Assembly (NCBI GenBank): GCA_018725535.1 | Contig: QLUS01000001.1 | Span: 1-49,065 of the forward strand | DNA: 49,065 nucleotides | Reading direction: 5' to 3' | DNA from: Bacillota bacterium | Lineage (GTDB): Bacteria; Bacillota; UBA994 | Program-made: the position numbers and the translations under genes | The notes under the pieces: model-generated | Told to the model about the DNA's origin: nothing | Database searches by the model: none | Seen by the model: the letters and a program-made list of their open reading frames with translations, nothing else | Part shown: piece after piece, positions 1 to 49,065 of the stretch | How the letters are laid out: each line of letters opens with the position of its first letter | How positions within the stretch are numbered: position 1 is the stretch's first letter

Positions 1-57
1 GTTGAGCAGGGTGTTAGAACTTTGTTAGAACTTCTGGGATTTTGGGCTGGAACACAA

Positions 58-86
58 AATACCAAGGACGAGAAGTCCTTGGTATT
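58..86 (-). terminator. Intrinsic terminator downstream of tRNA-Val(GAC)
   Basis: Perfect 12-bp inverted repeat AATACCAAGGAC / GTCCTTGGTATT with a 5-nt loop. On the minus strand it is followed by TTTGTGTT and lies about 11 nt past the tRNA 3' end. Confidence 0.55.
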
Positions 87-97
87 CCTAGTTCTTA

Positions 98-174
98 TGG
101 TGGGAGCAACAGGGCTCGAACCTGTGGCCTCTACCGTGTCAGGGTAGCGCTCATCCCAACTGAGCTATGCCCCC
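98..174 (-). tRNA. tRNA-Val (anticodon GAC)
   Basis: Reverse complement reads GGGGGCATAGCTCAGTTGGGATGAGCGCTACCCTGACACGGTAGAGGCCACAGGTTCGAGCCCTGTTGCTCCCACCA. It has a 7-bp acceptor stem, anticodon stem CTACC/GGTAG with loop CTGACAC, a GTTCGAGCC T-arm and an encoded CCA. Confidence 0.93.
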
Positions 175-201
175 TCAGCGACTTTCATTATACAGGCGCG
201 T

Positions 202-1959
202 CTAGACAGTGTCAACCGCAGAGTTGTCTGTGCCCTCATGTCGCAATCCTCCGTCCCCAAGCAACACCACAGCCCGCTTGCTGCCACCACGCTGAGACAA
301 CAGGTGTACCGTAAGTTCTGGGTTAGCCAATTCGCCTTTGACGCGGACGTTCCACTTCACGCGTACCGTGCCCTTCTGCGGGGGAAACACATAGTAGAAC
401 CACGCTTTCTGTCCTGCGGCATACCCTTCAAGGTGGCCAACTTCATACTGGTGCTCGCAGTTCAATAGCTCCATGCCTTTGGGCAACTCGAGGCGGACCA
501 AGTCTGGTCTTACCGCCTTTTGCTTTACCGCTTGCTTGGTAATGTTCGTTGACAGGAACCCGTGGTTTGAGACCACTGCATGCACGCTGTAGAGATTCTC
601 GCCGAGTGGCGAGACTTTGACCTCATCAATGTGTACTTCAGGCAGGGCAAGCGCGTAACCGATGGCAAAAGCGGTCATTCTGTGGCATTCGGCATGGAGC
701 AAATGGCGCGGTGGATTCTGGCGGTATTCCTTGACTTTCCATCCACCAACCTCTACTGCGCCAAACTGCGGATGCGTAACCTTGTGCCAAGGCACAAAAC
801 CCTCCCCAGTGAGCTCCCGGTCGTTCCACTGCAGAAGTTTAAGTTCGAGTTTGCGTCTGTCGATTTTCTCCGGGGACTTAAGGAAATCTGCCTTCATTTC
901 CGGAGCAGCACGACCGACCGCATCCCAGAGCTCCGGGGTAAACGCCAAGAGACCGAGCTGGTCAAAACACCAGTCGTCCAGCACACCCGAAGAACTATCG
1001 CCGTAACAGCAAATAACGGGGTAGCCGGTAGCATTTTCGCCCAACTTGCCGATAGCCGTATAGAGGGCAACATCTTCCTCGGCGAAATCTTTATCTGGAA
1101 TGGTGCTGTGCGGTCTAAAAAGCATCCCGCCTGTAGTATGGTAGAGCAACACCCCGGCTATGTTCGGGCGCTGACTAATGAACTCAACTTGACACCTAGT
1201 CTCTGGCTCAGAGAGCGGATAGGGGCCGGCGCCGGTTGTCTGCGTACTAAACCCCGAGGGAAAGTTTCGGTTAAGGTCTAAACCATACTTAGTGGCCACG
1301 TGCGCGAAGGGAGGCAATACTTCTTCTACCCACTCTCCCTTGGCATCCTTGAGCACGCCTTCGGTATAAATGTGGTAGAATGGCCCGGCCGTGTCAAGCG
1401 GCGAGCGCTCGGTCATCAGCCGTGCGTCTTCCGGGTCTACCTTCCATGCTCCGCGGGCGTCATCACGAATGCGCATTGAGAGAATCAGCCCGTTGCCATC
1501 GAAGTCCTCCGCATGCAGCCCGGGCGGGTCTTCATACTTACGAAAGTCAGGGAAGGGCCTAACGCTGCTCCTAAGATGAGCCGGACTCGTCAAATACAAC
1601 TCTGCACCGTCGGGATTAATGCGCGGCAAGATATAGAAACTGCGTGAATCGAGGAGCTTCGTAACCATTTCATCTGCTCCATAGCGCGAGAGCAAATAGT
1701 CAATCAAGTGGAGAGCCGCCATGGAGCCAGTCACTTCCCCGGCGTGAATGTTGCCATCCACATACATGCCGGGCTTCTCTGCAGGCAACCCGCTGCGGGA
1801 GTTAGTCAAAGTAACAGCCCAAATGTCGCGTCCTTCGTAACTCTTACCGACAGAAGCCAAGGTAACAAAGTCGGGATACTTCTCATTGAAGGCGTGTAGT
1901 GCATCGGTCAGTTCTTGATAGCGCAAGTAGCGGTCAAAAGTGACTGCTGCGTTTCCCAT
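202..1959 (-). CDS. M14-family zinc carboxypeptidase
   Basis: 585-aa ORF. M14 signatures are present: YEGRDIWAVTL, zinc-binding HxxE in DGNIHAGEVTG, PRINPDG and DLNRNF. A purine-rich RBS (GAGAGGGGAATACGT) precedes the ATG. Confidence 0.85.
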   Translation of the reverse strand: MGNAAVTFDRYLRYQELTDALHAFNEKYPDFVTLASVGKSYEGRDIWAVTLTNSRSGLPAEKPGMYVDGNIHAGEVTGSMAALHLIDYLLSRYGADEMVTKLLDSRSFYILPRINPDGAELYLTSPAHLRSSVRPFPDFRKYEDPPGLHAEDFDGNGLILSMRIRDDARGAWKVDPEDARLMTERSPLDTAGPFYHIYTEGVLKDAKGEWVEEVLPPFAHVATKYGLDLNRNFPSGFSTQTTGAGPYPLSEPETRCQVEFISQRPNIAGVLLYHTTGGMLFRPHSTIPDKDFAEEDVALYTAIGKLGENATGYPVICCYGDSSSGVLDDWCFDQLGLLAFTPELWDAVGRAAPEMKADFLKSPEKIDRRKLELKLLQWNDRELTGEGFVPWHKVTHPQFGAVEVGGWKVKEYRQNPPRHLLHAECHRMTAFAIGYALALPEVHIDEVKVSPLGENLYSVHAVVSNHGFLSTNITKQAVKQKAVRPDLVRLELPKGMELLNCEHQYEVGHLEGYAAGQKAWFYYVFPPQKGTVRVKWNVRVKGELANPELTVHLLSQRGGSKRAVVLLGDGGLRHEGTDNSAVDTV

Positions 1960-2090
1960 ACGTATTCCCCTCTCGCGGCGCGATCCGGTCTGTGCCTAAG
2001 TATGGATTCGCCCTGCGGCTAGGGAATTCCTGCGGCTAGGGTGCAGGCTAGCAAGGCAAAAAGTCGCTTGCGCGGCTCTTAGATGCTCTA

Positions 2091-2179
2091 TGGTGCCGAA
2101 GGCCGGAATCGAACCGGCACGCCCCTCACGGAGCGAGGGATTTTAAGTCCCTTGCGTCTGCCTGTTTCGCCACTTCGGC
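2091..2179 (-). tRNA. tRNA-Leu (anticodon TAA), long variable arm
   Basis: Reverse complement reads GCCGAAGTGGCGAAACAGGCAGACGCAAGGGACTTAAAATCCCTCGCTCCGTGAGGGGCGTGCCGGTTCGATTCCGGCCTTCGGCACCA. Acceptor stem is GCCGAAG/CTTCGGC, the anticodon loop is CTTAAAA, and a class II variable arm and encoded CCA are present. Confidence 0.92.
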
Positions 2180-2191
2180 AAATTAACCAGT

Positions 2192-2266
<75 letters not shown>

Positions 2267-2308
2267 GGAAAAAACCCAACCTACGTTTGTAGCTGAGCAG
2301 ATAAACTA

Positions 2309-2383
2309 TGGAGCGGAAGAAGAGATTCGAACTCTCGACCCTCGCCTTGGCAAGGCGATGCTCTACCGCTGAGCTACTTCCGC
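2309..2383 (-). tRNA. tRNA-Gly (anticodon GCC)
   Basis: Reverse complement reads GCGGAAGTAGCTCAGCGGTAGAGCATCGCCTTGCCAAGGCGAGGGTCGAGAGTTCGAATCTCTTCTTCCGCTCCA. The anticodon loop is TTGCCAA and the acceptor stem is GCGGAAG/CTTCCGC. Confidence 0.92.
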
Positions 2384-2466
2384 ATGCGTTACATTTTGGA
2401 TTTTAGCACAACCACTAACGGCTCGCTTTGTTTGCTCCCAGCTGAACACTGATGCCTCGACAAAGG

Positions 2467-2542
<76 letters not shown>

Positions 2543-2553
2543 ACTTTTCAAAG

Positions 2554-2629
2554 TGGCGGAGTCGACGGGAATCGAACCCGCGATCTCCGGCGTGACAGGC
2601 CGGCATGTTAACCGCTACACCACGACTCC
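2554..2629 (-). tRNA. tRNA-Asp (anticodon GTC)
   Basis: Reverse complement reads GGAGTCGTGGTGTAGCGGTTAACATGCCGGCCTGTCACGCCGGAGATCGCGGGTTCGATTCCCGTCGACTCCGCCA. Anticodon stem is CCGGC/GCCGG with loop CTGTCAC. Confidence 0.92.
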
Positions 2630-2633
2630 AAAG

Positions 2634-2709
2634 TGGTGGGAGCAATAGGGCTCGAACCTATGACCCCCTGCTTGTAAGGCAGGTGCTCTCCCAGCTGAGC
2701 TATGCTCCC
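2634..2709 (-). tRNA. tRNA-Val (anticodon TAC)
   Basis: Reverse complement reads GGGAGCATAGCTCAGCTGGGAGAGCACCTGCCTTACAAGCAGGGGGTCATAGGTTCGAGCCCTATTGCTCCCACCA. The anticodon loop is CTTACAA. Confidence 0.92.
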
Positions 2710-2720
2710 GCGCATTTAGT

Positions 2721-2749
2721 AGTATACTTGCTAACATTTCCGACGTCAA
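2721..2749 (-). promoter_or_regulatory. Sigma-A-type promoter inside the tRNA cluster (drives tRNA-Val-Asp-Phe...)
   Basis: The minus strand reads TTGACG, then a 17-nt spacer (TCGGAAATGTTAGCAAG), then TATACT. It ends about 11 nt upstream of tRNA-Val(TAC). Confidence 0.55.
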
Positions 2750-2769
2750 GCGGGAAGATGGGCTTCTTA

Positions 2770-2790
2770 CCTCTTGCCTCTTGCCTCTTG
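2770..2790. repeat. Heptanucleotide tandem repeat (CCTCTTG)x3
   Basis: Three perfect head-to-tail copies of CCTCTTG lie between tRNA-Val(TAC) and tRNA-Arg. Confidence 0.8.
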
Positions 2791-2793
2791 AAA

Positions 2794-2868
2794 TGGTACG
2801 CCCGAGAGGAATCGAACCTCCGCACCCGGATCCGGAGTCCGGCGCTCTATCCACTGAGCTACGGGCGC
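2794..2868 (-). tRNA. tRNA-Arg (anticodon CCG)
   Basis: Reverse complement reads GCGCCCGTAGCTCAGTGGATAGAGCGCCGGACTCCGGATCCGGGTGCGGAGGTTCGATTCCTCTCGGGCGTACCA. Anticodon stem is CCGGA/TCCGG with loop CTCCGGA. Confidence 0.9.
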
Positions 2869-2883
2869 GCTTATCACTCAACA

Positions 2884-2912
2884 AGTATATACTTTTGTTT
2901 TAGCGGACGCAA
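2884..2912 (-). promoter_or_regulatory. Sigma-A-type promoter upstream of tRNA-Arg
   Basis: The minus strand reads TTGCGT, a 17-nt spacer, then TATACT. It ends about 15 nt upstream of the tRNA-Arg 5' end. Confidence 0.5.
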
Positions 2913-2932
2913 CCACAATAAAGCAATGCATA

Positions 2933-4315
2933 CTACAGCGATCCTACAATTGCCTTAAATTGGCGACCGCGGTCTTCAAAATCACGAAACATATCAAAGC
3001 TCGCGCAAGCAGGCGAGAGCACAACGCTGCTCCCGGGAAGTGTTTGCGCTTGACACCACTCTACCGCAGCGGCCAGGGAAGGCAGAATCGCGCTCTTCAC
3101 GTGTCTCCCGCTTTGGTGCTCGGCTAGTGAAATTTCCTGGGAAATTTTCTGCGCAGTCCTTCCGATAAGCGCTACGGCGCGCACCCGCTCGACAATGACG
3201 CGCGCTAGTTCATCAAAGGGAACCTGCTTGTCAGAGCCGCCGGCGATGAGCACGATGTCTCCTCCAATCGCCGCAAGACCGGCTATGGTGCGCGTCGGAC
3301 TAGAAGCGATCGAGTCATTGTAGTACTTTACGCCGTTTAACTCACGCACTAGTTCTAAGCGGTGCTCTACTGTAGCAAACTCCGTCACGGCTTTCGCTAT
3401 AACTGATACAGGTACATTCTGCACCAAACAGGCGGCAGCGGCAGCCGCGACATTCTCCTGATTGTGCACCCCACGCAGCTTAAGGTCAGCTGCATGACAA
3501 ATTCGTTCTTCTCGCCCCTGCCAACGCGCGATCAAGTGGCCCTCGCGCCAGAACACACCCTCCGGGAGCTCGCTCAGGCGGCTAAAGAACATGGCCTTCC
3601 CCGGCACCGCGGCACCCATGTCGCGCGTAAGAGCATCGTCGTAGTTTAGTATGACCACATCGCCCGGCAGCTGATATCGCCAAATGTTGACCTTAGCCGC
3701 GACATACTCCTTATAGCTCTTATGTACGTCGAGGTGATTGGGAGAGATGTTCGTAATTACAGCCACATGCGGACTTTGTCGCATTGGCATAAGTTGAAAA
3801 CTCGACAGCTCCAAGACAACCCTGTCTCCGTTTTCGATTCTCTCGACCTGCTCAATCAGGGAATTGCCGATGTTGCCTCCCAAGTACGTGTGAGCGCCAG
3901 CTTCTCTGAACACGGCTGCGATCAGGGAAGTTGTGGTGGTTTTGCCGTCGCTCCCAGTTACGGCGGTTATAGGCGCAGGGCACAGCTCACAAAAGAGCTC
4001 GATCTCGCTTGTCACTATGGCGCCGTTCGCAACCGCCGCGCTGAGCTCCGGCAAATCCGGGCGCATGACAGGAGTCTTAAAGATGAGGTCAAACCCCTTA
4101 AGGTCCGCAAGATAGTCCTCACCCAGCCTAAGATCGACTTCTAGACCATCTAGCAGCGCCAGAACTTCTGGCATATCCTGCGCTTGCCGCTTGTCTAGCG
4201 CAGTGACATGCGCGCCCTCCTTAAGCAGGAAGCGCACCAGCGGCACACCGCTTCTTAGACCAAGCCCCAAAACGGCTACTTTCTTACCGCTCTTCGAGCT
4301 AGCTATCTTAGTCAT
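2933..4315 (-). CDS. murD: UDP-N-acetylmuramoyl-L-alanine--D-glutamate ligase
   Basis: N-terminal Rossmann-like VAVLGLGLRSG, Mur-ligase P-loop TGSDGKTTTT, and central and C-terminal Mur-ligase domains. ATG 4315 is preferred over TTG 4321 because AAAGGAG sits 6 nt upstream. Confidence 0.88.
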   Translation of the reverse strand: MTKIASSKSGKKVAVLGLGLRSGVPLVRFLLKEGAHVTALDKRQAQDMPEVLALLDGLEVDLRLGEDYLADLKGFDLIFKTPVMRPDLPELSAAVANGAIVTSEIELFCELCPAPITAVTGSDGKTTTTSLIAAVFREAGAHTYLGGNIGNSLIEQVERIENGDRVVLELSSFQLMPMRQSPHVAVITNISPNHLDVHKSYKEYVAAKVNIWRYQLPGDVVILNYDDALTRDMGAAVPGKAMFFSRLSELPEGVFWREGHLIARWQGREERICHAADLKLRGVHNQENVAAAAAACLVQNVPVSVIAKAVTEFATVEHRLELVRELNGVKYYNDSIASSPTRTIAGLAAIGGDIVLIAGGSDKQVPFDELARVIVERVRAVALIGRTAQKISQEISLAEHQSGRHVKSAILPSLAAAVEWCQAQTLPGSSVVLSPACASFDMFRDFEDRGRQFKAIVGSL

Positions 4316-4411
4316 ACGCAACTCCTTTGAAGCAACGTTTAGAACACTGGCGGCATTGCGTAACGCGATATAACAAAAGGACCGTCCCCCTGTCCCCTCC
4401 CCCTGTTTCCC

Positions 4412-5260
4412 CTACTTGTAGGCGTGAAAGCCTCTGCCGGTCTTGCGGCCAAGGTGGCCCGCCTGTACGAGACGCCGCAGCATGGGCGCAGGGCGGTACT
4501 TGTCACCTAGGCCTGCATGCAGGATTTCCATGATGGAGAGGCACACATCTAAGCCAATTAGGTCTGCTAATGCTAAGGGGCCTAAGGGATGATTCGCGCC
4601 TAGCTTCATCACGGTATCGATGGCCTCCGCAGAAGCTACGCCCTCCTGTAAACAGAAAGCCGCCTCGTTAATCATGGGGATAAGCACCCTGTTTATGACA
4701 AACCCGGGGAAGTCGTTGACCTCTACCCCGGTTTTCCCCATACGCGCTACCACGGACATCGCCGCGCTAAAGGTCTCGTCACTGGTCGCTTGCGCGCGTA
4801 TAACTTCAACTAGTTGCATCAGCGGCACGGGGTTCATGAAATGCATGCCGACTACCCTGCTAGGCCGCTTCGTAAAGGAGGCCAGCTGCGTTAGCGGGAT
4901 ACTCGAGGTATTGCTGGCGAGGATCGTATGTGCGGCGCAGATCTTGTCTAGCTGCAGGAAGATGCCTTTTTTGACTTCTACATTCTCAGTTACAGCCTCA
5001 ACGACCAACTCAACCTCCACAGCGCGATCTAGCTCAGTAGTTGTAGCGATACGGGCAAGAATCTCTTGACGCTCAACGGCAGGAAGCTTTCCTTTTTCTA
5101 CGGCTCGGCTTAACAACCGGTCAATACTCTGCACGGCGCGCGTGAGGTAAGCTGCCTCTAGGTCACAAAGCAGCACATTGTATTTTGCTTCTGCCGCCAC
5201 CTGCGCAATGCCGCTGCCCATCTGTCCGGCACCTATTACCATGATCGTCCTAATCTCCAT
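4412..5260 (-). CDS. hbd: 3-hydroxybutyryl-CoA dehydrogenase
   Basis: NAD-binding VIGAGQMGSGIAQ and 3-hydroxyacyl-CoA dehydrogenase core (SNTSS, HFMNPVPLMQLVEV, GRKTGRGF). ATG 5260 is preferred because AAAGGAG lies 8 nt upstream. Confidence 0.88.
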   Translation of the reverse strand: MEIRTIMVIGAGQMGSGIAQVAAEAKYNVLLCDLEAAYLTRAVQSIDRLLSRAVEKGKLPAVERQEILARIATTTELDRAVEVELVVEAVTENVEVKKGIFLQLDKICAAHTILASNTSSIPLTQLASFTKRPSRVVGMHFMNPVPLMQLVEVIRAQATSDETFSAAMSVVARMGKTGVEVNDFPGFVINRVLIPMINEAAFCLQEGVASAEAIDTVMKLGANHPLGPLALADLIGLDVCLSIMEILHAGLGDKYRPAPMLRRLVQAGHLGRKTGRGFHAYK

Positions 5261-5363
5261 GAAACAATCTCCTTTCACTCCCTTGGATATGCTTTCGCTG
5301 CAGGAATGTCGATATCCTTTTCCCAGTGCGTGTTATAATGCTGTATGTAGAGGAGTGATAGTT

Positions 5364-5936
5364 TTGGACAAGCGTGGCAACCTCTGCGCCGCATCTCTTT
5401 TCGGGAGCTTCGCTAAGGTAGGCGCATTTACTTTCGGTGGCGGCATCGCCATGCTCCCAGTAATCGAACGGGAGGTCGTCGAGCACAGGCAATGGCTCTC
5501 CACAGAGGAGTTTGTCGACGTGCTGGCCATAGCTCAGTCTGGTCCGGGGGCGATAGCCATCAACACCGCCATACTTACGGGACACAAATTGCTTGGGCTA
5601 AAGGGCGTCGCCGCCGCTACCGCCGGCGTAGTGGCTCCCTCTTTCTTTGTTATTCTCGTGATTGCCGCACTGTTGCCCCATGCTGGTCAGTCCCCCATTC
5701 TAAACGGTTTCTTTATGGGTGTCCGCCCCGCAGTAGTCGCGCTGATTGCCGCAGCAGCCATAAAGCTTGGGCAGAAAATCCTCGTCGATAAGTTTAGCAT
5801 AGCCCTTGCAGGCATTACGCTACTTGTTAGTTTACTGCTAAACCCGCACCCCGCGGTCTTAATCCCCATTGCCGCGTTGATTGGGCTTGGCCGATTTTTC
5901 TATCTGCAAAAGGGAGAGGAAGGTAGCCGTAGGTGA
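5364..5936 (+). CDS. chrA: Chromate transporter, short-chain CHR family, first protein of a pair
   Basis: CHR motif FGGGIAMLPVIEREVVEHRQWLSTEEFVDVLAIAQSGPGAIAINTA. The start is uncertain: TTG 5364 follows AGGAG by 8 nt, and ATG 5289 is the alternative. The ORF-track start at 5178 overlaps hbd. Confidence 0.8.
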   Translation: MDKRGNLCAASLFGSFAKVGAFTFGGGIAMLPVIEREVVEHRQWLSTEEFVDVLAIAQSGPGAIAINTAILTGHKLLGLKGVAAATAGVVAPSFFVILVIAALLPHAGQSPILNGFFMGVRPAVVALIAAAAIKLGQKILVDKFSIALAGITLLVSLLLNPHPAVLIPIAALIGLGRFFYLQKGEEGSRR

Positions 5937-6451
5937 TACTGCTCCGACTCCTCGCAAGCTTCTTTACTGTAGGGTTTTTTAGCTATGGTGGCGGCTACGC
6001 CATGATTCCCTTGTTCGAGCGCGAAATTGTGCAGCGACAGCAGTGGCTCTCGGCGCGGGAATTTCTCGACATCCTCGCTATCGCCGAGATTACACCGGGG
6101 CCTATCGCCATCAACTCCGCAACTTTTGTAGGATACCGCATGGCTGGGGTGCTTGGCTCCATTATGGCTACGCTAGGAGTAGTTTTGCCTTCCCTGCTAG
6201 TTATTGGGGTTCTATCTTTTCTTTACATCAAGTACCAGGGGGCGCCGCCGCTCAAGGCAGCCTTTGCCGCGATACGACCCCTAGTCGTAGTGCTTATCCT
6301 GATGGCAGCCATTAACATTGGCACTAGGACTATATATGACACTTACAGCACCATCGTGGCGGCAACTGCGCTCTTGCTCATGCTGAAAACCCGCATTAAC
6401 CCCATATTGTTGCTTGTACTCTCCGGTGTCGTAGGTGTGATAATATTCTAG
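5933..6451 (+). CDS. chrA: Chromate transporter, short-chain CHR family, second protein of a pair
   Basis: YGGGYAMIPLFEREIVQRQQWLSAREFLDILAIAEITPGPIAINSA. The GTG start overlaps the upstream stop (GTGA), indicating translational coupling. Confidence 0.82.
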   Translation: MILLRLLASFFTVGFFSYGGGYAMIPLFEREIVQRQQWLSAREFLDILAIAEITPGPIAINSATFVGYRMAGVLGSIMATLGVVLPSLLVIGVLSFLYIKYQGAPPLKAAFAAIRPLVVVLILMAAINIGTRTIYDTYSTIVAATALLLMLKTRINPILLLVLSGVVGVIIF

Positions 6452-6466
6452 TAAAGAGGTTACAGC

Positions 6467-7144
6467 ATGAGGATCCCCAAGCGAGCACTGCTACCCCTAC
6501 GCCTTGTCTGCCTTACCTTGGCCTTTGTGGTTATCGGAGTGGCCATTGATGTTTCGATTAAGGCTAACCTAGGGGTTGGCGCATGGACTGTATTCCACCT
6601 AGGAATTGCAGGCCACAGCGGATGGACACAGGGGCAAGTAAGCCAAATAGTTGGATTGGCAATCATTGCGTTGAGCTACTTACTTGGCATCAAGCCTGCG
6701 ATTGGCACTGTCCTTAATATGCTGCTCATTGGCTGGTTTTTCGACGCATCTGTCGCCATGCGACTCATCCCTCCTGCGCCCTCCCCTGCGTTCGGCCTGC
6801 TCTACCTCCTCGCTTCAACTCTGCTCATGGGCTTTGGCGGCGCCATGTACATGAGTGCCGGCCTAGGTGCCGGTCCACGCGACAGCTTGATGCTAGCCTT
6901 GATTAGACGTACGGCGTGGCCAGTACGCTCCATACGCACGGGGATGGAGATAACCGTGCTGGGGCTAGGCTGGCTATTGGGCGGTCCGGTAGGTCTGGGC
7001 ACACTTGTGCTGTCCATGGGCTTAGGCCCTGCGGTGGAACTCTTCTTTGAGTTCTTCAGGTTGCTTACTACTAAGAGCGAACTTGCGAGCACTGTCATGA
7101 GTGTGCCGGTGCCAAAGACAAGATCCACGCTAAAGCTTGGATAA
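6467..7144 (+). CDS. YczE/YitT-like integral membrane protein
   Basis: Polytopic protein with KANLGVGAWTVFHLGIAGHSG...LNMLLIGWFFD, resembling B. subtilis YczE. Confidence 0.65.
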   Translation: MRIPKRALLPLRLVCLTLAFVVIGVAIDVSIKANLGVGAWTVFHLGIAGHSGWTQGQVSQIVGLAIIALSYLLGIKPAIGTVLNMLLIGWFFDASVAMRLIPPAPSPAFGLLYLLASTLLMGFGGAMYMSAGLGAGPRDSLMLALIRRTAWPVRSIRTGMEITVLGLGWLLGGPVGLGTLVLSMGLGPAVELFFEFFRLLTTKSELASTVMSVPVPKTRSTLKLG

Positions 7145-7170
7145 CCTATTGAGAAAGGAAAGATTACAGC

Positions 7171-8919
7171 ATGCGTAAAACCAAAATCGTCTGTACTATC
7201 GGACCCGCGAGCTCAAACAAGGAAATGTTGCAGAGTCTAATACGCGCGGGCATGGACATTGCTAGACTTAATTTCTCGCACGGCACACATGACGAGCACT
7301 TAGTTAGGCTCAGGGCAATCCGCGAAGCTGCTGAACTCGAGGGCAAGCACATAGCAATCATGCTCGACACCAAGGGACCGGAAATCCGTATCGGCACTTT
7401 TGCCGACGGACCGATCACCCTATCTGCGGGGGATTTGTTTACGCTGACGACTAAAGCCGTTGCGGGCACCGCCGAGCATGTCAGCGTAACATATAAGGGA
7501 CTCCCGCAAGATGTGCGCCCCGGGGACCGCTTATTGCTTGACGATGGCTTGCTCGAGTTTAGAGTAGAGAGCACGACCGAGAACGAAGTGCACTGCCGCG
7601 TAGTTGTAGGGGGCCCACTTAGCAACCGCAAGGGGCTTAACGTCCCCGGCAAGCGCGTCAACTTGCCCGCAATTTCCCCCCAGGATGAGGCGGATCTGCG
7701 CTTTGGCGTTATGCACGGCGTAGACCTAATTGCGGCCTCGTTTATGCGCACTGCGGCCGACGTTGTGGCTATACGCAAATTTCTTGAGTCATGCGGCGGG
7801 AACATACCGATCATCGCTAAAATCGAGAACAAAGAGGGCGTAGACAACCTAGACGCCATTCTTAAGGTCGCGGACGGGTTCATGGTCGCGCGGGGTGACA
7901 TGGGCGTTGAGTTCCCGGCGGAGGAAGTTCCTCTTATCCAGAAGCAGATGATCCGGAAGGGGAACGCCGCAGGCAAGCCCGTGATTACTGCCACCCAAAT
8001 GCTTAACTCCATGATTCGCAATCCCCGCCCGACGAGAGCAGAAGCCAGCGATGTCGCCAACGCTGTGTTTGATGGGACCGATGCGATTATGCTCTCCGGC
8101 GAAACCGCCAGCGGCAAGTACCCACTCGAGTCGGTCGTAACTATGGCGCGCATCGCCACACGTACCGAGCAAGCGCTTACCTACAATCCGGAGCACGGTC
8201 ACGGCTACCAAGCTGCTGCCACAGTCACCGATGCCATTAGCCACGCTACGGTGCAAGCTGCGTCCCAACTGGAGGCAGCTGCCATTATCACGTCAACGCA
8301 GTCTGGCTGGACCGCAAGAATGGTCGCCAAGTACCGTCCTAAAGCCCCCATCATTGCGGTCACCACCAAAGAGGTAACGGCTCGGCGCCTAAATCTTTTG
8401 TGGGGGGTTTACCCGGTTTTGGGCGAAACCATTGCTACGACAGACGAGATGATGGACGAAGCAGTCAAGCGCTCCCTGCAGGCAGGCCTAATCAAGAATG
8501 GTGACTTGGTCGTTATTACTGCCGGTGTTCCCGTGGGCGTACCGGGCACTACTAACTTAATCAAAGTCCATGTCGTCGGGGATGTGTTAGCGCGCGGCAC
8601 CGGCATTGGCGCGCTGAACGCCGAGGGCAGGGTTTGCATAGCCAAGAATGCGGCGGAAGCAGAAGCCAAGCTAGTGGACGGAGACATTCTCGTTACCACG
8701 GCTACTGACCGTGAATACATGGATGTGCTTGCTAAAGCGGCAGGCATTGTCACTGAGGAGGCGGGCCTAACCTCACACGCGGCCATCGTGGGACTAAACT
8801 TAAACAAAGCCACCATCATTGGCGTGGCTGGCGCAACCCATATCCTTAAGGACGGTCAGCTCGTCACTCTCGACGGCAGTCGCGGACTCATCTACAAGGG
8901 ACACGCGCAGGTGAAATGA
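7171..8919 (+). CDS. pyk: Pyruvate kinase with C-terminal PEP-utiliser mobile domain
   Basis: MRKTKIVCTIGPAS...LDTKGPEIR...MVARGDMGVE core. A C-terminal domain of about 100 aa carries GLTSHAAIVG, the phosphohistidine-type swivel domain common in Bacillota Pyk. Confidence 0.93.
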   Translation: MRKTKIVCTIGPASSNKEMLQSLIRAGMDIARLNFSHGTHDEHLVRLRAIREAAELEGKHIAIMLDTKGPEIRIGTFADGPITLSAGDLFTLTTKAVAGTAEHVSVTYKGLPQDVRPGDRLLLDDGLLEFRVESTTENEVHCRVVVGGPLSNRKGLNVPGKRVNLPAISPQDEADLRFGVMHGVDLIAASFMRTAADVVAIRKFLESCGGNIPIIAKIENKEGVDNLDAILKVADGFMVARGDMGVEFPAEEVPLIQKQMIRKGNAAGKPVITATQMLNSMIRNPRPTRAEASDVANAVFDGTDAIMLSGETASGKYPLESVVTMARIATRTEQALTYNPEHGHGYQAAATVTDAISHATVQAASQLEAAAIITSTQSGWTARMVAKYRPKAPIIAVTTKEVTARRLNLLWGVYPVLGETIATTDEMMDEAVKRSLQAGLIKNGDLVVITAGVPVGVPGTTNLIKVHVVGDVLARGTGIGALNAEGRVCIAKNAAEAEAKLVDGDILVTTATDREYMDVLAKAAGIVTEEAGLTSHAAIVGLNLNKATIIGVAGATHILKDGQLVTLDGSRGLIYKGHAQVK

Positions 8920-8926
8920 CGCCGCT

Positions 8927-10327
8927 CTACCGATTGAGACAGAACTCACGCGCTAGCGCTACAGCTTGCTCGCGGCCTGTTAGTCTACCCATGGCCGCCT
9001 GCTCGCTGAGATAGTCCATTGTCTCGCCTACCCACCTACCCGGGGGCAGCAACAGTTCGTGCATTAGTTCGGGCGCGGTAATTGGGAGCTCGGGACGAAT
9101 TACCTCTAGTTTCTTAAAAACCCAAGCCTCAAGGAAGGTCTCTGCCGCATGCACAATTCTTCCGTAGTTTTGCTCGTGTTGTGCTTGCTCCCCTTTGCCA
9201 AGGAAATCTGCCACCGCAAACAGGGCCAGCGGTACGCTTGCCTCACCGTAGCGCCGTGCTATGCGGTATAGGTGCCCGTTATGCAGGCGAGGCAACCTCC
9301 CTAGCTGGCCTAAGTACATGTGCCACCGCACAAAGCGAGCCAGTACCTTAGCTTCGGCTTGCGATAACTTAAGCCGCCCTGACACAGCCGACACCATCTC
9401 CTGCCCAACCTGTTCGTGGCGATAGAAAGTGATCCTGCCGTCCTCGCGTAAGGCTTGAGTCGGTGGTTTTCCCATGTCATGCAATAGTGCGCCTAGCTTA
9501 CAGACGGCCTGCATGTGAAAGTCAAGCTCCGCTAGTTCTGCCTGCACGCGACTCCTGAGCTTCGTAGAAAGGAAATCGGGGGAGTGCCAAACTTGCACAT
9601 AAAAGCGAAACGCCTGACGGGAGTGTTCGTACACGCAGTAGTTGTGGTAGCGGTTCTGCGCAACGCCTTTCTCTCTGGATAGCTCCGGCAACACTGTCTC
9701 CCACACACCTGCGGTGTCCAGCCAATCAAGCACCAGAGGCGCGGATGGGGCGTTTAGGATGCGTGCCAACTCAGCCCACACTCGCTCCCCCGCGCATTCT
9801 TTGAGCAAGGAACTAGCCTGTGCGGCCTGCAGTGTGAGCAGAGCAGTCGGCGTAAACCCATATTCCGCCATCAAGCGGGCGGCACGCAGGATACGCACGG
9901 CGTCGTTTTGCAGGGCATGCTCATGTGTGGGGGAGAGCAGCTTCTCCTTGAGATGAGCCCTACCGCCGTAAGGGTCGTGTACTCTGTCTAGGCGGCGGTC
10001 TAGATAGTCGCCGAGCGAGAGGACCATGGAGTTTACCGTGAAATCGCGCTGTGCTAGGTTCTCTGCTAACTCGCCTGATAGCGGCGATATGTCGCAAGTT
10101 GCCCCACCAAGGACAAATCTAAAAAACCCTCGCTCCGCGCTGAGCGGAAAGGGCGAACGTCCAAGGACTTGCTCCATCTCAGCTAATGCGTCATGGAAGC
10201 AATGGGCGGGCAGTAAAAGGTCGATGTCAGGGCTATCCTGTTCTCGCCCCAAGAAAAGATCTCGCACTGCCCCGCCGACGACTAATATGTCCGTCAAGCG
10301 GCTCAATTGCCGCAGTCGCTCGAGCAT
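8927..10327 (-). CDS. cca: CCA-adding enzyme / poly(A) polymerase-family tRNA nucleotidyltransferase with HD domain
   Basis: Nucleotidyltransferase motif VVGGAVRDLFLG...DIDLLL and an HD domain (LLHDMGKP). Confidence 0.82.
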   Translation of the reverse strand: MLERLRQLSRLTDILVVGGAVRDLFLGREQDSPDIDLLLPAHCFHDALAEMEQVLGRSPFPLSAERGFFRFVLGGATCDISPLSGELAENLAQRDFTVNSMVLSLGDYLDRRLDRVHDPYGGRAHLKEKLLSPTHEHALQNDAVRILRAARLMAEYGFTPTALLTLQAAQASSLLKECAGERVWAELARILNAPSAPLVLDWLDTAGVWETVLPELSREKGVAQNRYHNYCVYEHSRQAFRFYVQVWHSPDFLSTKLRSRVQAELAELDFHMQAVCKLGALLHDMGKPPTQALREDGRITFYRHEQVGQEMVSAVSGRLKLSQAEAKVLARFVRWHMYLGQLGRLPRLHNGHLYRIARRYGEASVPLALFAVADFLGKGEQAQHEQNYGRIVHAAETFLEAWVFKKLEVIRPELPITAPELMHELLLPPGRWVGETMDYLSEQAAMGRLTGREQAVALAREFCLNR

Positions 10328-10407
10328 TACTCCCCCTCCATTCCTAGTCTAAGGAAACTATAATCTGGGCAGACTCCAGCTTAGAGTGGGCAAAGGAGGG
10401 GTCTGCC

Positions 10408-10794
10408 ATAAACCTACGTGCTAAGGGTTACACGCTAGTGGAACTGTTAGTAGTAGTCAGCATCATCGCCGTTGTTTCCGCCCTAGTCGTGACGCGCATA
10501 CTACCTGCAGCTGCGGGAACTAGCGATATGTGGGGGAGCCTCATGGAGCGGGAGTGGGAGGCGTCCGCATGTAGATTTAACCAGAACATCGTGCAGAATG
10601 CAACAGAGTACTTTGCCGTTATGGAGAACGCCGGGGACGGTTCTTTTTGTAACAGAGACCCGTCCCCGGATTGTTCTTCGGAAACTACCGTTTGTCTCTT
10701 CGCCATCAACATCGCTGTTACAGCCACCTATAGTCTAGATGCTGCCAAATATATGCGCTTTGTTGTAAACCGCCGCCATGCCTCTATAATGTAA
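10408..10794 (+). CDS. Orphan prepilin-type N-terminal cleavage/methylation domain protein (possibly a gene remnant)
   Basis: The in-frame sequence INLRAKG/YTLVELLVVVSIIAVV is a classic type IV prepilin leader with G-1 and E+5. The only codon at the correct distance (7 nt) from AAAGGAGGGG is ATA at 10408. The ORF track starts at GTG 10438, inside the cleavage motif. The 3' half contains a palindromic repeat element (10633..10667). Confidence 0.5.
   Translation: MNLRAKGYTLVELLVVVSIIAVVSALVVTRILPAAAGTSDMWGSLMEREWEASACRFNQNIVQNATEYFAVMENAGDGSFCNRDPSPDCSSETTVCLFAINIAVTATYSLDAAKYMRFVVNRRHASIM
10633..10667. repeat. GGGGACGG...CCGTCCCC palindromic element, copy 1
   Basis: GGGGACGGTTCTTTTTGTAACAGAGACCCGTCCCC has an 8-9-bp stem and a loop of about 17 nt. 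A near-identical copy lies at 12054..12087. Confidence 0.8.
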
Positions 10795-10813
10795 GCAGAA
10801 AGAGGAGGGGAGG

Positions 10814-11260
10814 ATGGTGGTGAAAGTAGAGCTAAAGATTGACCCCGAGGTCAAGGAATCGCATGCTGTCGTATACGTTAGCAGCGTAACACCGGAAATC
10901 CAACACCTAGTTAACATGATCAGCGGACACCAAAATAAGCTCATCACAGGTCATCGAGATCAGCGCATTTTCCTACTTAGCCCTAAGGAAGTCATCTCCT
11001 TCGCCACTGAGAATCAACGAGTCATCGCACGCACCGAGCGAGGAGACTATGCTGTCAGGGTACGGCTATATGAATTTGAGGAGCAGTTGCGCGGGGAGCC
11101 ATTCGTTAGAATCTCCAACTCTGTTTTGGCCAATGTCGAACATTGCAGCTGACTAGAGATGTCCTTTAACGGCCTAATGACAGTTCGCTTCAAGAACGGA
11201 ACGACAGAGCCAATCTCAAGGCGCTGTGTGGCCAAAGTCAAAGCCTATCTCGGACTATGA
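10814..11260 (+). pseudogene. LytTR-family DNA-binding protein interrupted by an in-frame TGA
   Basis: ORF 10814..11152 ends at TGA 11150..11152. The same frame continues LEMSFNGLMTVRFKNGTTEPISRRCVAKVKAYLGL to TGA 11258..11260. This completes the LytTR domain (FVRISNSVLANVEHCS-*-LEMSFNG...ISRRCV) at a total of 148 codons. Confidence 0.7.
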
Positions 11261-11270
11261 GGTGATTTGA

Positions 11271-11702
11271 GTGAATGTTTATGTGAAAAGTGGGCTAGGG
11301 CGAGGGTTGCTAGGAGTCCCCGTAGGTGTATTCATCACCACGACAATTTTCTACTTGCATTCCCTAGTTATTGGACCACGGGCACTAGAGGCTCTAAGCA
11401 CAAATTTTGCGGTGCAATATTGGGCTGGCATTGCTGTAGGATTTATCTTTGGAGCCATGTCCGTTGTCTTTGACATAGATGAATGGACCCTAACTCGACA
11501 AACCGTGATTCACTTCGCAGTGACAGTGTCAGTATTTCTGCCTGCCTCCTTACTAGCGGGCTGGGTTTCAGCTGAAAAAGGCGCGGTGCTGATCTTTATG
11601 ATGACGTTTATGTTTATATATTGCGGCATTTGGTACACCCACTACGCTTACTGGCAGAAAAGGATCAGCGAGGTCAACTCGCGGCTGCGCCGCAGAGAGT
11701 GA
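11271..11702 (+). CDS. DUF3021-family membrane protein (usual partner of small LytTR regulators)
   Basis: 143 aa with 4 predicted TM helices. The GTG start is 10 nt after the LytTR stop, with GAGGTGA as RBS. The pairing of a LytTR protein of about 148 aa with DUF3021 is a recurrent gene arrangement. Confidence 0.6.
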   Translation: MNVYVKSGLGRGLLGVPVGVFITTTIFYLHSLVIGPRALEALSTNFAVQYWAGIAVGFIFGAMSVVFDIDEWTLTRQTVIHFAVTVSVFLPASLLAGWVSAEKGAVLIFMMTFMFIYCGIWYTHYAYWQKRISEVNSRLRRRE

Positions 11703-11717
11703 CATTCCTTCTGGCAG

Positions 11718-11746
11718 TTGCTCGAGGCCAGCGGAACAGGTATACT
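11718..11746 (+). promoter_or_regulatory. Sigma-A-type promoter of the cobalamin riboswitch/btu operon
   Basis: TTGCTC, a 17-nt spacer, then TATACT, immediately upstream of the riboswitch. Confidence 0.5.
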
Positions 11747-11759
11747 GTAGGTGTCAACT

Positions 11760-11940
11760 AAATACGCTGTGGGGTGCCCCTAGGCTTAGGGGTTAAAAGG
11801 GAATCAGGTGTAAATCCTGAGCGGTCCCGCCACTGTAACGGGTAGTGCCTACACTTGACCACTGTTCGCGCGGCGAATGGAAGGGATTAGGCACGTTACT
11901 CCCGTAGTCAGGAAACCTGCCCCAGAGCTAAGACGCCGTC
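11760..11940 (+). ncRNA. Cobalamin (B12) riboswitch
   Basis: Conserved core AAAAGGGAATCAGGTGTAAATCCTGAGCGGTCCCGCCACTGTAA and B12 box AGTCAGGAAACCTGCC. P1 pairing is CTGTGGGG / CCCCAGAG. It is followed by a terminator and a btuFCD-type operon. Confidence 0.9.
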
Positions 11941-11990
11941 CTTCGGTCGAAAGGACTAGGTCAAAGCTTTGTACTTAGCTTTGCATCGAA

Positions 11991-12026
11991 CCCTCAACCA
12001 GAAGCGGTTGGGGGCTTTATTTTTTG
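11991..12026 (+). terminator. Riboswitch expression-platform intrinsic terminator
   Basis: 9-bp stem CCCTCAACC / GGTTGGGGG, 6-nt loop, then CTTTATTTTTT. Confidence 0.75.
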
Positions 12027-12053
12027 TGTAAGGAGGAGAACGTTGGGAACATT

Positions 12054-12145
12054 GGGGACGGTTCCTTTTGTAACAGAGACCCGTCCCTTGGAACAAAAAA
12101 CCGTCCCCTAGAACCGTCCTCTGAAACAAAAAGAACCGTCCCTTA
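12054..12145. repeat. GGGGACGG...CCGTCCC palindromic element, copy 2, plus three further AACCGTCCC half-sites
   Basis: GGGGACGGTTCCTTTTGTAACAGAGACCCGTCCC (12054..12087) differs from copy 1 by one substitution. It is followed by AAAAAACCGTCCCC, GAACCGTCCTC and AAAAAGAACCGTCCC. The whole block sits between the riboswitch terminator and the btuF RBS. Confidence 0.8.
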
Positions 12146-12176
12146 TGTTCGGAAGCTAATTTAGGAGGAAAGTATA

Positions 12177-13076
12177 ATGAAACGCATCATTCTTATCTCG
12201 CTCATACTTGCACTCGCTTTTGCCTTATCGGGTTGCGCCGTGCTGAACGTGCTGCAGCCGAGCATTGTCGTAACAGATGACTTAGGGCGGGAAGTACGCC
12301 TAGAGCGTACAGCTAGCCGCATTGTGTCGCTTGCCCCAAGTAACACCGAGATGCTCTTTGCCCTAGGTATCGAGGGAAAGATAGTCGGGGTGACAACCAA
12401 CTGCGATTATCCGGCACAAGCTGCGACCAAAGAAAAAGTGGGGTCTTTCGGTACCCCTTCGGTGGAAAAAATAGTGAGCCTCCGGCCCGACCTTGTCTTG
12501 GCTGCCAGTTTGCATAAGACTGTGGGCGAACAACTTGCGGCACTCGGTATTCCCGTGATCGTACTTAACGCCGAGAGCATTCAAGGGGTATTAGACAACG
12601 CAGAACTGCTCGGACGCGTTACCGGAGCGGTAAGAGGCGCAGCACAGCTTAAGCGGCAGATTAGCGCGGATCTTAATGCTGTGGACGAGCGTGTGCAGGC
12701 CCTGGCTAATGAACAGCGCCCGTTGGTTTACTACGAGGTGTGGTCTAACCCCATCATGACCGCAGGGCCAAACACCTTTCTGCATGAACTGATCACCCGC
12801 GCGGGCGGTATCAACCTCGGCGCAACTGCCACCACGAATTGGCCGACGCTTTCTCTGGAAGAGCTTCTGTCGCGGCAACCGCAGGTCATGTTCTACGGGC
12901 ACGCCACAGAGACGGTGGAGCAGATCAAAGCGCGCCCTGATTGGGGCAGCATCCCTGCACTGAGGGAGGGACGGGTGTATCTTGTAGACGAAAACCTGAT
13001 CCTGCGGCCGGGCCCGCGCATTGGACAAGCTTTGCGGCTACTTGCCTCCCAACTACATCCTGACCTATGGCGGTAG
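12177..13076 (+). CDS. btuF: Cobalamin/siderophore-type ABC transporter substrate-binding lipoprotein
   Basis: Lipoprotein signal with lipobox LSGC, a cluster A-II periplasmic binding fold (IVSLAPSNTEMLFALG...PDLVLA), and B12 riboswitch control. Confidence 0.85.
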   Translation: MKRIILISLILALAFALSGCAVLNVLQPSIVVTDDLGREVRLERTASRIVSLAPSNTEMLFALGIEGKIVGVTTNCDYPAQAATKEKVGSFGTPSVEKIVSLRPDLVLAASLHKTVGEQLAALGIPVIVLNAESIQGVLDNAELLGRVTGAVRGAAQLKRQISADLNAVDERVQALANEQRPLVYYEVWSNPIMTAGPNTFLHELITRAGGINLGATATTNWPTLSLEELLSRQPQVMFYGHATETVEQIKARPDWGSIPALREGRVYLVDENLILRPGPRIGQALRLLASQLHPDLWR

Positions 13077-14107
13077 CAAAAAGACCTGCCGTAGTTCGCC
13101 ATTGGTCGGTCAACGCCCTCTTGGGTCTGCTATTGGTGCTGGCTCTGTTCCTGAGTTTGCGGGTGGGAGCGGTGGACATTGCTCCCACCCGCCTTCTTGC
13201 TGCTTTGCAGGAATTAGTGACGGAGCCTACGAATACTTGGTCAGTTGATGCCGTGATTGCTTGGCGGTTAAGATTGCCAAGAGCGCTGCTAGCTGCGGCT
13301 GTCGGCGCCGCCTTAGCCACAGCCGGAGCCATCATGCAGGGGCTCTTGCACAACAGTTTGGCCGACTCCTTTGTGCTCGGGGTGTCATCGGGTGCAAGTC
13401 TCGGCGCTGCTATTGCCCTGCTGCTCGGGCTACGGTTCACGCTGTTCGGCCTCGGCACCGTAACCCCGCTGGCGTTTATGGGGGCTATGCTGGCGATGCT
13501 TGCCGTGCTCATCATTTCGCGGCGGGTTGCGGGCCAGTCAACCCTCGGGCTGCTGCTTGCGGGGATCGCTATGAGCAGCGCTTTGTCCGCCGTAGTCTCC
13601 TTCTTAGTGCTATTGAGCCGCGAGCGCATTAACCCGCTCTTGTTCTGGATGATGGGAGGCTTCGCGGGCCGCGGTTGGAATCACTTCTGGCTGATGCTCC
13701 CCTACTTCTTTATCAGCTTCTTGTTTGCCTATAGCTATCATCGCTACCTCACGGCGATTAACCTCGGTGATGCTACCGCGCATCACTTGGGGGTAGATGT
13801 CGGCAGAGTACGTCTGCTCCTCCTCGCTACAGCAGCGCTGCTGACGGCGGCAGCGGTGTCCGTAAGCGGTATGATTGGCTTTGTTGGCTTGATGACGCCG
13901 CATTTCGCACGCATGCTGGTGGGACAGCACTACCGCCGCCTCTTGCCTACAGCGGCTATGTGCGGTGCCGTTTTCCTCGCTTTCGCCGACCTCTTAGCCC
14001 GTGTGGTCATGCGGCCGCAGGAGCTGCCGGTCGGGATCATCACTGCTTTATGCGGCGGACCGTTCTTCTTGTGGCTCTTATCGCGCCAGCGTCAGGAGGT
14101 GGCATGA
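13067..14107 (+). CDS. btuC: FecCD-family ABC transporter permease
   Basis: 346 aa, about 9-10 TM helices, FecCD signatures (RLPRALLAAAVGAALATAGAIMQ, GFVGLMTPH, GGPFFLWLL). The start overlaps btuF. Confidence 0.88.
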   Translation: MAVAKRPAVVRHWSVNALLGLLLVLALFLSLRVGAVDIAPTRLLAALQELVTEPTNTWSVDAVIAWRLRLPRALLAAAVGAALATAGAIMQGLLHNSLADSFVLGVSSGASLGAAIALLLGLRFTLFGLGTVTPLAFMGAMLAMLAVLIISRRVAGQSTLGLLLAGIAMSSALSAVVSFLVLLSRERINPLLFWMMGGFAGRGWNHFWLMLPYFFISFLFAYSYHRYLTAINLGDATAHHLGVDVGRVRLLLLATAALLTAAAVSVSGMIGFVGLMTPHFARMLVGQHYRRLLPTAAMCGAVFLAFADLLARVVMRPQELPVGIITALCGGPFFLWLLSRQRQEVA

Positions 14108-14916
14108 TGCCAGCCTTGAGTGTGGAGAACGTGTCATTTCGCTTTACTCAGCCTGTGCTCTGCGGCGTGTATGCGGACTTTGAGCAAGGCACTTTTTCGG
14201 GCATCCTGGGTGCAAACGGCGTAGGCAAATCAACCCTCGTTAAGCTAATCAGCCGTTGGTTGCCAATGCAGGATGGCGCGATCCGCGTCCACAACCGCCC
14301 GCTCGATACGTTTAATCAGCGCGAGCTGGCCCGCTATGTGGCCGTCGTTCCGCAGGAGCAGGCACATATCACGGAGCTGACAGTCCGGGAGATTGTAGAG
14401 CTTGGTCGCATTCCGCACCAAGGGTTACTTGCTCCCCCTACTGCGGCTGACAGGCGCGCAGTAGACGATGCGCTCGCACAGACAGGGCTACAAGGACTAG
14501 AGACGCGGAGCTTCGCCACGCTTAGCGGTGGGGAGCGACAGCGCGTACGCGTGGCTATGGCCCTAGCCCAGGCGGCCGACATCTTAATCCTCGATGAGCC
14601 TACATCCCATCTCGACATACGATATCAAATAGAGCTGTTGACTCTGCTGGGCGAACTAGTGACCAAGGGATACACAGTGGTAGCCGTGCTGCACGACATT
14701 AACCTAGCGGCGCTCTTTTGCGATCACCTAGTGCTACTCGCTGACGGTCGCGTGCTCCGCGCAGGCCCGCCAGCGGAGGTAATAACGCGTGAGGCCATCT
14801 TAGAGGCGTACCAATGCGATGTCTCGTTGCTTTCCCACCCGACAGTCAACGTACCCCAGATTGCGCTGACGCGCAATAGGAAGCAGCAAATTCCCGGGAG
14901 GGCTGTGTGTGATTGA
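14104..14916 (+). CDS. btuD: ABC transporter ATP-binding protein
   Basis: Walker A GANGVGKST, signature LSGGERQR, Walker B ILILDEPTSHLD. ATG 14104 overlaps the btuC stop (ATGA). The longer ORF-track start at 13960 lies inside btuC. Confidence 0.9.
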   Translation: MMPALSVENVSFRFTQPVLCGVYADFEQGTFSGILGANGVGKSTLVKLISRWLPMQDGAIRVHNRPLDTFNQRELARYVAVVPQEQAHITELTVREIVELGRIPHQGLLAPPTAADRRAVDDALAQTGLQGLETRSFATLSGGERQRVRVAMALAQAADILILDEPTSHLDIRYQIELLTLLGELVTKGYTVVAVLHDINLAALFCDHLVLLADGRVLRAGPPAEVITREAILEAYQCDVSLLSHPTVNVPQIALTRNRKQQIPGRAVCD

Positions 14917-16201
14917 TGTCCTAGTTGTAGGCGGCGGGGCGGCTGGATTGTCGGCGGCGATTGCTGCCGGGCGCGCGGGCGCAAAGGTAATGGTACTAGA
15001 GAAGCGGAACCGCCTCGGCAAAAAGATTCTCGCCAGTGGCAATGGCCGCTGTAATCTCAGTAACTTGAGCCTGTCACCGGGACACTTTGTTAGTCACGAC
15101 TTAGAGCTCCTCAGTCCGCTACTGGAGAAGTTCTCTGTCAGACATGCCTATGCCTATTGGCGAGAACTGGGACTAGAACTCACCACCGAGGACGGTCGCG
15201 TCTATCCCCGCACGATGCAGGCCAAGAGCGTCTTAGAGGTCCTCCTGCATGAGCTAACACGCCTTGACGCGCATCTAACGCTCAATGCTCCTGTCACCGC
15301 CATCCAAGCGCTAGATGTGTGTCAGGGGCTAGAGGTGGTGTTTCAGGATGAGAGCGCATTGCGGGCTCGCTCGGTTGTCTTGGCTACCGGTGGTAAAGCT
15401 GCTCTCCGCGGGCTTGATGTTGATGACATTTCCCAACTGGCTCGCTCGGTTGTCTTGGCTACCGGTGGTAAAGCTGCGCCGCAGCTCGGCTGCAGCGGAG
15501 ACGGGTACACTTTGGCGGCCGCGTTCGGGCATACGGTTGTACCGCCAGCACCGGCACTGGTCGGCCTGCGGCTGGCCAGCCCTTACCTCAAGCTGCTTTC
15601 GGGTTTACGCTTGCAGGCGCGAGTGTCCATACCCGAGCTGGCGCGAGAAGAAGCGGGAGAGGTCCTCTTTACTGACTACGGCATCTCTGGGATCCCGGTG
15701 TTTGACTTAACCGCGTATATCGGGCATGGCAAATCATTGACGTTGCACCTTTGTCTTGCGGAGCAAACGTGCCTTGCGGACCTCTGTGCCTTCCTAGAAG
15801 CTCGGCTAGAGTTCCTTTACCACAAAAACATACACGACGCTCTCCAGGGCTATGTCCCCACGCATCTCATAACGCCTCTCTTGCGCGAGGCAGGCCTACC
15901 TCCCGACCTACCCGCACACAAGGCACAAGGCAACCCTCTGACTAGACTTGCGACACTCCTATGGGACTGGACATTCCCTATCCTTGGACTTAACACATGG
16001 GAGCAAGCGCAGACCACGTGGGGCGGCGTGCCGTTAGGCGAGGTGGAAGTTCCATCCCTTAGGTCAAAAAAGCACCCCGGCCTATTTCTAGCCGGGGAAG
16101 TGCTTGATGTGCATGGCAGATGCGGCGGCTACAATCTTCACTGGGCCTTTGCCAGCGGCAAAGCAGCCGGGGAAAGTGCGGCCCTTTTGGGTACGTATTA
16201 G
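14909..16201 (+). CDS. HI0933/BaiN-type FAD-dependent oxidoreductase (aminoacetone oxidase family)
   Basis: DVLVVGGGAAGLSAA dinucleotide fold, GKKILASGNGRCNLSN, and C-terminal GEVLDVHGRCGGYNL. The GTG start overlaps the btuD stop by 8 nt. An internal 39-bp exact direct repeat is spaced 75 bp apart. Confidence 0.85.
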   Translation: MIDVLVVGGGAAGLSAAIAAGRAGAKVMVLEKRNRLGKKILASGNGRCNLSNLSLSPGHFVSHDLELLSPLLEKFSVRHAYAYWRELGLELTTEDGRVYPRTMQAKSVLEVLLHELTRLDAHLTLNAPVTAIQALDVCQGLEVVFQDESALRARSVVLATGGKAALRGLDVDDISQLARSVVLATGGKAAPQLGCSGDGYTLAAAFGHTVVPPAPALVGLRLASPYLKLLSGLRLQARVSIPELAREEAGEVLFTDYGISGIPVFDLTAYIGHGKSLTLHLCLAEQTCLADLCAFLEARLEFLYHKNIHDALQGYVPTHLITPLLREAGLPPDLPAHKAQGNPLTRLATLLWDWTFPILGLNTWEQAQTTWGGVPLGEVEVPSLRSKKHPGLFLAGEVLDVHGRCGGYNLHWAFASGKAAGESAALLGTY

Positions 16202-17091
16202 TTTGACACGAATCGTCCGCCGCTTGGGGCTAATACCTTAATGCCCCCCAGCACAATATGAGCATCTACAGGCGTGCTGCCGTAAACGGTGCCGTCAAAC
16301 ATCTTTGTCATGCTCCGCGCGGCAGAAATCTTGATAGTCCTGCAGGCAAAGAACTCCACGGCAGGGTGTCCTACATGTCCGCCGGAGTACACCTTCGGCA
16401 GCAGCGCAAGCAGGTCAAGCCTGCTAAGTTCGTTGACGAGACACACATGCAGCAGACCGTCATTGAGTTTCGCCTCGGGGGCTACATACATCCCGCCGCC
16501 CGTCCAGCAGGAATTCATAATAAACACCGCCACCGTCTTGCGGCACACCTTTTTGCCGTCAAGCTCAATCTCCATTTCCTCCGGCGTAAGCGCATGTATC
16601 ACCTTGACTACTGCTGCGGCGATGGCCAGCGGCCCGCGCAGGAAGTCTTTGTACTTGTTGACGTGAGTCATAACCTCCGACGTAAAGCCAAGACCTAGGA
16701 TCACGCCAAAGGCGGCGTCAGTGTCAACGCCATAGTCAATGGTGCGCGTAGGGGCGCTCGCCAGAGCACCCACAGCAGCGCTAATCTCAAGTGGTATGTT
16801 AAGTCCACGTGCCAAGTCGTTCCCCGTGCCGGTAGGAACAACCGCTAGAGTCGCATCCGAACCTATTAGGCCATTGAGCACCTCGTGGGCCGTACCATCG
16901 CCCCCCATTGCACCGACGACTTCCGCACCGTTTTGTACTAGTTCCCGCGCCAGCTCTGTGGCGTGGCGTGGTGCCTTAGTTAGATAGAGTCGATAAGGGA
17001 TATTTCTGGCTTGCAGTGCGCTTTCCATCAGCGGAAGCGCTTTTTGCGTTCGACCACGCCCGGCGATTGGGTTAACTACTATATGCCACAC
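16198..17091 (-). CDS. dagK: Diacylglycerol/lipid kinase (YegS/DagK family)
   Basis: IVVNPIAGRGR N-terminus and the MGGDGTAHEV catalytic motif. Confidence 0.82.
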   Translation of the reverse strand: MWHIVVNPIAGRGRTQKALPLMESALQARNIPYRLYLTKAPRHATELARELVQNGAEVVGAMGGDGTAHEVLNGLIGSDATLAVVPTGTGNDLARGLNIPLEISAAVGALASAPTRTIDYGVDTDAAFGVILGLGFTSEVMTHVNKYKDFLRGPLAIAAAVVKVIHALTPEEMEIELDGKKVCRKTVAVFIMNSCWTGGGMYVAPEAKLNDGLLHVCLVNELSRLDLLALLPKVYSGGHVGHPAVEFFACRTIKISAARSMTKMFDGTVYGSTPVDAHIVLGGIKVLAPSGGRFVSN

Positions 17092-17115
17092 TTCTTCTGC
17101 CCCCTTGTGAACACG

Positions 17116-17475
17116 CTAGTCGCGAGTCAATTGTTCGATGCGGATAATCACCCGGTTAGGCAAACACACAATAACTTCGCCTGGGCGGCTCTTTCTCCCC
17201 ATACCAATGCACACTTTGTCCGGACAGTCCGCTGTAACAACACGGATGTATTCGCCCTCTACCTCAATCAAAAGCATCCCGCGCGTGCCGCGCACAGTAA
17301 AACGACGCGCTGTCTCACCCGGGCGAAGCTGTACGCGTTGCACTTCACGATTATTCACTTCGATGATTGCCAGCCCACCGGGTTCTACAGCAAAGCGACG
17401 ATAAGCAACCCAAGCACCGATTAGCAGTGCCACAACAACCGCAAACAGGAGAATCTTCTTGTCTAGCGGGGTCAA
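17116..17475 (-). CDS. NusG domain II-containing (DUF1312) membrane-anchored protein
   Basis: N-terminal TM helix followed by a beta-rich domain with ADCPDKVCIGMG...IVCLPNRVIIRI, typical of the NusG_II family. It lies 18 nt downstream of the last Mrp gene. Confidence 0.7.
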   Translation of the reverse strand: MTPLDKKILLFAVVVALLIGAWVAYRRFAVEPGGLAIIEVNNREVQRVQLRPGETARRFTVRGTRGMLLIEVEGEYIRVVTADCPDKVCIGMGRKSRPGEVIVCLPNRVIIRIEQLTRD

Positions 17476-17493
17476 AGCCTCACCTCACATCTC

Positions 17494-19596
17494 TTATCTT
17501 AGGACTCTGATGCCCACCGTGTACAGCACAACGAGTACCACAAACATCACTCCTGCCACAACAAGTGAGCCTAACGTGACGTTTTGTGGATTCCAGGCCC
17601 CCGGTTGCTGCTCTGCTGCATCACTGTCGCTGCCTTCACTTCGCATTCTGCGCGTTGTTTCTACCGCCGCATGCCCGACGCGCGCATAGGCCTCCTCAAC
17701 CCCGTGTTCTAGCCCGCGCGCTTGGTCAACTACTAGGCTTGTGGTACGCTGAGCCGCCTCATACCCCTCGTCGAGCATAGCGTCGAGCTTTTTGACGCGA
17801 CGCAGTACACTATGCGACACAGTGCCACTCCGGTCGTACAGGTCGCATATGCCGCCCTCCACACGCGTGACGTAACGGCAGCAGAACCTAAGGAAGCCTT
17901 GGGTTATCGGGCGGTAGAGCAGCGCCTCGACGGACAACCACCAGGGCACCGTTCCTGCGCCAAACTTGAAGTGGCGCGCCGCAAAGAACACAAGCACCCC
18001 TATGGCGACAGGCACAGCTACCGCCGTATAGGAACTCACTGTCCACAGTTTGACGGCGGCTAGTTGCTCCGTCATTACGCCAAAATTAACTACCGTGCCA
18101 GCTGCGCTCCTCGACATAAGGCCCATCATCCGTTCCGGGAACAACCCTACCGCCACGATACTCCCAGCAACCAAGCCAAGTACGGCGGGAATGGTGACCC
18201 CCTCCTTGGCCCCAGAAACCAGCTTTCCGCGGTAGCTGCCTAAGAACACCCCGTAATAAAGCTTAATCAAATACGCCGCAGTCAAAGCGGAGCCCAAGAC
18301 AAACAGCCAAACCGCCCAAGTTAGGACTTGCTCGCCGTGATACGCCGCAGCCTTTTCTATCCCATACTGAACAAGTTTTTTGCTGCCAAACCCGCTTAGA
18401 CCCGGCACTCCAATGACGGCTAACGTGGCTACCAGCGTCGCAAACGCTGTAAAGGGCAACACTTTGGCCATACCACCTAGTTTCCCGAGCTCAAGCGACT
18501 GGGTACGCAAATACACCGAGCCCATCATCATAAACAGCCCCGCCTTGAAGACTGCATGGTTAAAGGCGTGAAACACGGCCGCAGTGTAGGGCAGGCCGCC
18601 TTTAGCGCCCAAATATGCGGCACAGCCTACGGCCAACATCACATAGCCCATCTGGCTGATGCTGGAATAGGCCAAGAGACGCTTGACGTTCTTTTGCAAC
18701 AAAGCCATGACCGCACCGCAAAGGATGGTCAGCAACGCTACCCAAATGAGCGTAAAACCAATGTTCATCGGTATCGCGGCCGTGCCCTTGCTAGGCAACG
18801 GTGAAGACAGTGTGACGGTGAGCACACTGAGTATGCCGTAAAAGCCGGTCTTCCCCATTACACCCGACAAGAGAGCCGTGGCAGGGGCTGGGGCTACAGG
18901 ATAGGTATGTGGTATCCAGATGTGCAGCGGAACCAAGCCCGCCTTTACTCCAAACCCAATCAAAAATACTAGTGCCACCATATAAGGGCTAATCGCTCCG
19001 CCTTGCAGTTTGTCAAGCGCAGGTACAATGTCCGCAGTGCCGGTCGACCACACCAGCATAAGAATGCCTAACAGCAGCACCAGTCCGCCGGCCACTCCCA
19101 TGTAAAGGTAGCTGTCGCCTGCCCGCATAGCCTCGTCATCCTCATCGTGAATGACGAGTGGATAGGCAGCAAAGGTCATGATTTCGAAAAACAGAAACAG
19201 CGTAAAGTAGTCTCCCGCCAGAAAAACACCTAAGCAGCCGCTAAGGCTGACCAGCAGGAAGCTTGAAAAACGCGTCTGCGAATGGCTGTGCCGCATATAG
19301 CTGAGTGCGTAACAAGAGATTAACGCCCAAAGCCCCGCCGAGAGCAGAGCGAACAGCGTGCCTAGATTAGTCGGGCGAAAGCTGAGGCCATAGTCTACTA
19401 AACGAAAGAAAACTAATTGTAAGCGGTACTCAGGATTTAAGAGATAGATTGCGGCCGTCCCAGCAAACGTAAGGAACACTGTGACGACAATCAGTGCATC
19501 TTGCACTCGCTTACGAGCGCGGGAGAGGAACACGAGGCCGGCACCAAAGAGCGGCAGGAGAATCGGTACGAGCAACAACAAGTCTAGCGAATGCAT
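17494..19596 (-). CDS. MrpA/NuoL-like proton-conducting antiporter subunit with C-terminal extension
   Basis: 700 aa. The ND5/NuoL/MrpA-type core carries FFEIMTFAAYPLV, WIPHTYPVAPAPATALLSG and AYSSISQMGY. A charged C-terminal extension of about 190 aa ends in a TM helix (LGSLVVAGVMFVVLVVLYTVG), reminiscent of the NuoL lateral helix and anchor. Confidence 0.8.
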   Translation of the reverse strand: MHSLDLLLLVPILLPLFGAGLVFLSRARKRVQDALIVVTVFLTFAGTAAIYLLNPEYRLQLVFFRLVDYGLSFRPTNLGTLFALLSAGLWALISCYALSYMRHSHSQTRFSSFLLVSLSGCLGVFLAGDYFTLFLFFEIMTFAAYPLVIHDEDDEAMRAGDSYLYMGVAGGLVLLLGILMLVWSTGTADIVPALDKLQGGAISPYMVALVFLIGFGVKAGLVPLHIWIPHTYPVAPAPATALLSGVMGKTGFYGILSVLTVTLSSPLPSKGTAAIPMNIGFTLIWVALLTILCGAVMALLQKNVKRLLAYSSISQMGYVMLAVGCAAYLGAKGGLPYTAAVFHAFNHAVFKAGLFMMMGSVYLRTQSLELGKLGGMAKVLPFTAFATLVATLAVIGVPGLSGFGSKKLVQYGIEKAAAYHGEQVLTWAVWLFVLGSALTAAYLIKLYYGVFLGSYRGKLVSGAKEGVTIPAVLGLVAGSIVAVGLFPERMMGLMSRSAAGTVVNFGVMTEQLAAVKLWTVSSYTAVAVPVAIGVLVFFAARHFKFGAGTVPWWLSVEALLYRPITQGFLRFCCRYVTRVEGGICDLYDRSGTVSHSVLRRVKKLDAMLDEGYEAAQRTTSLVVDQARGLEHGVEEAYARVGHAAVETTRRMRSEGSDSDAAEQQPGAWNPQNVTLGSLVVAGVMFVVLVVLYTVGIRVLR

Positions 19597-19611
19597 AAGT
19601 TTTGCCCTCCC

Positions 19612-20323
19612 CTATTTGACCGTCAAGAAAAGGGAGTGGGCCGCCCTCTCTGCCAGCTCTAAAGCTATATTGTATGGCAACAGATCAATGATCAAAATTA
19701 CTGCGGCGAGCACAACCATAGGAACCAGCATGGCTAGAGGCACATCCCGCTTAGTTTGCGCCTGCGCAGTATGGGCAAGACCTTCGCCAAAGAAAGCGTT
19801 TTGTATGAGCGGGAATAAGCATAAGATACCTGTAGCCCGCGCGCATCGCTTCGGCAGTCTCTTCATGTATGACTAGGACATACGCCGAAAGCGACATCAT
19901 CTCAAAAAACAGGAAGAAGGTAAACAAGTCGCCGCTCAAAATAACACCCATGGCCCCCGCTAAGGTTAGCACCGAGAAAGGATAATACCGGTTCTTGGCA
20001 TGCTCCTTGACCATGTAGACGGTACTATAGATGGTCACTAACAGCCATACAAAGGAAACTACTGCCGCAACAAGAAACCCCAAATGATCCATGCGGAAAG
20101 AAACGCCAAGCGGCGGTAAGAGCTCAGGGAATTCCGCCACTAGCGTTACATCGGCCATAATGGTGCGGTAGTGCTGTACCACCAGCAAGAACGAGGATAG
20201 AGCTGCTGCCACGGAAAGGCCGTTGCGCAGCTGCCATGACCGTTGCCCGACGGCGTAGATGACGACGGCAAGCATCAGGGGCACCATCACGGGCAGAGTC
20301 AACGCATAAGACGTAGCTTGCAC
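19612..20323 (-). pseudogene. MnhD/NuoN-like antiporter subunit remnant (large internal out-of-frame deletion)
   Basis: ORF 20323..19751 encodes only the first 170 or so residues of an MnhD-like protein, up to FFEMMSLSAYVLVIHEETAEAMRAGYRYL, then runs out of frame. The overlapping ORF 19866..19612 carries only the C-terminal end (LFPLIQNAFFGEG...MLVPMVVLAAVILIIDLLP). Compare the C-terminus of the intact 488-aa paralogue, YFPIIISAFFGRD. Confidence 0.65.
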
Positions 20324-20338
20324 ACTAAGGCCTCCAGT

Positions 20339-21805
20339 TTATCTCACGAAGAGAAGCGCGGTTTGACGTACTAGGGGAACCATGAGCGAGGGAAACATCC
20401 CAAAGAAGAAAACCATACCAGCAAGTACTGCTACAGGCGCGAGCACGGCAAAGGCCGGGTCTGTCGCTTCCGCATCGCTGTCTCTGCCAAAGAACGCTGA
20501 GATAATTATGGGAAAGTAGTAGGCTGCGTTAAGCAAACTGCTAATGAGAATAAGCACCGCAAAGACCAGCATATCAGCATCAAGTGCCCCGAGCGCAAGA
20601 TACAACTTAGAGATAAACCCAGCCGTCCCAGGCACACCTACCATGGACATAGCGCCAATCGTGAAGGCCGCGAACGTGAGCGGCATCTTGCGCCCTAAGC
20701 CACTAAACTGAGACAATTTCTTAATACCGCTCTGATGAATAATCACGCCTGCAGTTAAGAACAATAAGGACTTCATCACGGCGTGATTAAGAATGTGCAG
20801 CACTCCACCCTCAATAGCGCGCTGATTAAACAAGCCAAATCCAAGGAAGATACACCCTACTTGCGCGACGGTGGAAAAGGCCAGTAGGCGCTTGACATTA
20901 TCCTGCACCATGGCAAAGACTGAGCCGGCTACCAGCGCTCCTGTGGAAAGGGCTAAGAAGAGGTGACGTATTGGGAACAGCGCAAAGATTTCCAGACCTA
21001 ATGCTAAGTAGGCAATCCGCATGAGGGCGATAATGTACACCTTCACAACCAATCCGCTAAGCAAGGCGCTCGATGCCGTAGGGGCATTAGAGTGCGCATC
21101 CGGCAGCCACACGTGCATGGGAAAGAGCGCCGCCTTGACGCCAAAGCCTACAACCATCAAGCCTATCGATGTCAAGAGGTTTAAGGGATATTGCTCGGCG
21201 GTCACCATAAGCGTTGTGCGGATGTAATCCATATTGAGGTGCCCAGTGATCATAAAAATCAAAGCGATGCTAAACAGCAATCCCCCTGACCCCAAGGCGC
21301 TAAGGACAAGGTAGCGGAAACTCGCTTCCACGCTCTCTTTGGTACCCTTAATGGCGATGATGGCTATCGCTGCAAGTGAACTAATCTCGATAAACACAAA
21401 GAGATTAAACAAGTCCCCGGCCATGACCATACCCTGCATCGCTGCAGTGAGCAGCAGAATGAGCGTAAAATAGGCGCCGTTATGCCTGACCTCGCGTGGA
21501 CCGAAGGCCGCAAACCAGAAGATAATCAAAGCGACGGTGGCCAAGACGAGAGAAGAGTAGGCCGCAAAAACATCAACCAAGACCACTATACCATACGGCG
21601 CTGGCCACCCACCTACAGGATAGCTAAGCGTGCCTTGCGCCAACACCCGCAGCGTCATGCCAACCGAAAGTACAAGGGCCACCACCCCTGCCCCTAGGAA
21701 AACCGCATTTGTTGCTGCTTGGCGTTTGCCCAACAGCGGAGTAATAAAGGCAGCCAAGAGCAACACCGCGACAATAAGAACTGGCGCATGCATAAACTCA
21801 GGCAT
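20339..21805 (-). CDS. mnhD: Mrp antiporter subunit D (MbhH/NuoN-like)
   Basis: 488 aa, about 14 TM helices, with motifs FVFIEISSLAA, WLPDAHSNAPTASSALLSG and AFSTVAQVG. Confidence 0.88.
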   Translation of the reverse strand: MPEFMHAPVLIVAVLLLAAFITPLLGKRQAATNAVFLGAGVVALVLSVGMTLRVLAQGTLSYPVGGWPAPYGIVVLVDVFAAYSSLVLATVALIIFWFAAFGPREVRHNGAYFTLILLLTAAMQGMVMAGDLFNLFVFIEISSLAAIAIIAIKGTKESVEASFRYLVLSALGSGGLLFSIALIFMITGHLNMDYIRTTLMVTAEQYPLNLLTSIGLMVVGFGVKAALFPMHVWLPDAHSNAPTASSALLSGLVVKVYIIALMRIAYLALGLEIFALFPIRHLFLALSTGALVAGSVFAMVQDNVKRLLAFSTVAQVGCIFLGFGLFNQRAIEGGVLHILNHAVMKSLLFLTAGVIIHQSGIKKLSQFSGLGRKMPLTFAAFTIGAMSMVGVPGTAGFISKLYLALGALDADMLVFAVLILISSLLNAAYYFPIIISAFFGRDSDAEATDPAFAVLAPVAVLAGMVFFFGMFPSLMVPLVRQTALLFVR

Positions 21806-22169
21806 GTCGTCTACTCCTTAGGGCAATAATTTTGTCGGCGTCAATTGTGCCGTACTGCTTGTGTAGTAGTACAACCAGCGCTAAGGCAAAAGCGGTGAAA
21901 CTTACAGAAATAACTATGCCTGTAAGGATAAGCGCTGAAGGCACGGGGTTAACGTACTGTATAACCCCCTCCCTAAGGATAGGCGCTTGTCCGCCGCGTA
22001 TATAGCCAATGGAGACAAAGAACAAGAATAGCGACGTGTCCATGATGTTCATGCCCATTATTTTCTTTAGCAGGTTGTTGTGCGTAAGCATAGTATGAAA
22101 GCCAATAATGAAAAGTACAACTGAGATTAAATAGTAGATGTTCGTGTACAGGCGCTCAATGATGACCAT
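21798..22169 (-). CDS. mnhC: Mrp antiporter subunit C (MbhG/NuoK-like)
   Basis: IGFHTMLTHNNLLKKIMGMNIMDTSLFLFFV is typical of MnhC. ATG 22169 is preferred because GGAAGGAGGTG lies upstream. The ORF-track start at 22238 is inside mnhB. Confidence 0.85.
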   Translation of the reverse strand: MVIIERLYTNIYYLISVVLFIIGFHTMLTHNNLLKKIMGMNIMDTSLFLFFVSIGYIRGGQAPILREGVIQYVNPVPSALILTGIVISVSFTAFALALVVLLHKQYGTIDADKIIALRSRRHA

Positions 22170-22611
22170 CCGGTTCCGCACCTCCTTCCAACAGCTCTTG
22201 GAACAACTTAAACACGGTGCCCGCAACCTTAGCTCCAATGCCTAGCGTCACCAGTAAAATCATGCCGCTACTCCACAGACGCCCCGGCTCGCCAATCGGG
22301 AACACTCCCTGATTAGTAAGGAAATGTCTCCCAAACAATATGCCCACAAGCCCCGACCCTACATAGATCAGTGCGCCGCCCACCTCAAACCAAAGAGAAG
22401 TCTCGTGCTTGAGGCGGTGCTTTTTGTCCGAAAACCTATACACAAGGCTGTAGAATATAAAACTCGCGCCAATAATCGTGCCCCCGGAGAAACCACCACC
22501 AGGCGACAAATGACCATGAAAGAGAATATATGCGCCAAAAAGCTGCGTCGCTGGAATAAGAATGCGGCCAAGCATCTCAAGAATCATGTCATGCATGCTC
22601 ATAGCCTCCAT
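22156..22611 (-). CDS. mnhB: Mrp antiporter subunit B (MbhF-like)
   Basis: The MnhB domain motif HGHLSPGGGFSGGTIIGASF is present. The start is ambiguous: ATG at 22611, 22602, 22596 or 22587. Confidence 0.85.
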   Translation of the reverse strand: MEAMSMHDMILEMLGRILIPATQLFGAYILFHGHLSPGGGFSGGTIIGASFIFYSLVYRFSDKKHRLKHETSLWFEVGGALIYVGSGLVGILFGRHFLTNQGVFPIGEPGRLWSSGMILLVTLGIGAKVAGTVFKLFQELLEGGAEPDGHH

Positions 22612-22870
22612 AGAGTGCTGCCGTCACAGCGATGACGGCCACAAACAACACCGTAGCCTCACCTAAGGTATCGTAAGCGCGGTAATCAATGATGATGGCG
22701 GCAATGGTGTTAATAGCTCCGGTATCGCGCGCGCTATCGGCCAAGTACTTTTGCATAATGCCTTGGTGAGCGGGAGCCTCTGGGTCGCCATATAGCGGCA
22801 TTTCCACGACCATCAGAAATAAGAGTGTCAGCAGACCGAGCAAGATGACTATTGTCAAGGTCTTTCTCAT
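22589..22870 (-). CDS. MbhE-like small Mrp subunit (MnhB-related N-terminal module)
   Basis: 93 aa, 2 TM helices, with GAINTIAAIIIDYRAYDTLGEATVLF typical of the MrpA-C-terminal/MbhE segment. Confidence 0.7.
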   Translation of the reverse strand: MRKTLTIVILLGLLTLLFLMVVEMPLYGDPEAPAHQGIMQKYLADSARDTGAINTIAAIIIDYRAYDTLGEATVLFVAVIAVTAALYGGYEHA

Positions 22871-23109
22871 TCTTCATGCCTCCCCGTGCGGCTGATGGCA
22901 GCGAGAAACAAGAGCGAAGTCGCGCCCGCACCAATAGCAGCCTCGGTAATGGCTACGTCTGGGGAATGGAGCTGCTGCCAGATGATCGACATAACCATGC
23001 TGTAGGCACCGAAAATAATCGTGGCGCTGAGCAGATCCTTGGTACGGGCCACGACTATGGCACAGACTACAAGAAACAACAACAAGAGCAGGTTAATCGC
23101 CGCCAGCAT
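22867..23109 (-). CDS. MbhD-like (DUF4040) small Mrp subunit
   Basis: 80 aa with 3 TM helices (LLSATIIFGAYSMVMSIIWQQLHSPDVAITEAAIGAG). It overlaps its neighbours by 4 and 17 nt. Confidence 0.7.
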   Translation of the reverse strand: MLAAINLLLLLFLVVCAIVVARTKDLLSATIIFGAYSMVMSIIWQQLHSPDVAITEAAIGAGATSLLFLAAISRTGRHEE

Positions 23110-23401
23110 GCTTGTCCCTCCCCTGCGTCCGGTATACCGCTCGCGCCATGTAATGTGCGGCGGCCGGGGCCGTAACCCACAAAAAGACGATCAGCAAGAC
23201 AACTTTAAGCACTAGGTACATGCTGCCGCCCTCAAAAAACATCAGCCCGACCAGCACCATCCCCGCGCCTAAGGTATCGCACTTGGTTGTAGCGTGCATG
23301 CGAGTTAGTGCGTCCGGGAACCGCAACAAGCCGACAGTGCCTGCGGTGAAAAAGAACAGGCCACCTAGCAAAAAGGCTATACCGATTACAGTTGCAATCA
23401 T
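23093..23401 (-). CDS. mnhG: Mrp antiporter subunit G
   Basis: GTVGLLRFPDALTRMHATTKCDTLGAG is the MnhG signature. Confidence 0.85.
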   Translation of the reverse strand: MIATVIGIAFLLGGLFFFTAGTVGLLRFPDALTRMHATTKCDTLGAGMVLVGLMFFEGGSMYLVLKVVLLIVFLWVTAPAAAHYMARAVYRTQGRDKHAGGD

Positions 23402-23414
23402 AGGTTCATCCCTC

Positions 23415-23684
23415 TCATACTATAGTGCCCCGCTCAATGTAGCGAGCCACCCCAATAGTTAACAGGAAGCTAATCAGTGCATACACCATTGCCACATCTA
23501 AGTAGTACGGGACTTCCTGAAAGATATAGCCAATTAGCATCAACACAACCACGGTCTTCGTGCCAATTACGTTAATCGCCACTACCCTGTCCGCTGGCGT
23601 AGGCCCTACAATGGCCCGGTACAAAGACGCAAACGTCAAAAGCATAAGTCCCAAACAGGTAACTAAGAGCGCGGTCAGTTCCAT
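23415..23684 (-). CDS. mnhF: Mrp antiporter subunit F
   Basis: 89 aa with LYRAIVGPTPADRVVAINVIGTK, typical of MnhF. Confidence 0.82.
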   Translation of the reverse strand: MELTALLVTCLGLMLLTFASLYRAIVGPTPADRVVAINVIGTKTVVVLMLIGYIFQEVPYYLDVAMVYALISFLLTIGVARYIERGTIV

Positions 23685-24178
23685 TAGTGTCGCCTCTCAA
23701 TCTCAACCAGCAAATTCTCGATATGCCAGCCCTTAAGTCCAGCCGCAGCACCGTCCGTAAGGGCATGTACTACGAATTCTCCTTGCGCCGGAGCCTCAAC
23801 AGAGATGGTGCCGGGCGTCAGCGTAATGCTGTTTGCTAGAAAGACTCGCATCATTGGCTCCTTAAGCTTACTCTCGTGCGCGACAAACTGCGGGTTTAAG
23901 GCAAGGCGACGGGCAAAGGCAAGTTCGGCCACCTGTACTGAAGCCTTAAACACATCAATGATTAAAAAGCCAGTGTATTTTATCCACGCAGAGAGGTTCC
24001 CGCGGCTGACATGCAAGTCATTCGCGAAGCTGAGCAACAGGTCCCGATTAACAAAGGCAACCAGACCAGCCACCAGCCAGCCTGTAATCAGCGACTGAAT
24101 GTCAAAGCTCTGGGCAAACAGCATCCAAAGCAAAAACAAGGCGAGAGTCCATCCAAATAGGCGCATATACCGCGACAT
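23684..24178 (-). CDS. mnhE: Mrp antiporter subunit E
   Basis: 164 aa with two N-terminal TM helices followed by the soluble MnhE domain (ITLTPGTISVE). The stop overlaps the mnhF start. Confidence 0.8.
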   Translation of the reverse strand: MSRYMRLFGWTLALFLLWMLFAQSFDIQSLITGWLVAGLVAFVNRDLLLSFANDLHVSRGNLSAWIKYTGFLIIDVFKASVQVAELAFARRLALNPQFVAHESKLKEPMMRVFLANSITLTPGTISVEAPAQGEFVVHALTDGAAAGLKGWHIENLLVEIERRH

Positions 24179-24258
24179 TACTTACCCCCCACAAACATAA
24201 GAGCTACCACCAGCATGACGGCAGCCCTATAGTTTCACTTTGTGCTCGCACCACGAAC

Positions 24259-25103
24259 TTATTTGCTTGGTGCCTTTTCTAGAGCCTCGATCACCGCTTG
24301 CACAAACCCTTCGCTTGAGCCGGTGGCACCCGAAACGGCGTCAACCTCTGGATCCTGCTCCCTGATGACTGCCCGCGTAAGCTCCACAAACGCCGCATTG
24401 GCGTACTCCGGCGTATCCTCATGGGCTACGACACGTACGTTTTCCACCCTGCCGGACTTGACCGTGACGGACACTTTAATGGTTCCAAACAAACCGCGTC
24501 CTTCGCCCGGATACTCCCCGTCAGGAATTGTGGCGATGTCCCGCGTAAACCTGTCTACCGGAACAGGCGCAGCCCCCCCAGTACGTGCTGCTGGAACAAG
24601 GCTAGCGCATTTCTAACCCCAGTGGTTACACCGCGTACAGACAATGTCGCGCCGGAGATGGCCTGTATGTCGCCTCCCACAGCAAGCGGGTCACGCACAG
24701 TTTTACCCGTAAACTGCCCGAGAAAAGCAGGCGCAGTCACCCGGTCGCCAATCCCCGGCGTCTCACGCTGTCCGGTAATGCGCACGCCCCGCACCGCGCC
24801 AGCCATATCCACTGCGACGAGCAAGCTAATCGGGCCGGCATAGCCGCCACCCGCACTCTGCATGATCGCACCTACTAGCTTCCCATCCTTAGTGGCAAGA
24901 AAATAGGTAATATTATCGCGTGAAGTTTCCTCAAACTTGTCCGCCATAGGAAAAAGCTCACCGAGAGCGCGCTGTAGTTCTGCTTGTTTACGCTCTGAGA
25001 TAACCGCGCTAGTGACGGAGTAGGTAGCTGCTAAGGCTGCCCCCGCTATGGCACAGATTAATGCGAGCGTTACGCTAAGCTTAAAGACATCCTTCATCAA
25101 CAA
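24259..25103 (-). pseudogene. RnfG-like membrane-anchored protein with two FMN-binding domains, split by a frameshift in a G7 run
   Basis: ORF 25103..24555 has an N-terminal TM anchor and an FMN_bind domain (GDIQAISGATLSVRG). ORF 24492..24259 is the C-terminal part of a second FMN_bind domain (FGTIKVSVTV...EVDAVSGATGSSEGF). The missing N-terminal part (AAPVPVDRFTRDIATIPDGEYPGEGRGL) is open in the second frame. Adding one G to the G7 tract (24573..24579) fuses everything into 282 codons. Confidence 0.7.
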
Positions 25104-25160
25104 TCCCCTGCCTCGGTTAGCTATAGCATTTCCTTGCTTATTCTAGCACAGAGTAGCCGC

Positions 25161-26222
25161 CTAACCAAGAGAAAGATGCCCCCGCGAGTAAAGCACGAGG
25201 AAGTCCCGCGCTGCGCGCTCCCACGTAAACGCACGGCTCCGCAGAAGACTAGCCTGGGCCATTGTCTGGCGTTGACTGGGATTTGACACTGCCGCGTCAA
25301 GCCCGTTTGTCCAAGCGTTCGCATCCGCAATTGGCGGATAGTGCCCGGCATGCGGCCCTACTACTTCCGGCACACTCCCCCTAAAACTTGCTACAATTGG
25401 CAATGCCGTGCCCATGGCGGGCAGACAAATGTGACCGTCTGCTGCACGATCCTGTGCAGGCTACAGAAACATGTCGGCGGCTCGATACACCTTTGGTATA
25501 AGAGCATCTACAGCGATTACTCTATCTGAAGAGACCATAGGCGAGCTACCCACCACCACGAGCCTAAGGCGGCTTAGTGCCGCAGTAGACCAGCAATGGA
25601 GGAGCAACTCCCGCCCTTTATCGCCATGCGGCGCGTAGGCCAATAACGCCAGCGTTTCATCTGGTTCCACTGCCCAGAGCATACGCTGTCTTAACCTCTC
25701 CCGCATAAGGCCCCTGTCAGAGAGGGCGGGACGAAAGACCGACCCATCGACGCCGGGATAAACGACATTCACCCATAGCCGCAGACCATAATACCTGCCA
25801 ACAAAGAGGCTCTTCAGGAAGAAACTGCTGAGCACAACTTGATCCACCCAACAGAGGGACATGCGCAAAGCACGGCGCGAAATCGCGTCGCCCGAGAGAG
25901 GCGGCAGCGAATGTAAATTTAACACCACATATCCTTGGAAAACTTGACGCACCTCGGGCACTAACCAAGGGCAGTTCTCAACTTGCACTACAGTCGGTCG
26001 CGTCTCCCTGAGAACCGGCCTGAGCACATCCGCACGCGGCGGGAGCGGCCAGCGGTACAGGCGTACACCTAACAACTCCGGCACTTCCATGTTCGCCGGC
26101 AGGACCATTGCGACCTCTATACCCTGCCTAGAAAGGAGAGCAGCCATCTTAAAGACATGTAGGTGTGACTCGTCCCCCGCAAGTCTCGGCACGTCCGGCG
26201 GCAGTACATACAGAACTTTCAC
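25161..26222 (-). pseudogene. GT-B (family 1/4-like) glycosyltransferase interrupted by an in-frame TAG
   Basis: ORFs 26222..25461 and 25415..25161 are in the same frame: ...YRAADMFL-TAG-PAQDRAADGHICLPAMGTALPIVASFRGSVPEVV.... This spans the usual GT1 C-terminal motif region (ADvfv.PS..E.fG...lEAMa.G.PvVas), whose acidic residues are degenerate here. Confidence 0.6.
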
Positions 26223-26285
26223 TTTGCTCTCCCCTCACGCACACTTTTCCTCAGTGTACGCAATCGGAGCAGGAACCGTGAGCCT

Positions 26286-26963
26286 TTAGAGGCTACGAAA
26301 GATTAGATACAGGCCTACGCCAACAAACAACAGACCCGCAACATATGCTCCAAAGTCCCAATATCTGCTTAAGCCCCGCCATGTTCGCAGGGCCCCAGCT
26401 ACACTTCCCACGACAAGCAAAGGCACGCCCTGACCCAAGCCAAAGGCAAACAACAATAACCCGCCTGTGAAAATTCGCCCGGAGGCCGCAGCAACGCCGA
26501 CGATAATCCCAAGCACCGGGCCCGCGCAGGGTGAGGCTGCGAGCCCAAACGCCAGTCCCACCAAGAAGGCCCCAAACAAGCCATGTGCCCGTACGGGCAT
26601 CTTAGCGATACTTTTCGTAGGTAGATGAATCATCTGCATTAAGCTAAGTCCCATGATGAGTAAAACAACCCCAAGCAGCACAGGGGCGATATTGGACGTG
26701 ATGCCAATTATGCCGCCTAGGAGAGCCGCCATAAGGCCGAGTGCCGTAAACGCCGTAGAAAGTCCCAGTACTAGGCTCAACACCAGAAAAAGGCTGCGCC
26801 GTGTCTTAATGCTCCCACTGACGCCTACATATCCCAAAACCAAAGGCATCATGGCGATAATGCAGGGGGAAAGGCTCGTTAAGACCCCAGCGGCAAATGA
26901 AGCCAGTAGCGCTAGACCTAGATGTCCGACGAGTATACTTTGCAGTGACTCAAGCGTTATCAC
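26286..26963 (-). CDS. ccdA: Cytochrome c biogenesis / thiol-disulfide electron transporter CcdA (DsbD family)
   Basis: Six TM helices with the two conserved Cys motifs (LSPCIIAMMPL and ASPCAGPVLG). The GTG start overlaps the upstream TGA (GTGA). Confidence 0.88.
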   Translation of the reverse strand: MITLESLQSILVGHLGLALLASFAAGVLTSLSPCIIAMMPLVLGYVGVSGSIKTRRSLFLVLSLVLGLSTAFTALGLMAALLGGIIGITSNIAPVLLGVVLLIMGLSLMQMIHLPTKSIAKMPVRAHGLFGAFLVGLAFGLAASPCAGPVLGIIVGVAAASGRIFTGGLLLFAFGLGQGVPLLVVGSVAGALRTWRGLSRYWDFGAYVAGLLFVGVGLYLIFRSL

Positions 26964-27388
26964 GGGGCCATCCCTCGAACAAGAAAGCGCCGCAGTTCCT
27001 CCTTAGACATGCTGCCGACCGCGTGGTGTTCCCGTCCGTTTGCATCGATCATAACAAAGTGGGGGATCGCCCGAAGATTAAAGCGACGCCCTAGCTCTAT
27101 GGTTTCATCTACCCTAATGTCCGCTACAATAAAAGTAACTCGCCCGAACTCGGCTTTAAGCTCCCGCACCGCGGGATACATTACTACACAGGAACGTCAC
27201 GTATCGGAAGTGAACATCACGAAAACCGGCACGCGCTCTGCAGTCGCCCGCTGAAACTCCGTCAAGGGCATGGCCGTTTTAAGATCGTCCCCGCCGCTGG
27301 GTCGCGCAAGGAACCAAGCCACAACTGCCACGAGCAGCACCAGTAAGACGGATACGCTACGCTTCACCGCCGCCACCCTCCCAAACAT
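26960..27388 (-). CDS. Membrane-anchored thioredoxin-like protein, predicted selenoprotein (U-x-x-C)
   Basis: Two in-frame ORFs are joined through TGA 27199..27197. The product has a TM anchor (VLLVLLVAVVAWFL) and a thioredoxin fold VPVFVMFTSDT-U-RSC-VVMYPAVRELKAEFG...AIPHFVMIDANG. The UGA falls at the first Cys position of CXXC, and a SECIS-like hairpin lies 21 nt downstream. Confidence 0.65.
27162..27176 (-). promoter_or_regulatory. Candidate bacterial SECIS hairpin
   Basis: The mRNA reads UGA, then 20 nt, then UCCCGC-GGU-GCGGGA (6-bp GC-rich stem, G-containing apical loop about 27 nt from UGA). A possible outer helix AGUAA/UUACU encloses it. Confidence 0.45.
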
Positions 27389-28358
27389 CCGTCAAAATAC
27401 TGCACTCCAAACGTTTATCCCATGCCGACCAGCGCTCACCGAGGGATACCGTTTCGGCAATAATCTTCTCGACCTGGGCCAGTCTGCTGCTGGTATAGTC
27501 GGCTAGGTGTAGTGCCACTGCGTTAGCAGTTTTCGGTTCCTCGGGTGAACCCCATTCCCGCTTACCGTGATGGCTAAGAACGAGGTGTTGCAGCTCATCT
27601 CGCAAGGTTGTCGGGAAGGCAGGCATGCGTTCGGTCAGGCTGCTAATTAACTCCGCTCCCAGCACCACATGGCCGATGAGCTTGCCTCTGTCTGTAACTT
27701 CAAAGCCAAACGCGCGCGGCTCATACTCCTGCGTTTTCGCCGCATCGTGAAGAATGGCCCCCACAATTAGCAGGTCGCGGTTAAGACGCGCGCCCTGCAC
27801 CTGTACCATGCGCTCGACATAAGCTATGACTTCTAGCGTGTGCATAAGGAGTCCACCCACAAAAGCGTGGTGTACATCACGACCTGCAGGCGCCTGCTGA
27901 AAGGCATGCCTTACCTCAGGTAGGGAAAAATGTAAGACCAGCAGATCCCGTAAGCACGGCGTCTTGATGCTTGCCATAATTTCCTCGAGTTCCCGCCACA
28001 TCGCTGCTAAGGGACGCGGGGGTGGCGCAGAAAAATCCGCGGCGTCAACTTCCGCAAGGTTCGCGCGCGTTATTTCCTCGATGTAAATTTGCTTGTCTCC
28101 GCGGTAATCCTGGACTCGCCCCGACACCAACACAATGTCGTCTTTGCGATAGGAGTTGTCGCTCGTAAGCGCCTCGTTCCAAGCCACGGCCGACACCCTG
28201 CCGGTACGGTCACCCAGCGACAACACCATGCCGCACGCGGGCACCCCGTTCTTGTTGTAATTAACAAGCCTTTTGTCAATCACAAAGAAGTGGCTCTTCA
28301 CCTGCGCCCCAACCACTAGGTCTTTCGCGTATATCTTCGTCAGCCCGCCTGTGCGCAT
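27357..28358 (-). CDS. yhaM: 3'-5' exoribonuclease YhaM (OB-fold + HD domain)
   Basis: N-terminal OB fold (VSAVAWNEA...VLVSGRVQDYRGDKQI) and HD domain (HHAFVGGLLMHTLEV, ILHDAAK). Confidence 0.8.
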   Translation of the reverse strand: MRTGGLTKIYAKDLVVGAQVKSHFFVIDKRLVNYNKNGVPACGMVLSLGDRTGRVSAVAWNEALTSDNSYRKDDIVLVSGRVQDYRGDKQIYIEEITRANLAEVDAADFSAPPPRPLAAMWRELEEIMASIKTPCLRDLLVLHFSLPEVRHAFQQAPAGRDVHHAFVGGLLMHTLEVIAYVERMVQVQGARLNRDLLIVGAILHDAAKTQEYEPRAFGFEVTDRGKLIGHVVLGAELISSLTERMPAFPTTLRDELQHLVLSHHGKREWGSPEEPKTANAVALHLADYTSSRLAQVEKIIAETVSLGERWSAWDKRLECSILTDVWEGGGGEA

Positions 28359-28359
28359 C

Positions 28360-29538
28360 TTATTGAATGACTCCCATTTCTTTCGCTACTGCCGCAAAGG
28401 CTTCGAGGGCGAAATCGAGGTCGTCCCTAGTGTGTGAGGCCGATATCATGGCACGAATGCGCGCCTTTCCCTTGGCCACCGTCGGGAAGCCAATCTTGGT
28501 GGCAAACACACCCCTTTGGAACAGGCGACGGCTCATCTCGCCTGCCACTTCCGCTTCGCCAAGCATTACCGGTGTTATAGGCGTCTCGCTTTTCCCAATG
28601 TCAAAACCTAATCTGCTCATACCAGCCTTGAAGTAGCGGGCATTATCCCACAATCTCTCTACAGGCTCGCCGCTCGCCGTAAGGATTTCAATGGCCTTCG
28701 CTGTAGCTGCCACATCAGGCGGCGTAAGCGCCGAGCTAAACAGGAAGGGGCGCGCGCGCTGTTTAAGATACTCAATCAGCTTAGCGCTCCCGGCAGCAAA
28801 GCCGCCAATAGTCCCTATAGCCTTAGAAAAAGTGCCTACTTCCACGTCTACTTGACCGTGCAGGTGGAAGTGATCGACAATACCTCGTCCGTTCTCTCCC
28901 AGCACACCTTCGCCGTGGGCATCGTCGACCATAGTCATGGCGCCGTAGCGTTTAGCGATGGCCACAATTTGGGGCAGTTTGGCTATATCCCCGTCCATGC
29001 TAAAGACGCCGTCGGTGATGACCAGCACCCGCCCAGTGTTAACGCCCTTAAGCACTGACTCCAGTGAGTCCGGATCATTATGTTTGTAGACCTTAATCTC
29101 GGCACGACTTAAGCGTGCCCCATCAATAATGCTAGCGTGATTCAGCTCATCGGACACAATGATGTCGTCCTTACCGACTAAAGCGGCAATAACGGCGAGG
29201 TTAGCCATAAAGCCTGACTGCAACGTAAGTGCGGCCTCCACGCGTTTGAACTCAGCCACTTGCCTATCAAGCCCGGCGTGGAGACTCATAGTCCCGGCAA
29301 TACTCCGCACGGCAGCAGGACCAACGCCAAACTCGGAAATCGCATCCATGGCCGCTTGACGGAGACGCGGGTCGTTCGCGAGGTTTAGGTAGTTGTTTGA
29401 GCAGAGGTTGAGCTTCTTCTGACCGCCAATGACAATCCACGCGCCCTGCGCGCTCTCTATAACCTTGATGTCATTGTAAAGCCCGCTGCTCTTAAGCTCC
29501 TGCAGGATTTCGTCGATGAAACTGAGACTTTCTGGCAT
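28360..29538 (-). CDS. kbl: Glycine C-acetyltransferase (2-amino-3-ketobutyrate CoA ligase) / BioF-family PLP enzyme
   Basis: Alpha-oxoamine synthase motifs are present: [22 protein letters not shown] and the PLP lysine in [11 protein letters not shown] 29538 follows AAGGAGG by 6 nt. The ORF-track extension to 29661 translates the heptamer repeat array. Confidence 0.85.
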
Positions 29539-29553
29539 ATGTGACCTCCTTTT

Positions 29554-29623
29554 GTGAACTTTGAATCGTGAATCTTGAATCATGAACGGGGGAGGCTTCC
29601 CGCTTTCCGCTTTCCGCCGTACG
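29554..29623. repeat. Heptanucleotide array A
   Basis: Ten in-phase heptamers on the + strand: GTGAACT TTGAATC GTGAATC TTGAATC ATGAACG GGGGAGG CTTCCCG CTTTCCG CTTTCCG CCGTACG. Confidence 0.85.
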
Positions 29624-29626
29624 CCT

Positions 29627-30001
29627 CTACTGCCTCTCCTTACCCGAGAGGTGCTTTTCATAGATTGTTTCTCTCAGTTCCTCCGAGCGGAGGCTGCGCC
29701 AGTCAAGCTCTGAGGTGCCGCGTCGCGTCACAGGGTCAAACTTAAGTGAGGTCGGCTCGGCTAAGAACGTCAGCACCATGCGGTGCAAGCTTTCGTTGCG
29801 CTTCTCGCGGGAGAGGTGACGAGTGACTCTTACATCTGCGCCGGTTTGTGCGGCCACAGTGCGCCGCACGGCATCCTCTGGAGTTTCGCCCTCTTCCACG
29901 TCTCCGCCCGGCAGAGCCCATACTCCCCCGAGTGGTCTAACCATAAGCACATGATGGCCATTAAGGACAATAGCTTGAACGTAGATTCTGCGATAATCCA
30001 T
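29627..30001 (-). CDS. Nudix-fold protein with degenerate Nudix box
   Basis: [29 protein letters not shown] fits Gx5Ex7R, but the REUxEE glutamates read RTVAAQ. Confidence 0.7.
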
Positions 30002-30036
30002 GTTCGACTCTCCCTTCCATCATCTTCTCTAGCCTT

Positions 30037-30065
30037 AGCATACCAGAGGGCAATGTGCTGCGCAA
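30037..30065 (-). promoter_or_regulatory. Sigma-A-type promoter upstream of the Nudix-kbl-yhaM block
   Basis: The minus strand reads TTGCGC, a 17-nt spacer, then TATGCT. It lies about 35 nt upstream of the Nudix ATG, which is preceded by GGAAGGGAG. Confidence 0.4.
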
Positions 30066-30142
30066 CGCCGAGGCGACTCGCGCGAGTAGGGAAGCAGTAG
30101 GGACGGAGCCTTTTGCTTCCGTGGAGTACATCACGCGCGCGC

Positions 30143-30276
30143 CTGCCGTTAGCCGTTAGGAGGCTTTCCGCTTTCCGCTTTCCGCTTTCCGCTTTCCGTT
30201 AGCCGTTAGGAGGCTTCCCGCTTTCCGCTTTCCGCTGTACGCTGTAAGCTGTAAGCTGTAAGCTGTAAGCTGTAAG
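30143..30276. repeat. Heptanucleotide array B (duplicated module)
   Basis: + strand: TTAGCCG TTAGGAGG (CTTTCCG)x5, then TTAGCCG TTAGGAGG CTTCCCG (CTTTCCG)x2 CTGTACG (CTGTAAG)x5. It ends 8 nt before the stop codon of the 820-aa peptidase gene. Confidence 0.9.
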
Positions 30277-30284
30277 CGTCCCTC

Positions 30285-32747
30285 TTAGCGAAACAACGCA
30301 TTAAACAAAACCTTATACGTTCCCCTTGACTGCGCGCGGTGATGTGGTCGAAACCCAATCAGCACCACTCGCCCTTTTTTTACTGTGCACTCTAGGAGCG
30401 CCGCGCGCCCACTAAGCCTCTCTGCCCCATGCAACAAGCCGCACACGAGAGGATTGACCGCAGGGTAGCGGCCCACCGCTTTCGCTGTCTCATCGGCTGA
30501 GAACACGGGACTGCGCACAAAGACTACTGCCGCCGCCTGAGGCATGCCGTAGGCGAGCGGATGGCTAATGTCGAACGCAACCCGCAAGAAGGACCCAGGC
30601 ACTAGGAACTCGTCCTCGCGTGCGGAGCCGACCACATTAGTTACCTTAAGCCGCAGAGCTTCGATACACCAATCGCAGGCGTGGTCGACCCCAACCACGG
30701 TGCCCCCGCCCAGAGCGAACTCGCGGAGTGCCTGCGCTCCGGCCATACCCAGACCTCCGCAGTATTCCCTTGGGTAGACACCGGGCATCAGCCCTTCGCT
30801 GATAGTTTTCGCGCGCGCACTGGGTATAACCACCACGTCAAAGCGCTCGGCGAGCCCGCCCGCGCGGATATCTTGGTCTTTAAGCGTGGCATAGGGGATA
30901 GCGTGCTGCTCGAGCACAAAGCGCATAAACCCTTCATCCGGGTTAGGCACATATCCTTGATAAACCCCCACACGCGGCACCTGAGTAAGGGTCGTAACCG
31001 ACGGCAAGTCTGTGCCGGGCAGAGTCCCCACACTAAGTCCTAGGTCAGCAGCAAGCTCCATCACGAGCTCGCGCGCCTCCCCGCTTACTATCAGCGTGCC
31101 GGGTGGCAGTTCCGGGTCTTCACAATCATGCTTTAGCCGATGTACGGGGACCTCTGCTGCGAGGAATCGAGCCAAGGCCGTATACATCCCATTAGGTTCA
31201 GGGCGAATGTACAACCAACGCCCGTGCAGTGATACTGCAGGCGGATTGGGGACAAACCTTGGCGGCTGTTTGATACGGGCCAGTGAAGCCTTAAAAGGCG
31301 CGCGAATTTCGGTGACGGTGACACCCATCTGAATGGGAAGGCTGTGGGCAGCCATATCGTAGGGCTGCCGCAGAAATCCATCAGAGAAACGACGCACGTC
31401 TGGGTAACTCTGATTCTCGAGCAGCGTCTTGGCAAAAGAGGAATACGGCTGCTGCATCAGCACTACGTAGTTGCCTGCTGTGTAGTCCACGCCGTCGGCA
31501 GAAAACGGCAGCAGAGCCGCATGGATCTCCACACCGCCAAACATCAGTAGCTCGATGAGCTCAGCCGCGACTCGTGGGTCACGCTGCTTAGGCGGCAAGA
31601 CAAAGGCGTAAGTATAGGGTTTTGGTGCAGTGGCCCGCTGTCCAATCGCGACAAAGTTCTTAAGCCACAGCCTGCGATACTTGGCGGCGTGCCGAAGGCA
31701 AGCGAGGGCTGCTAGCTTGCAGTATTCCACTATGTCACGTAAGCGCCACTCGCCCCCTCTCCACGGCTCTGGCTGGTTCCATGTGGCGATGCGCGGGTCA
31801 TACCCCCTGCCCCCGCGCAGATGTTGCTCGTCAAGCGTTACAGGCGTGGCCAGTCTCGCACTCGCCACCTCGGCCAGAATGCGCACTCCCCCGTGGTAGT
31901 GTTGGTAGCTGCGGCTCGGAGAATAGGCGTCGTATGTTACGTTCGTCATCACGCCAGTCTTCCCGTGCGCAGACAACTCAGCCGCGATGGTTTGCCCGAG
32001 CCACGCCGCACCTTGGCGGATGAGGGGATCGACATTGGGGTCATAGGGGTCGACAAAGGGGGGTAGTACTATGCGCGGCCCGTCTTGGCCCTGTTGATGG
32101 AAATCAAGCACTATTTGCGGGTGCCAAGTGTTATGGATATGTTCTACCATCAACCGTGTCTCCTGTTGTGTGAACATAAACCAGTCACGGTTATTGTCGT
32201 GCCCGGCATAGCGGTGATAAAGCTGTGGCGGTGCCGTCCCCTCATAAGCTGTGCCAAGCGTTTGCCGGTACCAATCAACGACTAGATCTAAGCCGTCCGG
32301 GTTTGCGCAAGGGACAAGCAGCAGAACGGTATTATCGAGCGATTCCATAGTCTCTTCGTCACACGCCGTCACTAACTCATAGGCCAGCTCGAGGCTCATT
32401 TGCGTGGGGCCGACCTCTGTGGCATGGATGCTGTTTGTCATTAAAACAACTGTCTTACCTAGCGCCATAAGCTCGGCTAATTGGTTGTCCTGCTTCCCAC
32501 GTGGGTCAGCCAGCTCTCTTTGCACTTGCTCAATTTGCTCTAACCGCGCGTGGTTTTCGCTCGACGTAATTACCACCAACAGAAAGGGGCGCCCTTCCGT
32601 ACTCCGGCCAATTTCAGTCACCCTACAACGGGGGCTACTTTCGCTGAGCACGCGAAAATAGCCTGTGATTTGCTCCCAATCGGCAAGGCTCCTGTCCGCG
32701 CCTACGGGGAAACCTAGGTGCTGTTCGGGACTACGCAAGGGCGTCAC
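30285..32747 (-). CDS. Large M14-family metallopeptidase with additional C-terminal domains
   Basis: 820 aa. The N-terminal M14 domain carries STEGRPFLLVVI, HxxE in NSIHATEVG, CANPDG and HDNNRDWF. About 450 further residues have no assigned function. Confidence 0.8.
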   Translation of the reverse strand: MTPLRSPEQHLGFPVGADRSLADWEQITGYFRVLSESSPRCRVTEIGRSTEGRPFLLVVITSSENHARLEQIEQVQRELADPRGKQDNQLAELMALGKTVVLMTNSIHATEVGPTQMSLELAYELVTACDEETMESLDNTVLLLVPCANPDGLDLVVDWYRQTLGTAYEGTAPPQLYHRYAGHDNNRDWFMFTQQETRLMVEHIHNTWHPQIVLDFHQQGQDGPRIVLPPFVDPYDPNVDPLIRQGAAWLGQTIAAELSAHGKTGVMTNVTYDAYSPSRSYQHYHGGVRILAEVASARLATPVTLDEQHLRGGRGYDPRIATWNQPEPWRGGEWRLRDIVEYCKLAALACLRHAAKYRRLWLKNFVAIGQRATAPKPYTYAFVLPPKQRDPRVAAELIELLMFGGVEIHAALLPFSADGVDYTAGNYVVLMQQPYSSFAKTLLENQSYPDVRRFSDGFLRQPYDMAAHSLPIQMGVTVTEIRAPFKASLARIKQPPRFVPNPPAVSLHGRWLYIRPEPNGMYTALARFLAAEVPVHRLKHDCEDPELPPGTLIVSGEARELVMELAADLGLSVGTLPGTDLPSVTTLTQVPRVGVYQGYVPNPDEGFMRFVLEQHAIPYATLKDQDIRAGGLAERFDVVVIPSARAKTISEGLMPGVYPREYCGGLGMAGAQALREFALGGGTVVGVDHACDWCIEALRLKVTNVVGSAREDEFLVPGSFLRVAFDISHPLAYGMPQAAAVVFVRSPVFSADETAKAVGRYPAVNPLVCGLLHGAERLSGRAALLECTVKKGRVVLIGFRPHHRAQSRGTYKVLFNALFR

Positions 32748-32813
32748 CTCCTCTTGTGAACTGGGAACTGTGAGCTAGGGAGAAACAAAAATCAAAGGTG
32801 ATGGACCATGGAT

Positions 32814-32877
32814 GGGGGAGGCTTTCCGCTTTCCGCTTTCCGCTTTCCGCTGTCCGCTGTAAGCCGTAAGCTGTAAG
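32814..32877. repeat. Heptanucleotide array C
   Basis: + strand: GGGGGAGG (CTTTCCG)x4 CTGTCCG CTGTAAG CCGTAAG CTGTAAG. It lies in the divergent intergenic region between the M14 gene and the decarboxylase gene. Confidence 0.9.
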
Positions 32878-32894
32878 CTCTCACAAATGGGCAC

Positions 32895-32923
32895 TTGAAC
32901 ATTGCTCGCCATAGGTTTAATAT
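32895..32923 (+). promoter_or_regulatory. Sigma-A-type promoter of the decarboxylase gene
   Basis: TTGAAC, a 17-nt spacer, then TAATAT. This implies a 5' leader of about 120 nt before the start codon. Confidence 0.55.
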
Positions 32924-33051
32924 ATCGCTGTATGCGCAAAGTTAGAGAAACATGCGGAAAACAGAGCAAAACGCTAACCACCGCGCAGGATGGCAGTTTA
33001 CGGCATATTAAGCGACATATCGCATCATTAGGACGACAGGAGGCTCTCGAG

Positions 33052-34539
33052 TTGAGGAACAAGAAGGGCACCGCGCACATGGCACTCGAGCGCAGGCAAA
33101 GCCGCACACCGCTTTTTGACGCTTTGCGCAACTACGTGCGTGAAGGTACACTCTCTTTTCATGTCCCCGGCCACAAGCACGGCAAGGGGCTGCCTGAGTT
33201 TACTCGCTTTGTGGGTAAGAACGTCATGAACATCGATCTTACGATCATGCCGGACCTCGACAGCATCTACAAGCCGCACGGGCCAATCAAAGCCGCACAA
33301 GACTTAGCCGCCGAGGCCTTTGGGGCTGACTACGCGCACTTCCTCAGTAATGGCACGACCGCTGGCATTCACTGCATGTTGATGTCTACTTTGCGCCCGG
33401 GCGACAAGTTTATCGTGCCGCGCAATGCCCACAAATCCGTTATTTCGGCAATGATTCTTACTGGGGCCGAACCGGTGTACATCCAGCCCTACGTAGATAA
33501 TTACCTCGGCGTAGCCATGGCCATTACCGCCGATGAAGTACGGCAGGCCTTGCGCCAGCAGCCCGATGCCAAAGCCGTTTTCGTCATTAACACTACCTTT
33601 TATGGTATGGCACCGGAACTTGAGCGCATCGTGGAGATCGCCGAGGACTACGAGATCCCGGTTCTAGTTGACGAAGCGCACGGGGCACACCTTAAATTCC
33701 ACCCTAGTCTCCCCCTGTCGGCCATGGAAGCCAAGGCGGACATGGCTGCCCTGAGTACGCATAAGCTCCTAGGCTCCATGACTCAGAGCTCGCTCTTGCT
33801 TACCCGCGGCGACTTAGTAGACCCGCAGTACGTTAAGACCACCCTGAATCTAACGCAGACTACCAGCCCCAGCTACCCCCTGCTAGCCTCGCTGGATATC
33901 GCGCGCAAACAAGTTTTCTTCCGCGGTCAAGAGATGCTTACACATGCCATTAACCTTGCTAACTGGGCGCGATACGAGATAAACAACAGCATCCCCGGCC
34001 TCTATGTCTACGGTAACGACATGGTGGGACAACCCGGTTGTTACGAATATGACCCCACTAAGCTGTGCATTAACGTGCGCGCCCTTGGCATTTCCGGCTT
34101 TGAAATGGAACGCATTCTAAGGCAAGGATTCCATATCCAAGTAGACCTCTCTGACTTGTACAACGTATTGTGCGTAGTAAGTATTGCCGACACGAAGGAA
34201 AACGTGCGCACCTTAGTGCATGCGCTGAGCGAAATTGCGCGTAAGTTTACCGTGCAAGACGTGCGCGAACATCCCATTGAGCTGCCGCCGCTCCCGGCTC
34301 TCGCATATTTGCCGCGCGAGGCCTTCTATGCGGAGACCAAGCGCGTGCCCCTAGAACAGGCCAAGGGCAAAATCGTAGCCGAAATGCTGATGGCCTATCC
34401 GCCCGGCATCCCCCTCATCTGTCCAGGCGAGATCCTCACGGAAGAAATCATTGACTACGTGCGCATGCTTACAGAAGCAGATGCACAAATTTACGGCACA
34501 GAGGACCCTAACGCTGAGTATATTAAGATTGTGCGCTAG
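33052..34539 (+). CDS. Orn/Lys/Arg decarboxylase (fold-type I PLP, SpeA/YaaO-like)
   Basis: TPLFDALRNYVREGTLSFHVPGHKHGKG, GTTAGIHCM and the PLP-lysine region LSTHKLLGSMTQSS. The start is either TTG 33052 (AGGAGG 8 nt upstream) or ATG 33079. The ORF-track start at 32902 is upstream of the predicted -10 element. Confidence 0.85.
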   Translation: MRNKKGTAHMALERRQSRTPLFDALRNYVREGTLSFHVPGHKHGKGLPEFTRFVGKNVMNIDLTIMPDLDSIYKPHGPIKAAQDLAAEAFGADYAHFLSNGTTAGIHCMLMSTLRPGDKFIVPRNAHKSVISAMILTGAEPVYIQPYVDNYLGVAMAITADEVRQALRQQPDAKAVFVINTTFYGMAPELERIVEIAEDYEIPVLVDEAHGAHLKFHPSLPLSAMEAKADMAALSTHKLLGSMTQSSLLLTRGDLVDPQYVKTTLNLTQTTSPSYPLLASLDIARKQVFFRGQEMLTHAINLANWARYEINNSIPGLYVYGNDMVGQPGCYEYDPTKLCINVRALGISGFEMERILRQGFHIQVDLSDLYNVLCVVSIADTKENVRTLVHALSEIARKFTVQDVREHPIELPPLPALAYLPREAFYAETKRVPLEQAKGKIVAEMLMAYPPGIPLICPGEILTEEIIDYVRMLTEADAQIYGTEDPNAEYIKIVR

Positions 34540-34544
34540 CCCGC

Positions 34545-34684
34545 GCGTAGCGTGGCGGCGTACAGCGTACAGCGTACGGAGGCGTGCTCCGTGCCCAGTG
34601 CCCAGTAGCGGAAAGCGGAAAGCGGAAAGCGGAAAGCGGAAAGCGGAAAGCCTCCCCCGTTCATGATTCACAGCTCAAAGCTCA
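34545..34684. repeat. Heptanucleotide array D (20 consecutive in-phase heptamers)
   Basis: + strand: GCGTAGC GTGGCGG (CGTACAG)x2 CGTACGG AGGCGTG CTCCGTG CCCAGTG CCCAGTA (GCGGAAA)x5 GCCTCCC CCGTTCA TGATTCA CAGCTCA AAGCTCA AAGCCCT. It fills the convergent gap between the decarboxylase and glnL-like genes. Confidence 0.9.
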
Positions 34685-34689
34685 AAGCC

Positions 34690-35550
34690 CTAGCGGCCTG
34701 CGGCCGCTTCATGCGCTAACGCATTTAAAAAGCGCTTAAGGCTTATCTTCCCTCCATAGGGCGCGTTGTGTTCAACATGCCGCATCTCGCACCGCACTTC
34801 GGCAAAGTCAAAAAACGTGGCTGCATAGTTCTCAAAGCGCGGGTGGGCGTAGTCCTCAAGCCCTAGCGCGGCTAGGTGACGCAAAGCGGATTGCACTGCA
34901 CGCCGCATGCGCTGCTCAGCCGCTTTTTGCGCAGTAAGGCTATCCCCCGCGACATGCAGAAGCAAGTCCTTCACGGATACGGTGTCCCTTGTATGGCCGC
35001 AGGCAATAAAAAGAGCTGCATCCTCCAAATCGCGTGCGCCTGACTCTCCACCAATGCCTAAATCATGCAGAAACGCCCTTATTTTGCGCCTCGTCTTGTC
35101 AGTCACCGCGGCGGGTTGCGGCGCAGTCGAGACACTGAGCTCGGCCATAGAGCGGTAGATACTGCTGACAGTTCGCTTTAGGGCGAGGGTTTCACACACC
35201 TTGGCTAAGACAGCGCGTACTTCCCTGCTATTGATCGGCTTGTGAATAAAGAAGTCAATGCCCGCATCGTAGGCTGCCTCCACCATCACCTTAGCCTGCA
35301 CTTGCGAGAGCATCACAAAAGAAGCCGTCAGGCTCGCGGACAACAGGCGTACCAGTTCAATGCCGTCCATATCTGGCAACAGCAAGTCAACCAAGACAAT
35401 ATCGGCGGCTGCGGAAAGCAGTGCCTGTCGTGCATCATGGCCGCAACTGGCAGAACCCGCCAGTACACCTAACCCGCTGTCCTGAATTACCTCTTGCAGC
35501 ATCCGCCTTACGGCAATGTCATCGTCGACCACGAAAAAGCGGTAGTGCAC
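34690..35550 (-). CDS. glnL: Response regulator, GlnL (YcbB) family
   Basis: Receiver domain (FFVVDDDIAVRRML...VLVDLLLPDMDGIELV) and YcbB-type output region. It closely parallels B. subtilis GlnL motifs (MLSQVQAKVMVEAAYDAGIDFFIHKPIN; PRFENYAATFFDF). GTG 35550 follows GAGGGGGG. Confidence 0.78.
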   Translation of the reverse strand: MHYRFFVVDDDIAVRRMLQEVIQDSGLGVLAGSASCGHDARQALLSAAADIVLVDLLLPDMDGIELVRLLSASLTASFVMLSQVQAKVMVEAAYDAGIDFFIHKPINSREVRAVLAKVCETLALKRTVSSIYRSMAELSVSTAPQPAAVTDKTRRKIRAFLHDLGIGGESGARDLEDAALFIACGHTRDTVSVKDLLLHVAGDSLTAQKAAEQRMRRAVQSALRHLAALGLEDYAHPRFENYAATFFDFAEVRCEMRHVEHNAPYGGKISLKRFLNALAHEAAAGR

Positions 35551-35551
35551 C

Positions 35552-36808
35552 TTAATCCCCCCTCGGCAGCGGTATTTGCACGCTAAACGTACTGCCCTTA
35601 CCCTGCTCACTACGCACCGAAATTTCGCCGGCGAGACTTTGAGCTATGGCTTTTACCTGAGCCAGGCCTAAACCTGTAGAGGCTTGCCCTGTGTCGGGGT
35701 TATACTTCGTCGTGTACCCAGGTTCAAAGACTACGCGTAGGTCTTGTTCGCTAATCCCTATGCCTGTATCTCGCACGGCAATATGTAAGTCCATGTCGAG
35801 GACCCGTACGTCTAACCACACAGTGCCCACATGTGGTATGGCTTCGATGGCGTTGCCCATCAGGTTGTTAATAATAGCTAGTATGCGGTGGTAGGCCGCG
35901 ACTTCTGCCTGCCCTTCAATAGAAGAGTGAATGGCAATGTCTTTGCCCTGCTCGTTCGCTAGGGCTTGGTTTGCTTTTACCGCGACTTCTGCGAGTGTCT
36001 GCAGTGCCAGCAGTTTCCCCTGGCTTTCCTTAACCACCACATGGCGGAGCCGCGCCGCCAGACGGGCAAAATCTCGCTTGGCGTCGTGGATTTCCCTCGC
36101 CACGGCCAAGGCGGATTCGGCTTCATCGAGTCCTGATGTTTTTAGCCGCTTGTACAACTGGTGGCTCTGCACCATCACCGATTCTACTTGGGCCAGTGTG
36201 TTTTCAAGATAGAGCAACTCCCCAGTCACATCAGAGGTCAAGAGCAGTAGGCGCCGAAATTCGCGCTCTCTCTGCTCCTGCTTGATGATGACCTCGCGCT
36301 GCTGCCAAGCCGTGTAAGCGAGCCCGGTCAAGGCTCCCCTCACCAAGGCCACTAACCCTAGGAGGTAAACCATAGGTAGAATATCCCGATTAGCGAAATC
36401 TCCCCGAACCACAAGTTCACCGATGTTTGCGCCCATATCGAGAAAAGCCAGACCCCAGACTATGTCTAGCCCCCCGCTGTTTAGCCCCTGTCGCCACAGA
36501 GCCAGCCCCACACCCAGCAAGAGATAGAAAACTCCGGCGGGATAGTGTTTGTCGAGGCCTTGCAGCAACGGTACTTCCGCCAACAAGAAGCCAGCTCCGG
36601 CGCGAAATACTGTGACTGCTACACCCGTGGCCAAACCCGCCACCGGACGGTTCAAACGCTCATGCACCAAGAGATAAAAGCAAAACACACTCACCGCTAG
36701 GCTAAACCTAAACCCGGTGCCAAAGGGAAAGAAACTGAAGTTGCTTACAAAAACGGTGAGAAGCGCGAGATAGGTGAGCGACTTAGTGTTCTGCCACAGC
36801 TTCCACAC
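35552..36808 (-). CDS. glnK: Sensor histidine kinase, GlnK (YcbA)-like, polytopic N-terminal sensor
   Basis: Five or six N-terminal TM helices, a phospho-acceptor region (AREIHDAKRDF) and a GHKL ATPase (NLMGNAIEA, DTGIGI, GLGLAQV). It ends 1 nt before the regulator start. Confidence 0.75.
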   Translation of the reverse strand: MWKLWQNTKSLTYLALLTVFVSNFSFFPFGTGFRFSLAVSVFCFYLLVHERLNRPVAGLATGVAVTVFRAGAGFLLAEVPLLQGLDKHYPAGVFYLLLGVGLALWRQGLNSGGLDIVWGLAFLDMGANIGELVVRGDFANRDILPMVYLLGLVALVRGALTGLAYTAWQQREVIIKQEQREREFRRLLLLTSDVTGELLYLENTLAQVESVMVQSHQLYKRLKTSGLDEAESALAVAREIHDAKRDFARLAARLRHVVVKESQGKLLALQTLAEVAVKANQALANEQGKDIAIHSSIEGQAEVAAYHRILAIINNLMGNAIEAIPHVGTVWLDVRVLDMDLHIAVRDTGIGISEQDLRVVFEPGYTTKYNPDTGQASTGLGLAQVKAIAQSLAGEISVRSEQGKGSTFSVQIPLPRGD

Positions 36809-36825
36809 AGGTAAATGCCCGACCT

Positions 36826-38172
36826 CTAAGTCCCAGCGACAGCTAACGACCCAATAAATAGCGACGGCGCACCAATCGCACCCACGCCGAAATCAAGATC
36901 GTCGCCGATCGCTCTCACGTCAGAGAGCATAGCAAAGAAATTGCCCGCGATGGTAATCTGGTTGACGGGACGAACGATTTGGCCTCCTTTAACTAGATAG
37001 CCGTAGGCCGAGAGCGAGAAGTCGCCCGAGACCGGGTTAGCCCCGGCATGGGTGCCTTGGATGCTGGTAATCACCAGTCCGTCGCCCATAGCTGTAAGCA
37101 GCGCCTGGTAGCAGTTCCGCCCCGGCACAATGTAAAAATTACTGGGCGCAACACCCACAGGCGCATTGTAGGCAGCTTTATGCGCGTTGCCGGTGGACAT
37201 TACGCCTTCTTTTTTGGCGGTCTTTTGGTTGTGGAGCAAAGTAATGAGTACGCCTCCTTCTACTACCGCTTTCTTGCGCGTGGGGAAGCCCTCGGCATCA
37301 AAGGGAGCCGCGTTTGGGCGCTCCGCTAGATGTGGGTCATCCATGATGGTGACTATTTCGCTCATAATGCGCTCGTTAACCTTGCCCTTCAAGAGCGACA
37401 TCCCTTTCTGCGCCGCATCAGCCGAGAAGGATGAGGCAAACGCCGACAAGAAGGTGAGCGCGACGTCTTTGCGCAGTATCACGGGGTAATTGCCGGAGGG
37501 CACCGGCTCCGCACCTAGGAGCGACAACGCTTCTTCTACAGCTTCCTTGGCCAGTTTCGCCGCGTCAAAACGCGAAAAGTCGCGGGCCGCCACAAAGGCA
37601 TAGGACTGCTTGGTGTCCGCTCCCTCTTTAACTACTGCCGATATGTACCCAGCGGCGAAATTATCTCGGTGGCTTAACTTGAGACCATGTGAATTCATAA
37701 TCAGCGTTTCCCCGGAGGTATCACCTACGCTTACTTGCGCCGTGAAGACCCGGTTATCAAGCGCGTAGGCCTGTTCTTCCACCGCCTTAACCCAAGCTAT
37801 TTTTTCACTGGCGGGAACTTCCGGCAAAGACTCGCTAAAGGCATCAATGTGCGTGTAGTTGTCCGGCGCTGCTCCCGTAAAGATTTCCTCGCCTTCGTCG
37901 CCGTCCATGATTGCCGCATTCTCCAAAGCATCCTTAAGCAGCGTCTCCATGCCCTCGTCAGCAAGGTTCTCGGTGAAGGAGTATCCCATCTTGCCGTTAA
38001 TCAGACCACGGAACATCAGGCCGCGGGATTCCGCTAGGGTGTAACTGTCAATTTCTGTCTTGAAAACTCCTACGCGAAACTGATTGCGCGAAGATGCGTA
38101 GACCTCCATATCCCTAAAGCCCACGGTGCGGCCGCGTGTAAAGAGCGCTTTCGCAAAGCTCTGTACATCCAC
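36826..38172 (-). CDS. pmbA: TldE/PmbA-family metalloprotease subunit
   Basis: 448 aa of the TldD/PmbA family (C-terminal GDFSLSAYGYLVKGGQIVRPV...GAPSLFI). It directly abuts tldD. Confidence 0.82.
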   Translation of the reverse strand: MDVQSFAKALFTRGRTVGFRDMEVYASSRNQFRVGVFKTEIDSYTLAESRGLMFRGLINGKMGYSFTENLADEGMETLLKDALENAAIMDGDEGEEIFTGAAPDNYTHIDAFSESLPEVPASEKIAWVKAVEEQAYALDNRVFTAQVSVGDTSGETLIMNSHGLKLSHRDNFAAGYISAVVKEGADTKQSYAFVAARDFSRFDAAKLAKEAVEEALSLLGAEPVPSGNYPVILRKDVALTFLSAFASSFSADAAQKGMSLLKGKVNERIMSEIVTIMDDPHLAERPNAAPFDAEGFPTRKKAVVEGGVLITLLHNQKTAKKEGVMSTGNAHKAAYNAPVGVAPSNFYIVPGRNCYQALLTAMGDGLVITSIQGTHAGANPVSGDFSLSAYGYLVKGGQIVRPVNQITIAGNFFAMLSDVRAIGDDLDFGVGAIGAPSLFIGSLAVAGT

Positions 38173-39564
38173 TTATTTGTCCCCCTTTCGTCCGCCGACG
38201 GTAATCTCTGATACGCGAATGGTTGGCTGACCCACGTCCGTCGGAACACTGCCGCTCAGTGAGCCGCACATGCCTTGCCCACAAGCGAGGTTATTGGCTA
38301 CCATGTCAATGCGCATTAATATCTCTGATCCCTTGCCAATCAAGCTAGCACCCCGCACCGGCTCCATAACCTTGCCGTTTCGCACCATGTACGCTTCGTT
38401 GACCGCGAAGTTAAACTCACCTGTCGCGGGATTAACTGAGCCGCCACCCATGTATCTGGCAAACAACCCGTACTCAGTGTTGGCGATAATTTCGTCTTTG
38501 GAATAGGGGCCCGGTAAGATAAAGGTGTTCGTCATACGCGAAGTGGGCGCGAACTTATAGGACTGGCGGCGGGAATTGCCCGTAGCCTTCGCCTGCATCC
38601 GCCGTCCGTTTAGCATGTCAACGAGATAACCCCTGAGGATGCCGTTTTCAATCAACAGATTTCGCCGCGTGGGGTGCCCCTCGTCATCCACGTTAAGGCT
38701 CCCCCAAGAATTGGGAATCGTGCCGTCGTCTACAGCGCTGACCGCTTCCGAAGCAATCTTCTCACCTATTTTATCGGCAAACACGGAGGTTTTCTTGGCC
38801 ACCGCAGTCGCCTCTAAGCTATGACCGCAAGCCTCGTGAAAAATTACCCCGCCAAACTCATTGTCGATAATCACCGGCATGCGGTCGCTTGGCGCGTAAT
38901 CGGCATGAATCATGGTGCTGGCAATACGTGCCGCCTCCCGCGCGTAAGTATCGATGTCTATCTTGTCGTAAAACTCAAACCCCATGTGGGCCCCGGGCGC
39001 ATAGGTGCCGGACTGCTTTTCGGTGCCCTTTGAGGCAATAGCCGTAATGCCGGTGCGCGTGCGCACACGGCGATCTTCAACTAGGAGGCCGCTAGAATTC
39101 GCGATTTGCACATGTTGGTCCTCGTCAAAGTAGCGCACCGAAACTTGCGAAATAATGAGGTCATATTCTTTGGCCACCTGATAGGCACGCGTCATTATGG
39201 CTACTTTGCGCTGTTTGTCAATTGTGTGAGGAAGGGTATGGATCAGATTTACTTGGGGCAACGTTCCCTTTAGCAAGTTCAAGCATCGGGTTCCGCTTAC
39301 ACCCGGCAGCGCCTCCGCCGCCTCTTTGGCTACTCGCAAGAGGCTCTCGCGGCTACCGTCGTTGGTGTAGGCATAGACGCAATTCGTACCCTGAAAAATG
39401 CGTATGCCTATCCCGTATTCCCGCCCTGATACGCTACTGTCCACTTTCCCCCCGACCATAGATAGGGTGTTGCTGAAGCGGTCCTCAACAAAGACCTCCG
39501 CGAAGTCGCCCCCGGTGCCGAGGGCCGCCGTAATGCAATCTTCTAGCAGGGCTTTTGCCAGCAT
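38173..39564 (-). CDS. tldD: TldD-family metalloprotease
   Basis: The HExxxH-type motif FHEACGHSLEA and the TldD C-terminal beta-domain are present. ATG 39564 follows AAAGGAGGAG. The ORF-track extension to 39813 overlaps the aminotransferase gene. Confidence 0.85.
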   Translation of the reverse strand: MLAKALLEDCITAALGTGGDFAEVFVEDRFSNTLSMVGGKVDSSVSGREYGIGIRIFQGTNCVYAYTNDGSRESLLRVAKEAAEALPGVSGTRCLNLLKGTLPQVNLIHTLPHTIDKQRKVAIMTRAYQVAKEYDLIISQVSVRYFDEDQHVQIANSSGLLVEDRRVRTRTGITAIASKGTEKQSGTYAPGAHMGFEFYDKIDIDTYAREAARIASTMIHADYAPSDRMPVIIDNEFGGVIFHEACGHSLEATAVAKKTSVFADKIGEKIASEAVSAVDDGTIPNSWGSLNVDDEGHPTRRNLLIENGILRGYLVDMLNGRRMQAKATGNSRRQSYKFAPTSRMTNTFILPGPYSKDEIIANTEYGLFARYMGGGSVNPATGEFNFAVNEAYMVRNGKVMEPVRGASLIGKGSEILMRIDMVANNLACGQGMCGSLSGSVPTDVGQPTIRVSEITVGGRKGDK

Positions 39565-39587
39565 GGTGACACTCCTCCTTTGTAGAA

Positions 39588-40757
39588 TCAGTGTTTCAGG
39601 AACTTGGCGATACGCTCCAAACCTAGGGCTAGACGAGTGTCTGGCGTAGTAAGCGAGATACGCCAGTAGCCCTCGCCGAATCGCCCAAAACCTATGCCAG
39701 GCGAGACGATAACGCCTTGCTCGGCTAAAAGCCGCATGGCAAACTCCTGCGATGAAGCGAAGCCAAGCGGAATGGGCAGCCATACGTACAGCGAGGCCCG
39801 GGGCATAGAGCAAGGTAGGCCCATCTTGCCGAGCGCATCTATTACTAGGGCCCGCCGGGCTTCGTAGATGTTACGCATGCGCGCGATTGTCCCCGTTGGA
39901 TTGGCCAAGCCTGCCATGGCCGCAAACTGAATCGCGGTAAACTGCCCGCTGTCGGTAGCTGTCTTCACTTTGCGCAGGGCGGTAATGAGCTGCTCATTCC
40001 CGTAAGCAAAGGCCACGCGCCAACCAGTCATGTTAAAGGGTTTGGAGAGCGAGTTTAGCTCAATACAGCAGTCCATAGAGCCCGGCACTTCCAAGATGCT
40101 TGGGGCCACGAACCCGTCGAAAGTAATTTCCGAGTAGGCGTTATCGTGGCAGATCACAATATTGTGTTGCTTGGCGAACTCGACGGCCCGAGCGAAAAAG
40201 GGTAACTCCGCAGTCGCAGCGGTGGGGTTATTAGGGTAGTTGAGGTACATTAGGGACGCGCGCCTCAAGATGTCTGCGGGAATAGAGTTGAAATCCGGCA
40301 AAAAATCGTTTTCAGGGAGTAGCGGCATAGGATACGGCTCGGCATTAGCTAGAATAGCAGCCATCTCATACACAGGATATGCGGGGTTGGGCACCAGTAC
40401 CACATCGCCTGGGTTCGCTACCGCTAAGGCAAAGTGGGCAATGCCCTCCTTAGAGCCAATCAGCCCGACGAGCTCGCGGTCCGCATGCACACTTACGCCA
40501 AACCGCTGCTTAATCCACGCGGCGGCGCTGCGGCGGAAGGCGGGGTCACCGTCGTATTCTGGGTACTGATGGGTAGCGGTCTTGTGGCGCACGATGTCCA
40601 CAAAGGCTTCGACTATAAAGTCGGGGGTCGGCACGTCGGGGTCGCCAACGCCTAGGTTAATCAGGTCCACGCCGCGAGCGCGCGCCTCCCATTTCAAGCG
40701 GTCAATCTCGGCAAAGAGATACTGCGGCATGTTGTCAATGCGGTCGGCTATGTGCAT
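39588..40757 (-). CDS. Class I/II aminotransferase, LL-diaminopimelate aminotransferase (DapL)-like
   Basis: N-terminus MPQYLFAEIDR...INLGVGDPDVPTP, NYPNNPT, and PLP lysine in NSLSKPFNMTGWR. ATG 40757 follows AGGAGG by 6 nt. Confidence 0.75.
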   Translation of the reverse strand: MHIADRIDNMPQYLFAEIDRLKWEARARGVDLINLGVGDPDVPTPDFIVEAFVDIVRHKTATHQYPEYDGDPAFRRSAAAWIKQRFGVSVHADRELVGLIGSKEGIAHFALAVANPGDVVLVPNPAYPVYEMAAILANAEPYPMPLLPENDFLPDFNSIPADILRRASLMYLNYPNNPTAATAELPFFARAVEFAKQHNIVICHDNAYSEITFDGFVAPSILEVPGSMDCCIELNSLSKPFNMTGWRVAFAYGNEQLITALRKVKTATDSGQFTAIQFAAMAGLANPTGTIARMRNIYEARRALVIDALGKMGLPCSMPRASLYVWLPIPLGFASSQEFAMRLLAEQGVIVSPGIGFGRFGEGYWRISLTTPDTRLALGLERIAKFLKH

Positions 40758-40768
40758 AGTTTTCCTCC

Positions 40769-41658
40769 TCATGAAATTTGCGCGGCAGGCGCGGCGGTGG
40801 CCTGTGATTCTAGATACTGCGCGGTCAAAGCGTTAAGCTCGCGCAAAAACGCGGCACACACCTCGGCAGACAAGCCATCTACCGTCGGTTCGCAGCGCGC
40901 CGTGCAGCCGTCAACTACCCCCGCGTCGCAAAGGTTCCTAAGTAGAGCCTGCTCTTCTGCCGCAGTAGGCAGGAGATTTTCGCTCTGCAGGACTGACAGC
41001 GCGGCAATCAGCGCGTAGGCACCCCAGTTGCTTACGCCCGCGCAGACTATGGCGCGAGCGTCGCTAACGGCCGCGATGGATGCGCCATTTGCGGGAGCGG
41101 CGATACGGCGCCCGGCTCTCCCACATCCAAGTTCATTGCCGCCGTCACCATCGCGATGGTAAAAATGCCTAGCGCCTGTGCCTCAGCCAAAGCCTTGTCC
41201 AGCATCGGCACATGGGGCGAAATATCTACCCCGCGCATATTGCGACACTTGCCATCACTGCCTTGTCCCGGGTACTCTAGAGCCACAAACACTTGGCAAG
41301 GATAGTTATGCCAGAGGTCTACCGGAACCATTCCTAGCCGTAAAGACACAACCTCGCAGCGCAGACCAAGATTTCCCCGGCATGCCTCCATCGCCTGCAG
41401 TGCGCTCTCGGCGCAAAGGATGACTACAGCCTTACCTAGGTGCTCCAAGGCGCGAGCAAGAAAAGCTGCTCCCGGCGGACCGTCGCTTTCTACCGCTTGT
41501 GCGGACGGAATGTAAAACCCTGTGGCGATAACGGCAGTACCAGCCGTTAATAGCCGCTCTGCCGCTAAGGCTAAGGTCCCCGGGCTATGTTCTTGCGCTA
41601 ACCCTCTCTGTCCGGGGTCCTGCCGTAGATGCAATTCAAGTGCTGCGAAGTGCCCCAT
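40769..41658 (-). pseudogene. DUF4392 (D-glutamate cyclase-like) gene with a 1-nt frameshift
   Basis: ORF 41658..41047 matches the family up to ...ALGIFTIA. The conserved continuation GDGGNELGCG...AGVSNWGAYALIAALSVL...VDGLSAEV... is open in another frame from about 41150 to TGA 40771..40769. The total of 890 nt becomes 297 codons if one base is restored at ATCGCGAT|GGTGAC. Confidence 0.7.
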
Positions 41659-41676
41659 AGTAACCTCCTGTAACCG

Positions 41677-42945
41677 TCAGAACTGCGGCAGATGGCGCCG
41701 ATGTGCCTCCAAAAGGTCGGCAACCAAAAGCTGCGCCGTCTGGGTGTTTGGCACTAGCGGGTGCAGGCGCATGGCTTCAATAGCGTGCTGGCGATCCCCT
41801 TTCACTGCGGCTAGTACATTCATGGCTTCGGCTCGCTCCACGCGCGCGATGAGTGCCTGAAGTGACGCGTCGAGTTCCTCCGGTGCGGGCAAAAGCCGCG
41901 CCCCCTCGCTACTTACTTGACTAGGTACTTCGACAATAGCCTCTGCCGGCAGCCACTTTACTACTCCACCATTGCGCCCGTTAACTACCAGACGGTCTTC
42001 CCGCGCGGCTTGTATGCTCGCAATTACCTGCACGGCTAAGTCACCGTGCCCGGCCATGCCACGCCGCAGGCGCAAGCGCGGAGTTGGATGTTCCGCTTGT
42101 TCGCGGTAGTGGCCATAAATCGCAGGAAGCCTGAGCATGAGTTCTTGCGCCCGCGTCCGCCGCATCTTCTGCTGCTCTCTTAGTATTTCAGGTGTAAAGT
42201 AATAATACAAAAGGTAGGGTGAAGGTAGAACGCTAAAGCGCTGCAAAAGGCGCCCCATTCTCCCCACAAAGCCGGGGAGAAGCCCTAATGGCCCGCAAAG
42301 CGAACAGAACTTAGGCAGCAGATTGCGCCCCTTGAAGCGCACTGCTGTCACCGCGCCGCAGTGATTTACCCCTACATTATCTATGGCAAGGTTCTTTGGG
42401 TTGATTCTTAATAGCTGTCCCAAAACTACTTGCATCCCAAAGGGTACGTCGCAAATCGCCGTTATCTTCTCAAACCCACTATCGAGCACGGCGCGCGCCA
42501 CTTGCCCGGTAGGGTTCGTGTAATTGACGAGCTGTGCGTCAGGGCAGAGGTTCTGCATGCGGCGGGTTAGCTCTAGCATGTAGGGAATGGAACGCCAAGC
42601 AAAGGAGAACCCGCCGGGGCCTGTAGTTTCCTGCCCAATGCAATCGAGCCGACGCGGTATTTGTTCGTCGAGAGCGCGGGCCTCTAGGCCCCCGATACGC
42701 ACTTGGCACAAGACGTAATTAGCGCCTGTCAAAGCCTCGTCAAGCACTGCAGTGTCGGTTATGGTGTACTGCGCACCTTGTGCCTCTACCATGCGCCGCG
42801 AAAGTTTGGCGACTACGTTCAGGTTCTCGCGGTCGATATCCATCAGGCAAATCTCTGCCCCCCCTAAGACCGCTTCCTCTGCAAATAACCCCTCAATGAT
42901 GCCGGGCGTAAACGCGCTGGCCCCGCCAATCACTGCGATCTTCAA
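41677..42945 (-). CDS. Glycoside hydrolase family 4-like NAD/Mn-dependent enzyme (6-phospho-beta-glucosidase-like)
   Basis: N-terminal Rossmann MKIAVIGGASAFTPG, ITAICDVPFGMQ (compare GH4 GLCNVPIG), and VGVNHCG. It uses a TTG start. Confidence 0.7.
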   Translation of the reverse strand: MKIAVIGGASAFTPGIIEGLFAEEAVLGGAEICLMDIDRENLNVVAKLSRRMVEAQGAQYTITDTAVLDEALTGANYVLCQVRIGGLEARALDEQIPRRLDCIGQETTGPGGFSFAWRSIPYMLELTRRMQNLCPDAQLVNYTNPTGQVARAVLDSGFEKITAICDVPFGMQVVLGQLLRINPKNLAIDNVGVNHCGAVTAVRFKGRNLLPKFCSLCGPLGLLPGFVGRMGRLLQRFSVLPSPYLLYYYFTPEILREQQKMRRTRAQELMLRLPAIYGHYREQAEHPTPRLRLRRGMAGHGDLAVQVIASIQAAREDRLVVNGRNGGVVKWLPAEAIVEVPSQVSSEGARLLPAPEELDASLQALIARVERAEAMNVLAAVKGDRQHAIEAMRLHPLVPNTQTAQLLVADLLEAHRRHLPQF

Positions 42946-42950
42946 ACAGA

Positions 42951-42996
42951 AACACCGCCCTTCCTTCGCTTAAATTCGCGAGGGCAAGGCGGTGTT
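42951..42996 (-). terminator. Long imperfect hairpin between panB and the GH4-like gene (terminator or attenuator)
   Basis: AACACCGCC...GGCGGTGTT arms have further inner pairing. On the minus strand the hairpin is followed by TCTGTTTG and overlaps the purine-rich RBS region of the GH4-like gene. Confidence 0.4.
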
Positions 42997-43011
42997 CCTG
43001 CGTGACACGTA

Positions 43012-43866
43012 TTATTCGGAGGTATACTCGTCAAACAGCGCCTTAAATTCTTCGATAGGGTCAAGCACACGGTAGACGTGTTCTTCCCCCGGGAAAATCC
43101 CCGACTTAACGTCAGCGATATAGGCCTTAAAGGCATTCGTCTCCACCTCGGCGACATTGGCGTACTTCTTGACGAACTTAGGCGTAAAGGCCTCGAACCT
43201 GCCAAGCAAGTCTGCGCTAATTAAGAGCTGCCCGTCACAGCGGCCCGCCCCAATAGAGTAGACAGGGATGCTTAAGCGTCGCGCCAAGAAAGCTGTTACT
43301 TCCGGGGGCACAGCTTCGACCAAGACACACAGCGCACCCGCAGCCTCGACTGCCAAGGCGTCCAGAATTACGGCCCGCGCGCCTTTGATATCGCGCCCCT
43401 GCGCCTTGTGCCCGCCTAGTTGCCCAGAGCTCTGTGGCGTCAGCCCAATATGCCCCATCACTACTATGCCTGCTTCGTTAATGGACTTAATGCGACTGGC
43501 CACACGCACGCCACCCTCGAGTTTAATACAGTCTACCTCGGCCTCTTTAAGGAAGCGCCCGGCATTCCTTACGGCGTCCTCGTCCGAGACTTGGTAAGAC
43601 ATAAAGGGCATGTCGCCAATCACAAATGTATTCGGCGCTCCCCTGCGCACCGCCTGGCAGTGGCGAATGCAGTCCTCCATCGTCACCGGTACGGTGCCAT
43701 GATACCCTAACACCACCATGCCCAGCGAATCGCCGACTAGAATCATGTCCATCCCCGCCTTCTCGGCAAAGGAAGCTGTAGGGAAATCGTAAGCTGTAAC
43801 CCAAGCGGCTTGTTCACCGCTCTTCTTCATCTTGTGCAAATCGAGAATGGTCTTTTTCTTAGGCAT
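43012..43866 (-). CDS. panB: 3-methyl-2-oxobutanoate hydroxymethyltransferase
   Basis: Collinear with E. coli PanB: TAYDFPTASFAEKAGMDMILVGDSLGMVVLGY, RRGAPNTFVIGDMPFMSY, KLEGG, GHIGLTPQS, GIGAG and PGEEH. Confidence 0.9.
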   Translation of the reverse strand: MPKKKTILDLHKMKKSGEQAAWVTAYDFPTASFAEKAGMDMILVGDSLGMVVLGYHGTVPVTMEDCIRHCQAVRRGAPNTFVIGDMPFMSYQVSDEDAVRNAGRFLKEAEVDCIKLEGGVRVASRIKSINEAGIVVMGHIGLTPQSSGQLGGHKAQGRDIKGARAVILDALAVEAAGALCVLVEAVPPEVTAFLARRLSIPVYSIGAGRCDGQLLISADLLGRFEAFTPKFVKKYANVAEVETNAFKAYIADVKSGIFPGEEHVYRVLDPIEEFKALFDEYTSE

Positions 43867-43884
43867 TTAGCTCACCTCCTAGCT

Positions 43885-45147
43885 CTAGATACGGTGCAGA
43901 GTTCGCGCGGCAATGAAAGAAAGTCCTTTCTCGGTTAAGGCGCGTGCGGTGGTGTTGACTGCAGCGTGTTTGTCGAGGTAGTTAAGCTCGAGTTTAGCCA
44001 TATCGCCGGATGCCTCTACCTCGGACTTGCTGCGGAAGTAATCCAAGATATCCGAGGCGTGCTCGCGCGTGAGCTCTGTCTCGGGGTCACCGCCTTCGTG
44101 CTTGGCCGCTACGTTAGGCACAGTCATCGCGAGCGCAAGCAGCTCGTCTCGCCGGTTATAGGGCTGGCGCACGATACTCTTATAGGCCTCGGTGATGTGG
44201 TGCTCTAACCGCACATTGCTTTCTAGACCCAATGCTTGCCGTACGTAGGAACTCTGCTCAATCGTGTCGTTATTGACGGAGTTGCCCAAGTTAAAGCCGG
44301 CGAGCGGCGTGGTGCCGTCCTCCCGCGCCATAAGGCGAGCCATCAGCAAGGTCCACAAGACGGAATAGGGGTTGTCGTTCCCCATAAACACAGAGATTTT
44401 AAAGGTAATGTTGATGCCCATCTTGTAGAGCATATAGCCCAGAAAAACTGTGCCCGGGTTAATATTCAGCACTTGACTGATGCCGTAATTGGTATAATAG
44501 TAGAGGCATTCGTCGACCCATTTGAGTGCGTAGTCGTTTGGCTGGCCAATGCCGCCAAAGTAGCCGGTAATAGTACTCGGGCCGCCCAAGTGAACATTTG
44601 AGCCGTCAGTCCCTTTAGTGTCAAGCGTTTCAACATAGCTCGCGCCAACAATCTGCATAGCGGCGGCAATTGCCAGTGTATCGCCTTGGTCGGCTTCCTG
44701 CTCCTTCATCTTGCGCACTCGTATGTAACGCCCTGGCATAATCTCTTGCCGCTCGATGGCCTGCTTAGCTTCGGCAATCAGCCAAGGGAAATACTGGAGA
44801 GCGCTAATTTCTAGCGTCACTGCATGCCCTTCGTCAAAGTACATGCGGTCGGCTTTCTCACCGAGTATTTGACGGCGGTATGTCGACAGCGGCACAAACG
44901 CTCCTCTATCCCGCTCTCGCATCAGCCAATCTAAGTCCGCGCGATAGGGCGAGTTTATGTTTTCGAGCCTCTTTAGCAGATTAGGCAGGTGCTTCGCTTG
45001 CTCGGCGCGGGCGTTAATTTCCTGTGGAGTGCCGTACTTGTGCACTACGCGTGTGAGGGCGTTAATTAGCTTGTTGTCCGGTCTGGCAAGAAACTCTGTA
45101 ACTTCGGCAAAGGCTTGCTGGTTGATGCGAAAAATGTCGTTGGTCAA
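43885..45147 (-). CDS. Conserved-looking protein of unknown function (no family recognised)
   Basis: 420-aa ORF with clean coding character, an AGGAGG RBS (AAGGAGGAACACC-ATT... region) and an 18-nt gap to panB. I recognised no diagnostic motif. An alternating beta/alpha-like pattern (ISVFMGNDNP, GFNLGNSV, VRLEHHITE) hints at a barrel enzyme. Confidence 0.6.
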   Translation of the reverse strand: MTNDIFRINQQAFAEVTEFLARPDNKLINALTRVVHKYGTPQEINARAEQAKHLPNLLKRLENINSPYRADLDWLMRERDRGAFVPLSTYRRQILGEKADRMYFDEGHAVTLEISALQYFPWLIAEAKQAIERQEIMPGRYIRVRKMKEQEADQGDTLAIAAAMQIVGASYVETLDTKGTDGSNVHLGGPSTITGYFGGIGQPNDYALKWVDECLYYYTNYGISQVLNINPGTVFLGYMLYKMGINITFKISVFMGNDNPYSVLWTLLMARLMAREDGTTPLAGFNLGNSVNNDTIEQSSYVRQALGLESNVRLEHHITEAYKSIVRQPYNRRDELLALAMTVPNVAAKHEGGDPETELTREHASDILDYFRSKSEVEASGDMAKLELNYLDKHAAVNTTARALTEKGLSFIAARTLHRI

Positions 45148-45172
45148 TGGTGTTCCTCCTTACTTTTACTTG

Positions 45173-45375
45173 TGGCGTATAGCACATGGCGCATAGCACA
45201 TGGCGGAGTTGTTATCTGCTTTCGGGCTGGCAGCGGGGGAGAAAGTAAAATCGGAGCACGGGGCACAAAGCACGTCTCCGCACGCCACTGGGCACTGGGC
45301 ACTACTCTATGTGCTATGCGCCATGCGCGGTCATGATTCACGATTCACAGTTCATGATTCAAGGAGGCCTCTCAC
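45173..45375. repeat. Heptanucleotide array E (29 in-phase heptamers ending at a start codon)
   Basis: + strand: TGGCGTA TAGCACA TGGCGCA TAGCACA TGGCGGA ... CACGGGG CACAAAG CACGTCT CCGCACG CCACTGG GCACTGG GCACTAC TCTATGT GCTATGC GCCATGC GCGGTCA TGATTCA CGATTCA CAGTTCA TGATTCA AGGAGGC CTCTCAC, then ATG 45376. Confidence 0.8.
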
Positions 45376-45843
45376 ATGTCAACCCAACCACGCAGAAGCG
45401 ACCGCACTGTCACTAGAGAAGAAGCGCTAGACTACCTCGCGCAGGCGGAGGTAGGATTCTTGGCACTAGCTACCGACAATGAACCCTACGCAGTACCACT
45501 CCACTTTGTCTTGCAGGGCATACCCTGTATTTTCACTGCGCCAAAGACGGGCGCAAGCTCGACATGCTGAGGCAGAATCCCCGCTGCTGTGTGGCAGTAT
45601 CGTTCTTGGACGGCATTAAGGAAGGGAAAGCGGCCTGTGACTTCGGTACGTATTACCGCAGCGCCATCGCCACAGGTGTCGCTCGGGTAGTGGACGATAC
45701 AGGCGAAAAAATTGCAGCGCTTAATGCGCTCACCGAGAAGCACGCCACCAAGGAATTTGTGCCTGCTGGCGCTCTCGACGCCGCGAAGGTTGTGGTGGTC
45801 GCCATCGACTGCCGAGGTCAGCGGCAAAGCGCGACGCAGGTAG
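45376..45843 (+). pseudogene. Pyridoxamine 5'-phosphate oxidase-family (FMN-binding split-barrel) gene with two frameshifts
   Basis: The N-terminus (RRSDRTVTREEALDYLAQAEVGFLALATDNEPYAVPLHFVLQG) is in frame 1. The middle (TLYFHCAKDGRKLDMLRQNPRCCVAVSF...AKVVVVAID) is in frame 0, starting about 45520. The C-terminus (AEVSGKARRR-stop at 45841..45843) is back in frame 1, starting about 45811. Confidence 0.7.
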
Positions 45844-45845
45844 CT

Positions 45846-47663
45846 TTACGCTCCTATCGCGTGTCCGGTGTCGTCGCCGCAGCAGTAGACCCTGTCCTTG
45901 CCCGCCTGCTTGGCACGGTACATAGCGGCATCCGCTGCACGCAACAGCCCCTCGGCGTTAGCTGCGTCCCGTGGATAGGAAGCAATGCCAGCGCTAGCCG
46001 TTGTCTGAATCGTCGCTACGCCGACCCGATACTCAAGTTGTCGTATCGCCTGCAAAACGCGCAGGGCGACAACACGAGCTTCTTCCGGCTCAGTATTTGG
46101 CAGGAGCACGGCAAACTCGTCGCCGCCGTAGCGCGTTACGATGTCACCGGCACGCACGCTGTCGCGGATGGTTTCAGCGAGGCGACGGAGATAGTCATCG
46201 CCCGCCATATGACTAAAGCGGTCATTGATGTGCTTTAAGCTGTCGGAATCTAGCATTAGTAAGGAAATAGAAGCTGTCTGTTCAGCCGCCTGCGCCACCA
46301 ACCTTGTGATGGACTCGTGAAATACCCGCGCGTTAGGGAGGCCGGTCATGCTGTCGGTCAATGCAAGTTGCAGCGTACGTTCATAGAGCTGGGCGTTATC
46401 CAGAGCGATAGCTGCTTGGCTAGCAATTGTAGATAAAAGCCCTGCGTGCTCAGTTGTAAAGGCTTCGGCTTGGTAGCTTTGGGCAGAAAGCGCCCCAATA
46501 ACTTCGTCCTGCAGAATAATAGGCACAACTAACACGCTCTGCACCACACGCTCGGGGTTGCCGTACATCTGTGCACCGGGTATGCTGCGGCCATAGGTGT
46601 TGTGTAGCACCGGGGCTTTAGTTAAGATGGCGCGAGAAGTAGGGCCCTGATTAAGCGCAAAAGTCACCGGCGGCTGCCTTTCCCCATCGTCGTACATAAA
46701 ACGTATCTCCACCTCTTGGCGTTCTGCGTGATACAAAGCCACGAAAAAAGCGCCGGCATCCATAACTCGGTTTGTCTCCGCGTACATGGCAGCAAACAAG
46801 TCTTCAAGCGACAAGTTCGCGGCAAACCGACGTCCAAGGTCGTTAAGCATCTTTAGGTAACTGGTTTGTGTGCGCTGCACGTCAAGGGAGCGACGCTTGG
46901 TGAGCGCTGTGGTGACGCTCGCGGCTATATATTCCAACGTGCGAAAAGCGGCGCGGTAACGGCGCCTAGGGCCGCGCACCGCGACTGCTAGGGCTCCGCA
47001 GCCTGCGTCATCGGTACAAAAGGCGACTGTTAGGACGTTAAACGGCGAGCTGTAAACCGCGTTAGTTGGTTTGTCTTGGCTGACCTCCCGTAAGTATCCC
47101 ATAAACTCCATTGGCCAATGCGCCGTTGTGCCGTGCTCCTCCTTGTCGCCGATGATGACCCACGCCGCACCGACGGCAGACGGCAACTTCATAAGCTGCT
47201 GTAGCGCGGAGTCTAACACTTCGTAGCTAGTCCCGCCGGCTGCGGCTATGGCAGAACTAGACTCCATCACCCGACGCAGGCTCCTTAACTCACGGCGCAA
47301 AATGTGCTGCCGACCGCGGGCAACGCGCACCTGCCGCCAGATGTAAAGCGTCAGCGACTGAACTATATGGGCACCTGCGGCCATGGCGACGATCTTAGCT
47401 GCAAGCAGACCCCACTCAGGCAACGGTGCCCTCGCCAGCATAAGCAAAACGGCCGACGGCAAAGCGTAAATGCCCAGCACAGCTGCGGCCCCTGTTAGAC
47501 CATAGTATCCCGCGGCGACTAGCGTACTAATCGCAACCACGGTCTCTAGGCTAAGCGAAGGCGCGTCAAGCAGCCAGACGGCCAGCAAGGCTCCCCCTAG
47601 AATGGTTATGGCTCCTAAGGGAACATGGCGAAAAAACCCCTCGCGCTTCGTTCGCACCACCAC
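45846..47663 (-). CDS. Membrane-bound GAF-GGDEF diguanylate cyclase
   Basis: N-terminal TM segments, a central GAF-like region, and a C-terminal GGDEF domain (LTGLPNAR, RYGGDEFAVLL). An RxxD I-site (RAGD) lies five residues upstream of GGDEF. Confidence 0.85.
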   Translation of the reverse strand: MVVRTKREGFFRHVPLGAITILGGALLAVWLLDAPSLSLETVVAISTLVAAGYYGLTGAAAVLGIYALPSAVLLMLARAPLPEWGLLAAKIVAMAAGAHIVQSLTLYIWRQVRVARGRQHILRRELRSLRRVMESSSAIAAAGGTSYEVLDSALQQLMKLPSAVGAAWVIIGDKEEHGTTAHWPMEFMGYLREVSQDKPTNAVYSSPFNVLTVAFCTDDAGCGALAVAVRGPRRRYRAAFRTLEYIAASVTTALTKRRSLDVQRTQTSYLKMLNDLGRRFAANLSLEDLFAAMYAETNRVMDAGAFFVALYHAERQEVEIRFMYDDGERQPPVTFALNQGPTSRAILTKAPVLHNTYGRSIPGAQMYGNPERVVQSVLVVPIILQDEVIGALSAQSYQAEAFTTEHAGLLSTIASQAAIALDNAQLYERTLQLALTDSMTGLPNARVFHESITRLVAQAAEQTASISLLMLDSDSLKHINDRFSHMAGDDYLRRLAETIRDSVRAGDIVTRYGGDEFAVLLPNTEPEEARVVALRVLQAIRQLEYRVGVATIQTTASAGIASYPRDAANAEGLLRAADAAMYRAKQAGKDRVYCCGDDTGHAIGA

Positions 47664-47700
47664 TCACCACCCCACTTATTGGGAATATACCCCTGGTAGT

Positions 47701-48948
47701 CTAGACTCGCTCTACCCAAGCCCCGAGCTGCGCTAGCTTAAGGTCTAGTCTCTCGTACCCGCGGTCCATATGGTCTATGCCATGTACTAATGTCTCACCT
47801 TCCGCCACCATACCCGCAAGAACCAACGACGCGCTTGCCCTGAGGTCACCGCCCCTTACCTCCGCGCTCGTCAGGCAATCCACACCCTCAATTATGGCGC
47901 TGCGACCCTCAATGCGTACGGACGCACCCATCTTGGTGAGTTCCTCGAGGTGCTTAAAGCGCTCGTCCCAAACTGTCTCGGTGACGATGCTTGTTCCATC
48001 CGCTATGGTGAGCAGTGTACTCATCGGGGCCTGAAAGTCTGTAAAAAATCCTGGATACGGCAAGGTCTTGACGTTAACAGCGGTAGGCCGTTCTGGCCCC
48101 ATGACGCGCACAGTGTCCTCACCGGCTACGACCACAGCACCCGTCTCCCGCAACTTAGCAACCACGGCATCAAGGTGCATGGGAATAACATTGTTAAGCT
48201 TTACGTCGCCACCGGTCAGGGCGGCCGCAATCATCAGCGTCGCCGCTTCACTCTGGTCAGGTATAATGCTGTGCTGGCAGCCATGCAGCCGCTTGACTCC
48301 CTGTATGCGAATAGTCTCCGTGCCCGGCCCAAAGACCCGCGCGCCCATGGCGTTAAGCATGTTCGAGAGGTCAATAATCCATGGCGCTTGGTAAGCATTG
48401 ATAATCGTAGTTTGCCCCTCGGTCAGCACCGCGCTTAGCATAGTGTTAATGGTCGCCCCCACGCTGGCTACATCCATGTAAACGGAATTACCGGAGAGCT
48501 TCTGAGCGGAGAGCTTAATGGAGCCGTGCTCAATGTGCGCCTCCGCACCTAACGCGCGGAATCCTTTAAGATGCTGATCAATCGGGCGGGGACCAATGTC
48601 GTCGCCGCCCGGCAGAGCTCCCTCGGCGCGGCCAAATCGCGCGAGCATCACGCCAAGCAAATAGTACGAAGCTCGCAGTTTGCGCATAAGTTCCGGCTTG
48701 GGGACAGCATAGACTAACCCGCGCGGGTCGATGGTCACGACGCCGTCAGCAAATGTAGCCTGTACGCCAAGGCCGCGTAGAATATCACAGAAGACCCGCA
48801 CATCGCTTAAGTCGGGTACATTTTCAATCGTCACGGGTTCATCGGCTAACAGCGCGGCCGGGATAGCCGCCAAAGCCACGTACTTTGAACCGTTCACGGT
48901 TACTTCGCCACGTAACCGTGTTTTTCCTTTCACTAACACACTCGTCAT
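47701..48948 (-). CDS. murA: UDP-N-acetylglucosamine 1-carboxyvinyltransferase, Asp-for-Cys active-site variant
   Basis: Collinear with E. coli MurA (LRGEVTVNGSK, LRASYYLLGVMLARFG, DLRASASLVLAG, IDRGYE). The active-site loop reads LPGGDDIGPRPID where E. coli has LPGGCTIGARPVD. ATG 48948 follows GAGGG. Confidence 0.88.
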   Translation of the reverse strand: MTSVLVKGKTRLRGEVTVNGSKYVALAAIPAALLADEPVTIENVPDLSDVRVFCDILRGLGVQATFADGVVTIDPRGLVYAVPKPELMRKLRASYYLLGVMLARFGRAEGALPGGDDIGPRPIDQHLKGFRALGAEAHIEHGSIKLSAQKLSGNSVYMDVASVGATINTMLSAVLTEGQTTIINAYQAPWIIDLSNMLNAMGARVFGPGTETIRIQGVKRLHGCQHSIIPDQSEAATLMIAAALTGGDVKLNNVIPMHLDAVVAKLRETGAVVVAGEDTVRVMGPERPTAVNVKTLPYPGFFTDFQAPMSTLLTIADGTSIVTETVWDERFKHLEELTKMGASVRIEGRSAIIEGVDCLTSAEVRGGDLRASASLVLAGMVAEGETLVHGIDHMDRGYERLDLKLAQLGAWVERV

Positions 48949-48979
48949 TGCATCGCCCTCGTCTTCTTCTATGCCCTTT

Positions 48980-49008
48980 ATTATCCTAGAGCAGGCGCGC
49001 AATGTCAA
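48980..49008 (-). promoter_or_regulatory. Sigma-A-type promoter of murA
   Basis: The minus strand reads TTGACA, a 17-nt spacer, then GATAAT. It ends about 30 nt upstream of the murA ATG. Confidence 0.55.
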
Positions 49009-49018
49009 CCGAAAATGG

Positions 49019-49065
49019 CTTTCCGCTTTCCGCTTGCAGCTGCTTGTGGGGAGGCGGATAGCGGA
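49019..49065. repeat. Heptanucleotide array F (truncated by window end)
   Basis: + strand: (CTTTCCG)x2 CTTGCAG CTGCTTG TGGGGAG GCGGATA GCGGA. It lies immediately upstream of the murA -35 element. Confidence 0.75.

Follow-up and report, generated by a model that had tools for sequence, protein, structure and literature searches.

The window, a 49-kb stretch of DNA, comes from an uncultured bacterium of hyperalkaline serpentinite springs (class UBA994, 'SRB2', Bacillota_D lineage). Gene calls, based on open reading frames and Pfam, bear out the gene content and order given in the initial annotation: in a single minus-strand run, the genes for a Sec-thioredoxin-like protein and CcdA are followed by a dead GT4 glycosyltransferase gene, the gene for a protein with two FMN_bind domains, eleven Mrp genes, and the genes for a NusG_II protein and DagK, with intergenic gaps as short as was claimed (15-80 nt). 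ApbE, Rnf, hydrogenase and complex-I genes were found nowhere in the 49-kb window, in agreement with the reported lack of a hydrogenase or complex-I partner, and the same holds for Ndh2, EetB, NapH, MsrQ and PepSY genes. The final gene of the run encodes a DagK/YegS-type lipid kinase (16198-17091; Pfam DAGK_cat and YegS_C) and is followed by a strong intrinsic-terminator-like hairpin (16075..16097, minus strand; 8 pairs, 7 of them G-C, tail TGCTTTTTTG), where the transcription unit likely ends. Not all relatives have DagK at this place; in loci L004 and L008, NusG_II is followed instead by a convergent HI0933-like gene. The NusG_II-domain protein (17116-17475; Pfam NusG_II, E 1.4e-25) has a single N-terminal transmembrane (TM) segment at residues 7-25 and may, by inference only, be EetA-like. 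Its gene follows that of the antiporter (A) subunit in all window-type loci.

The Mrp set is complete and of the anaerobe type, comprising a split MrpA, two MrpD, B, C, E, F and G, with all subunit families present. In order of transcription the genes encode MnhE (23684-24178; Pfam MNHE), MnhF (23415-23684; MrpF_PhaF), MnhG (23093-23401; PhaG_MnhG_YufB), an MbhD-like protein (22867-23109; MbhD), an MbhE-like protein (22589-22870; MbhE), MnhB (22156-22611; MnhB), an MnhC/NuoK-like subunit (21798-22169; Oxidored_q2), a 488-aa MnhD/NuoN-like antiporter subunit (20339-21805; Proton_antipo_M, E 3.6e-64, with NCBIfam MrpD/NuoN family matches), a second MnhD and the A subunit. MnhB, MbhE and MbhD correspond to the split C-terminal part of MrpA plus MrpB (the 'BBB' arrangement), and in NCBIfam they align to the C-terminal parts of MrpA models. 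The true start of MnhC is probably the ATG yielding 123 aa, which is also its length in relatives. The 700-aa MrpA-N/NuoL-like A subunit (17494-19596; Proton_antipo_M, E 2e-52) has a hydropathy profile with some 15 hydrophobic segments, an amphipathic, lateral-helix-like stretch of ~110 aa and a final TM segment, much as first described; its channel residues E138, K218, K249, H343, H347 and K406 are invariant (alignment A1), and its tail holds repeats whose number differs between relatives.

All Mrp genes are intact in the window contig except the second mnhD (19612-20323), which is dead there. Alignment to the L001 and L009 copies, intact at 493 aa, defines an internal, out-of-frame deletion of ~770 nt, at a microhomology junction near 19797-19825. 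For the N-terminal remnant, dN/dS is 0.07, a rough value, as are those given below, since dS > 1, and the loss is therefore recent or an assembly artefact. The second MrpD is likewise fragmented in Unc8, an unrelated serpentinite MAG.

Upstream of mnhE lies the gene for a membrane-anchored, RnfG-like protein with two Pfam FMN_bind domains (24259-25097). Both carry the flavinylation motif, as previously noted (DIQAISGATLS and EVDAVSGATGS), and nearly all relatives keep these motifs. Curated family score, sequence and fold all identify the protein as an RnfG homologue: it scores 123.6 bits against TIGR01947 rnfG (cut-off 102), matches PDB RnfG 7zc6_G with E 2.4e-20, and aligns over residues 4-175, from end to end, with the RnfG subunits of solved Rnf complexes. 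An AF2 model (pLDDT 83) gave Foldseek TM-scores of 0.70-0.72 against 9eri_G (0.72) and 7zc6_G, and the second domain matched the multi-FMN protein domain 8p2b with a TM-score of 0.87. The most conserved region is the TM anchor, where 14 of 32 positions are invariant. In the window contig the gene is frameshifted: compared with its intact 279-aa relatives, it has lost one nucleotide from a G7 run at 24572-24578. The gene is not dead in all strains: it is intact in 12 related loci (274-366 aa), each time immediately 5' of mnhE, with two or three FMN_bind domains within the window-type clade. Its approximate dN/dS of 0.06-0.10 equals that of mnhE, mnhD and the A subunit, so that purifying selection acts on it with the same strength as on the Mrp genes.

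The placement of this gene at the head of the Mrp unit is well founded. An extended -10 promoter-like motif (TGTGCTAGAAT; 25140..25150, minus strand) lies 43 nt 5' of its start, the motif TGTGnTAnAAT occurs 34-69 nt 5' of the FMN gene start in 12/12 window-type loci, and there is no space for a promoter ahead of mnhE. The statement that no convincing terminator separates the two genes is only partly right, as a conserved hairpin with a T-rich tract (24200-24228, minus strand) occupies the interval, directly 5' of the mnhE ribosome-binding site. The hairpin, whose 15 pairs show G-U/A-U and three compensatory changes, recurs in 9 of the 12 related loci and is a candidate attenuator or mRNA-stability element.

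The genes further upstream had been listed as part of the same run. The thioredoxin-like gene and CcdA lie 5' of the conserved promoter and are parted from the FMN gene by GT4, which may be present, dead or absent. The GT4 pseudogene (25161-26222) has an in-frame TAG at 25461-25463 and a dN/dS of roughly 0.26 (dN 0.47); outside the conserved unit, it is missing from L009, L101 and L102, and L001, L003 and L004 carry it intact. The upstream transcription unit includes a CcdA/DsbD-type thiol-disulfide membrane transporter (26286-26963; Pfam DsbD_TM, E 1.8e-23) and a membrane-anchored thioredoxin-like selenoprotein of the UxxC type (26960-27388; TM segment at residues 10-28). In the Cys-type homologues of L004 and L008, the first Cys of CxxC stands where this gene has an in-frame TGA (27197-27199), and a SECIS-like hairpin, UCCCGC-GGU-GCGGGA (27162-27176), lies 3' of the TGA and occurs only in TGA loci. 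CcdA and the thioredoxin-like gene adjoin the FMN-Mrp locus in all window-type loci.

Conservation of the neighbourhood in relatives was verified: the FMN_bind-Mrp-NusG_II order is invariant around every relative of the FMN protein that was found (12 loci, the least similar at ~50% identity in this protein). In Dethiobacteria and Ca. Contubernalis, the window's Mrp type sits between rnfCDGEAB and apbE/eetB. Ca. Contubernalis (L006) has the order rnfCDG(270 aa)EAB-moaC-mnhEFG-mbhD-mbhE-BCDD-A, with ApbE and 'EetAB' annotated directly after (PMC10608574). A Dethiobacter sp. (L089) has an RnfG homologue within an rnf operon beside the same Mrp type, and the order rnf-mrp-apbE-PF07456 occurs in L011, L012, L014-16, L046, L065 and L069; apbE, missing from the window, accompanies the same Mrp type in these sister lineages. 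Locus L007 reads rnfCDG(469 aa)EAB-D-A-NusG_II-PF07456, and L093 reads rnfCDGEAB-NusG_II-PF07456 without Mrp; the NusG_II gene precedes PF07456/EetB in both, as well as in L013. PF07456 is EetB, an FAD exporter subunit colocalised with rnf in 572 Clostridia genomes, and rnf followed by adjoining NusG_II and PF07456/EetB genes is a known setting of flavin trafficking (PMC9973259). From these loci, both genes flanking the window Mrp are normal rnf-operon neighbours. A neighbour-joining (NJ) tree of A subunits groups the window-type clade with L007, adjoining the rnf-linked clade, and the window's Mrp clade repeatedly has Rnf, ApbE, NusG_II, PF07456 (EetB) or FMN_bind genes at its flanks.

The A subunit is also followed by flavin genes (ApbE, NusG_II, multi-FMN_bind) in the distant lineages L072 (ApbE-NusG_II-FMN x3), L013 (Fr-like-NusG_II-EetB-FMN x4) and L086, on short contigs in which no rnf gene is visible; this would also fit a more direct link between Mrp and flavin proteins. 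Among same-type Mrp clusters, 35/56 have no flavin gene nearby upstream and 48/68 none downstream, in a locus sample that was started from A subunits of rnf-linked clusters and is therefore biased upward in its association frequencies.

The Mbh-like gene order had been read as a sign of redox drive. The order E-F-G-MbhD-MbhE-B-C-D is shared by ~60 stand-alone Bacillota Mrp clusters with heterogeneous flanks, in which no hydrogenase or complex-I families or redox partner were found, and it is therefore not diagnostic of a redox-driven complex. The window keeps an MrpA-N/NuoL-like subunit and its lateral helix, whose place is taken by the redox arm in the structure of Mbh as compared with that of Mrp. 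'BBB'-type Mrp clusters of anaerobes are classed as plain antiporters (PMC5703873; PMC6305446).

It could be argued that the RnfG-like flavoprotein, possibly with NusG_II, is an Mrp subunit, or that sister lineages form an Rnf-Mrp supercomplex, so that flavin electron transfer on the outer face drives or gates ion translocation by the antiporter-like subunits. The invariant adjacency of the FMN gene and mnhE under a common promoter motif points this way, as do the TM anchor, which implies a specific membrane partner, the varied flanking of the Mrp clade by flavinylation genes (rnf co-directional, rnf divergent, L072 and L013 types) and the mrp genes of Dethiobacteria between rnfB and apbE, seemingly one unit. 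We nevertheless consider such coupling very improbable. A membrane electron-input module (NuoH/B/D/I-like or similar) is absent from the window and from the relatives' flanks, the subunit that Mbh gives up to its redox arm is retained, most same-type clusters do without a nearby flavin gene, a sister clade of the FMN protein stands alone without Mrp (L094), a terminator-like hairpin is conserved ahead of mnhE, and no fusion proteins were seen.

That stand-alone clade bears on another proposal, in which Rnf was lost, the RnfG-derived two- or three-flavin protein serves an Rnf-independent extracytoplasmic electron transfer (like PplA of flavin-based extracellular electron transfer, or thiol-fed by CcdA and the Sec-thioredoxin), and its position before mrp is a relic with shared transcription only. 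An NJ tree built from RnfG N-domains places the window-type protein outside the RnfGs of the Dethiobacteria rnf-mrp loci and groups it with actinobacterial RnfGs and the orphan three-domain P0019/20; these closest relatives are stand-alone genes, with neither Mrp nor Rnf near L094. Two RnfD searches gave, in their best 120 hits, no rnfD from genomes with a window-type locus, and the varying FMN domain number recalls wire-like multi-flavin proteins. CcdA and the thioredoxin are constant neighbours, and DsbD-associated flavinylation systems are on record, but their known substrates are DUF3570 proteins rather than FMN_bind proteins such as that of the window (PMC8238504). The RnfG-typical anchor motif is invariant and the rnfG family cut-off is still passed, the thiol pair is set apart by the promoter and the dispensable GT4, and the window has none of the Ndh2, EetB, NapH, MsrQ or PepSY partners; this proposal is doubtful, if a serious contender. 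The three lesions within 7 kb (the frameshift, the ~770-nt microhomology deletion, and the GT4 stop with its high dN) could instead mean that the FMN gene, second mnhD and GT4 have truly become pseudogenes and that the module, non-functional as a whole, is being lost in the sequenced population, and the broken MrpD of Unc8 fits this. We find this unlikely, as errors classically arise at homopolymers such as G7, the other Mrp genes are all intact, and relatives hold intact copies at 80-92% identity. Because the rough window-branch dN/dS of the FMN gene and mnhD remnant is as low as in intact genes, their lesions are very recent or assembly errors.

The link between FMN_bind and Mrp is real and conserved, yet it does not show the antiporter to be redox-driven, and the suggestion that Mrp is coupled to a redox module rather than acting as a plain antiporter found no sign of electron transfer in its favour. 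Nor is the FMN protein a new type of partner, since it is an RnfG homologue whose adjacency is explained by descent from an rnf-mrp-apbE/eetB block. On balance, the locus is somewhat more probably than otherwise a reduced descendant of an rnf-mrp-flavin-maturation supra-operon, with a conventional Mrp and a co-expressed RnfG-derived flavoprotein coupled through the ion cycle; given the RnfG N-domain tree, direct descent of the G gene from the neighbouring operon is only putative. On this reading, ApbE would flavinylate the RnfG-like protein on the outer face, where it would carry electrons, and the unusually conserved TM helix would dock it to a partner in the membrane, for which an Rnf-type RnfD/E core putatively encoded elsewhere is the likeliest candidate. 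The intergenic hairpin probably sets the ratio of flavoprotein to Mrp expression. Electrons would not drive Mrp, which would be a conventional secondary Na+(K+)/H+ antiporter; flavoprotein and Mrp would be linked by co-expression and a Na+/H+ circuit, in which Rnf-type pumps build the gradient and Mrp converts it. At a pH of ~11, Mrp would spend the membrane potential on acidifying the cytoplasm and on Na+ recycling.

The minus-strand gene run described in the initial annotation was borne out throughout by six-frame ORFs and Pfam matches. In the direction of transcription it encodes a thioredoxin-like protein (26960-27388), CcdA (26286-26963, Pfam DsbD_TM), a GT4 remnant (25161-26222), an FMN_bind protein with two domains (24259-25097), MnhE (23684-24178), MnhF (23415-23684), MnhG (23093-23401), MbhD-like (22867-23109) and MbhE-like (22589-22870) proteins, MnhB (22156-22611), MnhC (21798-22169, Pfam Oxidored_q2), MnhD (20339-21805), an MnhD remnant (mnhD2, 19612-20323), a 700-aa Proton_antipo_M subunit (the A subunit, 17494-19596), a NusG_II protein (17116-17475) and DagK (16198-17091). 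Elsewhere the 49-kb window encodes housekeeping functions and contains a cluster of tRNA genes as well as a cobalamin riboswitch. Among its ORFs Pfam detected no gene for ApbE, Rnf, a hydrogenase or complex I, and the Mrp genes stand, as had been noted, without a hydrogenase or complex-I partner across its 49 kb.

The cobalamin riboswitch (Rfam RF00174, 99 bits; 11755-11938, plus strand) precedes genes for a BtuF-like binding protein, a FecCD permease and an ABC ATPase (12177-14916, plus strand). Between a CCA-adding-enzyme-like gene and the riboswitch, about 1.4 kb (10327-11755) contain no ORF of at least 150 aa and could represent a pseudogene or a non-coding region. Eight tRNA genes occur at 98-174 and 2091-2868 on the minus strand, seven of them (Leu, Cys, Gly, Phe, Asp, Val, Arg) in a single cluster. 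Two M14 carboxypeptidase-like genes are also present on the minus strand (202-1959 and 30285-32747); the first encodes 585 aa, as against 820 aa, matches the profile in two stretches and may be truncated.

The FMN protein is RnfG-like by several measures. It scored 123.6 bits over residues 9-169 with the NCBIfam rnfG model TIGR01947 (curated cut-off, 102), and its residues 4-175 gave an end-to-end alignment with the RnfG chain in solved structures of the Rnf complex (7zc6_G, E 2.4e-20). An AlphaFold model of an intact, 92%-identical relative (pLDDT 83) gave Foldseek TM-scores of 0.72 and 0.70 with RnfG of Acetobacterium woodii (9eri_G) and Clostridium tetanomorphum (7zc6_G), and its second domain a TM-score of 0.87 with 8p2b, a domain of a characterised multi-FMN protein. 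Sequence and predicted fold thus agree, and the likeness includes the single N-terminal transmembrane (TM) segment (residues 4-22) and the flavinylation site S-G-A-T, which had been recognised correctly in both FMN_bind domains (AISGATLS and AVSGATGS). The extra C-terminal FMN_bind domain recalls the multi-flavinylated RnfGs, an already described class (Meheust et al., 2021; PMC8238504). With 14 of 32 positions invariant, the TM anchor exceeds both FMN_bind domains (28 of 115 and 16 of 84) and is the best-conserved region of the protein, which argues for a specific membrane partner. Unlike RnfG of rnf operons, the window gene has no rnfC, D, E, A or B beside it or anywhere within the 49 kb, but leads an mrp operon under a promoter-like motif of its own; homologues at three related loci (L006, L007 and L089) are encoded together with RnfC, D, E, A and B. 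In the relative UBA994 (L009, 3673-4512) T-N-A-T replaces S-G-A-T in the first domain, and in the relative P0002 the first flavinylation motif is missing; judging from these motifs, domain 1 may be unflavinylated in some members.

All the relatives found for the FMN protein, at identities as low as ~50%, share one arrangement. Its 5' part reads HD/OB protein, Trx, CcdA, [GT4], [80-aa ORF] and FMN protein, the last with 274-366 aa and two or three FMN_bind domains, and its 3' part mnhE-F-G-mbhD-mbhE-mnhB-C-D-D, an A subunit of 700-745 aa and NusG_II. The arrangement is found at loci L001-L005, L008 and L009 and, from a metagenome scan, at L095, L096, L098, L099 and L100-L102. Between GT4/CcdA and the FMN promoter a conserved ORF of 79-89 aa, without Pfam match, occurs at L003 (9556-9795), L004 (9615-9863), L008 (9594-9863), L101 and L102; it is confined to the three-domain and 274-aa lineages and is missing in the window lineage.

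The FMN fragment of the window corresponds to MBT9175737.1 (P0008, from an NCBI MAG), and the nearest match at species level among the collected genomes is ‘Firmicutes bacterium UBA994’ (L009); an exact look-up of the window MnhD gave no record. MAGs of the Firmicutes_D class UBA994 (‘SRB2’) are known from the serpentinite springs of Hakuba Happo and The Cedars, and a neighbouring accession, MBT9171764, belongs to MAG HKB214 (Nobu et al., 2022 supplement; PMC9751293). These springs are hyperalkaline (pH ~11) and anaerobic. The label ‘candidate division NPL-UPA2’ carried by the 92%-identical relatives was rejected: the same supplement places the UBA994 relatives in Firmicutes_D class UBA994/‘SRB2’, and the NPL-UPA2 MAG Unc8 differs, with fhs upstream of mrp and with Rnf, including its own RnfG, and ApbE encoded elsewhere.

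Three genes of the window carry lesions. Compared with intact 279-aa relatives, the FMN gene has lost a single nucleotide in a G7 run (24572-24578), which breaks its reading frame in two; mnhD2 has lost ~770 nt of its core, with microhomology at the junction; and GT4 shows an in-frame TAG and a degenerate catalytic region. Against relatives, the FMN gene gave dN/dS values of 0.06-0.10, the mnhD remnant 0.07 and the intact Mrp genes 0.04-0.11, while GT4 gave 0.26 with a dN of 0.47; all are rough because dS exceeds 1. As the GT4 values exceed those of the FMN and Mrp genes, GT4 is an old pseudogene; it is wholly missing from L009, L101 and L102. The lesions of the FMN gene and mnhD2 are very recent or else assembly errors. 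Compensation of the mnhD2 deletion by a short lateral helix was considered and rejected, since L009 has an equally short tail and an intact mnhD2. In Unc8, an unrelated MAG from serpentinite, the second MrpD is likewise fragmented (99 + 171 aa, B9J77_03475-03485; PMC6305446 supplement), which parallels the window lesion.

An extended -10-like motif, TGTGnTAnAAT, lies 34-69 nt 5' of the FMN start at 12 of 12 loci; it emerged only from the aligned relatives, a sigma-70 scan having yielded no promoter in the region. Abutting the ribosome-binding site of mnhE, 9 of the 12 loci show a hairpin (GCTRCCGTC...GGTGGTAGC) and, behind it, a T-rich tract. The hairpin, which varies among loci by G-U/A-U and compensatory changes, is a candidate attenuator or stability element. 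The interval between hairpin and mnhE is too short for any promoter, and a strong terminator follows dagK. Because of the conserved motif, the lack of promoter room before mnhE and this terminator, the FMN gene is placed, as first supposed, at the head of the Mrp unit, and on these sequence signals the FMN and Mrp genes are probably a single transcription unit. The inclusion of Trx and CcdA in the FMN-Mrp run held only in part: they belong to the same minus-strand run, but to a transcription unit upstream of the FMN promoter.

The thioredoxin-like gene contains an in-frame TGA (T-U-R-S-C context); at L004 and L008, where the homologues are of the Cys type, the first Cys of the CxxC motif (G-C-S-S-C) aligns with it. 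A hairpin, UCCCGC-GGU-GCGGGA, lies 3' of the TGA at the TGA loci only and not at the Cys loci; its folding energy by itself is not significant (z = -0.34). Both signs of selenocysteine, a TGA at a redox Cys and a downstream SECIS-like hairpin, are thus present, and a Sec codon in this gene fits the reported use of a selenoprotein glycine reductase by class UBA994 (PMC9751293).

By Pfam, the Mrp families A-G are complete (MNHE, MrpF_PhaF, PhaG_MnhG_YufB, MbhD, MbhE, MnhB, Oxidored_q2, and two Proton_antipo_M proteins plus the remnant), and by NCBIfam MbhD, MbhE and MnhB align to the MrpA C-terminal and MrpB models. In a seven-sequence alignment restricted to the A subunit, E138, K218, K249, H343, H347 and K406 are invariant. 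The layout of this subunit, derived from hydropathy and amphipathicity, comprises ~15 hydrophobic segments, a ~110-residue amphipathic stretch and a final TM segment, in agreement with its description as a NuoL/MrpA-N-like protein with a lateral-helix-like tail. The tail (17494-17900, minus strand) consists of amphipathic repeats of ~22-25 aa (DxGYxxxG...ARxLDxGV), whose number varies among L001, L003, L004, L008 and L010, and with it the length of the A subunit (700 to 828 aa); tails are shortest in the window and in UBA994.

The E-F-G-MbhD-MbhE-B-C-D order and the Pfam matches to MbhD and MbhE are shared with the Mrp module of Mbh and Mbs, and the initial annotation had pointed out that in Mbh this module is driven by a redox module. 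In a wider comparison the order proved not to be discriminating. Scanning the A-subunit alignment against 185,579 species genomes gave 80 loci, which were annotated with our own HMMs, the flanks being checked by Pfam. The order E-F-G-MbhD-(MbhE)-B-C-D, with two to four antiporter-like genes per cluster, is common in Lachnospiraceae, Oscillospiraceae, other Clostridia, Actinomycetota and others, and with MbhE it recurs in ~60 stand-alone clusters. Flanks are heterogeneous in most of the 80 loci, and no hydrogenase or complex-I families were found among the 25 commonest in 177 flanking ORFs. Such clusters have been published as Mrp antiporters, for example that with ‘three overlapping mrpB genes’ in Natranaerobius thermophilus (PMC5703873) and ‘MrpEFGBBBCD, MrpDD’ in Unc8 (PMC6305446). 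The gene order therefore gives no evidence for a redox partner, and ‘Mbh gene order’ should not be taken as evidence for a redox-driven complex. In contrast to MbhA-H and Mbs, the window has no redox arm or membrane adaptor genes (NuoB, D, I, H-like; MbhI-N), but in their place a NuoL-like lateral-helix subunit and a second MrpD. Families and order are those of the anaerobe-type (‘Group 3’, ‘BBB’) Mrp, that is E-F-G, a split MrpA C-terminal part with B, then C, D, a further D and a NuoL-like subunit; the difference is that the window and 11 related loci start with an RnfG-like gene and have NusG_II after the Mrp genes, while in Unc8 fhs stands upstream. In gut and rumen Lachnospiraceae, Oscillospiraceae and other Clostridia (L038-L087) an E-F-G-MbhD-B-C order with four antiporter-like genes (D-D-D-A) was observed, and in five Acutalibacteraceae (L050, L053, L055, L060 and L070) an rnf operon divergently adjoins mrp.

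At greater distance, homologues of the FMN protein occur as the G subunits of complete rnf operons, each situated immediately 5' of an Mrp cluster of this type. In Ca. Contubernalis alkaliaceticus (L006) the order is rnfCDG(270 aa)EAB-moaC-mrp, and the genome paper lists ApbE and ‘EetAB’ immediately after the antiporter genes (PMC10608574); a complete rnf operon also precedes mrp in Dethiobacter sp. (L089) and at L011, L012, L014-L016, L046, L065 and L069. In the rnf-mrp loci ApbE comes next after the A subunit (Pfam E 2.5e-91), followed by PF07456, and apbE follows the A subunit at 8 related loci in one count and at ten in another (L011, L012, L014, L015, L018, L046, L065, L069, L072 and L086). 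PF07456 is EetB, the FAD-binding subunit of an exporter supplying ApbE; its colocalisation with eetA is documented for 3,328 genomes, and that with rnf for 572 genomes of Clostridia (PMC9973259). Locus L007 reads rnfCDG(469 aa)EAB-D-A-NusG_II-PF07456, and L093 rnfCDGEAB-NusG_II-PF07456 with no Mrp. Since these loci carry RnfG and NusG_II, both genes flanking Mrp in the window are ordinary neighbours in rnf operons. Two contigs of distant lineages, too short to show the genes upstream, have further flavin genes directly after the A subunit: ApbE, NusG_II and a three-domain FMN_bind protein in rumen Clostridia (L072, 890-6580), and a fumarate-reductase-like flavoprotein, NusG_II, PF07456 and a four-domain FMN_bind protein in Symbiobacterium (L013, 2053-8291).

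By the definitions of ApbE-type flavinylated systems (PMC8238504), the window contains an FMN_bind substrate with its motif and no apbE; of the transmembrane electron-transfer components that these definitions cover (Rnf/Nqr, Ndh2/Eet, NapH, MsrQ, PepSY or DsbD), CcdA (DsbD_TM) is the sole candidate nearby, and it lies upstream of the FMN promoter, beyond the dispensable GT4. The Listeria locus (PplA, EetA, EetB, FmnA, FmnB, Ndh2) offers a comparison: PplA is likewise extracytoplasmic with two FMN_bind domains, both proteins would by analogy depend on ApbE/FmnB, and in relatives of the window a small membrane protein adjoins PF07456/EetB as it does in Listeria. Unlike PplA, the window protein is anchored by an RnfG-type TM helix and has no lipoprotein signal, and genes for Ndh2, EetB, FmnA and FmnB are missing. 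The NusG_II protein might, we infer, be the equivalent of EetA; the literature searched does not document this equivalence.

Upstream sequence can be seen at 56 loci; in 20 of them (9 of 32 clusters when grouped at 60% identity) it contains rnf or an RnfG-like gene, and ApbE, NusG_II, EetB or FMN_bind genes lie downstream in 20 of 68. The divergent rnf operons of Acutalibacteraceae and the flavin genes of L072 and L013 are among those counted. Against a chance expectation below 1%, our rough estimate for a ~6-kb rnf operon in a 2-4 Mb genome, this association appears far above chance, in a sample biased by the inclusion of rnf-linked A subunits in the query. In a neighbor-joining (NJ) tree of A subunits the window-type clade groups with L007 and adjoins the rnf-linked clade. 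Most simply, the arrangement would go back to an ancestral rnf-mrp-(apbE/NusG_II-eetB) block of which class UBA994 retained only G, mrp and NusG_II: compared with the Dethiobacteria and Ca. Contubernalis blocks, which have the same Mrp type, an RnfG homologue upstream and flavin-trafficking genes downstream, the window lacks rnfC, D, E, A, B, moaC, apbE and eetB. Descent of the G gene from Dethiobacteria rnf-mrp operons was not confirmed by an NJ tree of the RnfG N-domain, in which the window-type protein is not nested in Dethiobacteria RnfGs, its nearest neighbours being orphan three-domain proteins (P0019/20, at L094, with no Mrp or Rnf nearby) and actinobacterial RnfGs.

In the preferred reading the Mrp complex would act as a secondary Na+(K+)/H+ antiporter that serves pH homeostasis and cycles Na+ at pH ~11. 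Flavinylation of the RnfG-like protein is predicted to take place outside the membrane, and through its TM helix the protein would dock onto a partner in the membrane, for which an Rnf-type core encoded at another locus is the likeliest candidate. Flavoprotein and Mrp would then be connected through regulation and bioenergetics, as a primary Na+/charge pump alongside an exchanger, with no electron-driven antiport. Among the best 120 hits of the RnfD searches no RnfD accession lay near MBT9175737 or the MBS/MBT9 FMN-protein accessions, the second query being actinobacterial. A protein working independently of Rnf, as an orphan flavoprotein whose adjacency to Mrp is a relic, agrees with the orphan proteins nearest to it in the RnfG tree; the invariant residues of the RnfG-type anchor and the score above the rnfG cut-off point the other way, and we regard this as rather unlikely. 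Genuine decay of the module in this strain would account for the split FMN gene and the shortened mnhD2, and is judged unlikely: the FMN gene was not found dead in all strains but is intact in relatives and under purifying selection.

The initial observation stands, and the redox coupling proposed from it is supported only in part. Co-localisation, the RnfG identity and, in relatives, intact motifs and purifying selection are shown; electron-driven antiport found no support, and direct flavin-Mrp or Rnf-Mrp coupling seems quite improbable. Just as doubtful is the broader proposal that the anaerobe-type Mrp clade, with its split MrpA and two to four antiporter-like subunits, physically partners flavin-based membrane redox systems, redox turnover outside driving or gating Na+/H+ translocation. 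Such a partnership may take the form of an Rnf-Mrp supercomplex in Dethiobacteria and some Clostridia, or, in UBA994, the orphan RnfG-like protein may dock on Mrp through its invariant TM helix, perhaps with NusG_II; if true, it would constitute a flavin-coupled counterpart of Mbh and complex I.

Each component of the locus is of a known family, namely RnfG or multi-flavinylated RnfG, anaerobe-type Mrp, NusG_II/EetB trafficking proteins, and CcdA with a Sec-thioredoxin. The literature searched, where the components are annotated separately, contains no description of the recurrent rnf-mrp-apbE/eetB block or of its reduced counterpart in UBA994, where the mrp operon is headed by an RnfG-type gene and no other rnf gene, and Mrp is mentioned neither in a 2025 RNF/NQR review nor in the flavinylation survey (PMC8238504). 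Should a secondary antiporter co-expressed with an RnfG-type flavoprotein be the correct picture, one Mrp clade would be recurrently paired with Rnf and with the machinery of flavin export and flavinylation (ApbE, EetB, NusG_II), providing a testable hypothesis for how a Na+-pumping redox complex is wired to a Na+/H+ exchanger in anaerobes living at pH ~11. The retention of an RnfG-type flavoprotein without its operon would then be a natural experiment on RnfG outside, or distant from, the Rnf core.

Follow-up and report, generated by a model that had tools for sequence, protein, structure and literature searches.

The locus considered here raises the question of whether two short open reading frames (ORFs), separated by an in-frame TGA and followed by ccdA, encode two small proteins or a single membrane-anchored thioredoxin that carries selenocysteine (Sec) in its active site. 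The locus lies on the minus strand of a 49,065-nt contig, analysed over its full length and termed the window, which is from the MAG HKB212 (locus-tag prefix DDT20) of the class UBA994/SRB2 of the Bacillota. The public calls recovered for this gene and its relatives (NCBI, JGI, ENA and Logan) consist of a C-terminal fragment of 66-76 aa, usually beside an N-terminal fragment of 55-63 aa; the expectation in the preliminary description that gene callers would split the gene is borne out by every one of them. The reading favoured here, and held with considerable confidence, is that the region encodes one 135-residue membrane-anchored thioredoxin, into which Sec is inserted at the UGA with the aid of a hairpin in the mRNA, and which is supplied with electrons by CcdA outside the membrane. 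If so, all recovered annotations are wrong in the same way, with two "hypothetical" fragments in the place of one gene.

The reading frame is continuous apart from the TGA. The preliminary description had placed the minus-strand ORFs 27388..27197 and 27181..26960 in one frame, with only the TGA and five sense codons between them; on re-reading, the coordinates and the translation are exactly as quoted, and the five codons are CGT TCC TGT GTA GTA. Of the 142-residue product that had been proposed, the read-through frame stands while the length does not: the start codon is probably GTG 27367 rather than ATG 27388, and the product is therefore 135 aa. The position of this start codon is occupied by ATG or GTG in seven orthologues and by TTG in three, and the Shine-Dalgarno motif upstream is kept in the seven orthologues in which the upstream sequence was read (GGGAGG, or GGGGAGG in L016). 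The stop codon of the frame (TGA, 26962..26960) overlaps the GTG start of ccdA as GTGA, as had been described, and at the other end the last 11 nt of the upstream HD/OB gene are shared with the start of the thioredoxin gene (Table 1).

Table 1. Features of the selenothioredoxin locus in window coordinates.
Feature	Position	Strand	Details
HD/OB-fold (YhaM-like) upstream neighbour	27357..28358	-	Pfam HD + tRNA_anti-codon
Shine-Dalgarno GGGAGGG	27376..27382	-	8 nt upstream of the GTG start
Predicted complete selenothioredoxin gene	26960..27367	-	135 codons, of which codon 57 is UGA-Sec, plus stop codon; single frame, sole interruption one TGA
N-terminal hydrophobic signal-anchor, residues ~5-21, VSVLLVLLVAVVAWFLA	27305..27355	-	preceded by K2 and R3
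Thioredoxin domain, residues 36-129	26981..27262	-	PF00085, E 5.7e-11
In-frame TGA, predicted Sec codon U57	27197..27199	-	aligned with the first, nucleophilic Cys of CxxC; TGA kept throughout the 14 TGA-type lineages
TGT, resolving Cys60 of U-x-x-C	27188..27190	-	outside any conventional ORF
Hairpin UCCCGC-GGU-GCGGGA	27162..27176	-	6-bp stem, GGU loop, -8.9 kcal/mol
ccdA, DsbD_TM family, 225 aa	26286..26963	-	PF02683, E 1.8e-23

Judged by the substitutions among orthologues, the codons on both sides of the TGA evolve as coding sequence under purifying selection, with a dN/dS of 0.07-0.18 upstream and 0.17-0.25 downstream in the same frame. The five codons that separate the internal ATG from the TGA have undergone synonymous or conservative changes only, and the frame and the 5-codon spacing between TGA and ATG are unchanged in every lineage; at the level of sequence, the continuity of the coding frame is established. 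A pseudogene, or a TGA that stems from a sequencing or assembly error in the MAG, might be suspected on a contig that carries several genes broken relative to their relatives (FMN_bind, GT4 and Mrp subunit genes). This explanation is hardly credible in view of the low dN/dS on both sides and of the same TGA in independent NCBI, JGI, ENA and Logan assemblies across 14 lineages, and conservation effectively refutes it. In particular, the miscall of a TGC or TGT as TGA, which the preliminary description had named as a refutation, is excluded by the presence of the same TGA in independent assemblies of many samples. An altered genetic code that assigns UGA to Trp or Gly has nothing to commend it beyond the in-frame TGA itself. 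TGA ends 8 of the 33 Pfam-supported genes of the window, the thioredoxin gene included, and no further gene of the window depends on reading through a UGA; stop-codon usage refutes such a code, the probability of which is practically negligible.

The homologues that align with the UGA position were retrieved from protein representatives, with the 78-residue fragment after the UGA as the query, and from related loci. Among 14 lineages, the most distant with about 40% amino-acid identity, the TGA keeps its column, and the motifs include U-R-[STA]-C, U-P-[AST]-C, U-A-S-C, U-T-Y-C and U-P-P-C, the product of the window having U57-R-S-C60. One syntenic orthologue (L019/P0018), which shares the neighbour genes M14, NUDIX, kbl, HD/OB, Trx and CcdA, has a TGT at the UGA column and encodes CRSC in one continuous ORF. 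Across 25 full-length homologues, namely this syntenic orthologue and 24 that are more distant, neither of the CxxC cysteines varies. The column is occupied either by UGA (14 lineages) or by Cys (one syntenic and 24 distant homologues), and none of the homologues ends there by design. Alignment with thioredoxins of the PDB places the U and C on the two cysteines of WCGPC and an IPHF segment on the cis-Pro loop; together with the invariant cysteines of the 25 homologues, it upholds the earlier proposal that the UGA replaces the first Cys of WCGPC, with a Cys at +3. The conservation of the UGA and its Sec/Cys pairing are, as far as aligned sequences can establish them, secure.

A genuine TGA stop would leave two proteins, a 56-residue membrane peptide and a C-terminal fragment of roughly 73 residues that starts at ATG 27181; the outcome would be a split, single-Cys thioredoxin. 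Every gene caller annotated the region in this manner, and the internal ATG is found in 12 of the 14 TGA lineages. However, this ATG, which the gene callers take as a start, is ATA in L016 of UBA994 and GCT in L027, and no Shine-Dalgarno site comparable to that of the GTG start precedes ATG 27181 in the sequence. The 15 nt from the TGA to the ATG, moreover, keep an invariant Cys codon, that of Cys60, which is TGC in 6 and TGT in 5 of 11 orthologues and always Cys; because this codon varies synonymously, the stretch that holds it is translated. The Cys orthologue is one continuous ORF, and the frame and the 5-codon spacing are constant in all lineages. Two separate proteins are, on this evidence, very improbable, and a single read-through protein is the preferred reading.

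The read-through protein, with Cys put in place of U, matches PF00085 at 42.8 bits (cutoff 23.5) and PF13098 as the second-best Pfam model (E 8.2e-9). The top Pfam models are the classical Thioredoxin and Thioredoxin_2, and no Redoxin or AhpC-TSA model of Pfam matched the protein. AlphaFold (AF2) models the Cys orthologue at pLDDT 93.7, with the CRSC of residues 32-35 preceding a helix of residues 33-49, and Foldseek with this model returns 3gnj as the best match (TM 0.84) and a thioredoxin m at TM 0.79. The Pfam matches, the PDB alignment and the model of the Cys orthologue agree on the canonical thioredoxin fold that the preliminary description had recognised, and this fold is established. 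The TrxA/TrxC equivalog models TIGR01068, NF006898 and NF008229, by contrast, score 37.3, 25.6 and 22.5 bits against cutoffs of 96.8, 138 and 125, respectively. Set against the TrxA equivalog, the protein is far below the cutoff (37 bits vs 96.8) and, by these profile scores, is a thioredoxin-fold relative and not the housekeeping TrxA. The selenoprotein-specific models of NCBIfam (e.g., SaoT, HUIPC-motif and VPGUxxT) gave no match; the NCBIfam hits are of the generic thioredoxin type only, all below cutoff.

The insertion of Sec at a UGA calls upon a hairpin of the SECIS type, and the preliminary description had pointed to a hairpin 20 nt past the UGA with a G-containing loop about 27 nt away. 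The distances are read here as 20 nt from the UGA to the stem and 26 nt to the loop, so that the element is located as proposed. The bacterial SECIS consensus of the bSECISearch model combines a loop of 3-9 nt, a stem of 4-16 bp and a G in the first two loop positions with a spacing of 16-37 nt from the UGA and an MFE <= -7.5 (as given in PMC13188914). The hairpin, for which a comparison with a bacterial SECIS model had been advised, agrees with each of these published properties (PMC13188914): it has a 3-nt loop, a 6-bp stem, a G in the first two loop positions then G/U, a 26-nt spacing and an energy of -8.9 kcal/mol. The predicted element differs from the consensus in being very small, with a triloop and no bulge. 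An equally good hairpin in SECIS position follows just 2.8% of the 1199 TGA triplets of the window.

The hairpin is, furthermore, conserved and constrained among the relatives. RNAalifold recovers it as the sole consensus structure, with all 66 cells paired. Among the 26 degenerate codons that are invariant in amino acid, all 22 outside the hairpin vary synonymously, whereas of the four within it three show no synonymous change and one bears a compensated change (Fisher p about 0.0015). This is the one compensatory change in the stem, C-G to U-A, the 3' half of which costs an R-to-Q substitution; the covariation is a single event and is matched by 44 of 500 shuffles. A divergent clade (L025 and L029) has a different hairpin of 7 bp in the same place, with an energy of -8.2 kcal/mol and the loop 23 nt past the UGA. 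The Cys orthologue does not have the conserved hairpin sequence and forms another stable hairpin (-9.9 kcal/mol) 31 nt past its TGT; because of the latter, a hairpin at this place is not claimed to be exclusive to UGA. Folded as a whole, the 76-nt region has an ordinary energy (z = 0.27), and the local hairpin alone stands out from it. Rfam, in E-value mode, returned no family match on the hairpin region.

From the alignments and the hairpin we infer that the UGA is very probably read as Sec at the first active-site Cys of one protein. In the 49-kb window, ARAGORN, Rfam and a Pfam scan of about 30 ORFs reveal no selA, selB, selD or tRNA-Sec. A search for tRNAs in 11 related loci likewise gives no tRNA-Sec, and none of the related loci retrieved carries a sel gene. 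The lack of a Sec-decoding gene in the window speaks for a UGA that is recoded to a residue other than Sec, either to Cys by a tRNA with a UCA anticodon and a SelB-like factor or to Trp by near-cognate read-through. The base that follows the UGA may be counted on the same side, since 11 of the 14 lineages have a C there (L020 has G, L025 has A) and termination at UGA-C is leaky in E. coli; so may the Cys-recoding tRNA and SelB variants that are described in some anaerobes. Such recoding is nevertheless improbable, as the hairpin fits the SelB-type SECIS consensus, with its GGU loop motif. Read-through with Trp meets the further difficulty that the column is the invariant catalytic Cys in all Cys homologues; Trp at residue 57 would therefore abolish the function of a protein that purifying selection maintains along its whole length. 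The metabolism ascribed to the lineage also points towards Sec. Glycine reductase is an obligate selenoenzyme. In one sentence of their paper, the MAG authors ascribe glycine reductase to the SRB2 of Hakuba, of which HKB212 is the sole Hakuba bin in their tables. A GrdA search with a query that scores 266 bits in Pfam gave 7902 matches, the best 120 of the 7902 being listed.

The N-terminal TM anchor that had been noted is apparent as a single hydrophobic segment, with the highest 19-residue Kyte-Doolittle window at residues 3-21 (mean 2.39). By the positive-inside rule, the protein is predicted to adopt an N-in/C-out (type-II) orientation, with the thioredoxin domain outside the membrane. Wherever the downstream sequence is available, ccdA adjoins the thioredoxin gene, and the cysteines C34 and C146 of the SPC motifs of CcdA are kept in 11 of the 11 orthologues checked; the linkage of the two genes is firm. 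The HD/OB neighbour is syntenic in loci of the UBA994 type, its place being taken by other genes in L024 and L025, and is context only, outside the redox pair.

Among bacterial selenoproteins, those with a thioredoxin fold and a UxxC motif are the most common, and the protein very probably joins the known selenoproteins as a well-supported but unsurprising addition, of a class that specialists would expect. The selenoprotein thioredoxin (Trx, PF00085, UxxC) is tabled with the characterised families, ahead of the group "Predicted with high confidence", in PMC13188914. The protein shares with it the classical fold, Sec in place of the first Cys of CxxC and a SECIS hairpin in the coding region after the UGA, and is set apart from it, by description, through the N-terminal anchor and the coupling to ccdA. 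Because of this anchor and coupling, the predicted site of action is outside the cytoplasmic membrane, unlike that of the soluble cytoplasmic thioredoxin. A thiol:disulfide interchange selenoprotein family (PF13098, UxxC) is listed as "predicted with high confidence" in the same table (PMC13188914). Compared by description, it is likewise a UxxC thioredoxin-fold oxidoreductase that is probably extracytoplasmic; the best Pfam model of the protein here, however, is PF00085. The best PDB sequence match is TrxP of Bacteroides fragilis (3hxs/3hyp, E 2.5e-8), the core of which aligns over 83 residues that include the CxxC and the cis-Pro. TrxP differs in that its WCGPC has Cys, and neither Sec nor a coupling to ccdA enters the comparison.

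The CcdA-dependent extracytoplasmic thiol-disulfide oxidoreductases of the Bacillota include ResA and StoA of B. subtilis, which are of the TlpA/Redoxin type, and Etrx1 and Etrx2 of S. pneumoniae. To our knowledge, all four use Cys-x-x-Cys. Similarly to these enzymes, the protein is a predicted anchored thioredoxin-fold protein beside a CcdA with two transmembrane cysteines and would receive its electrons from the cytoplasm. By contrast with ResA and StoA, it is a classical thioredoxin with a predicted Sec and has no Redoxin/AhpC-TSA match. By analogy, its mode of action is probably that of ResA and StoA, though it stands outside their family. The substrates of the ResA, StoA and Etrx systems include apocytochrome c, spore-cortex factors and MsrAB.

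The analogy with the CcdA-dependent systems also suggests a topology, an electron path and a reducing direction. Ribosomes would initiate at GTG 27367, and at UGA 27199..27197 the hairpin (27176..27162), which lies among the codons for Y-P-A-V-R-E in helix alpha-1, would recruit SelB-GTP-Sec-tRNA(Sec) for the insertion of Sec. Translation would go on to the stop at 26960, and the translationally coupled CcdA, by way of C34/C146, would relay reducing equivalents outward through the membrane from the thioredoxin system of the cytoplasm. Supplied in this way, the selenenylsulfide is proposed to stay reduced, such that the product would act as an extracytoplasmic (seleno)thiol-disulfide reductase. 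If true, the proposal places a Sec active site, fed by CcdA, on the outer face of the membrane of a hyperalkaline-spring organism. The protein may then represent an uncatalogued selenoprotein subfamily, that of an exported, CcdA-fed selenothioredoxin. This is the milder of two further readings and more likely than the other, by which uncultured alkaliphilic Bacillota read UGA without the canonical Sec pathway, for example by hairpin-directed insertion of Cys or a different residue through a non-canonical tRNA and a SelB-like factor; the latter is quite improbable. The locus of the predicted selenothioredoxin forms a compact natural test case: its candidate SECIS hairpin spans 15 nt, one orthologue offers Cys for comparison, and a single compensatory mutant occurs in nature.

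The corrected annotation adds a predicted selenoprotein to UBA994 (SRB2), where the MAG authors already propose glycine reductase. HKB212 originates, according to these authors, from the Hakuba Happo serpentinite spring, which is hyperalkaline (pH about 10.5-11 in the abstract of their paper). Table S3 of Nobu et al. assigns DDT20, DDT37 and DDT39 to SRB2/UBA994. Some sister MAGs bear the label NPL-UPA2 at NCBI, and this lineage is rejected in view of Table S3 and of Unc8, which is without the whole gene block; no sel genes appear in the Unc8 gene table or in the Lost City MAG tables, a result that concerns NPL-UPA2 and not the lineage of the window. The class UBA994 (SRB2) is without a cultured member, and, among the minority of samples for which the source was checked, several members of the thioredoxin family described here come from hyperalkaline, serpentinite-hosted sites.

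The UGA at 27199..27197 within the thioredoxin gene next to ccdA is very probably read as selenocysteine (Sec). Two minus-strand ORFs, 27388..27197 and 27181..26960, lie in one common frame, separated by this TGA and five sense codons (CGT TCC TGT GTA GTA), and the read-through translation (...VPVFVMFTSDT-*-RSCVVMYPAVRELKAEFG...AIPHFVMIDANG...EELRRFLVRGMAP) is identical to that of the preliminary description. The length of 142 residues stated there is revised. Translation most likely begins at GTG 27367, which is preceded by a Shine-Dalgarno (SD) sequence and aligned with the starts of the orthologues (ATG or GTG in seven, TTG in three); an SD is present in all seven orthologues with upstream sequence read, and ATG 27388 is without a comparable site. 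From GTG 27367, therefore, the product has 135 residues, with the UGA as codon 57. The gene is one codon shorter than its closest relatives (GRVTF vs GRRVTF, ~27125-27130, minus strand), an in-frame deletion within the loop that follows helix alpha-1. On the minus strand, the thioredoxin gene overlaps the yhaM-like gene by 11 nt (27357-27367) and, as previously claimed, ccdA by the 4 nt GTGA (26960-26963). A simple consensus scan placed no promoter or terminator site at either junction, with nothing above shuffle expectation (promoter-like, 1 vs 2.0; terminator-like, 6 vs 4.2). The overlaps and the absence of such signals at the junctions suggest that the three genes form one translationally coupled transcript.

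Positions of sequence features on the contig
Feature	Position	Strand	Remark
Eight tRNA genes	98-2868	minus	left contig end
tRNA Val	98-174	minus	
Seven-tRNA cluster (Leu, Cys, Gly, Phe, Asp, Val, Arg)	2091-2868	minus	
Cobalamin riboswitch	11755-11938	plus	Rfam RF00174, 99.3 bits
Periplasmic-binding-protein / FecCD permease / ABC ATPase operon	12177-14916	plus	downstream of riboswitch
Shine-Dalgarno GGGAGGG	27382..27376	minus	precedes GTG 27367
Hairpin UCCCGC-GGU-GCGGGA	27176..27162	minus	-8.9 kcal/mol
Thioredoxin stop TGA	26962..26960	minus	overlaps ccdA GTG as GTGA

Only four clusters, every one a 74-residue C-terminal fragment, came back when the read-through sequence was run against 5.8 billion proteins in a word-indexed search; their contigs have, in the gene order of the window, an ORF of 56-63 aa, then a gap of 15 nt, then an ORF of 74 aa. 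With the 78-residue post-UGA fragment as query, exhaustive HMMER scanning found fragments of 66-76 aa that start with the Met of the 74-aa fragments or shortly after it, together with one continuous protein (P0018, a Cys-containing orthologue). Neither search returned a full-length call of the TGA-type protein; the public calls are C-terminal fragments, usually with an ORF of 55-63 aa upstream, the splitting by gene callers that had been foreseen. When the DNA of all search-derived loci and of three GTDB species from a genome scan was compared, TGA occupied the same codon in 14 of 14 TGA-type lineages, down to ~40% amino-acid identity, within the motifs U-R-[STA]-C, U-P-[AST]-C, U-A-S-C, U-T-Y-C and U-P-P-C. 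Measured against the window sequence, dN/dS ranges over 0.07-0.18 in the part before the TGA and over 0.17-0.25 in the part after it, and the Cys60 codon, which lies beyond any conventional ORF, alternates between TGC (six lineages) and TGT (five).

This conservation and coding constraint exclude a sequencing error, including the TGC/TGT miscall that had been raised against the prediction, and the conserved TGA and the dN/dS on both sides likewise exclude a pseudogene. A variant genetic code is excluded as TGA is the ordinary stop of 8 of the 33 Pfam-supported window genes, the thioredoxin gene included. Two independently translated peptides are excluded for practical purposes: the ATG chosen by gene callers has no SD and is replaced by ATA (Ile) in UBA994 (L016, ~10184-10186) and by GCT (Ala) in locus L027 (after U-PTC-VI), in whose genomes the C-terminal fragment is uncalled or called from a later Met.

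With Cys in place of the stop codon, the read-through protein matches Pfam Thioredoxin (PF00085; E 5.7e-11, 42.8 bits vs a cutoff of 23.5) and, second, Thioredoxin_2. In phmmer alignments to PDB sequences, "tsdtCrsCvvmyP" pairs with the thioredoxin "yadWCgpCkmvaP" and IPHF aligns to the cis-proline loop; thus, the UGA column is that of the first, nucleophilic Cys of WCGPC. The AlphaFold model of the Cys orthologue (pLDDT 93.7) places CRSC where the active-site helix begins, and its best Foldseek matches are thioredoxins (3gnj, TM 0.84; spinach thioredoxin m, 0.79), in accord with the fold and UGA position first proposed. TrxA orthology is excluded by NCBIfam equivalog scores that all fall far below their cutoffs, and the selenoprotein-specific NCBIfam models gave no match. 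The only strongly hydrophobic segment, residues 3-21 (mean Kyte-Doolittle 2.39), follows K2-R3 and is predicted to serve as an uncleaved signal anchor in N-in orientation, so that the thioredoxin domain would lie outside the membrane.

P0018, from locus L019, shares the gene order of the window (M14 peptidase, NUDIX, kbl-like aminotransferase, HD/OB, Trx, CcdA) and reads ...FIMFTNKG-C-RSC-LAMYP..., with TGT in the UGA column. Across 25 aligned full-length homologues, invariance is limited to the two cysteines of CxxC, the cis-Pro and a single Gly. Homologues thus carry either TGA (14 lineages) or Cys (P0018 and 24 more distant homologues) in this column, the comparison that the preliminary description had proposed as a check.

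The predicted hairpin was also recovered, its stem beginning 20 nt and its loop 26 nt (earlier given as about 27) downstream of the UGA. The bacterial SECIS consensus comprises a 3-9 nt loop that has a G within its first two nucleotides and, as a rule, G or U next to it, a 4-16 bp stem, 16-37 nt spacing and an MFE <= -7.5 kcal/mol (2026 review, PMC13188914); the hairpin agrees with it in every respect. An equal or better simple hairpin occupies the SECIS position of 2.8% of the 1199 window TGA triplets. Across eleven aligned TGA-type orthologues, RNAalifold predicts this helix alone, and 66 of 66 pair cells are standard pairs. In L022, CCC to CCU and CGG to CAG form a compensatory C-G to U-A change, the 3' half of which costs an Arg-to-Gln substitution; as a single event matched in 44 of 500 shuffles, it is weak as sole evidence of RNA constraint. 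The stronger signal is synonymous-site freezing: of 26 degenerate codons that encode an invariant amino acid across the 11 sequences, the 22 outside the hairpin without exception show synonymous variation and three of the four inside are frozen (TAT, GCG, GTG), the fourth being the compensated change (Fisher p ~0.0015). The folding energy of the whole 76-nt region is unremarkable (z = 0.27), and Rfam has no match to the hairpin region. A divergent clade of two loci, L025 (whose context includes a spore-lipoprotein gene) and L029 (assembly label "BRAZ22", taken to be a Lost City metagenome), carries another 7-bp hairpin, UGGAGCC-CGUGAUAUU-GGCUCUA (-8.2 kcal/mol, loop 23 nt after the UGA). The Cys orthologue (L019, 10095-10160) has lost the conserved hairpin and carries another stable one, CGGUGGUAG-AGAACC-UUAUCACCG (-9.9 kcal/mol, loop 31 nt after the TGT), which may be a fossil SECIS from Sec-to-Cys conversion or chance.

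Nobu et al. 2022 (Table S3) place DDT20, the locus-tag prefix of the window, in bin HKB212 ("SRB2" of Hakuba Happo; GTDB p__Firmicutes_D; c__UBA994; g__UBA994; 1.75 Mb; 89.4% complete), DDT37 in GPS119 of the same genus and DDT39 likewise in Firmicutes_D class UBA994 (SRB2); the true NPL-UPA2 bins are DDT31-33. NCBI names the sister MAGs DDT37 (L011/L015, QLUB01000013.1) and DDT39 'candidate division NPL-UPA2 bacterium', apparently through a misassigned taxonomy: membership in NPL-UPA2 is opposed by these assignments, and the gene block is wholly absent from the NPL-UPA2 genome Unc8. The sel genes are absent from the MAGs in NPL-UPA2 papers. In Unc8 (PMC6305446 supplement), fdhA on Contig_2 (36399-39227) is annotated as two same-strand, same-frame CDS of 348 and 577 aa, 48 nt apart, which is the classic Sec-FdhA signature; the gene table of this 87.6%-complete MAG (about 1 Mb) lists no selA, selB or selD.

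Four of the five sequence-assessable defining features of a bacterial selenoprotein gene were found, the fifth being the decoding machinery. None of selA, selB, selC and selD occurs in the 49-kb window or the fetched related loci, and there is no tRNA-Sec among the eight tRNA genes at the left contig end. A GrdA search gave 7902 matches (best 120 of 7902 listed). Sec decoding by the organism is indicated indirectly, since the MAG authors attribute glycine reductase, an obligate selenoenzyme, to Hakuba SRB2 and HKB212 is the only Hakuba SRB2 bin.

The conserved TGA, Cys pairing, constrained hairpin and coding selection together support the selenoprotein originally proposed. Thioredoxin-fold UxxC proteins are the commonest kind of bacterial selenoprotein. 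The current catalogue includes "Thioredoxin (Trx), PF00085, UxxC" among characterised families (PMC13188914), and the window protein would be a further case of this already known kind.

The ccdA product is a CcdA/DsbD_TM protein (PF02683, E 1.8e-23), encoded directly after the thioredoxin gene in every locus with downstream sequence. The 11 CcdA orthologues checked all have a pair of "SPC" cysteines (C34 and C146 of the window protein), that of L001 having one extra Cys. Outside class UBA994 the upstream neighbour differs, being CsoR-like in L024 and encoding a Mur ligase in L025; therefore, the conserved unit is Trx-CcdA. CcdA proteins transfer electrons from cytoplasmic thioredoxin to thioredoxin-fold proteins on the outer face of the cytoplasmic membrane, such as B. 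subtilis ResA and StoA and S. pneumoniae Etrx1 and Etrx2. By analogy, the window protein probably acts as an extracytoplasmic, CcdA-dependent reductase: CcdA would pass cytoplasmic electrons to the anchored thioredoxin, ending in a selenenylsulfide/selenol-thiol couple. Unlike ResA, StoA and Etrx, the protein falls outside the TlpA/Redoxin family, as no such model matched. No paper in the literature searched ties a selenothioredoxin to CcdA.

Elsewhere in the window, apparently broken genes lie at 19815/19816, 24259-25103 and 25161-26222, as judged against L005 or the Cedars orthologue L011 (~90% identity): an Mrp antiporter subunit (494 aa) with about 770 bp of internal sequence absent, an FMN_bind gene in two frames (182 + 77 aa vs 279 aa) and a split GT4 glycosyltransferase (253 + 84 aa vs 342 aa in L005). 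These may reflect real decay or MAG assembly errors and involve no TGA read-through. The riboswitch-headed operon probably serves the uptake of B12 or corrinoids.

Follow-up and report, generated by a model that had tools for sequence, protein, structure and literature searches.

The window analyzed here is one whole 49-kb contig of a MAG labelled Firmicutes bacterium, whose 90% cluster mates carry the label candidate division NPL-UPA2. The lineage, an uncultured Bacillota/NPL-UPA2 group, is known from serpentinite springs. Tandem arrays of 7-nt units lie between the genes of the window, and the intergenic arrays of the original prediction were confirmed by TRF and by a mismatch-tolerant scan where they had been placed, all of them noncoding. 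The claim that the gaps are built from 7-mers held largely but not entirely, promoter-proximal stretches such as 30002-30142 and 32880-33080 being exceptions. Units are written below for the plus strand unless stated otherwise.

Intergenic heptanucleotide arrays in the window

Between tRNA-Val (2634-2709) and tRNA-Arg (2794-2868), TRF found a mini-array of 3.7 copies of TCTTGCC (2765-2790); a mini-array had been predicted there (2770..2790), but its unit falls outside the vocabulary shared by the other gaps. The NUDIX>kbl gap contains two elements. An AU-rich array at 29554..29586 (minus strand; sense reading GTTCATGATTCAAGATTCACGATTCAAAGTTCAC; TRF 29562-29586) stands directly 5' of the Shine-Dalgarno site AAAGGAGG and the kbl ATG (29538), and the variable part of the gap, at 29587..29623 (TRF 29595-29617), consists of a G-rich head, ACGGGGGAGG, followed by GCTTCCC GCTTTCC GCTTTCC GCCGTAC. 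Three prime of the M14 peptidase stop (30285) lies a mosaic at 30143..30277 (TRF 30145-30159, 30163-30236, and 30234-30277), which reads (GCCGTTA)2 GGAG (GCTTTCC)5 in its first part and (CCGTTAG)2 GAG GCTTCCC (GCTTTCC)2 GCTGTAC (GCTGTAA)5 in its second. This mosaic holds a 50-nt higher-order duplication (30146-30243, 93% match) and lies upstream of the NUDIX promoter-like site, at a distance of at least 78 nt. The divergent gap between the decarboxylase and peptidase genes has a head, GGGGGAGG, and then (GCTTTCC)4 GCTGTCC GCTGTAA GCCGTAA GCTGTAA at 32814..32879 (TRF 32821-32858 and 32856-32879), with all units in one 7-nt register.

The gap in which the decarboxylase gene (stop at 34539) and the response-regulator gene (stop at 34690) converge is almost all heptamers (34545..34689; TRF 34558-34577, 34591-34606, 34607-34651, and 34668-34688). 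Its order is (GCGTACA)2.9, a small palindrome (CGGAGGCGTGCTCCG), (GCCCAGT)2, (AGCGGAA)6.4, an inverted head (CCTCCCCCGT), then TTCATGATTCA, and then (CAGCTCA/AAGCTCA); an intrinsic terminator was not found in this gap. Further right, a 14-nt (2x7) tandem, TGGCGCATAGCACA, repeated 2.4 times at 45173..45209 (TRF 45173-45205), is the left arm of an inverted repeat whose partner lies at 45301-45328 (28 nt, 86% complementary). That right arm, CTATGTGCTATGCGCCATGCGC, follows (CACTGGG)2.6 in the array at 45286..45328 (TRF 45286-45303). The CACTGGG unit at 45286 and the GCCCAGT unit at 34593 are reverse complements, and GTGCTAT/GCGCCAT units build an array of at least 16 units at another gap in strain L128. 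A second Shine-Dalgarno-proximal array, TCATGATTCACGATTCACAGTTCATGATTCA, occupies 45331..45361 (also its TRF interval), directly 5' of an AGGAGG site and the ATG at 45376. The last array, (GCTTTCC)2.6 followed by degenerate GCTTGCA GCTGCTT ... GGCGGATAGCGGA, runs from 49018 to the contig end (49018..49065; TRF 49018-49035) and starts 10 nt upstream of the murA -35 hexamer, the promoter-like site being TTGACA-17-GATAAT (49008-48980, minus strand).

Some of these blocks recur as an ordered module, (TGAATCN)n-TGAACGGGGGAGG-(CTTTCCG)n, of 57 to 66 nt and 82 to 91% identity, in unlinked gaps of the window, where its copies stand 1.7 to 5 kb apart in either orientation.

Specificity of the period-7 signal

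The mismatch-tolerant scan of the window returned 12 period-7 arrays (358 nt in total), a density of 12 per 49 kb, and zero arrays at periods 4, 5, 6, 8, 9, 10, 12, and 13; the signal at period 14 was a harmonic of 7. In 100 dinucleotide-preserving shuffles of the window, the mean was 0.07 arrays and the maximum was 1. Most single arrays in the window are short (18 to 65 nt). Every array of at least 18 nt sits between ORFs or tRNAs and none is coding, while two-copy runs of 14 to 16 nt inside ORFs numbered four (15917, 24065, 28665, and 47172), which is the chance level. A predominantly noncoding location is a criterion of the long simple-sequence repeat (LSSR) class, since a 7-nt unit is not divisible by 3. 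The heptamer CGGAAAG occurs 26 times in the window versus 6.7 +/- 2.5 expected, and 21 of the 26 copies are within six arrays spread over five gaps. The prediction that CTTTCCG/CGGAAAG occurs in five loci was borne out, as was that of a small unit vocabulary used in either orientation, the units recurring both ways across five or more gaps. The predicted maximum of five CTTTCCG/CGGAAAG copies was too low; the longest array has 6.4 (34607-34651). Within arrays, the transitions from one unit to another are in register, and the units differ by single substitutions.

Other classes of repeats were set aside. A CRISPR array was rejected, in agreement with the original prediction, as 7-nt spacerless units stand against repeats of about 23 to 50 nt with unique spacers of similar length; cas genes were absent among the neighbor genes checked. 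REP/BIME-like palindromes, which had also been discounted, and intrinsic terminators were rejected because the RNA folds of the array regions (z-scores of -0.2 to +1.6) were no more structured than those of shuffles, against the stable hairpin formed by an imperfect palindrome of that class. No terminator-like sites were found in the arrays, and the only local inverted repeat was the 45173/45301 pair. A phase-variable contingency locus was likewise rejected, since the arrays lie outside ORFs and upstream of the -35 hexamer (the murA array by 10 nt and the NUDIX array by at least 78 nt), not between the hexamers.

Variation among strains and sister species

Arrays occur beyond the window as well; confinement to it would have counted against the original prediction. 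We compared syntenic contigs of close strains (89 to 94% nucleotide identity to the window; L126, L127, L128, and L129 among them) and of sister species at 84, 74, and 62% peptidase identity, the 84% species being represented by L118, L119, L120, and L121. The same gaps held heptamer arrays in the close strains and in all three sister species. No heptamer arrays were present in the contigs compared from two further relatives, L122 (55% peptidase identity) and L123 (60%), and the distribution in the lineage is thus patchy.

Lengths were polymorphic in whole 7-nt units when copy numbers were compared between strains. The NUDIX>kbl gap measured 88 nt in the window, against 81 nt in L129 and 95 nt in both L126 and L128, alleles that step by 7 nt between otherwise near-identical flanks. 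Within the 84% species, L119 differed from L118, L120, and L121 by one additional CTCCTGG and one fewer CGTCAAG. The sequences are all from short-read MAGs or metagenomes, where assembly may have collapsed the longer arrays to fewer copies. A given site can also have an array in one genome and lack it in another. The peptidase>NUDIX gap has two to three units in L126, L128, and L129, whereas arrays take up about 135 nt of it in the window; L118 has (CTCACAG)2.7 where the window has unrepeated GCTCACGGTTCC; and a 265-nt array-rich gap of L118 has an apparently almost gapless counterpart in the window.

The unit vocabulary recurred only in part in related genomes: arrays were found in the same gaps, but their units were often different. 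Four window gaps are also array-bearing in the 84% species, with mostly different units. The counterpart of 32814..32879 in L127 and L128 reads (ACGGTTG)n (ACGGGGG)n ... (AGCGGAA)2 instead. In the 3' gap of the decarboxylase gene, the vocabulary is wholly replaced between the window and L128 despite flanks that are about 91% identical. At one gap, a head-plus-array module is inverted between the window and L118. Within L118, a (CTCCTRG)n-TAGAGG/TAGATT module occurs three times. Outside the lineage, (GCTTTCC)n-type mosaics were also found in Verrucomicrobiota, Planctomycetota, and Bacteroidales, although these cross-phylum matches are heterogeneous and many are exact 21-nt runs in long stop-free spans.

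Contigs often end inside arrays (the end of the window and the starts of L127, L128, and L130), and one array of L127 contains NN, as might be expected of an assembly or binning artefact or of low-complexity noise. However, arrays occupy the same gaps in independent assemblies, namely three NCBI MAGs, one DDBJ metagenome, and four ENA/NCBI sister-species contigs (three of the four being identical to each other across the gaps compared), and therefore they are not artefacts of this one assembly. Moreover, most single arrays in the window are short, and their excess over shuffles is extreme. An artefactual origin is thus extremely improbable.

Position of the arrays relative to genes

The pattern TTCA-N3-TTCA occurs at only three sites in the 49 kb. 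At two of the three, upstream of kbl and of ORF 45376, a (TTCAYGA)n array stands directly 5' of the Shine-Dalgarno site in sense orientation; the third TTCA array is in a convergent gap. The kbl array is kept in L126, L128, and L129, and sister species L118 retains an array of the same kind. This AU-rich class 5' of Shine-Dalgarno sites comprises the sole arrays that look conserved, indicating that not everything in the gaps is neutral, and it may act within the 5' leader. All other arrays stand further upstream of starts or in 3' gaps. Promoter-like and Shine-Dalgarno cores fall outside the arrays, and in the gaps compared such cores (the NUDIX promoter-like site and the kbl and peptidase Shine-Dalgarno sites) are conserved.

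The placement and retention of the (TTCAYGA)n arrays would be in keeping with cis-regulatory platforms, i.e., tandem 7-nt sites in DNA or in 5' or 3' UTRs that are bound by a multimeric protein and whose copy number tunes expression. In every gap, CGGAAAG reads along the sense strand of one of the flanking genes; this applies also to its sole plus-strand array, which is beside the plus-strand decarboxylase gene. The murA array is close to its -35 hexamer. The vocabulary is uniform within a genome and differs between species, as if coevolving with a reader protein, and regulation of this sort has been proposed for TAACTGA repeats just upstream of start codons in Beggiatoaceae (MacGregor 2015; PMC4679880). 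Nevertheless, units at orthologous gaps are not conserved, even between strains of 89 to 94% identity, and one gap shows a head-plus-array module in opposite orientations in two species. Reading the sequences across the lineage yielded no consistent purine/pyrimidine or strand rule with respect to transcription. The flanking genes (kbl, NUDIX, M14 peptidase, decarboxylase, response regulator, and murA) are functionally unrelated, one TTCA array is in a convergent gap without a gene to regulate, and no regulatory role was found for the heptamers of Xanthomonas and Nostoc (Rehm et al. 2015; PMC4692102). A cis-regulatory explanation of the arrays appears unlikely.

Comparison with known heptamer repeats

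The nearest analogue had been held to be the STRR family, heptamers of heterocystous cyanobacteria that were reportedly described by Mazel et al. in 1990 with the units CCCCAGT, TTGGTCA, and CAACAGT. The analogy holds, but the class of analogues is wider and takes in heptamer LSSRs in many bacteria. Like STRR, the window has several distinct heptamer units, which are tandem, intergenic, present in both orientations, dispersed over several loci of this one contig, and strain variable; unlike STRR, they are found in a MAG labelled Firmicutes/Bacillota with NPL-UPA2 cluster mates. No tandem pair of the STRR1-3 units was found in the window at one mismatch or fewer. The only STRR-like pair is the doubled GCCCAGT, with two mismatches per pair (one per unit from STRR1), which is within chance.

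In many bacteria, heptamers outnumber every other long-SSR class according to Mrázek, Guo & Shah (2007), as cited in two later papers (PMC4679880 and PMC4692102), which also relay the proposed origin of LSSRs by polymerase slippage and name Burkholderia, cyanobacteria, actinobacteria, and Xanthomonas as top LSSR genomes. The window arrays showed every heptanucleotide LSSR feature that could be tested. As the class is described in those citing papers, its units are of 5 to 11 nt with 7 dominant, and its arrays are far beyond chance, noncoding, and sporadic across the phylogeny; the same is true of the window, with its 7-nt units. Length instability between related genomes is paralleled here by the 81-, 88-, and 95-nt alleles and other differences. 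What sets the window apart is the concatenation of several units in register, filling most of a gap.

In Xanthomonas, the same genes flank heptamers in two species while length and sequence vary widely (PMC4692102), resembling the variation at the same gaps in the window, close strains, and L118. The GGGAATC (Xanthomonas) and GGGGA(C/T)T (Nostoc) repeats form G-quadruplexes, and four is their preferred copy number (Rehm et al. 2015; PMC4692102). In contrast, the window units are without G-tracts (the criterion being a G-tract of at least 3 in each unit and at least four units), and only (ACGGGGG)4 in L127 and L128 would qualify. The TAACTGA direct repeats of marine Beggiatoaceae, some cyanobacteria, and Bacteroidetes are mostly intergenic, with many a few nucleotides upstream of start codons, and TAACTGA dominates alone, related heptamers being rare as repeats (MacGregor 2015; PMC4679880). 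Their proximity to starts parallels (TTCAYGA)n, and their recurrence across phyla parallels the GCTTTCC arrays. Here, however, at least eight units occur in mosaics and most arrays are not proximal to start codons; tandem TAACTGA was absent from the window, even at two mismatches. Contingency loci/VNTR of pathogens share the whole-unit variation in copy number between strains, but the genes beside the arrays here are housekeeping genes, not surface or restriction-modification genes. Overall, the arrays fit among the long-known heptamer repeats, with different units.

Origin of the arrays

We consider it fairly probable that the arrays are hypervariable heptanucleotide microsatellites (7-nt LSSRs), that is, slippage-driven, nearly neutral mosaics in dispensable intergenic DNA. 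Arrays would be born and resized in 7-nt steps through strand slippage or unequal exchange, and point mutation would make new units that are then amplified in register, as in a putative series CTTTCCG > CTGTCCG > CTGTACG > CTGTAAG. Higher-order duplication of blocks would also occur, a candidate case being the 50-nt one at 30146-30243, and a lineage-wide library of units (ACGGGGG, GGTTGAC, TTCAYGA, GTGCTAT/GCGCCAT, CGGAAAG, and others) would be amplified differently in each genome. Most arrays are probably near-neutral spacer DNA, with length polymorphism as the main effect.

Plain local slippage does not explain the 57- to 66-nt module in unlinked gaps, the inverted module, or the replaced vocabulary, and the exclusivity of period 7 is not accounted for by slippage. 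That unlinked gaps have ordered modules in common is a hint of a degree of ectopic copying, and occasional copying between arrays would account for these modules. A stronger proposal makes slippage minor and attributes the arrays to active dispersal or synthesis, the agent being template switching or gene conversion, a small mobile element, or an enzyme making 7-nt repeats. It draws on these modules, common to gaps 1.7 to 5 kb apart in either orientation, on the threefold (CTCCTRG)n-TAGAGG/TAGATT module of L118, on the inversion between species at one gap, on the wholesale replacement of one array by units found elsewhere in the genome, and on the (GCTTTCC)n mosaics in distant phyla. Yet no terminal inverted repeats, target-site duplications, transposase, or reverse transcriptase were seen around the modules. 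Where gaps were compared, the differences are gradual, unit by unit (two, three, or four copies), as is typical of slippage; the units are related through single in-register substitutions; and the cross-phylum matches are the heterogeneous set noted above. Active dispersal with only minor slippage is improbable. It is improbable, too, that the arrays are made or exchanged by an active sequence-guided process, whether template switching/conversion or an unrecognized enzyme or reader working in 7-nt steps; such a process, if real, would explain the shared unlinked modules, the inversion at one gap, the array replacement between strains of about 91% identity, and the cross-phylum GCTTTCC mosaics.

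Implications

Bacterial heptamer arrays have reportedly been known since the cyanobacterial STRR work of 1990. They were also recorded in the 2007 SSR census of Mrázek, as cited in PMC4679880 and PMC4692102. Heptamers being the most abundant long-SSR class in many bacteria, the novelty is lower than the original prediction held. That prediction knew of no equivalent in Bacillota, and our literature search also found no description of such arrays for Bacillota or NPL-UPA2; the kind of repeat is already known in bacteria, and the lineage and units appear new to it. The arrays appear to break short-read assemblies, and they generate spurious small ORFs, as in the ORF list of the window. They are at the same time ready-made strain markers for metagenomes of the spring sites. 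The lineage forms a compact natural series, with arrays in strains of 89 to 94% identity and in species at 84, 74, and 62%, and none in relatives at 55 to 60%, which can be used for asking what covaries with heptamer richness. If an active process were at work, heptamer-rich genomes across phyla would share one mechanism, and phylogenetic profiling could uncover it by comparison with heptamer-free relatives (e.g., L122 and L123).

Heptamer arrays of the window and their genomic setting

TRF listed a period-7 array at every position named in the original prediction. An exact scan of the window found 22 period-7 runs of at least two copies and none of periods 8 to 10, and a mismatch-tolerant scan found 12 period-7 arrays totaling 358 nt and no arrays of periods 4 to 6, 8 to 10, 12, or 13; 100 dinucleotide-preserving shuffles of the window gave a mean of 0.07 arrays. 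The unit CGGAAAG/CTTTCCG was present in 26 copies versus the 6.7 expected, and 21 of these lay within six arrays in five gaps, which bears out its predicted occurrence in five loci; the predicted maximum of five copies was too low, as the longest array of this type holds 6.4. All arrays of at least 18 nt were non-coding. Heptapeptide-repeat open reading frames do exist, but these were treated as spurious because the arrays vary by 7 nt between strains, which shifts the frame.

The genes beside the arrays are ordinary. On the minus strand these are kbl (28360-29538), a NUDIX hydrolase gene (29627-30001), an M14 peptidase gene (30285-32747, locus tag DDT20_00046), genes for a response regulator and histidine kinase (34690-36808), and those for a GGDEF protein and murA (45846-49008); an Orn/Lys/Arg-type decarboxylase gene (32902-34539) is on the plus strand. 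Outside 29 to 49 kb, the sole heptamer array lies between the last two tRNA genes (Val and Arg) of a minus-strand cluster of eight at 98-2868 (Val, Leu, Cys, Gly, Phe, Asp, Val, Arg). The window, a whole contig of 49,065 nt, comes from an NCBI MAG labelled "Firmicutes bacterium," and its 90% cluster mates are labelled "candidate division NPL-UPA2 bacterium," the lineage assignment being taken from these database names. NPL-UPA2 has been reported from serpentinite-hosted springs (PMC6305446, PMC9751293), in papers that make no mention of repeats.

Array anatomy and absence of predicted structure

Neighboring units differed by single substitutions with the register kept. In one register, 32821-32879 reads as four copies of GCTTTCC followed by GCTGTCC, GCTGTAA, GCCGTAA, and GCTGTAA, and 30213-30277 as GCTTCCC, two copies of GCTTTCC, GCTGTAC, and five copies of GCTGTAA. 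A 50-nt block was duplicated at a higher order at 30146-30243, and an ordered composite, (TGAATCN)n-TGAACGGGGGAGG-(CTTTCCG)n, was repeated in unlinked gaps. Segments 29559-29624 and 34622-34687 matched in inverted orientation over 66 nt (82%), and 32802-32858 matched 34614-34670 over 57 nt (91%). The convergent decarboxylase/response regulator gap (34540-34689) was nearly all heptamers, from 6 nt past one stop codon to the other, and the terminator scan found no intrinsic-terminator-like hairpin in it. A "GC + N5" anchor common to all units fits most units of the window but fails for GGTTGAC, AGTCATA, and ACTGGGA in relatives. The divergent gap at 45 kb also holds an inverted repeat of 28 to 37 nt (45173-45209/45301-45328) made of a 14-nt (2 × 7) tandem unit, TGGCGCATAGCACA, the 7-mers of which recur 3' of the decarboxylase gene in the close strain L128, in an array at least 16 units long (L128:1-124).

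On both strands of the array regions, no RNA structure beyond that of shuffles was found (z-scores of -0.2 to +1.6). The original exclusions of CRISPR and of REP-like palindromes both held: the 7-nt units have no spacers, and folding together with the terminator scan ruled out REP-like hairpins or terminators. Known RNA families were ruled out as well, since Rfam had no match in the array regions and only tRNAs and a cobalamin riboswitch elsewhere in the window. Between the terminator of this riboswitch (RF00174, 11755-11938) and an ATG at 12177, a box of about 11 nt, (G)AACCGTCCCYT, occurs five times (12038-12150), first in inverted form (GGGGACGGTTCC); TRF calls the boxes a 33-nt repeat. They may serve as an operator array or as another element of the leader.

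Arrays in the same gaps of related genomes

The most informative evidence is the comparison with relatives, which covered a single contig of the window's genome and sequences that are all short-read assemblies. Four contigs of a sister species (L118 to L121, 84% peptidase identity) were syntenic with the window and had heptamer arrays in the four gaps that also hold them in the window, built mostly from units unlike those of the window (CTCCTAG/CTCCTGG, CGACAAG/CGTCAAG, GGTTGAC/GGTTCAC, and GCTGAGT); a single contig of this set differed from the other three by +1 and -1 unit. The arrays are not confined to the window. Two sites point to birth and loss of arrays. At one, with (CTCACAG)2.7 in L118, the window has an unrepeated GCTCACGGTTCC, and at the other, where L118 has a 265-nt array-rich gap, the window, by our own reading of the sequence, apparently has almost no gap. 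Mosaics were also found in L130 (74% peptidase identity) and in L124 and L125 (62%), and no heptamer arrays were found in the 22 kb of L122 (55%) or the 12.5 kb of L123 (60%).

Close strains (89 to 94% nucleotide identity; L126 and L127 from BBPF01, L128 from DDT37, and L129 from DDT38) provided the comparison of copy number. The NUDIX-to-kbl gap of these strains and the window was polymorphic in length, with alleles of 81, 88, or 95 nt that carry (CGGAAAG)2, (CGGAAAG)2 plus CGGGAAG, and (CGGAAAG)4, respectively. The peptidase-to-NUDIX gap held two to three units in the close strains versus about 135 nt of arrays in the window, and in the divergent decarboxylase/peptidase gap the close strains had (ACGGTTG)n(ACGGGGG)n where the window has (CTTACAG)3. 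Downstream of its decarboxylase gene, L128 had at least 16 units of GTGCCAT/GCGCCAT/GTGCTAT, such units being kept by the window at 45.2 kb. The (ACGGGGG)n arrays (L127:29-60; L128:1779-1797) would be prone to G-quadruplex formation; the window has only single ACGGGGGAG heads (29586 and 34652).

Contigs repeatedly ended inside arrays (window, 49018-49065; L127:1-60; L128:1-124; L130:1-35), which suggests that these genomes hold many more arrays than any single contig displays and that the arrays fragment short-read assemblies of this lineage.

Position relative to regulatory sites

The arrays lay outside promoter and Shine-Dalgarno cores. A promoter-like site of murA (TTGACA-17-GATAAT, 49008-48980) was separated from the array by 10 nt, and one of the NUDIX gene, read by eye (TTGCGC-17-TATGCT, 30065-30037) and conserved in relatives, was at least 78 nt from arrays. 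Sense-oriented (TTCAYGA)n immediately precedes two Shine-Dalgarno sites, that of kbl and that of the open reading frame at 45376; this sub-class was near-invariant among strains and kept in kind in L118. It looks constrained and may have a role in the 5' leader. Pairing of an anti-Shine-Dalgarno (CCUCC) head with the kbl site was unsupported by the minimum-free-energy or centroid fold, and the head is also present in a gap without a downstream gene. A rule of purine-rich sense strands is true for CGGAAAG in the window but fails across the lineage. The open reading frame at 45376-45570 resembles the PNPOx family by eye (MSTQPRRSDRTVTREEALDYLAQAEVGFLALATDNEPYAVPLHF...) and runs for 64 codons to its stop, so short a frame being perhaps due to a sequencing error or to a frameshift that has left a pseudogene. 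In the peptidase 5' leader, a 30-nt segment (32780-32809), the CACCUUU of which pairs with the Shine-Dalgarno region in the predicted fold, is missing from L127 and L128.

Relation to known heptamer repeats

A (GCTTTCC)3 scan of species-representative genomes, a sample biased by its query, matched at least 117 loci. Among the matches listed, most were from MAGs of Verrucomicrobiota, Planctomycetota, and Bacteroidales, several with many contigs each; in 59 loci, period-7 arrays covered 60 nt or more, and in many, mosaics of other heptamers adjoined the seed. Examples, often flanked by other heptamer arrays, include L020, L053, L065 (nine arrays in 7 kb), L080, and L105 (28 copies). By a crude test, 64 of 104 seeds in this heterogeneous set fell within long stop-free spans, and about half of the listed seeds may be inside coding sequence. 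Heptamer-rich genomes exist in these three groups; the query-biased sample does not show that GCTTTCC is a special unit.

Heptanucleotides are the commonest long simple-sequence repeat class in bacterial genomes rich in 5- to 11-nt repeats, and the 7-nt unit has been attributed to polymerase slippage (Mrázek 2007, as described in PMC4679880 and PMC4692102). Every feature of this class that was tested was seen in the window. Intergenic heptamers of Xanthomonas, for which no function was found, have the same flanking genes in two species but vary extensively in length and sequence (Rehm et al., PMC4692102), the pattern also seen here. TAACTGA repeats occur just upstream of start codons and across phyla (MacGregor, PMC4679880). 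The window differs in unit sequence and host from the TAACTGA repeats, from the cyanobacterial STRR heptamers, and from G-quadruplex heptamers; no identity with STRR, TAACTGA, or GGGAATC units was found, the two near-matches being within a back-of-envelope chance expectation of about 1.4. Our literature search found no published heptamer arrays in Bacillota or NPL-UPA2, in keeping with the original statement that no equivalent was known in Bacillota-like genomes. Together, these comparisons place the arrays in a known class of repeat.

In their overall pattern, the arrays match hypermutable microsatellite or minisatellite DNA. Array length changes by 7-nt steps, point-mutated units would be amplified in register, and blocks are duplicated at a higher order; arrays turn over fast in fixed gaps and would draw on a unit "library" partly conserved across the lineage (ACGGGGG, GGTTGAC, TTCAYGA, and GTGCTAT/GCGCCAT). 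Local slippage by itself does not explain three observations, namely, ordered modules common to unlinked gaps, a head-plus-array module inverted between the window and L118 in the same gap, and wholesale array replacement between strains of about 91% identity; we infer that occasional ectopic copying, by template switching or conversion, accounts for them. That most of the arrays are near-neutral is argued by four features: sequence is not conserved at individual loci, the genes on either side are unrelated, the arrays lack structure, and they are placed outside promoter and Shine-Dalgarno cores.

Follow-up and report, generated by a model that had tools for sequence, protein, structure and literature searches.

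A genus-limited family of intergenic heptanucleotide mosaics in an uncultured Bacillota genome

Heptanucleotides are over-represented among the long simple-sequence repeats of bacteria, an observation that PMC4679880 and PMC4692102 credit to Mrazek, Guo and Shah (2007), together with the idea that slippage produces them. As far as these two sources describe them, such repeats have a unit of 7 nt, are abundant in a few scattered lineages, lie mostly in non-coding DNA and are ascribed to polymerase slippage with a preferred 7-nt step; in all these respects the arrays described here appear to be of the same kind. The lineages named there are Burkholderia, Cyanobacteria, Actinobacteria and Xanthomonas, whereas our arrays come from an uncultured Bacillota genus and, unlike the repeats as portrayed in those sources, hold several unit types in a fixed polar order.

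The sections of PMC4679880 consulted report assemblages of mixed heptamers, TAACTGA among them, in the cyanobacteria Microcystis and Cyanothece and in the Bacteroidetes Gramella, Aequorivita and Elizabethkingia. Cyanothece strains are said there to differ by 7-nt indels, spacers of close relatives to be short and free of repeats, orientation to genes to be mixed in Microcystis, and contigs to end in repeats. These assemblages also place different heptamers side by side in one spacer, but the units found here are others (GCGGAAA, GCTTACA, TGATTCA, TTTGATT and more), and the conserved GCC linker and the polar order of our arrays are not described for them in those sections. The TAACTGA repeats of the marine Beggiatoaceae, as far as that account goes, are likewise heptamer direct repeats, some of them only a few nucleotides ahead of start codons, as are the TGATTCA units of our arrays A and E; in contrast, the orientation of our arrays is random and array D, the one studied most closely, lies between two stop codons.

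According to the parts of PMC4692102 consulted, each Xanthomonas genome carries about 180 intergenic GGGAATC loci whose length and sequence vary between species at the same gene pairs, and the GGGAATC and GGGGA(T/C)T repeats of Xanthomonas and Nostoc resemble our arrays in being intergenic and variable. The same source portrays GGGAATC units as carrying G-runs able to form quadruplexes, whereas GCGGAAA, TGATTCA and the like have no run of three G. No GGG occurs in the array D units GCGTACA, GTGCCCA, GCGGAAA and TGATTCA, so that they lack the GGG per unit of quadruplex-forming heptamers. Neither a GCC linker nor a polar order of modules is described in the literature consulted on heptamer repeats; a limited search, which leaves absence unproven, found no match for GCGGAAA or TGATTCA as heptamer repeats.

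The BIMEs of enterobacteria are intergenic mosaics of a few short modules that recur in a preferred order at many loci, and the REP units of which they consist are palindromes, imperfect and about 35 nt long. Our arrays differ in that the modules are tandem heptamers. Hairpin-forming palindromes are missing from array D, whose predicted RNA fold is poorer than those of its shuffles (z +2.18; 199 of 200 shuffles fold at least as well); array E does possess inverted arms.

Heptamer arrays of the window and of its genome

The window is a stretch of 49,065 nt on contig C1 of a metagenome-assembled genome of 1.75 Mb in 209 contigs (G000), assigned to the phylum Bacillota by its nearest protein clusters. 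Array D fills a whole spacer between an Orn/Lys/Arg decarboxylase gene (32902-34539, plus strand; Pfam OKR_DC_1, 3.2e-86) and the gene of a YcbB-type response regulator (34690-35610, minus strand; Pfam YcbB, 1.2e-31, plus Response_reg). It is built of head-to-tail 7-nt copies, as is proper to a heptanucleotide simple-sequence repeat, and its period-7 rows in the TRF output start at 34558, 34591, 34607 and 34668. Its parts are as follows.

34540..34689, plus strand: array D, a wholly filled spacer of 150 nt between two convergent stop codons (ORFs)
34558..34578, plus strand: three GC-anchored units, GCGTACA, GCGTACA and GCGTACG (TRF row 34558-34577)
34579..34607, plus strand: 29-nt piece with GTGCCCA x2.3 at 34591-34606 (TRF); gap length mod 7 is 1
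34608..34649, plus strand: GCGGAAA x6, by sequence parse
34650..34656, plus strand: GCC linker GCCTCCC, 7 nt, the minority form (the 9-nt GCCACYCCG is commoner)
34657..34691, plus strand: TCA-ended units CCGTTCA, TGATTCA, CAGCTCA, AAGCTCA and AAGCCCT (TRF row 34668-34688)
34692..34705, plus strand: heptamer-like AGCGGCC TGCGGCC, within the last response regulator codons, which are on the opposite strand

The last unit, AAGCCCT, overlaps the stop codon of the regulator (CTA, 34690-34692). The original prediction had cut 34545-34684 into 20 heptamers; its parse is correct as listed except that GCGGAAA occurs six times and not five, so that AAGCCCT, given as the last of the 20, is really the 21st unit (34685-34691). 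On contig C141, a 22-nt stretch resembles the 29-nt piece at 34579..34607.

Five more arrays, all in spacers like array D, were found in the window.

29555..29625, minus strand: array A; GCGTACG, GCGGAAA x2, GCGGGAA, GCCTCCC, CCGTTCA and TGATTCA-type x4; lag-7 identity 0.67, z 7.9
30140..30285, minus strand: array B; TTTCCGC, GCCGTTA and GCTGTAA blocks with a 50-nt internal duplication; lag-7 identity 0.75, z 11.2
32815..32885, minus strand: array C; GCTTACA-type x3, GCGGACA, GCGGAAA x4, GCC linker and TTTGATT module; lag-7 identity 0.77, z 8.9
45173..45375, plus strand: array E; period-14 TGGCGCA/TAGCACA, non-periodic 45206-45256, CACTGGG x2.6 and TGATTCA-type x4; lag-7 identity 0.51, z 8.1
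49010..49065, no strand assigned: array F, at the window end; TTTCCGC x2.6 followed by GCGGATA-type units, which run in the opposite orientation; lag-7 identity 0.53, z 4.5

Read on the minus strand, array A runs into the Shine-Dalgarno (SD) sequence and ATG of an aminotransferase gene. Array C occupies the divergent spacer between an M14 peptidase and a decarboxylase gene, and array E adjoins an SD sequence and the ATG at 45376. For array D the lag-7 identity was 0.67-0.68 (z 9.4-10.6), against 0.27 +/- 0.04 and a maximum of 0.386 in 500 dinucleotide shuffles; for none of the arrays A to F did any of 500 such shuffles reach the observed value. Period 7 accounts for 18 of the 31 TRF rows of the window. 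When 23 crude spacers of the window were scanned, four gave a lag-7 z of 7-11 and the other 19 of at most 2.1, a scan that overlooked array A, hidden by an over-long ORF call, and covered the spacer of array F only at its unperiodic start.

In the whole genome, period 7 comprises 222 of 770 TRF rows, the next being period 9 with 114, and the merged arrays of period 7, 14 or 21 number 187 and cover 7.9 kb. Period 7 is thus over-represented among the tandem repeats of this genome, and at many loci. The commonest period-7 units are GCGGAAA (36 of 222 rows), GCGGACA, GCCGTAA, TTTTTGA and TGATTCA. At many loci the modules follow one order, in which GCTTACA, GCGTACA or GCGGACA units are followed by GCGGAAA, then by the GCC linker and then by TGATTCA or TTTGATT: the first group lies within 35 nt upstream of 16 of 22 GCGGAAA blocks and downstream of none, and GCC comes next after the block in 17 of the 22. 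Past the linker stand xAGTTCA/TGATTCA or TTTGATT units, sometimes GGCTGGC units or an SD sequence with a start codon. A non-periodic piece, TTTGTTTGCTTCC, is common to five array loci. Within a block the 7-nt periodicity is strict, whereas the linkers from one block to the next are non-periodic and vary in length. Array D is one copy of a family of intergenic heptanucleotide mosaics, which is limited to the genus.

The register across blocks of unrelated units

Array D with its row of heptamers and array E with its 29 units had been said to keep a single 7-nt register through blocks of unrelated sequence, and this was taken to argue for unit-wise slippage and mutation or for something that reads the arrays with a 7-nt ruler. 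Wherever such blocks abut, however, a common frame can be found for them, since any of the seven rotations is open to each further unit; a single register is for this reason not an independent property of an array. The claim acquires content only if the linkers are themselves periodic, or if the units are anchored on both sides. When phase was tested loosely, by matches of single heptamers, chance matches in coding DNA drowned the result, and block-based tests were used instead.

The linkers carry no lag-7 signal. Those of array D gave 3 of 11 (34573-34590) and 4 of 11 (34650-34667) lag-7 matches, with no excess, and the middle of array E (45206-45256) gave 17 of 44, or 0.39, compared with 0.40 at lag 8. 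When runs of at least five matches were masked in array D, 22 of 72 lag-7 matches were left, against a background of 0.26 (p = 0.22); array E keeps a lag-7 excess after masking, which comes from imperfect repeats and not from its middle part. By these linker counts the degenerate parts have no period-7 excess, the very outcome that the original prediction had named as refuting it.

The anchored units are also out of phase. As anchor we used the GC start common to GCTTACA, GCGTACA, GCGGACA, GCGGAAA and GCGGCCT. In array D the anchor slips by +1 twice, across the 29-nt gap between GCGTACA and GCGGAAA and across a 43-nt gap between GCGGAAA and GCGGCCT; the first of these shifts follows from the length of the piece at 34579..34607, which is 4x7+1. 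Array B slips by +1 over the 22 nt that separate its two TTTCCGC blocks, which are thus out of phase. Starting at 45173 and reaching the ATG at 45376, array E spans 203 nt, which are the 29 units stated before; its first unit reads TGGCGTA. By direct sequence reading, its CAC-started units shift by 1 nt between CACGTCT and CACTGGG.

Genome-wide, the 22 GC-anchored gaps distribute over the residues 0 to 6 of length mod 7 as 8, 7, 1, 0, 0, 4 and 2. Seven of the eight in-phase gaps are visibly mutated units 7-28 nt long, and among the gaps that hold other modules none of 10 is in phase. The linkers from GC-units to xxxTTCA blocks (17 loci) distribute as 5, 0, 8, 3, 1, 0 and 0; the five multiples of 7 include those of arrays D and A, which have the 7-nt GCCTCCC, while the commoner 9-nt GCCACYCCG leaves a remainder of 2 in eight loci. 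Ahead of TTTGATT blocks, no linker of five is in phase. Several linker lengths, like the comparisons of empty with filled sites given below, were first read by eye and re-counted by script only in part.

Taken together, the apparent common register results mostly from the way in which the units are cut. A ruler that keeps phase from the first unit to the last, in array E up to the start codon, would agree with the 7-nt linker GCCTCCC of arrays D and A and with the 29 x 7 nt that end exactly at the ATG of array E. It is very improbable in view of the linkers, whose length is divisible by 7 at no more than 5 of 17 loci before xxxTTCA and at none of five before TTTGATT and which carry no lag-7 signal, of the 0 of 10 module-holding gaps in phase and the slips by 1 in both D and B, and of the start codons, in phase with the TGATTCA block at one of five loci, namely E. 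A molecular ruler reading DNA or RNA in sevens would have followed from a single register, and it is not supported.

Orthologous spacers in relatives and the origin of the mosaics

Four congeners (G001-G004) were compared, of which G002 is the closest relative of G000; the samples of the relatives are small, 14-179 kb. A two-copy GCGGAAA pattern occurs 50 times in G000, 29 times in G002 and 14 times in G004; it is absent from G001 and G003, and each of 36 genomes from other genera has it at most once. The junction CCCCnTAGTTCATGATTCA, with at most three mismatches, was found 10 times in G000, three times in G002, once in G003 and five times in G004, and in none of the other 37 genomes searched (G001 and 36 other relatives). 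Per 100 kb sampled, period-7 rows of at least three copies number 68.1 in G004, 11.0 in G003, 10.2 in G002, 8.4 in G000 and 1.7 in G001. Outside these five, in samples from the family or class, the density was 2.5 in G005 and G006, 0 in G008, G009, G010 and G013, and 14.2 in G007, the last from a sample of 14 kb only; the two class-level relatives G010 and G013 have no such row in 80 and 50 kb. Arrays make up about 2% of the sampled DNA in G004 and almost none in G001.

Beyond the relatives, at least 119 loci with GCGGAAA in three or more copies occur among the matches listed, in Verrucomicrobiota, Planctomycetota, Bacteroidota and others, and a second, different heptamer block stands at 31 of these 119. 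A composite element shared with other phyla was rejected, as none of these loci, inspected by eye, has the GCC linker followed by TGATTCA. Loss of mismatch repair as a genus-wide cause was likewise discarded: MutS_I and MutL_C are present in 15 of 15 genomes, with full-length frames in the array-rich G002-G004. The mutS gene of G000 itself looks frameshifted.

At the sites orthologous to arrays A to E, the following was seen.

Site A, by sequence comparison: G002 has the same architecture with TTTCCGC x4, vs x3 in G000
Site A: G001 has about 5 nt and no array; G003 and G004 have other heptamers
Site B: G002 has only TTTCCGC x2 and TGTACGC x1; G000 has 146 nt with the 50-nt duplication
Site C: G002 shares the linker and TTTCCGC x2, followed by about 12 CCGTCAA-type units in place of GCTGTAA
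Site C: G002 is without the 31-nt TTTGATT module
Site D: G002 has GCACATG/GCGCATG in about 15 units, a contig break, seven GAAGGCG units, a GCC linker and units similar to TTTTGAT
Site D: G003 has GCTTGTC and AGGAGCT units; G004 has a 262-nt mosaic in opposite orientation
Site D: G001 has no spacer, and the regulator ortholog carries a different C-terminal tail (by eye)
Site E: in G002 the left block has grown to about 24 units and the rest is replaced

Array A lies within a match of 1183 nt that is 93% identical between G000 and G002 and is conserved about as well as its coding flanks. At one of the five sites (A) these two genomes thus differ by an exact one-unit indel, and at the other four (B-E) by replaced or much-changed modules. 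The spacer near 40.77 kb has no array in G000 and G002 and holds arrays in G003 and G004, so that the notion of arrays always occupying the same spacers across the genus is only partly true. An array-free spacer likewise differs between G000 and G002, and since the coding flanks are only 79-93% identical, we make no claim of array turnover above neutral.

These comparisons bear on two statements made earlier. That independent insertions would not produce the observed pattern is contradicted by modules replaced, added or greatly expanded at four of five orthologous sites between G000 and G002, and by the unrelated heptamers that G003 and G004 carry there. Growth by unit-wise slippage and mutation is supported by the in-phase variant units and the one-unit difference at site A. 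The phase conservation across blocks from which it had been argued is not real.

That the arrays are artefacts of short-read metagenome assembly might be suspected from the contig ends, where lag-7 sequence is enriched (7 of 418 ends, vs 51 of 20000 random windows), and from the break of a G002 contig inside the ortholog of array D. It is hardly credible, however, given that G002, G003 and G004 are independent assemblies with arrays at the same orthologous spacers, that array A hardly differs between G000 and G002, and that the genome richest in arrays, G004, is an assembly of far fewer contigs (70). All copy numbers given here come from metagenome assemblies, in which arrays may be collapsed or missing.

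The best reading of these data, and in our opinion a reasonably probable one, is slippage in 7-nt steps combined with exchange of modules between loci, which agrees with what is known of heptamer repeats in cyanobacteria, Bacteroidetes and Xanthomonas. Copy number would change by replication slippage, 7 nt per step, a step size suggested by the difference of exactly one unit between G000 and G002 at site A. Units would drift by point mutation with the phase kept, to which the seven mutated units among the eight in-phase gaps point. Whole modules with their linkers may be copied or exchanged among loci by ectopic recombination or template switching, since arrays B, C, D and E differ from their G002 counterparts by whole modules. 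The arrays would then be tolerated filler, holding no text for a 7-nt ruler and ending where an SD sequence, promoter or stop codon begins, with purifying selection acting at these edges only. The common vocabulary and the fixed polar order could also stem from selection for a function.

A rather unlikely alternative would derive the mosaics, as copies, from a non-autonomous mobile element similar to a MITE or BIME, whose heptamer blocks, as simple repeats in its interior, expand after insertion between genes. The conserved module order, the non-periodic linkers common to many loci, the confinement of the junction to four congeners, the inverted arms of array E and of the G004 arrays, which have AGTGCCC at one flank and CACTGGG at the opposite one, and the site that is array-free in G000 and G002 and filled in G003 and G004 would all suit such an element. 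Against it, the G001-empty and G000-filled states of sites A and D revealed, by eye, no terminal inverted repeats or target duplications, the ends of the presumed element are undefined, and the arrays differ in the modules they hold.

Placement of the arrays, signals and biological meaning

At least 80% of the array falls within crude intergenic DNA for 104 of the 187 merged arrays, where intergenic DNA, as delimited by crude gene calls, is 14% of the genome. The arrays are mainly non-coding. The gene calls used, greedy ORFs of at least 100 aa, weaken this count: of 109 arrays scored with them, 31 fell inside an ORF and 23 at a contig edge. Inside an ORF, a change by one 7-nt unit shifts the frame. 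The features of a phase-variation locus are not found at these arrays: array D lies between convergent stop codons, the window arrays are outside ORFs, and 29400-34900 holds no promoter consensus.

The arrays have no preferred orientation to genes or GC skew. In spacers of tandem genes, array strand and gene strand agree 15 times and are opposite 15 times; the 3' side of the array faces a gene start 24 times, with a distance of at most 50 nt in nine of these, and a gene end 26 times. Neither the comparison of array strand with the G-rich strand (match 31, other 26) nor that with the local gene strand (34 against 27) is significant. The start-proximal placement of TAACTGA-type repeats is accordingly not seen, with 24 gene starts vs 26 gene ends on the 3' side and array D between stop codons.

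Signals within the arrays are few. With Rfam 15 at the gathering score, the window gave nine matches, a cobalamin riboswitch and eight tRNAs, none of them at the arrays, and no promoter or terminator consensus was found inside the arrays of 29400-34900. In array E the reverse complement of the TGGCGCA/TAGCACA block lies at about 45307-45330 and would form with it a 19-bp stem of inverted heptamer arms, the predicted RNA fold having a z of -2.7. RNA structure or a known RNA family as the basis of the arrays was rejected, because Rfam is silent, array D is unstructured and a stem exists in array E only.

TGATTCA-type blocks end 14-32 nt ahead of a start codon, beside the SD sequence, at five loci, those of arrays A and E included. 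This placement, the vocabulary and order conserved within the genome, the good conservation of array A in G002 and MacGregor's proposal for start-proximal heptamers, as given in the parts of PMC4679880 consulted, would agree with a cis-regulatory role, in which a DNA- or RNA-binding protein would occupy the arrays as multivalent sites, within 5'-UTRs or promoters, and copy number would tune expression. We regard such a role as unlikely, since array D is flanked by two stop codons, orientation to genes is random (15/15 and 24/26), an SD sequence follows only five of about 24 true TGATTCA blocks, G001 is without arrays at sites A, B and D and has kept the flanking genes, and the units that G003 and G004 have at the same sites are others.

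A bolder idea goes beyond slippage with module exchange, namely that an active, lineage-specific process writes polar heptamer blocks by the GCC linker and copies them between spacers. It seems quite improbable to us, yet it stays open because variant units stand upstream of GCGGAAA in 16 of 22 cases and never downstream, and because the content of the arrays is rewritten from one sister species to another, with the vocabulary kept in four of five congeners. If this were true, the preference for period 7 would go back to a dedicated polymerase, to a recombination activity or to a protein that binds the arrays, any of which would also account for the GCGG-type heptamer arrays of unrelated phyla.

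In practical terms, the arrays break metagenome assemblies, and copy numbers from such assemblies are not to be trusted. For the biology of repeats, they are a clear further case, from an uncultured Bacillota genus, of the preference of bacterial tandem repeats for 7 nt, which still lacks an explanation. Their usefulness lies in a small unit vocabulary, a polar module order and five related genomes whose array content grades from almost nil in G001 to about 2% of the sampled DNA in G004, a graded set that suits asking what makes a lineage heptamer-prone and whether such arrays are neutral.

Heptamer arrays in congeners and in other phyla

Heptamer mosaics, the intergenic blocks of tandem 7-nt units, were very abundant in the congener G004, where 68 period-7 rows (3 or more copies) were counted per 100 kb sampled and heptamer mosaics made up roughly 2.2% of the DNA sampled. 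In the G004 loci examined (L123, L131, L134, L139, L203 and L211), blocks of the AGTGCCC and CACTGGG types were paired as inverted arms, between which lay a conserved non-repeat core resembling CCACTGCGACACCGC. For the congener G003, the array in the spacer orthologous to the one near 40.77 kb in the window was readable only in part, because of an internal run of N that may represent a scaffold gap:

G003 contig C7, about 4070-4160 (locus L210): run of N within the heptamer array

Tandem GCGGAAA (three or more copies) was found at no fewer than 119 public loci (L001-L119) from many unrelated phyla, and among the matches listed these were mainly Verrucomicrobiota, Planctomycetota and Bacteroidota. 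Also among the matches listed, GCGGAGA, GCGGAGG or GCGGACA variants often adjoined the GCGGAAA arrays, and a second, different heptamer block did so in 31 of the 119 loci.

A second interspersed element and the RNA genes

The window contains a copy of a second interspersed element, a hairpin, which had no match in Rfam:

30090-30130, minus strand: hairpin element, GAAGCAAAAGG-CTCCGTC-CCTTTTGCTTC

A pattern search of the G000 genome returned 35 matches including this copy, only one of which was devoid of a hairpin arm. The element is often followed by extra tandem copies of CTTTTGCTTC, and at five loci or more it lies immediately 3' of GCGGAAG/GCGGAAA heptamer blocks. A period-33 repeat at 12077-12142 looks related to this element. 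The RNA genes identified with Rfam were as follows:

11755-11938, plus strand: cobalamin riboswitch (99.3 bits)
101-174 and 2094-2868, minus strand: cluster of eight tRNA genes

TRF also reported a TCTTGCC heptamer block (3.7 copies) at 2765-2790, flanked by two tRNAs.

Mismatch repair genes of G000

Outside the window, mutS of G000 does not lie in a single frame:

contig C199, 3115-5685: mutS, in three frames of 151, 365 and 394 codons

Relative to the intact ortholog of G002, with which it shares 94% identity, it is missing 2 nt near position 3453 and 1 nt near 4521; either mutS is genuinely a pseudogene or the assembly is in error here. The mutL gene, located 3' of mutS, is apparently intact, with a frame of 548 codons.

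Array D and the end of the response regulator gene

Array D occupies the spacer (34540-34689) between the convergent decarboxylase and YcbB-type response regulator genes, and the stop codon of the latter falls inside the array. The final codons of the regulator gene are encoded by the heptamer-like AGCGGCC TGCGGCC (34692-34705). The ortholog in G001 (L122), an array-poor congener, has a different tail, and there both convergent stop codons overlap. Since the end of the regulator gene is heptamer-like and the G001 tail differs from it, heptamer arrays seem able to remodel gene ends.
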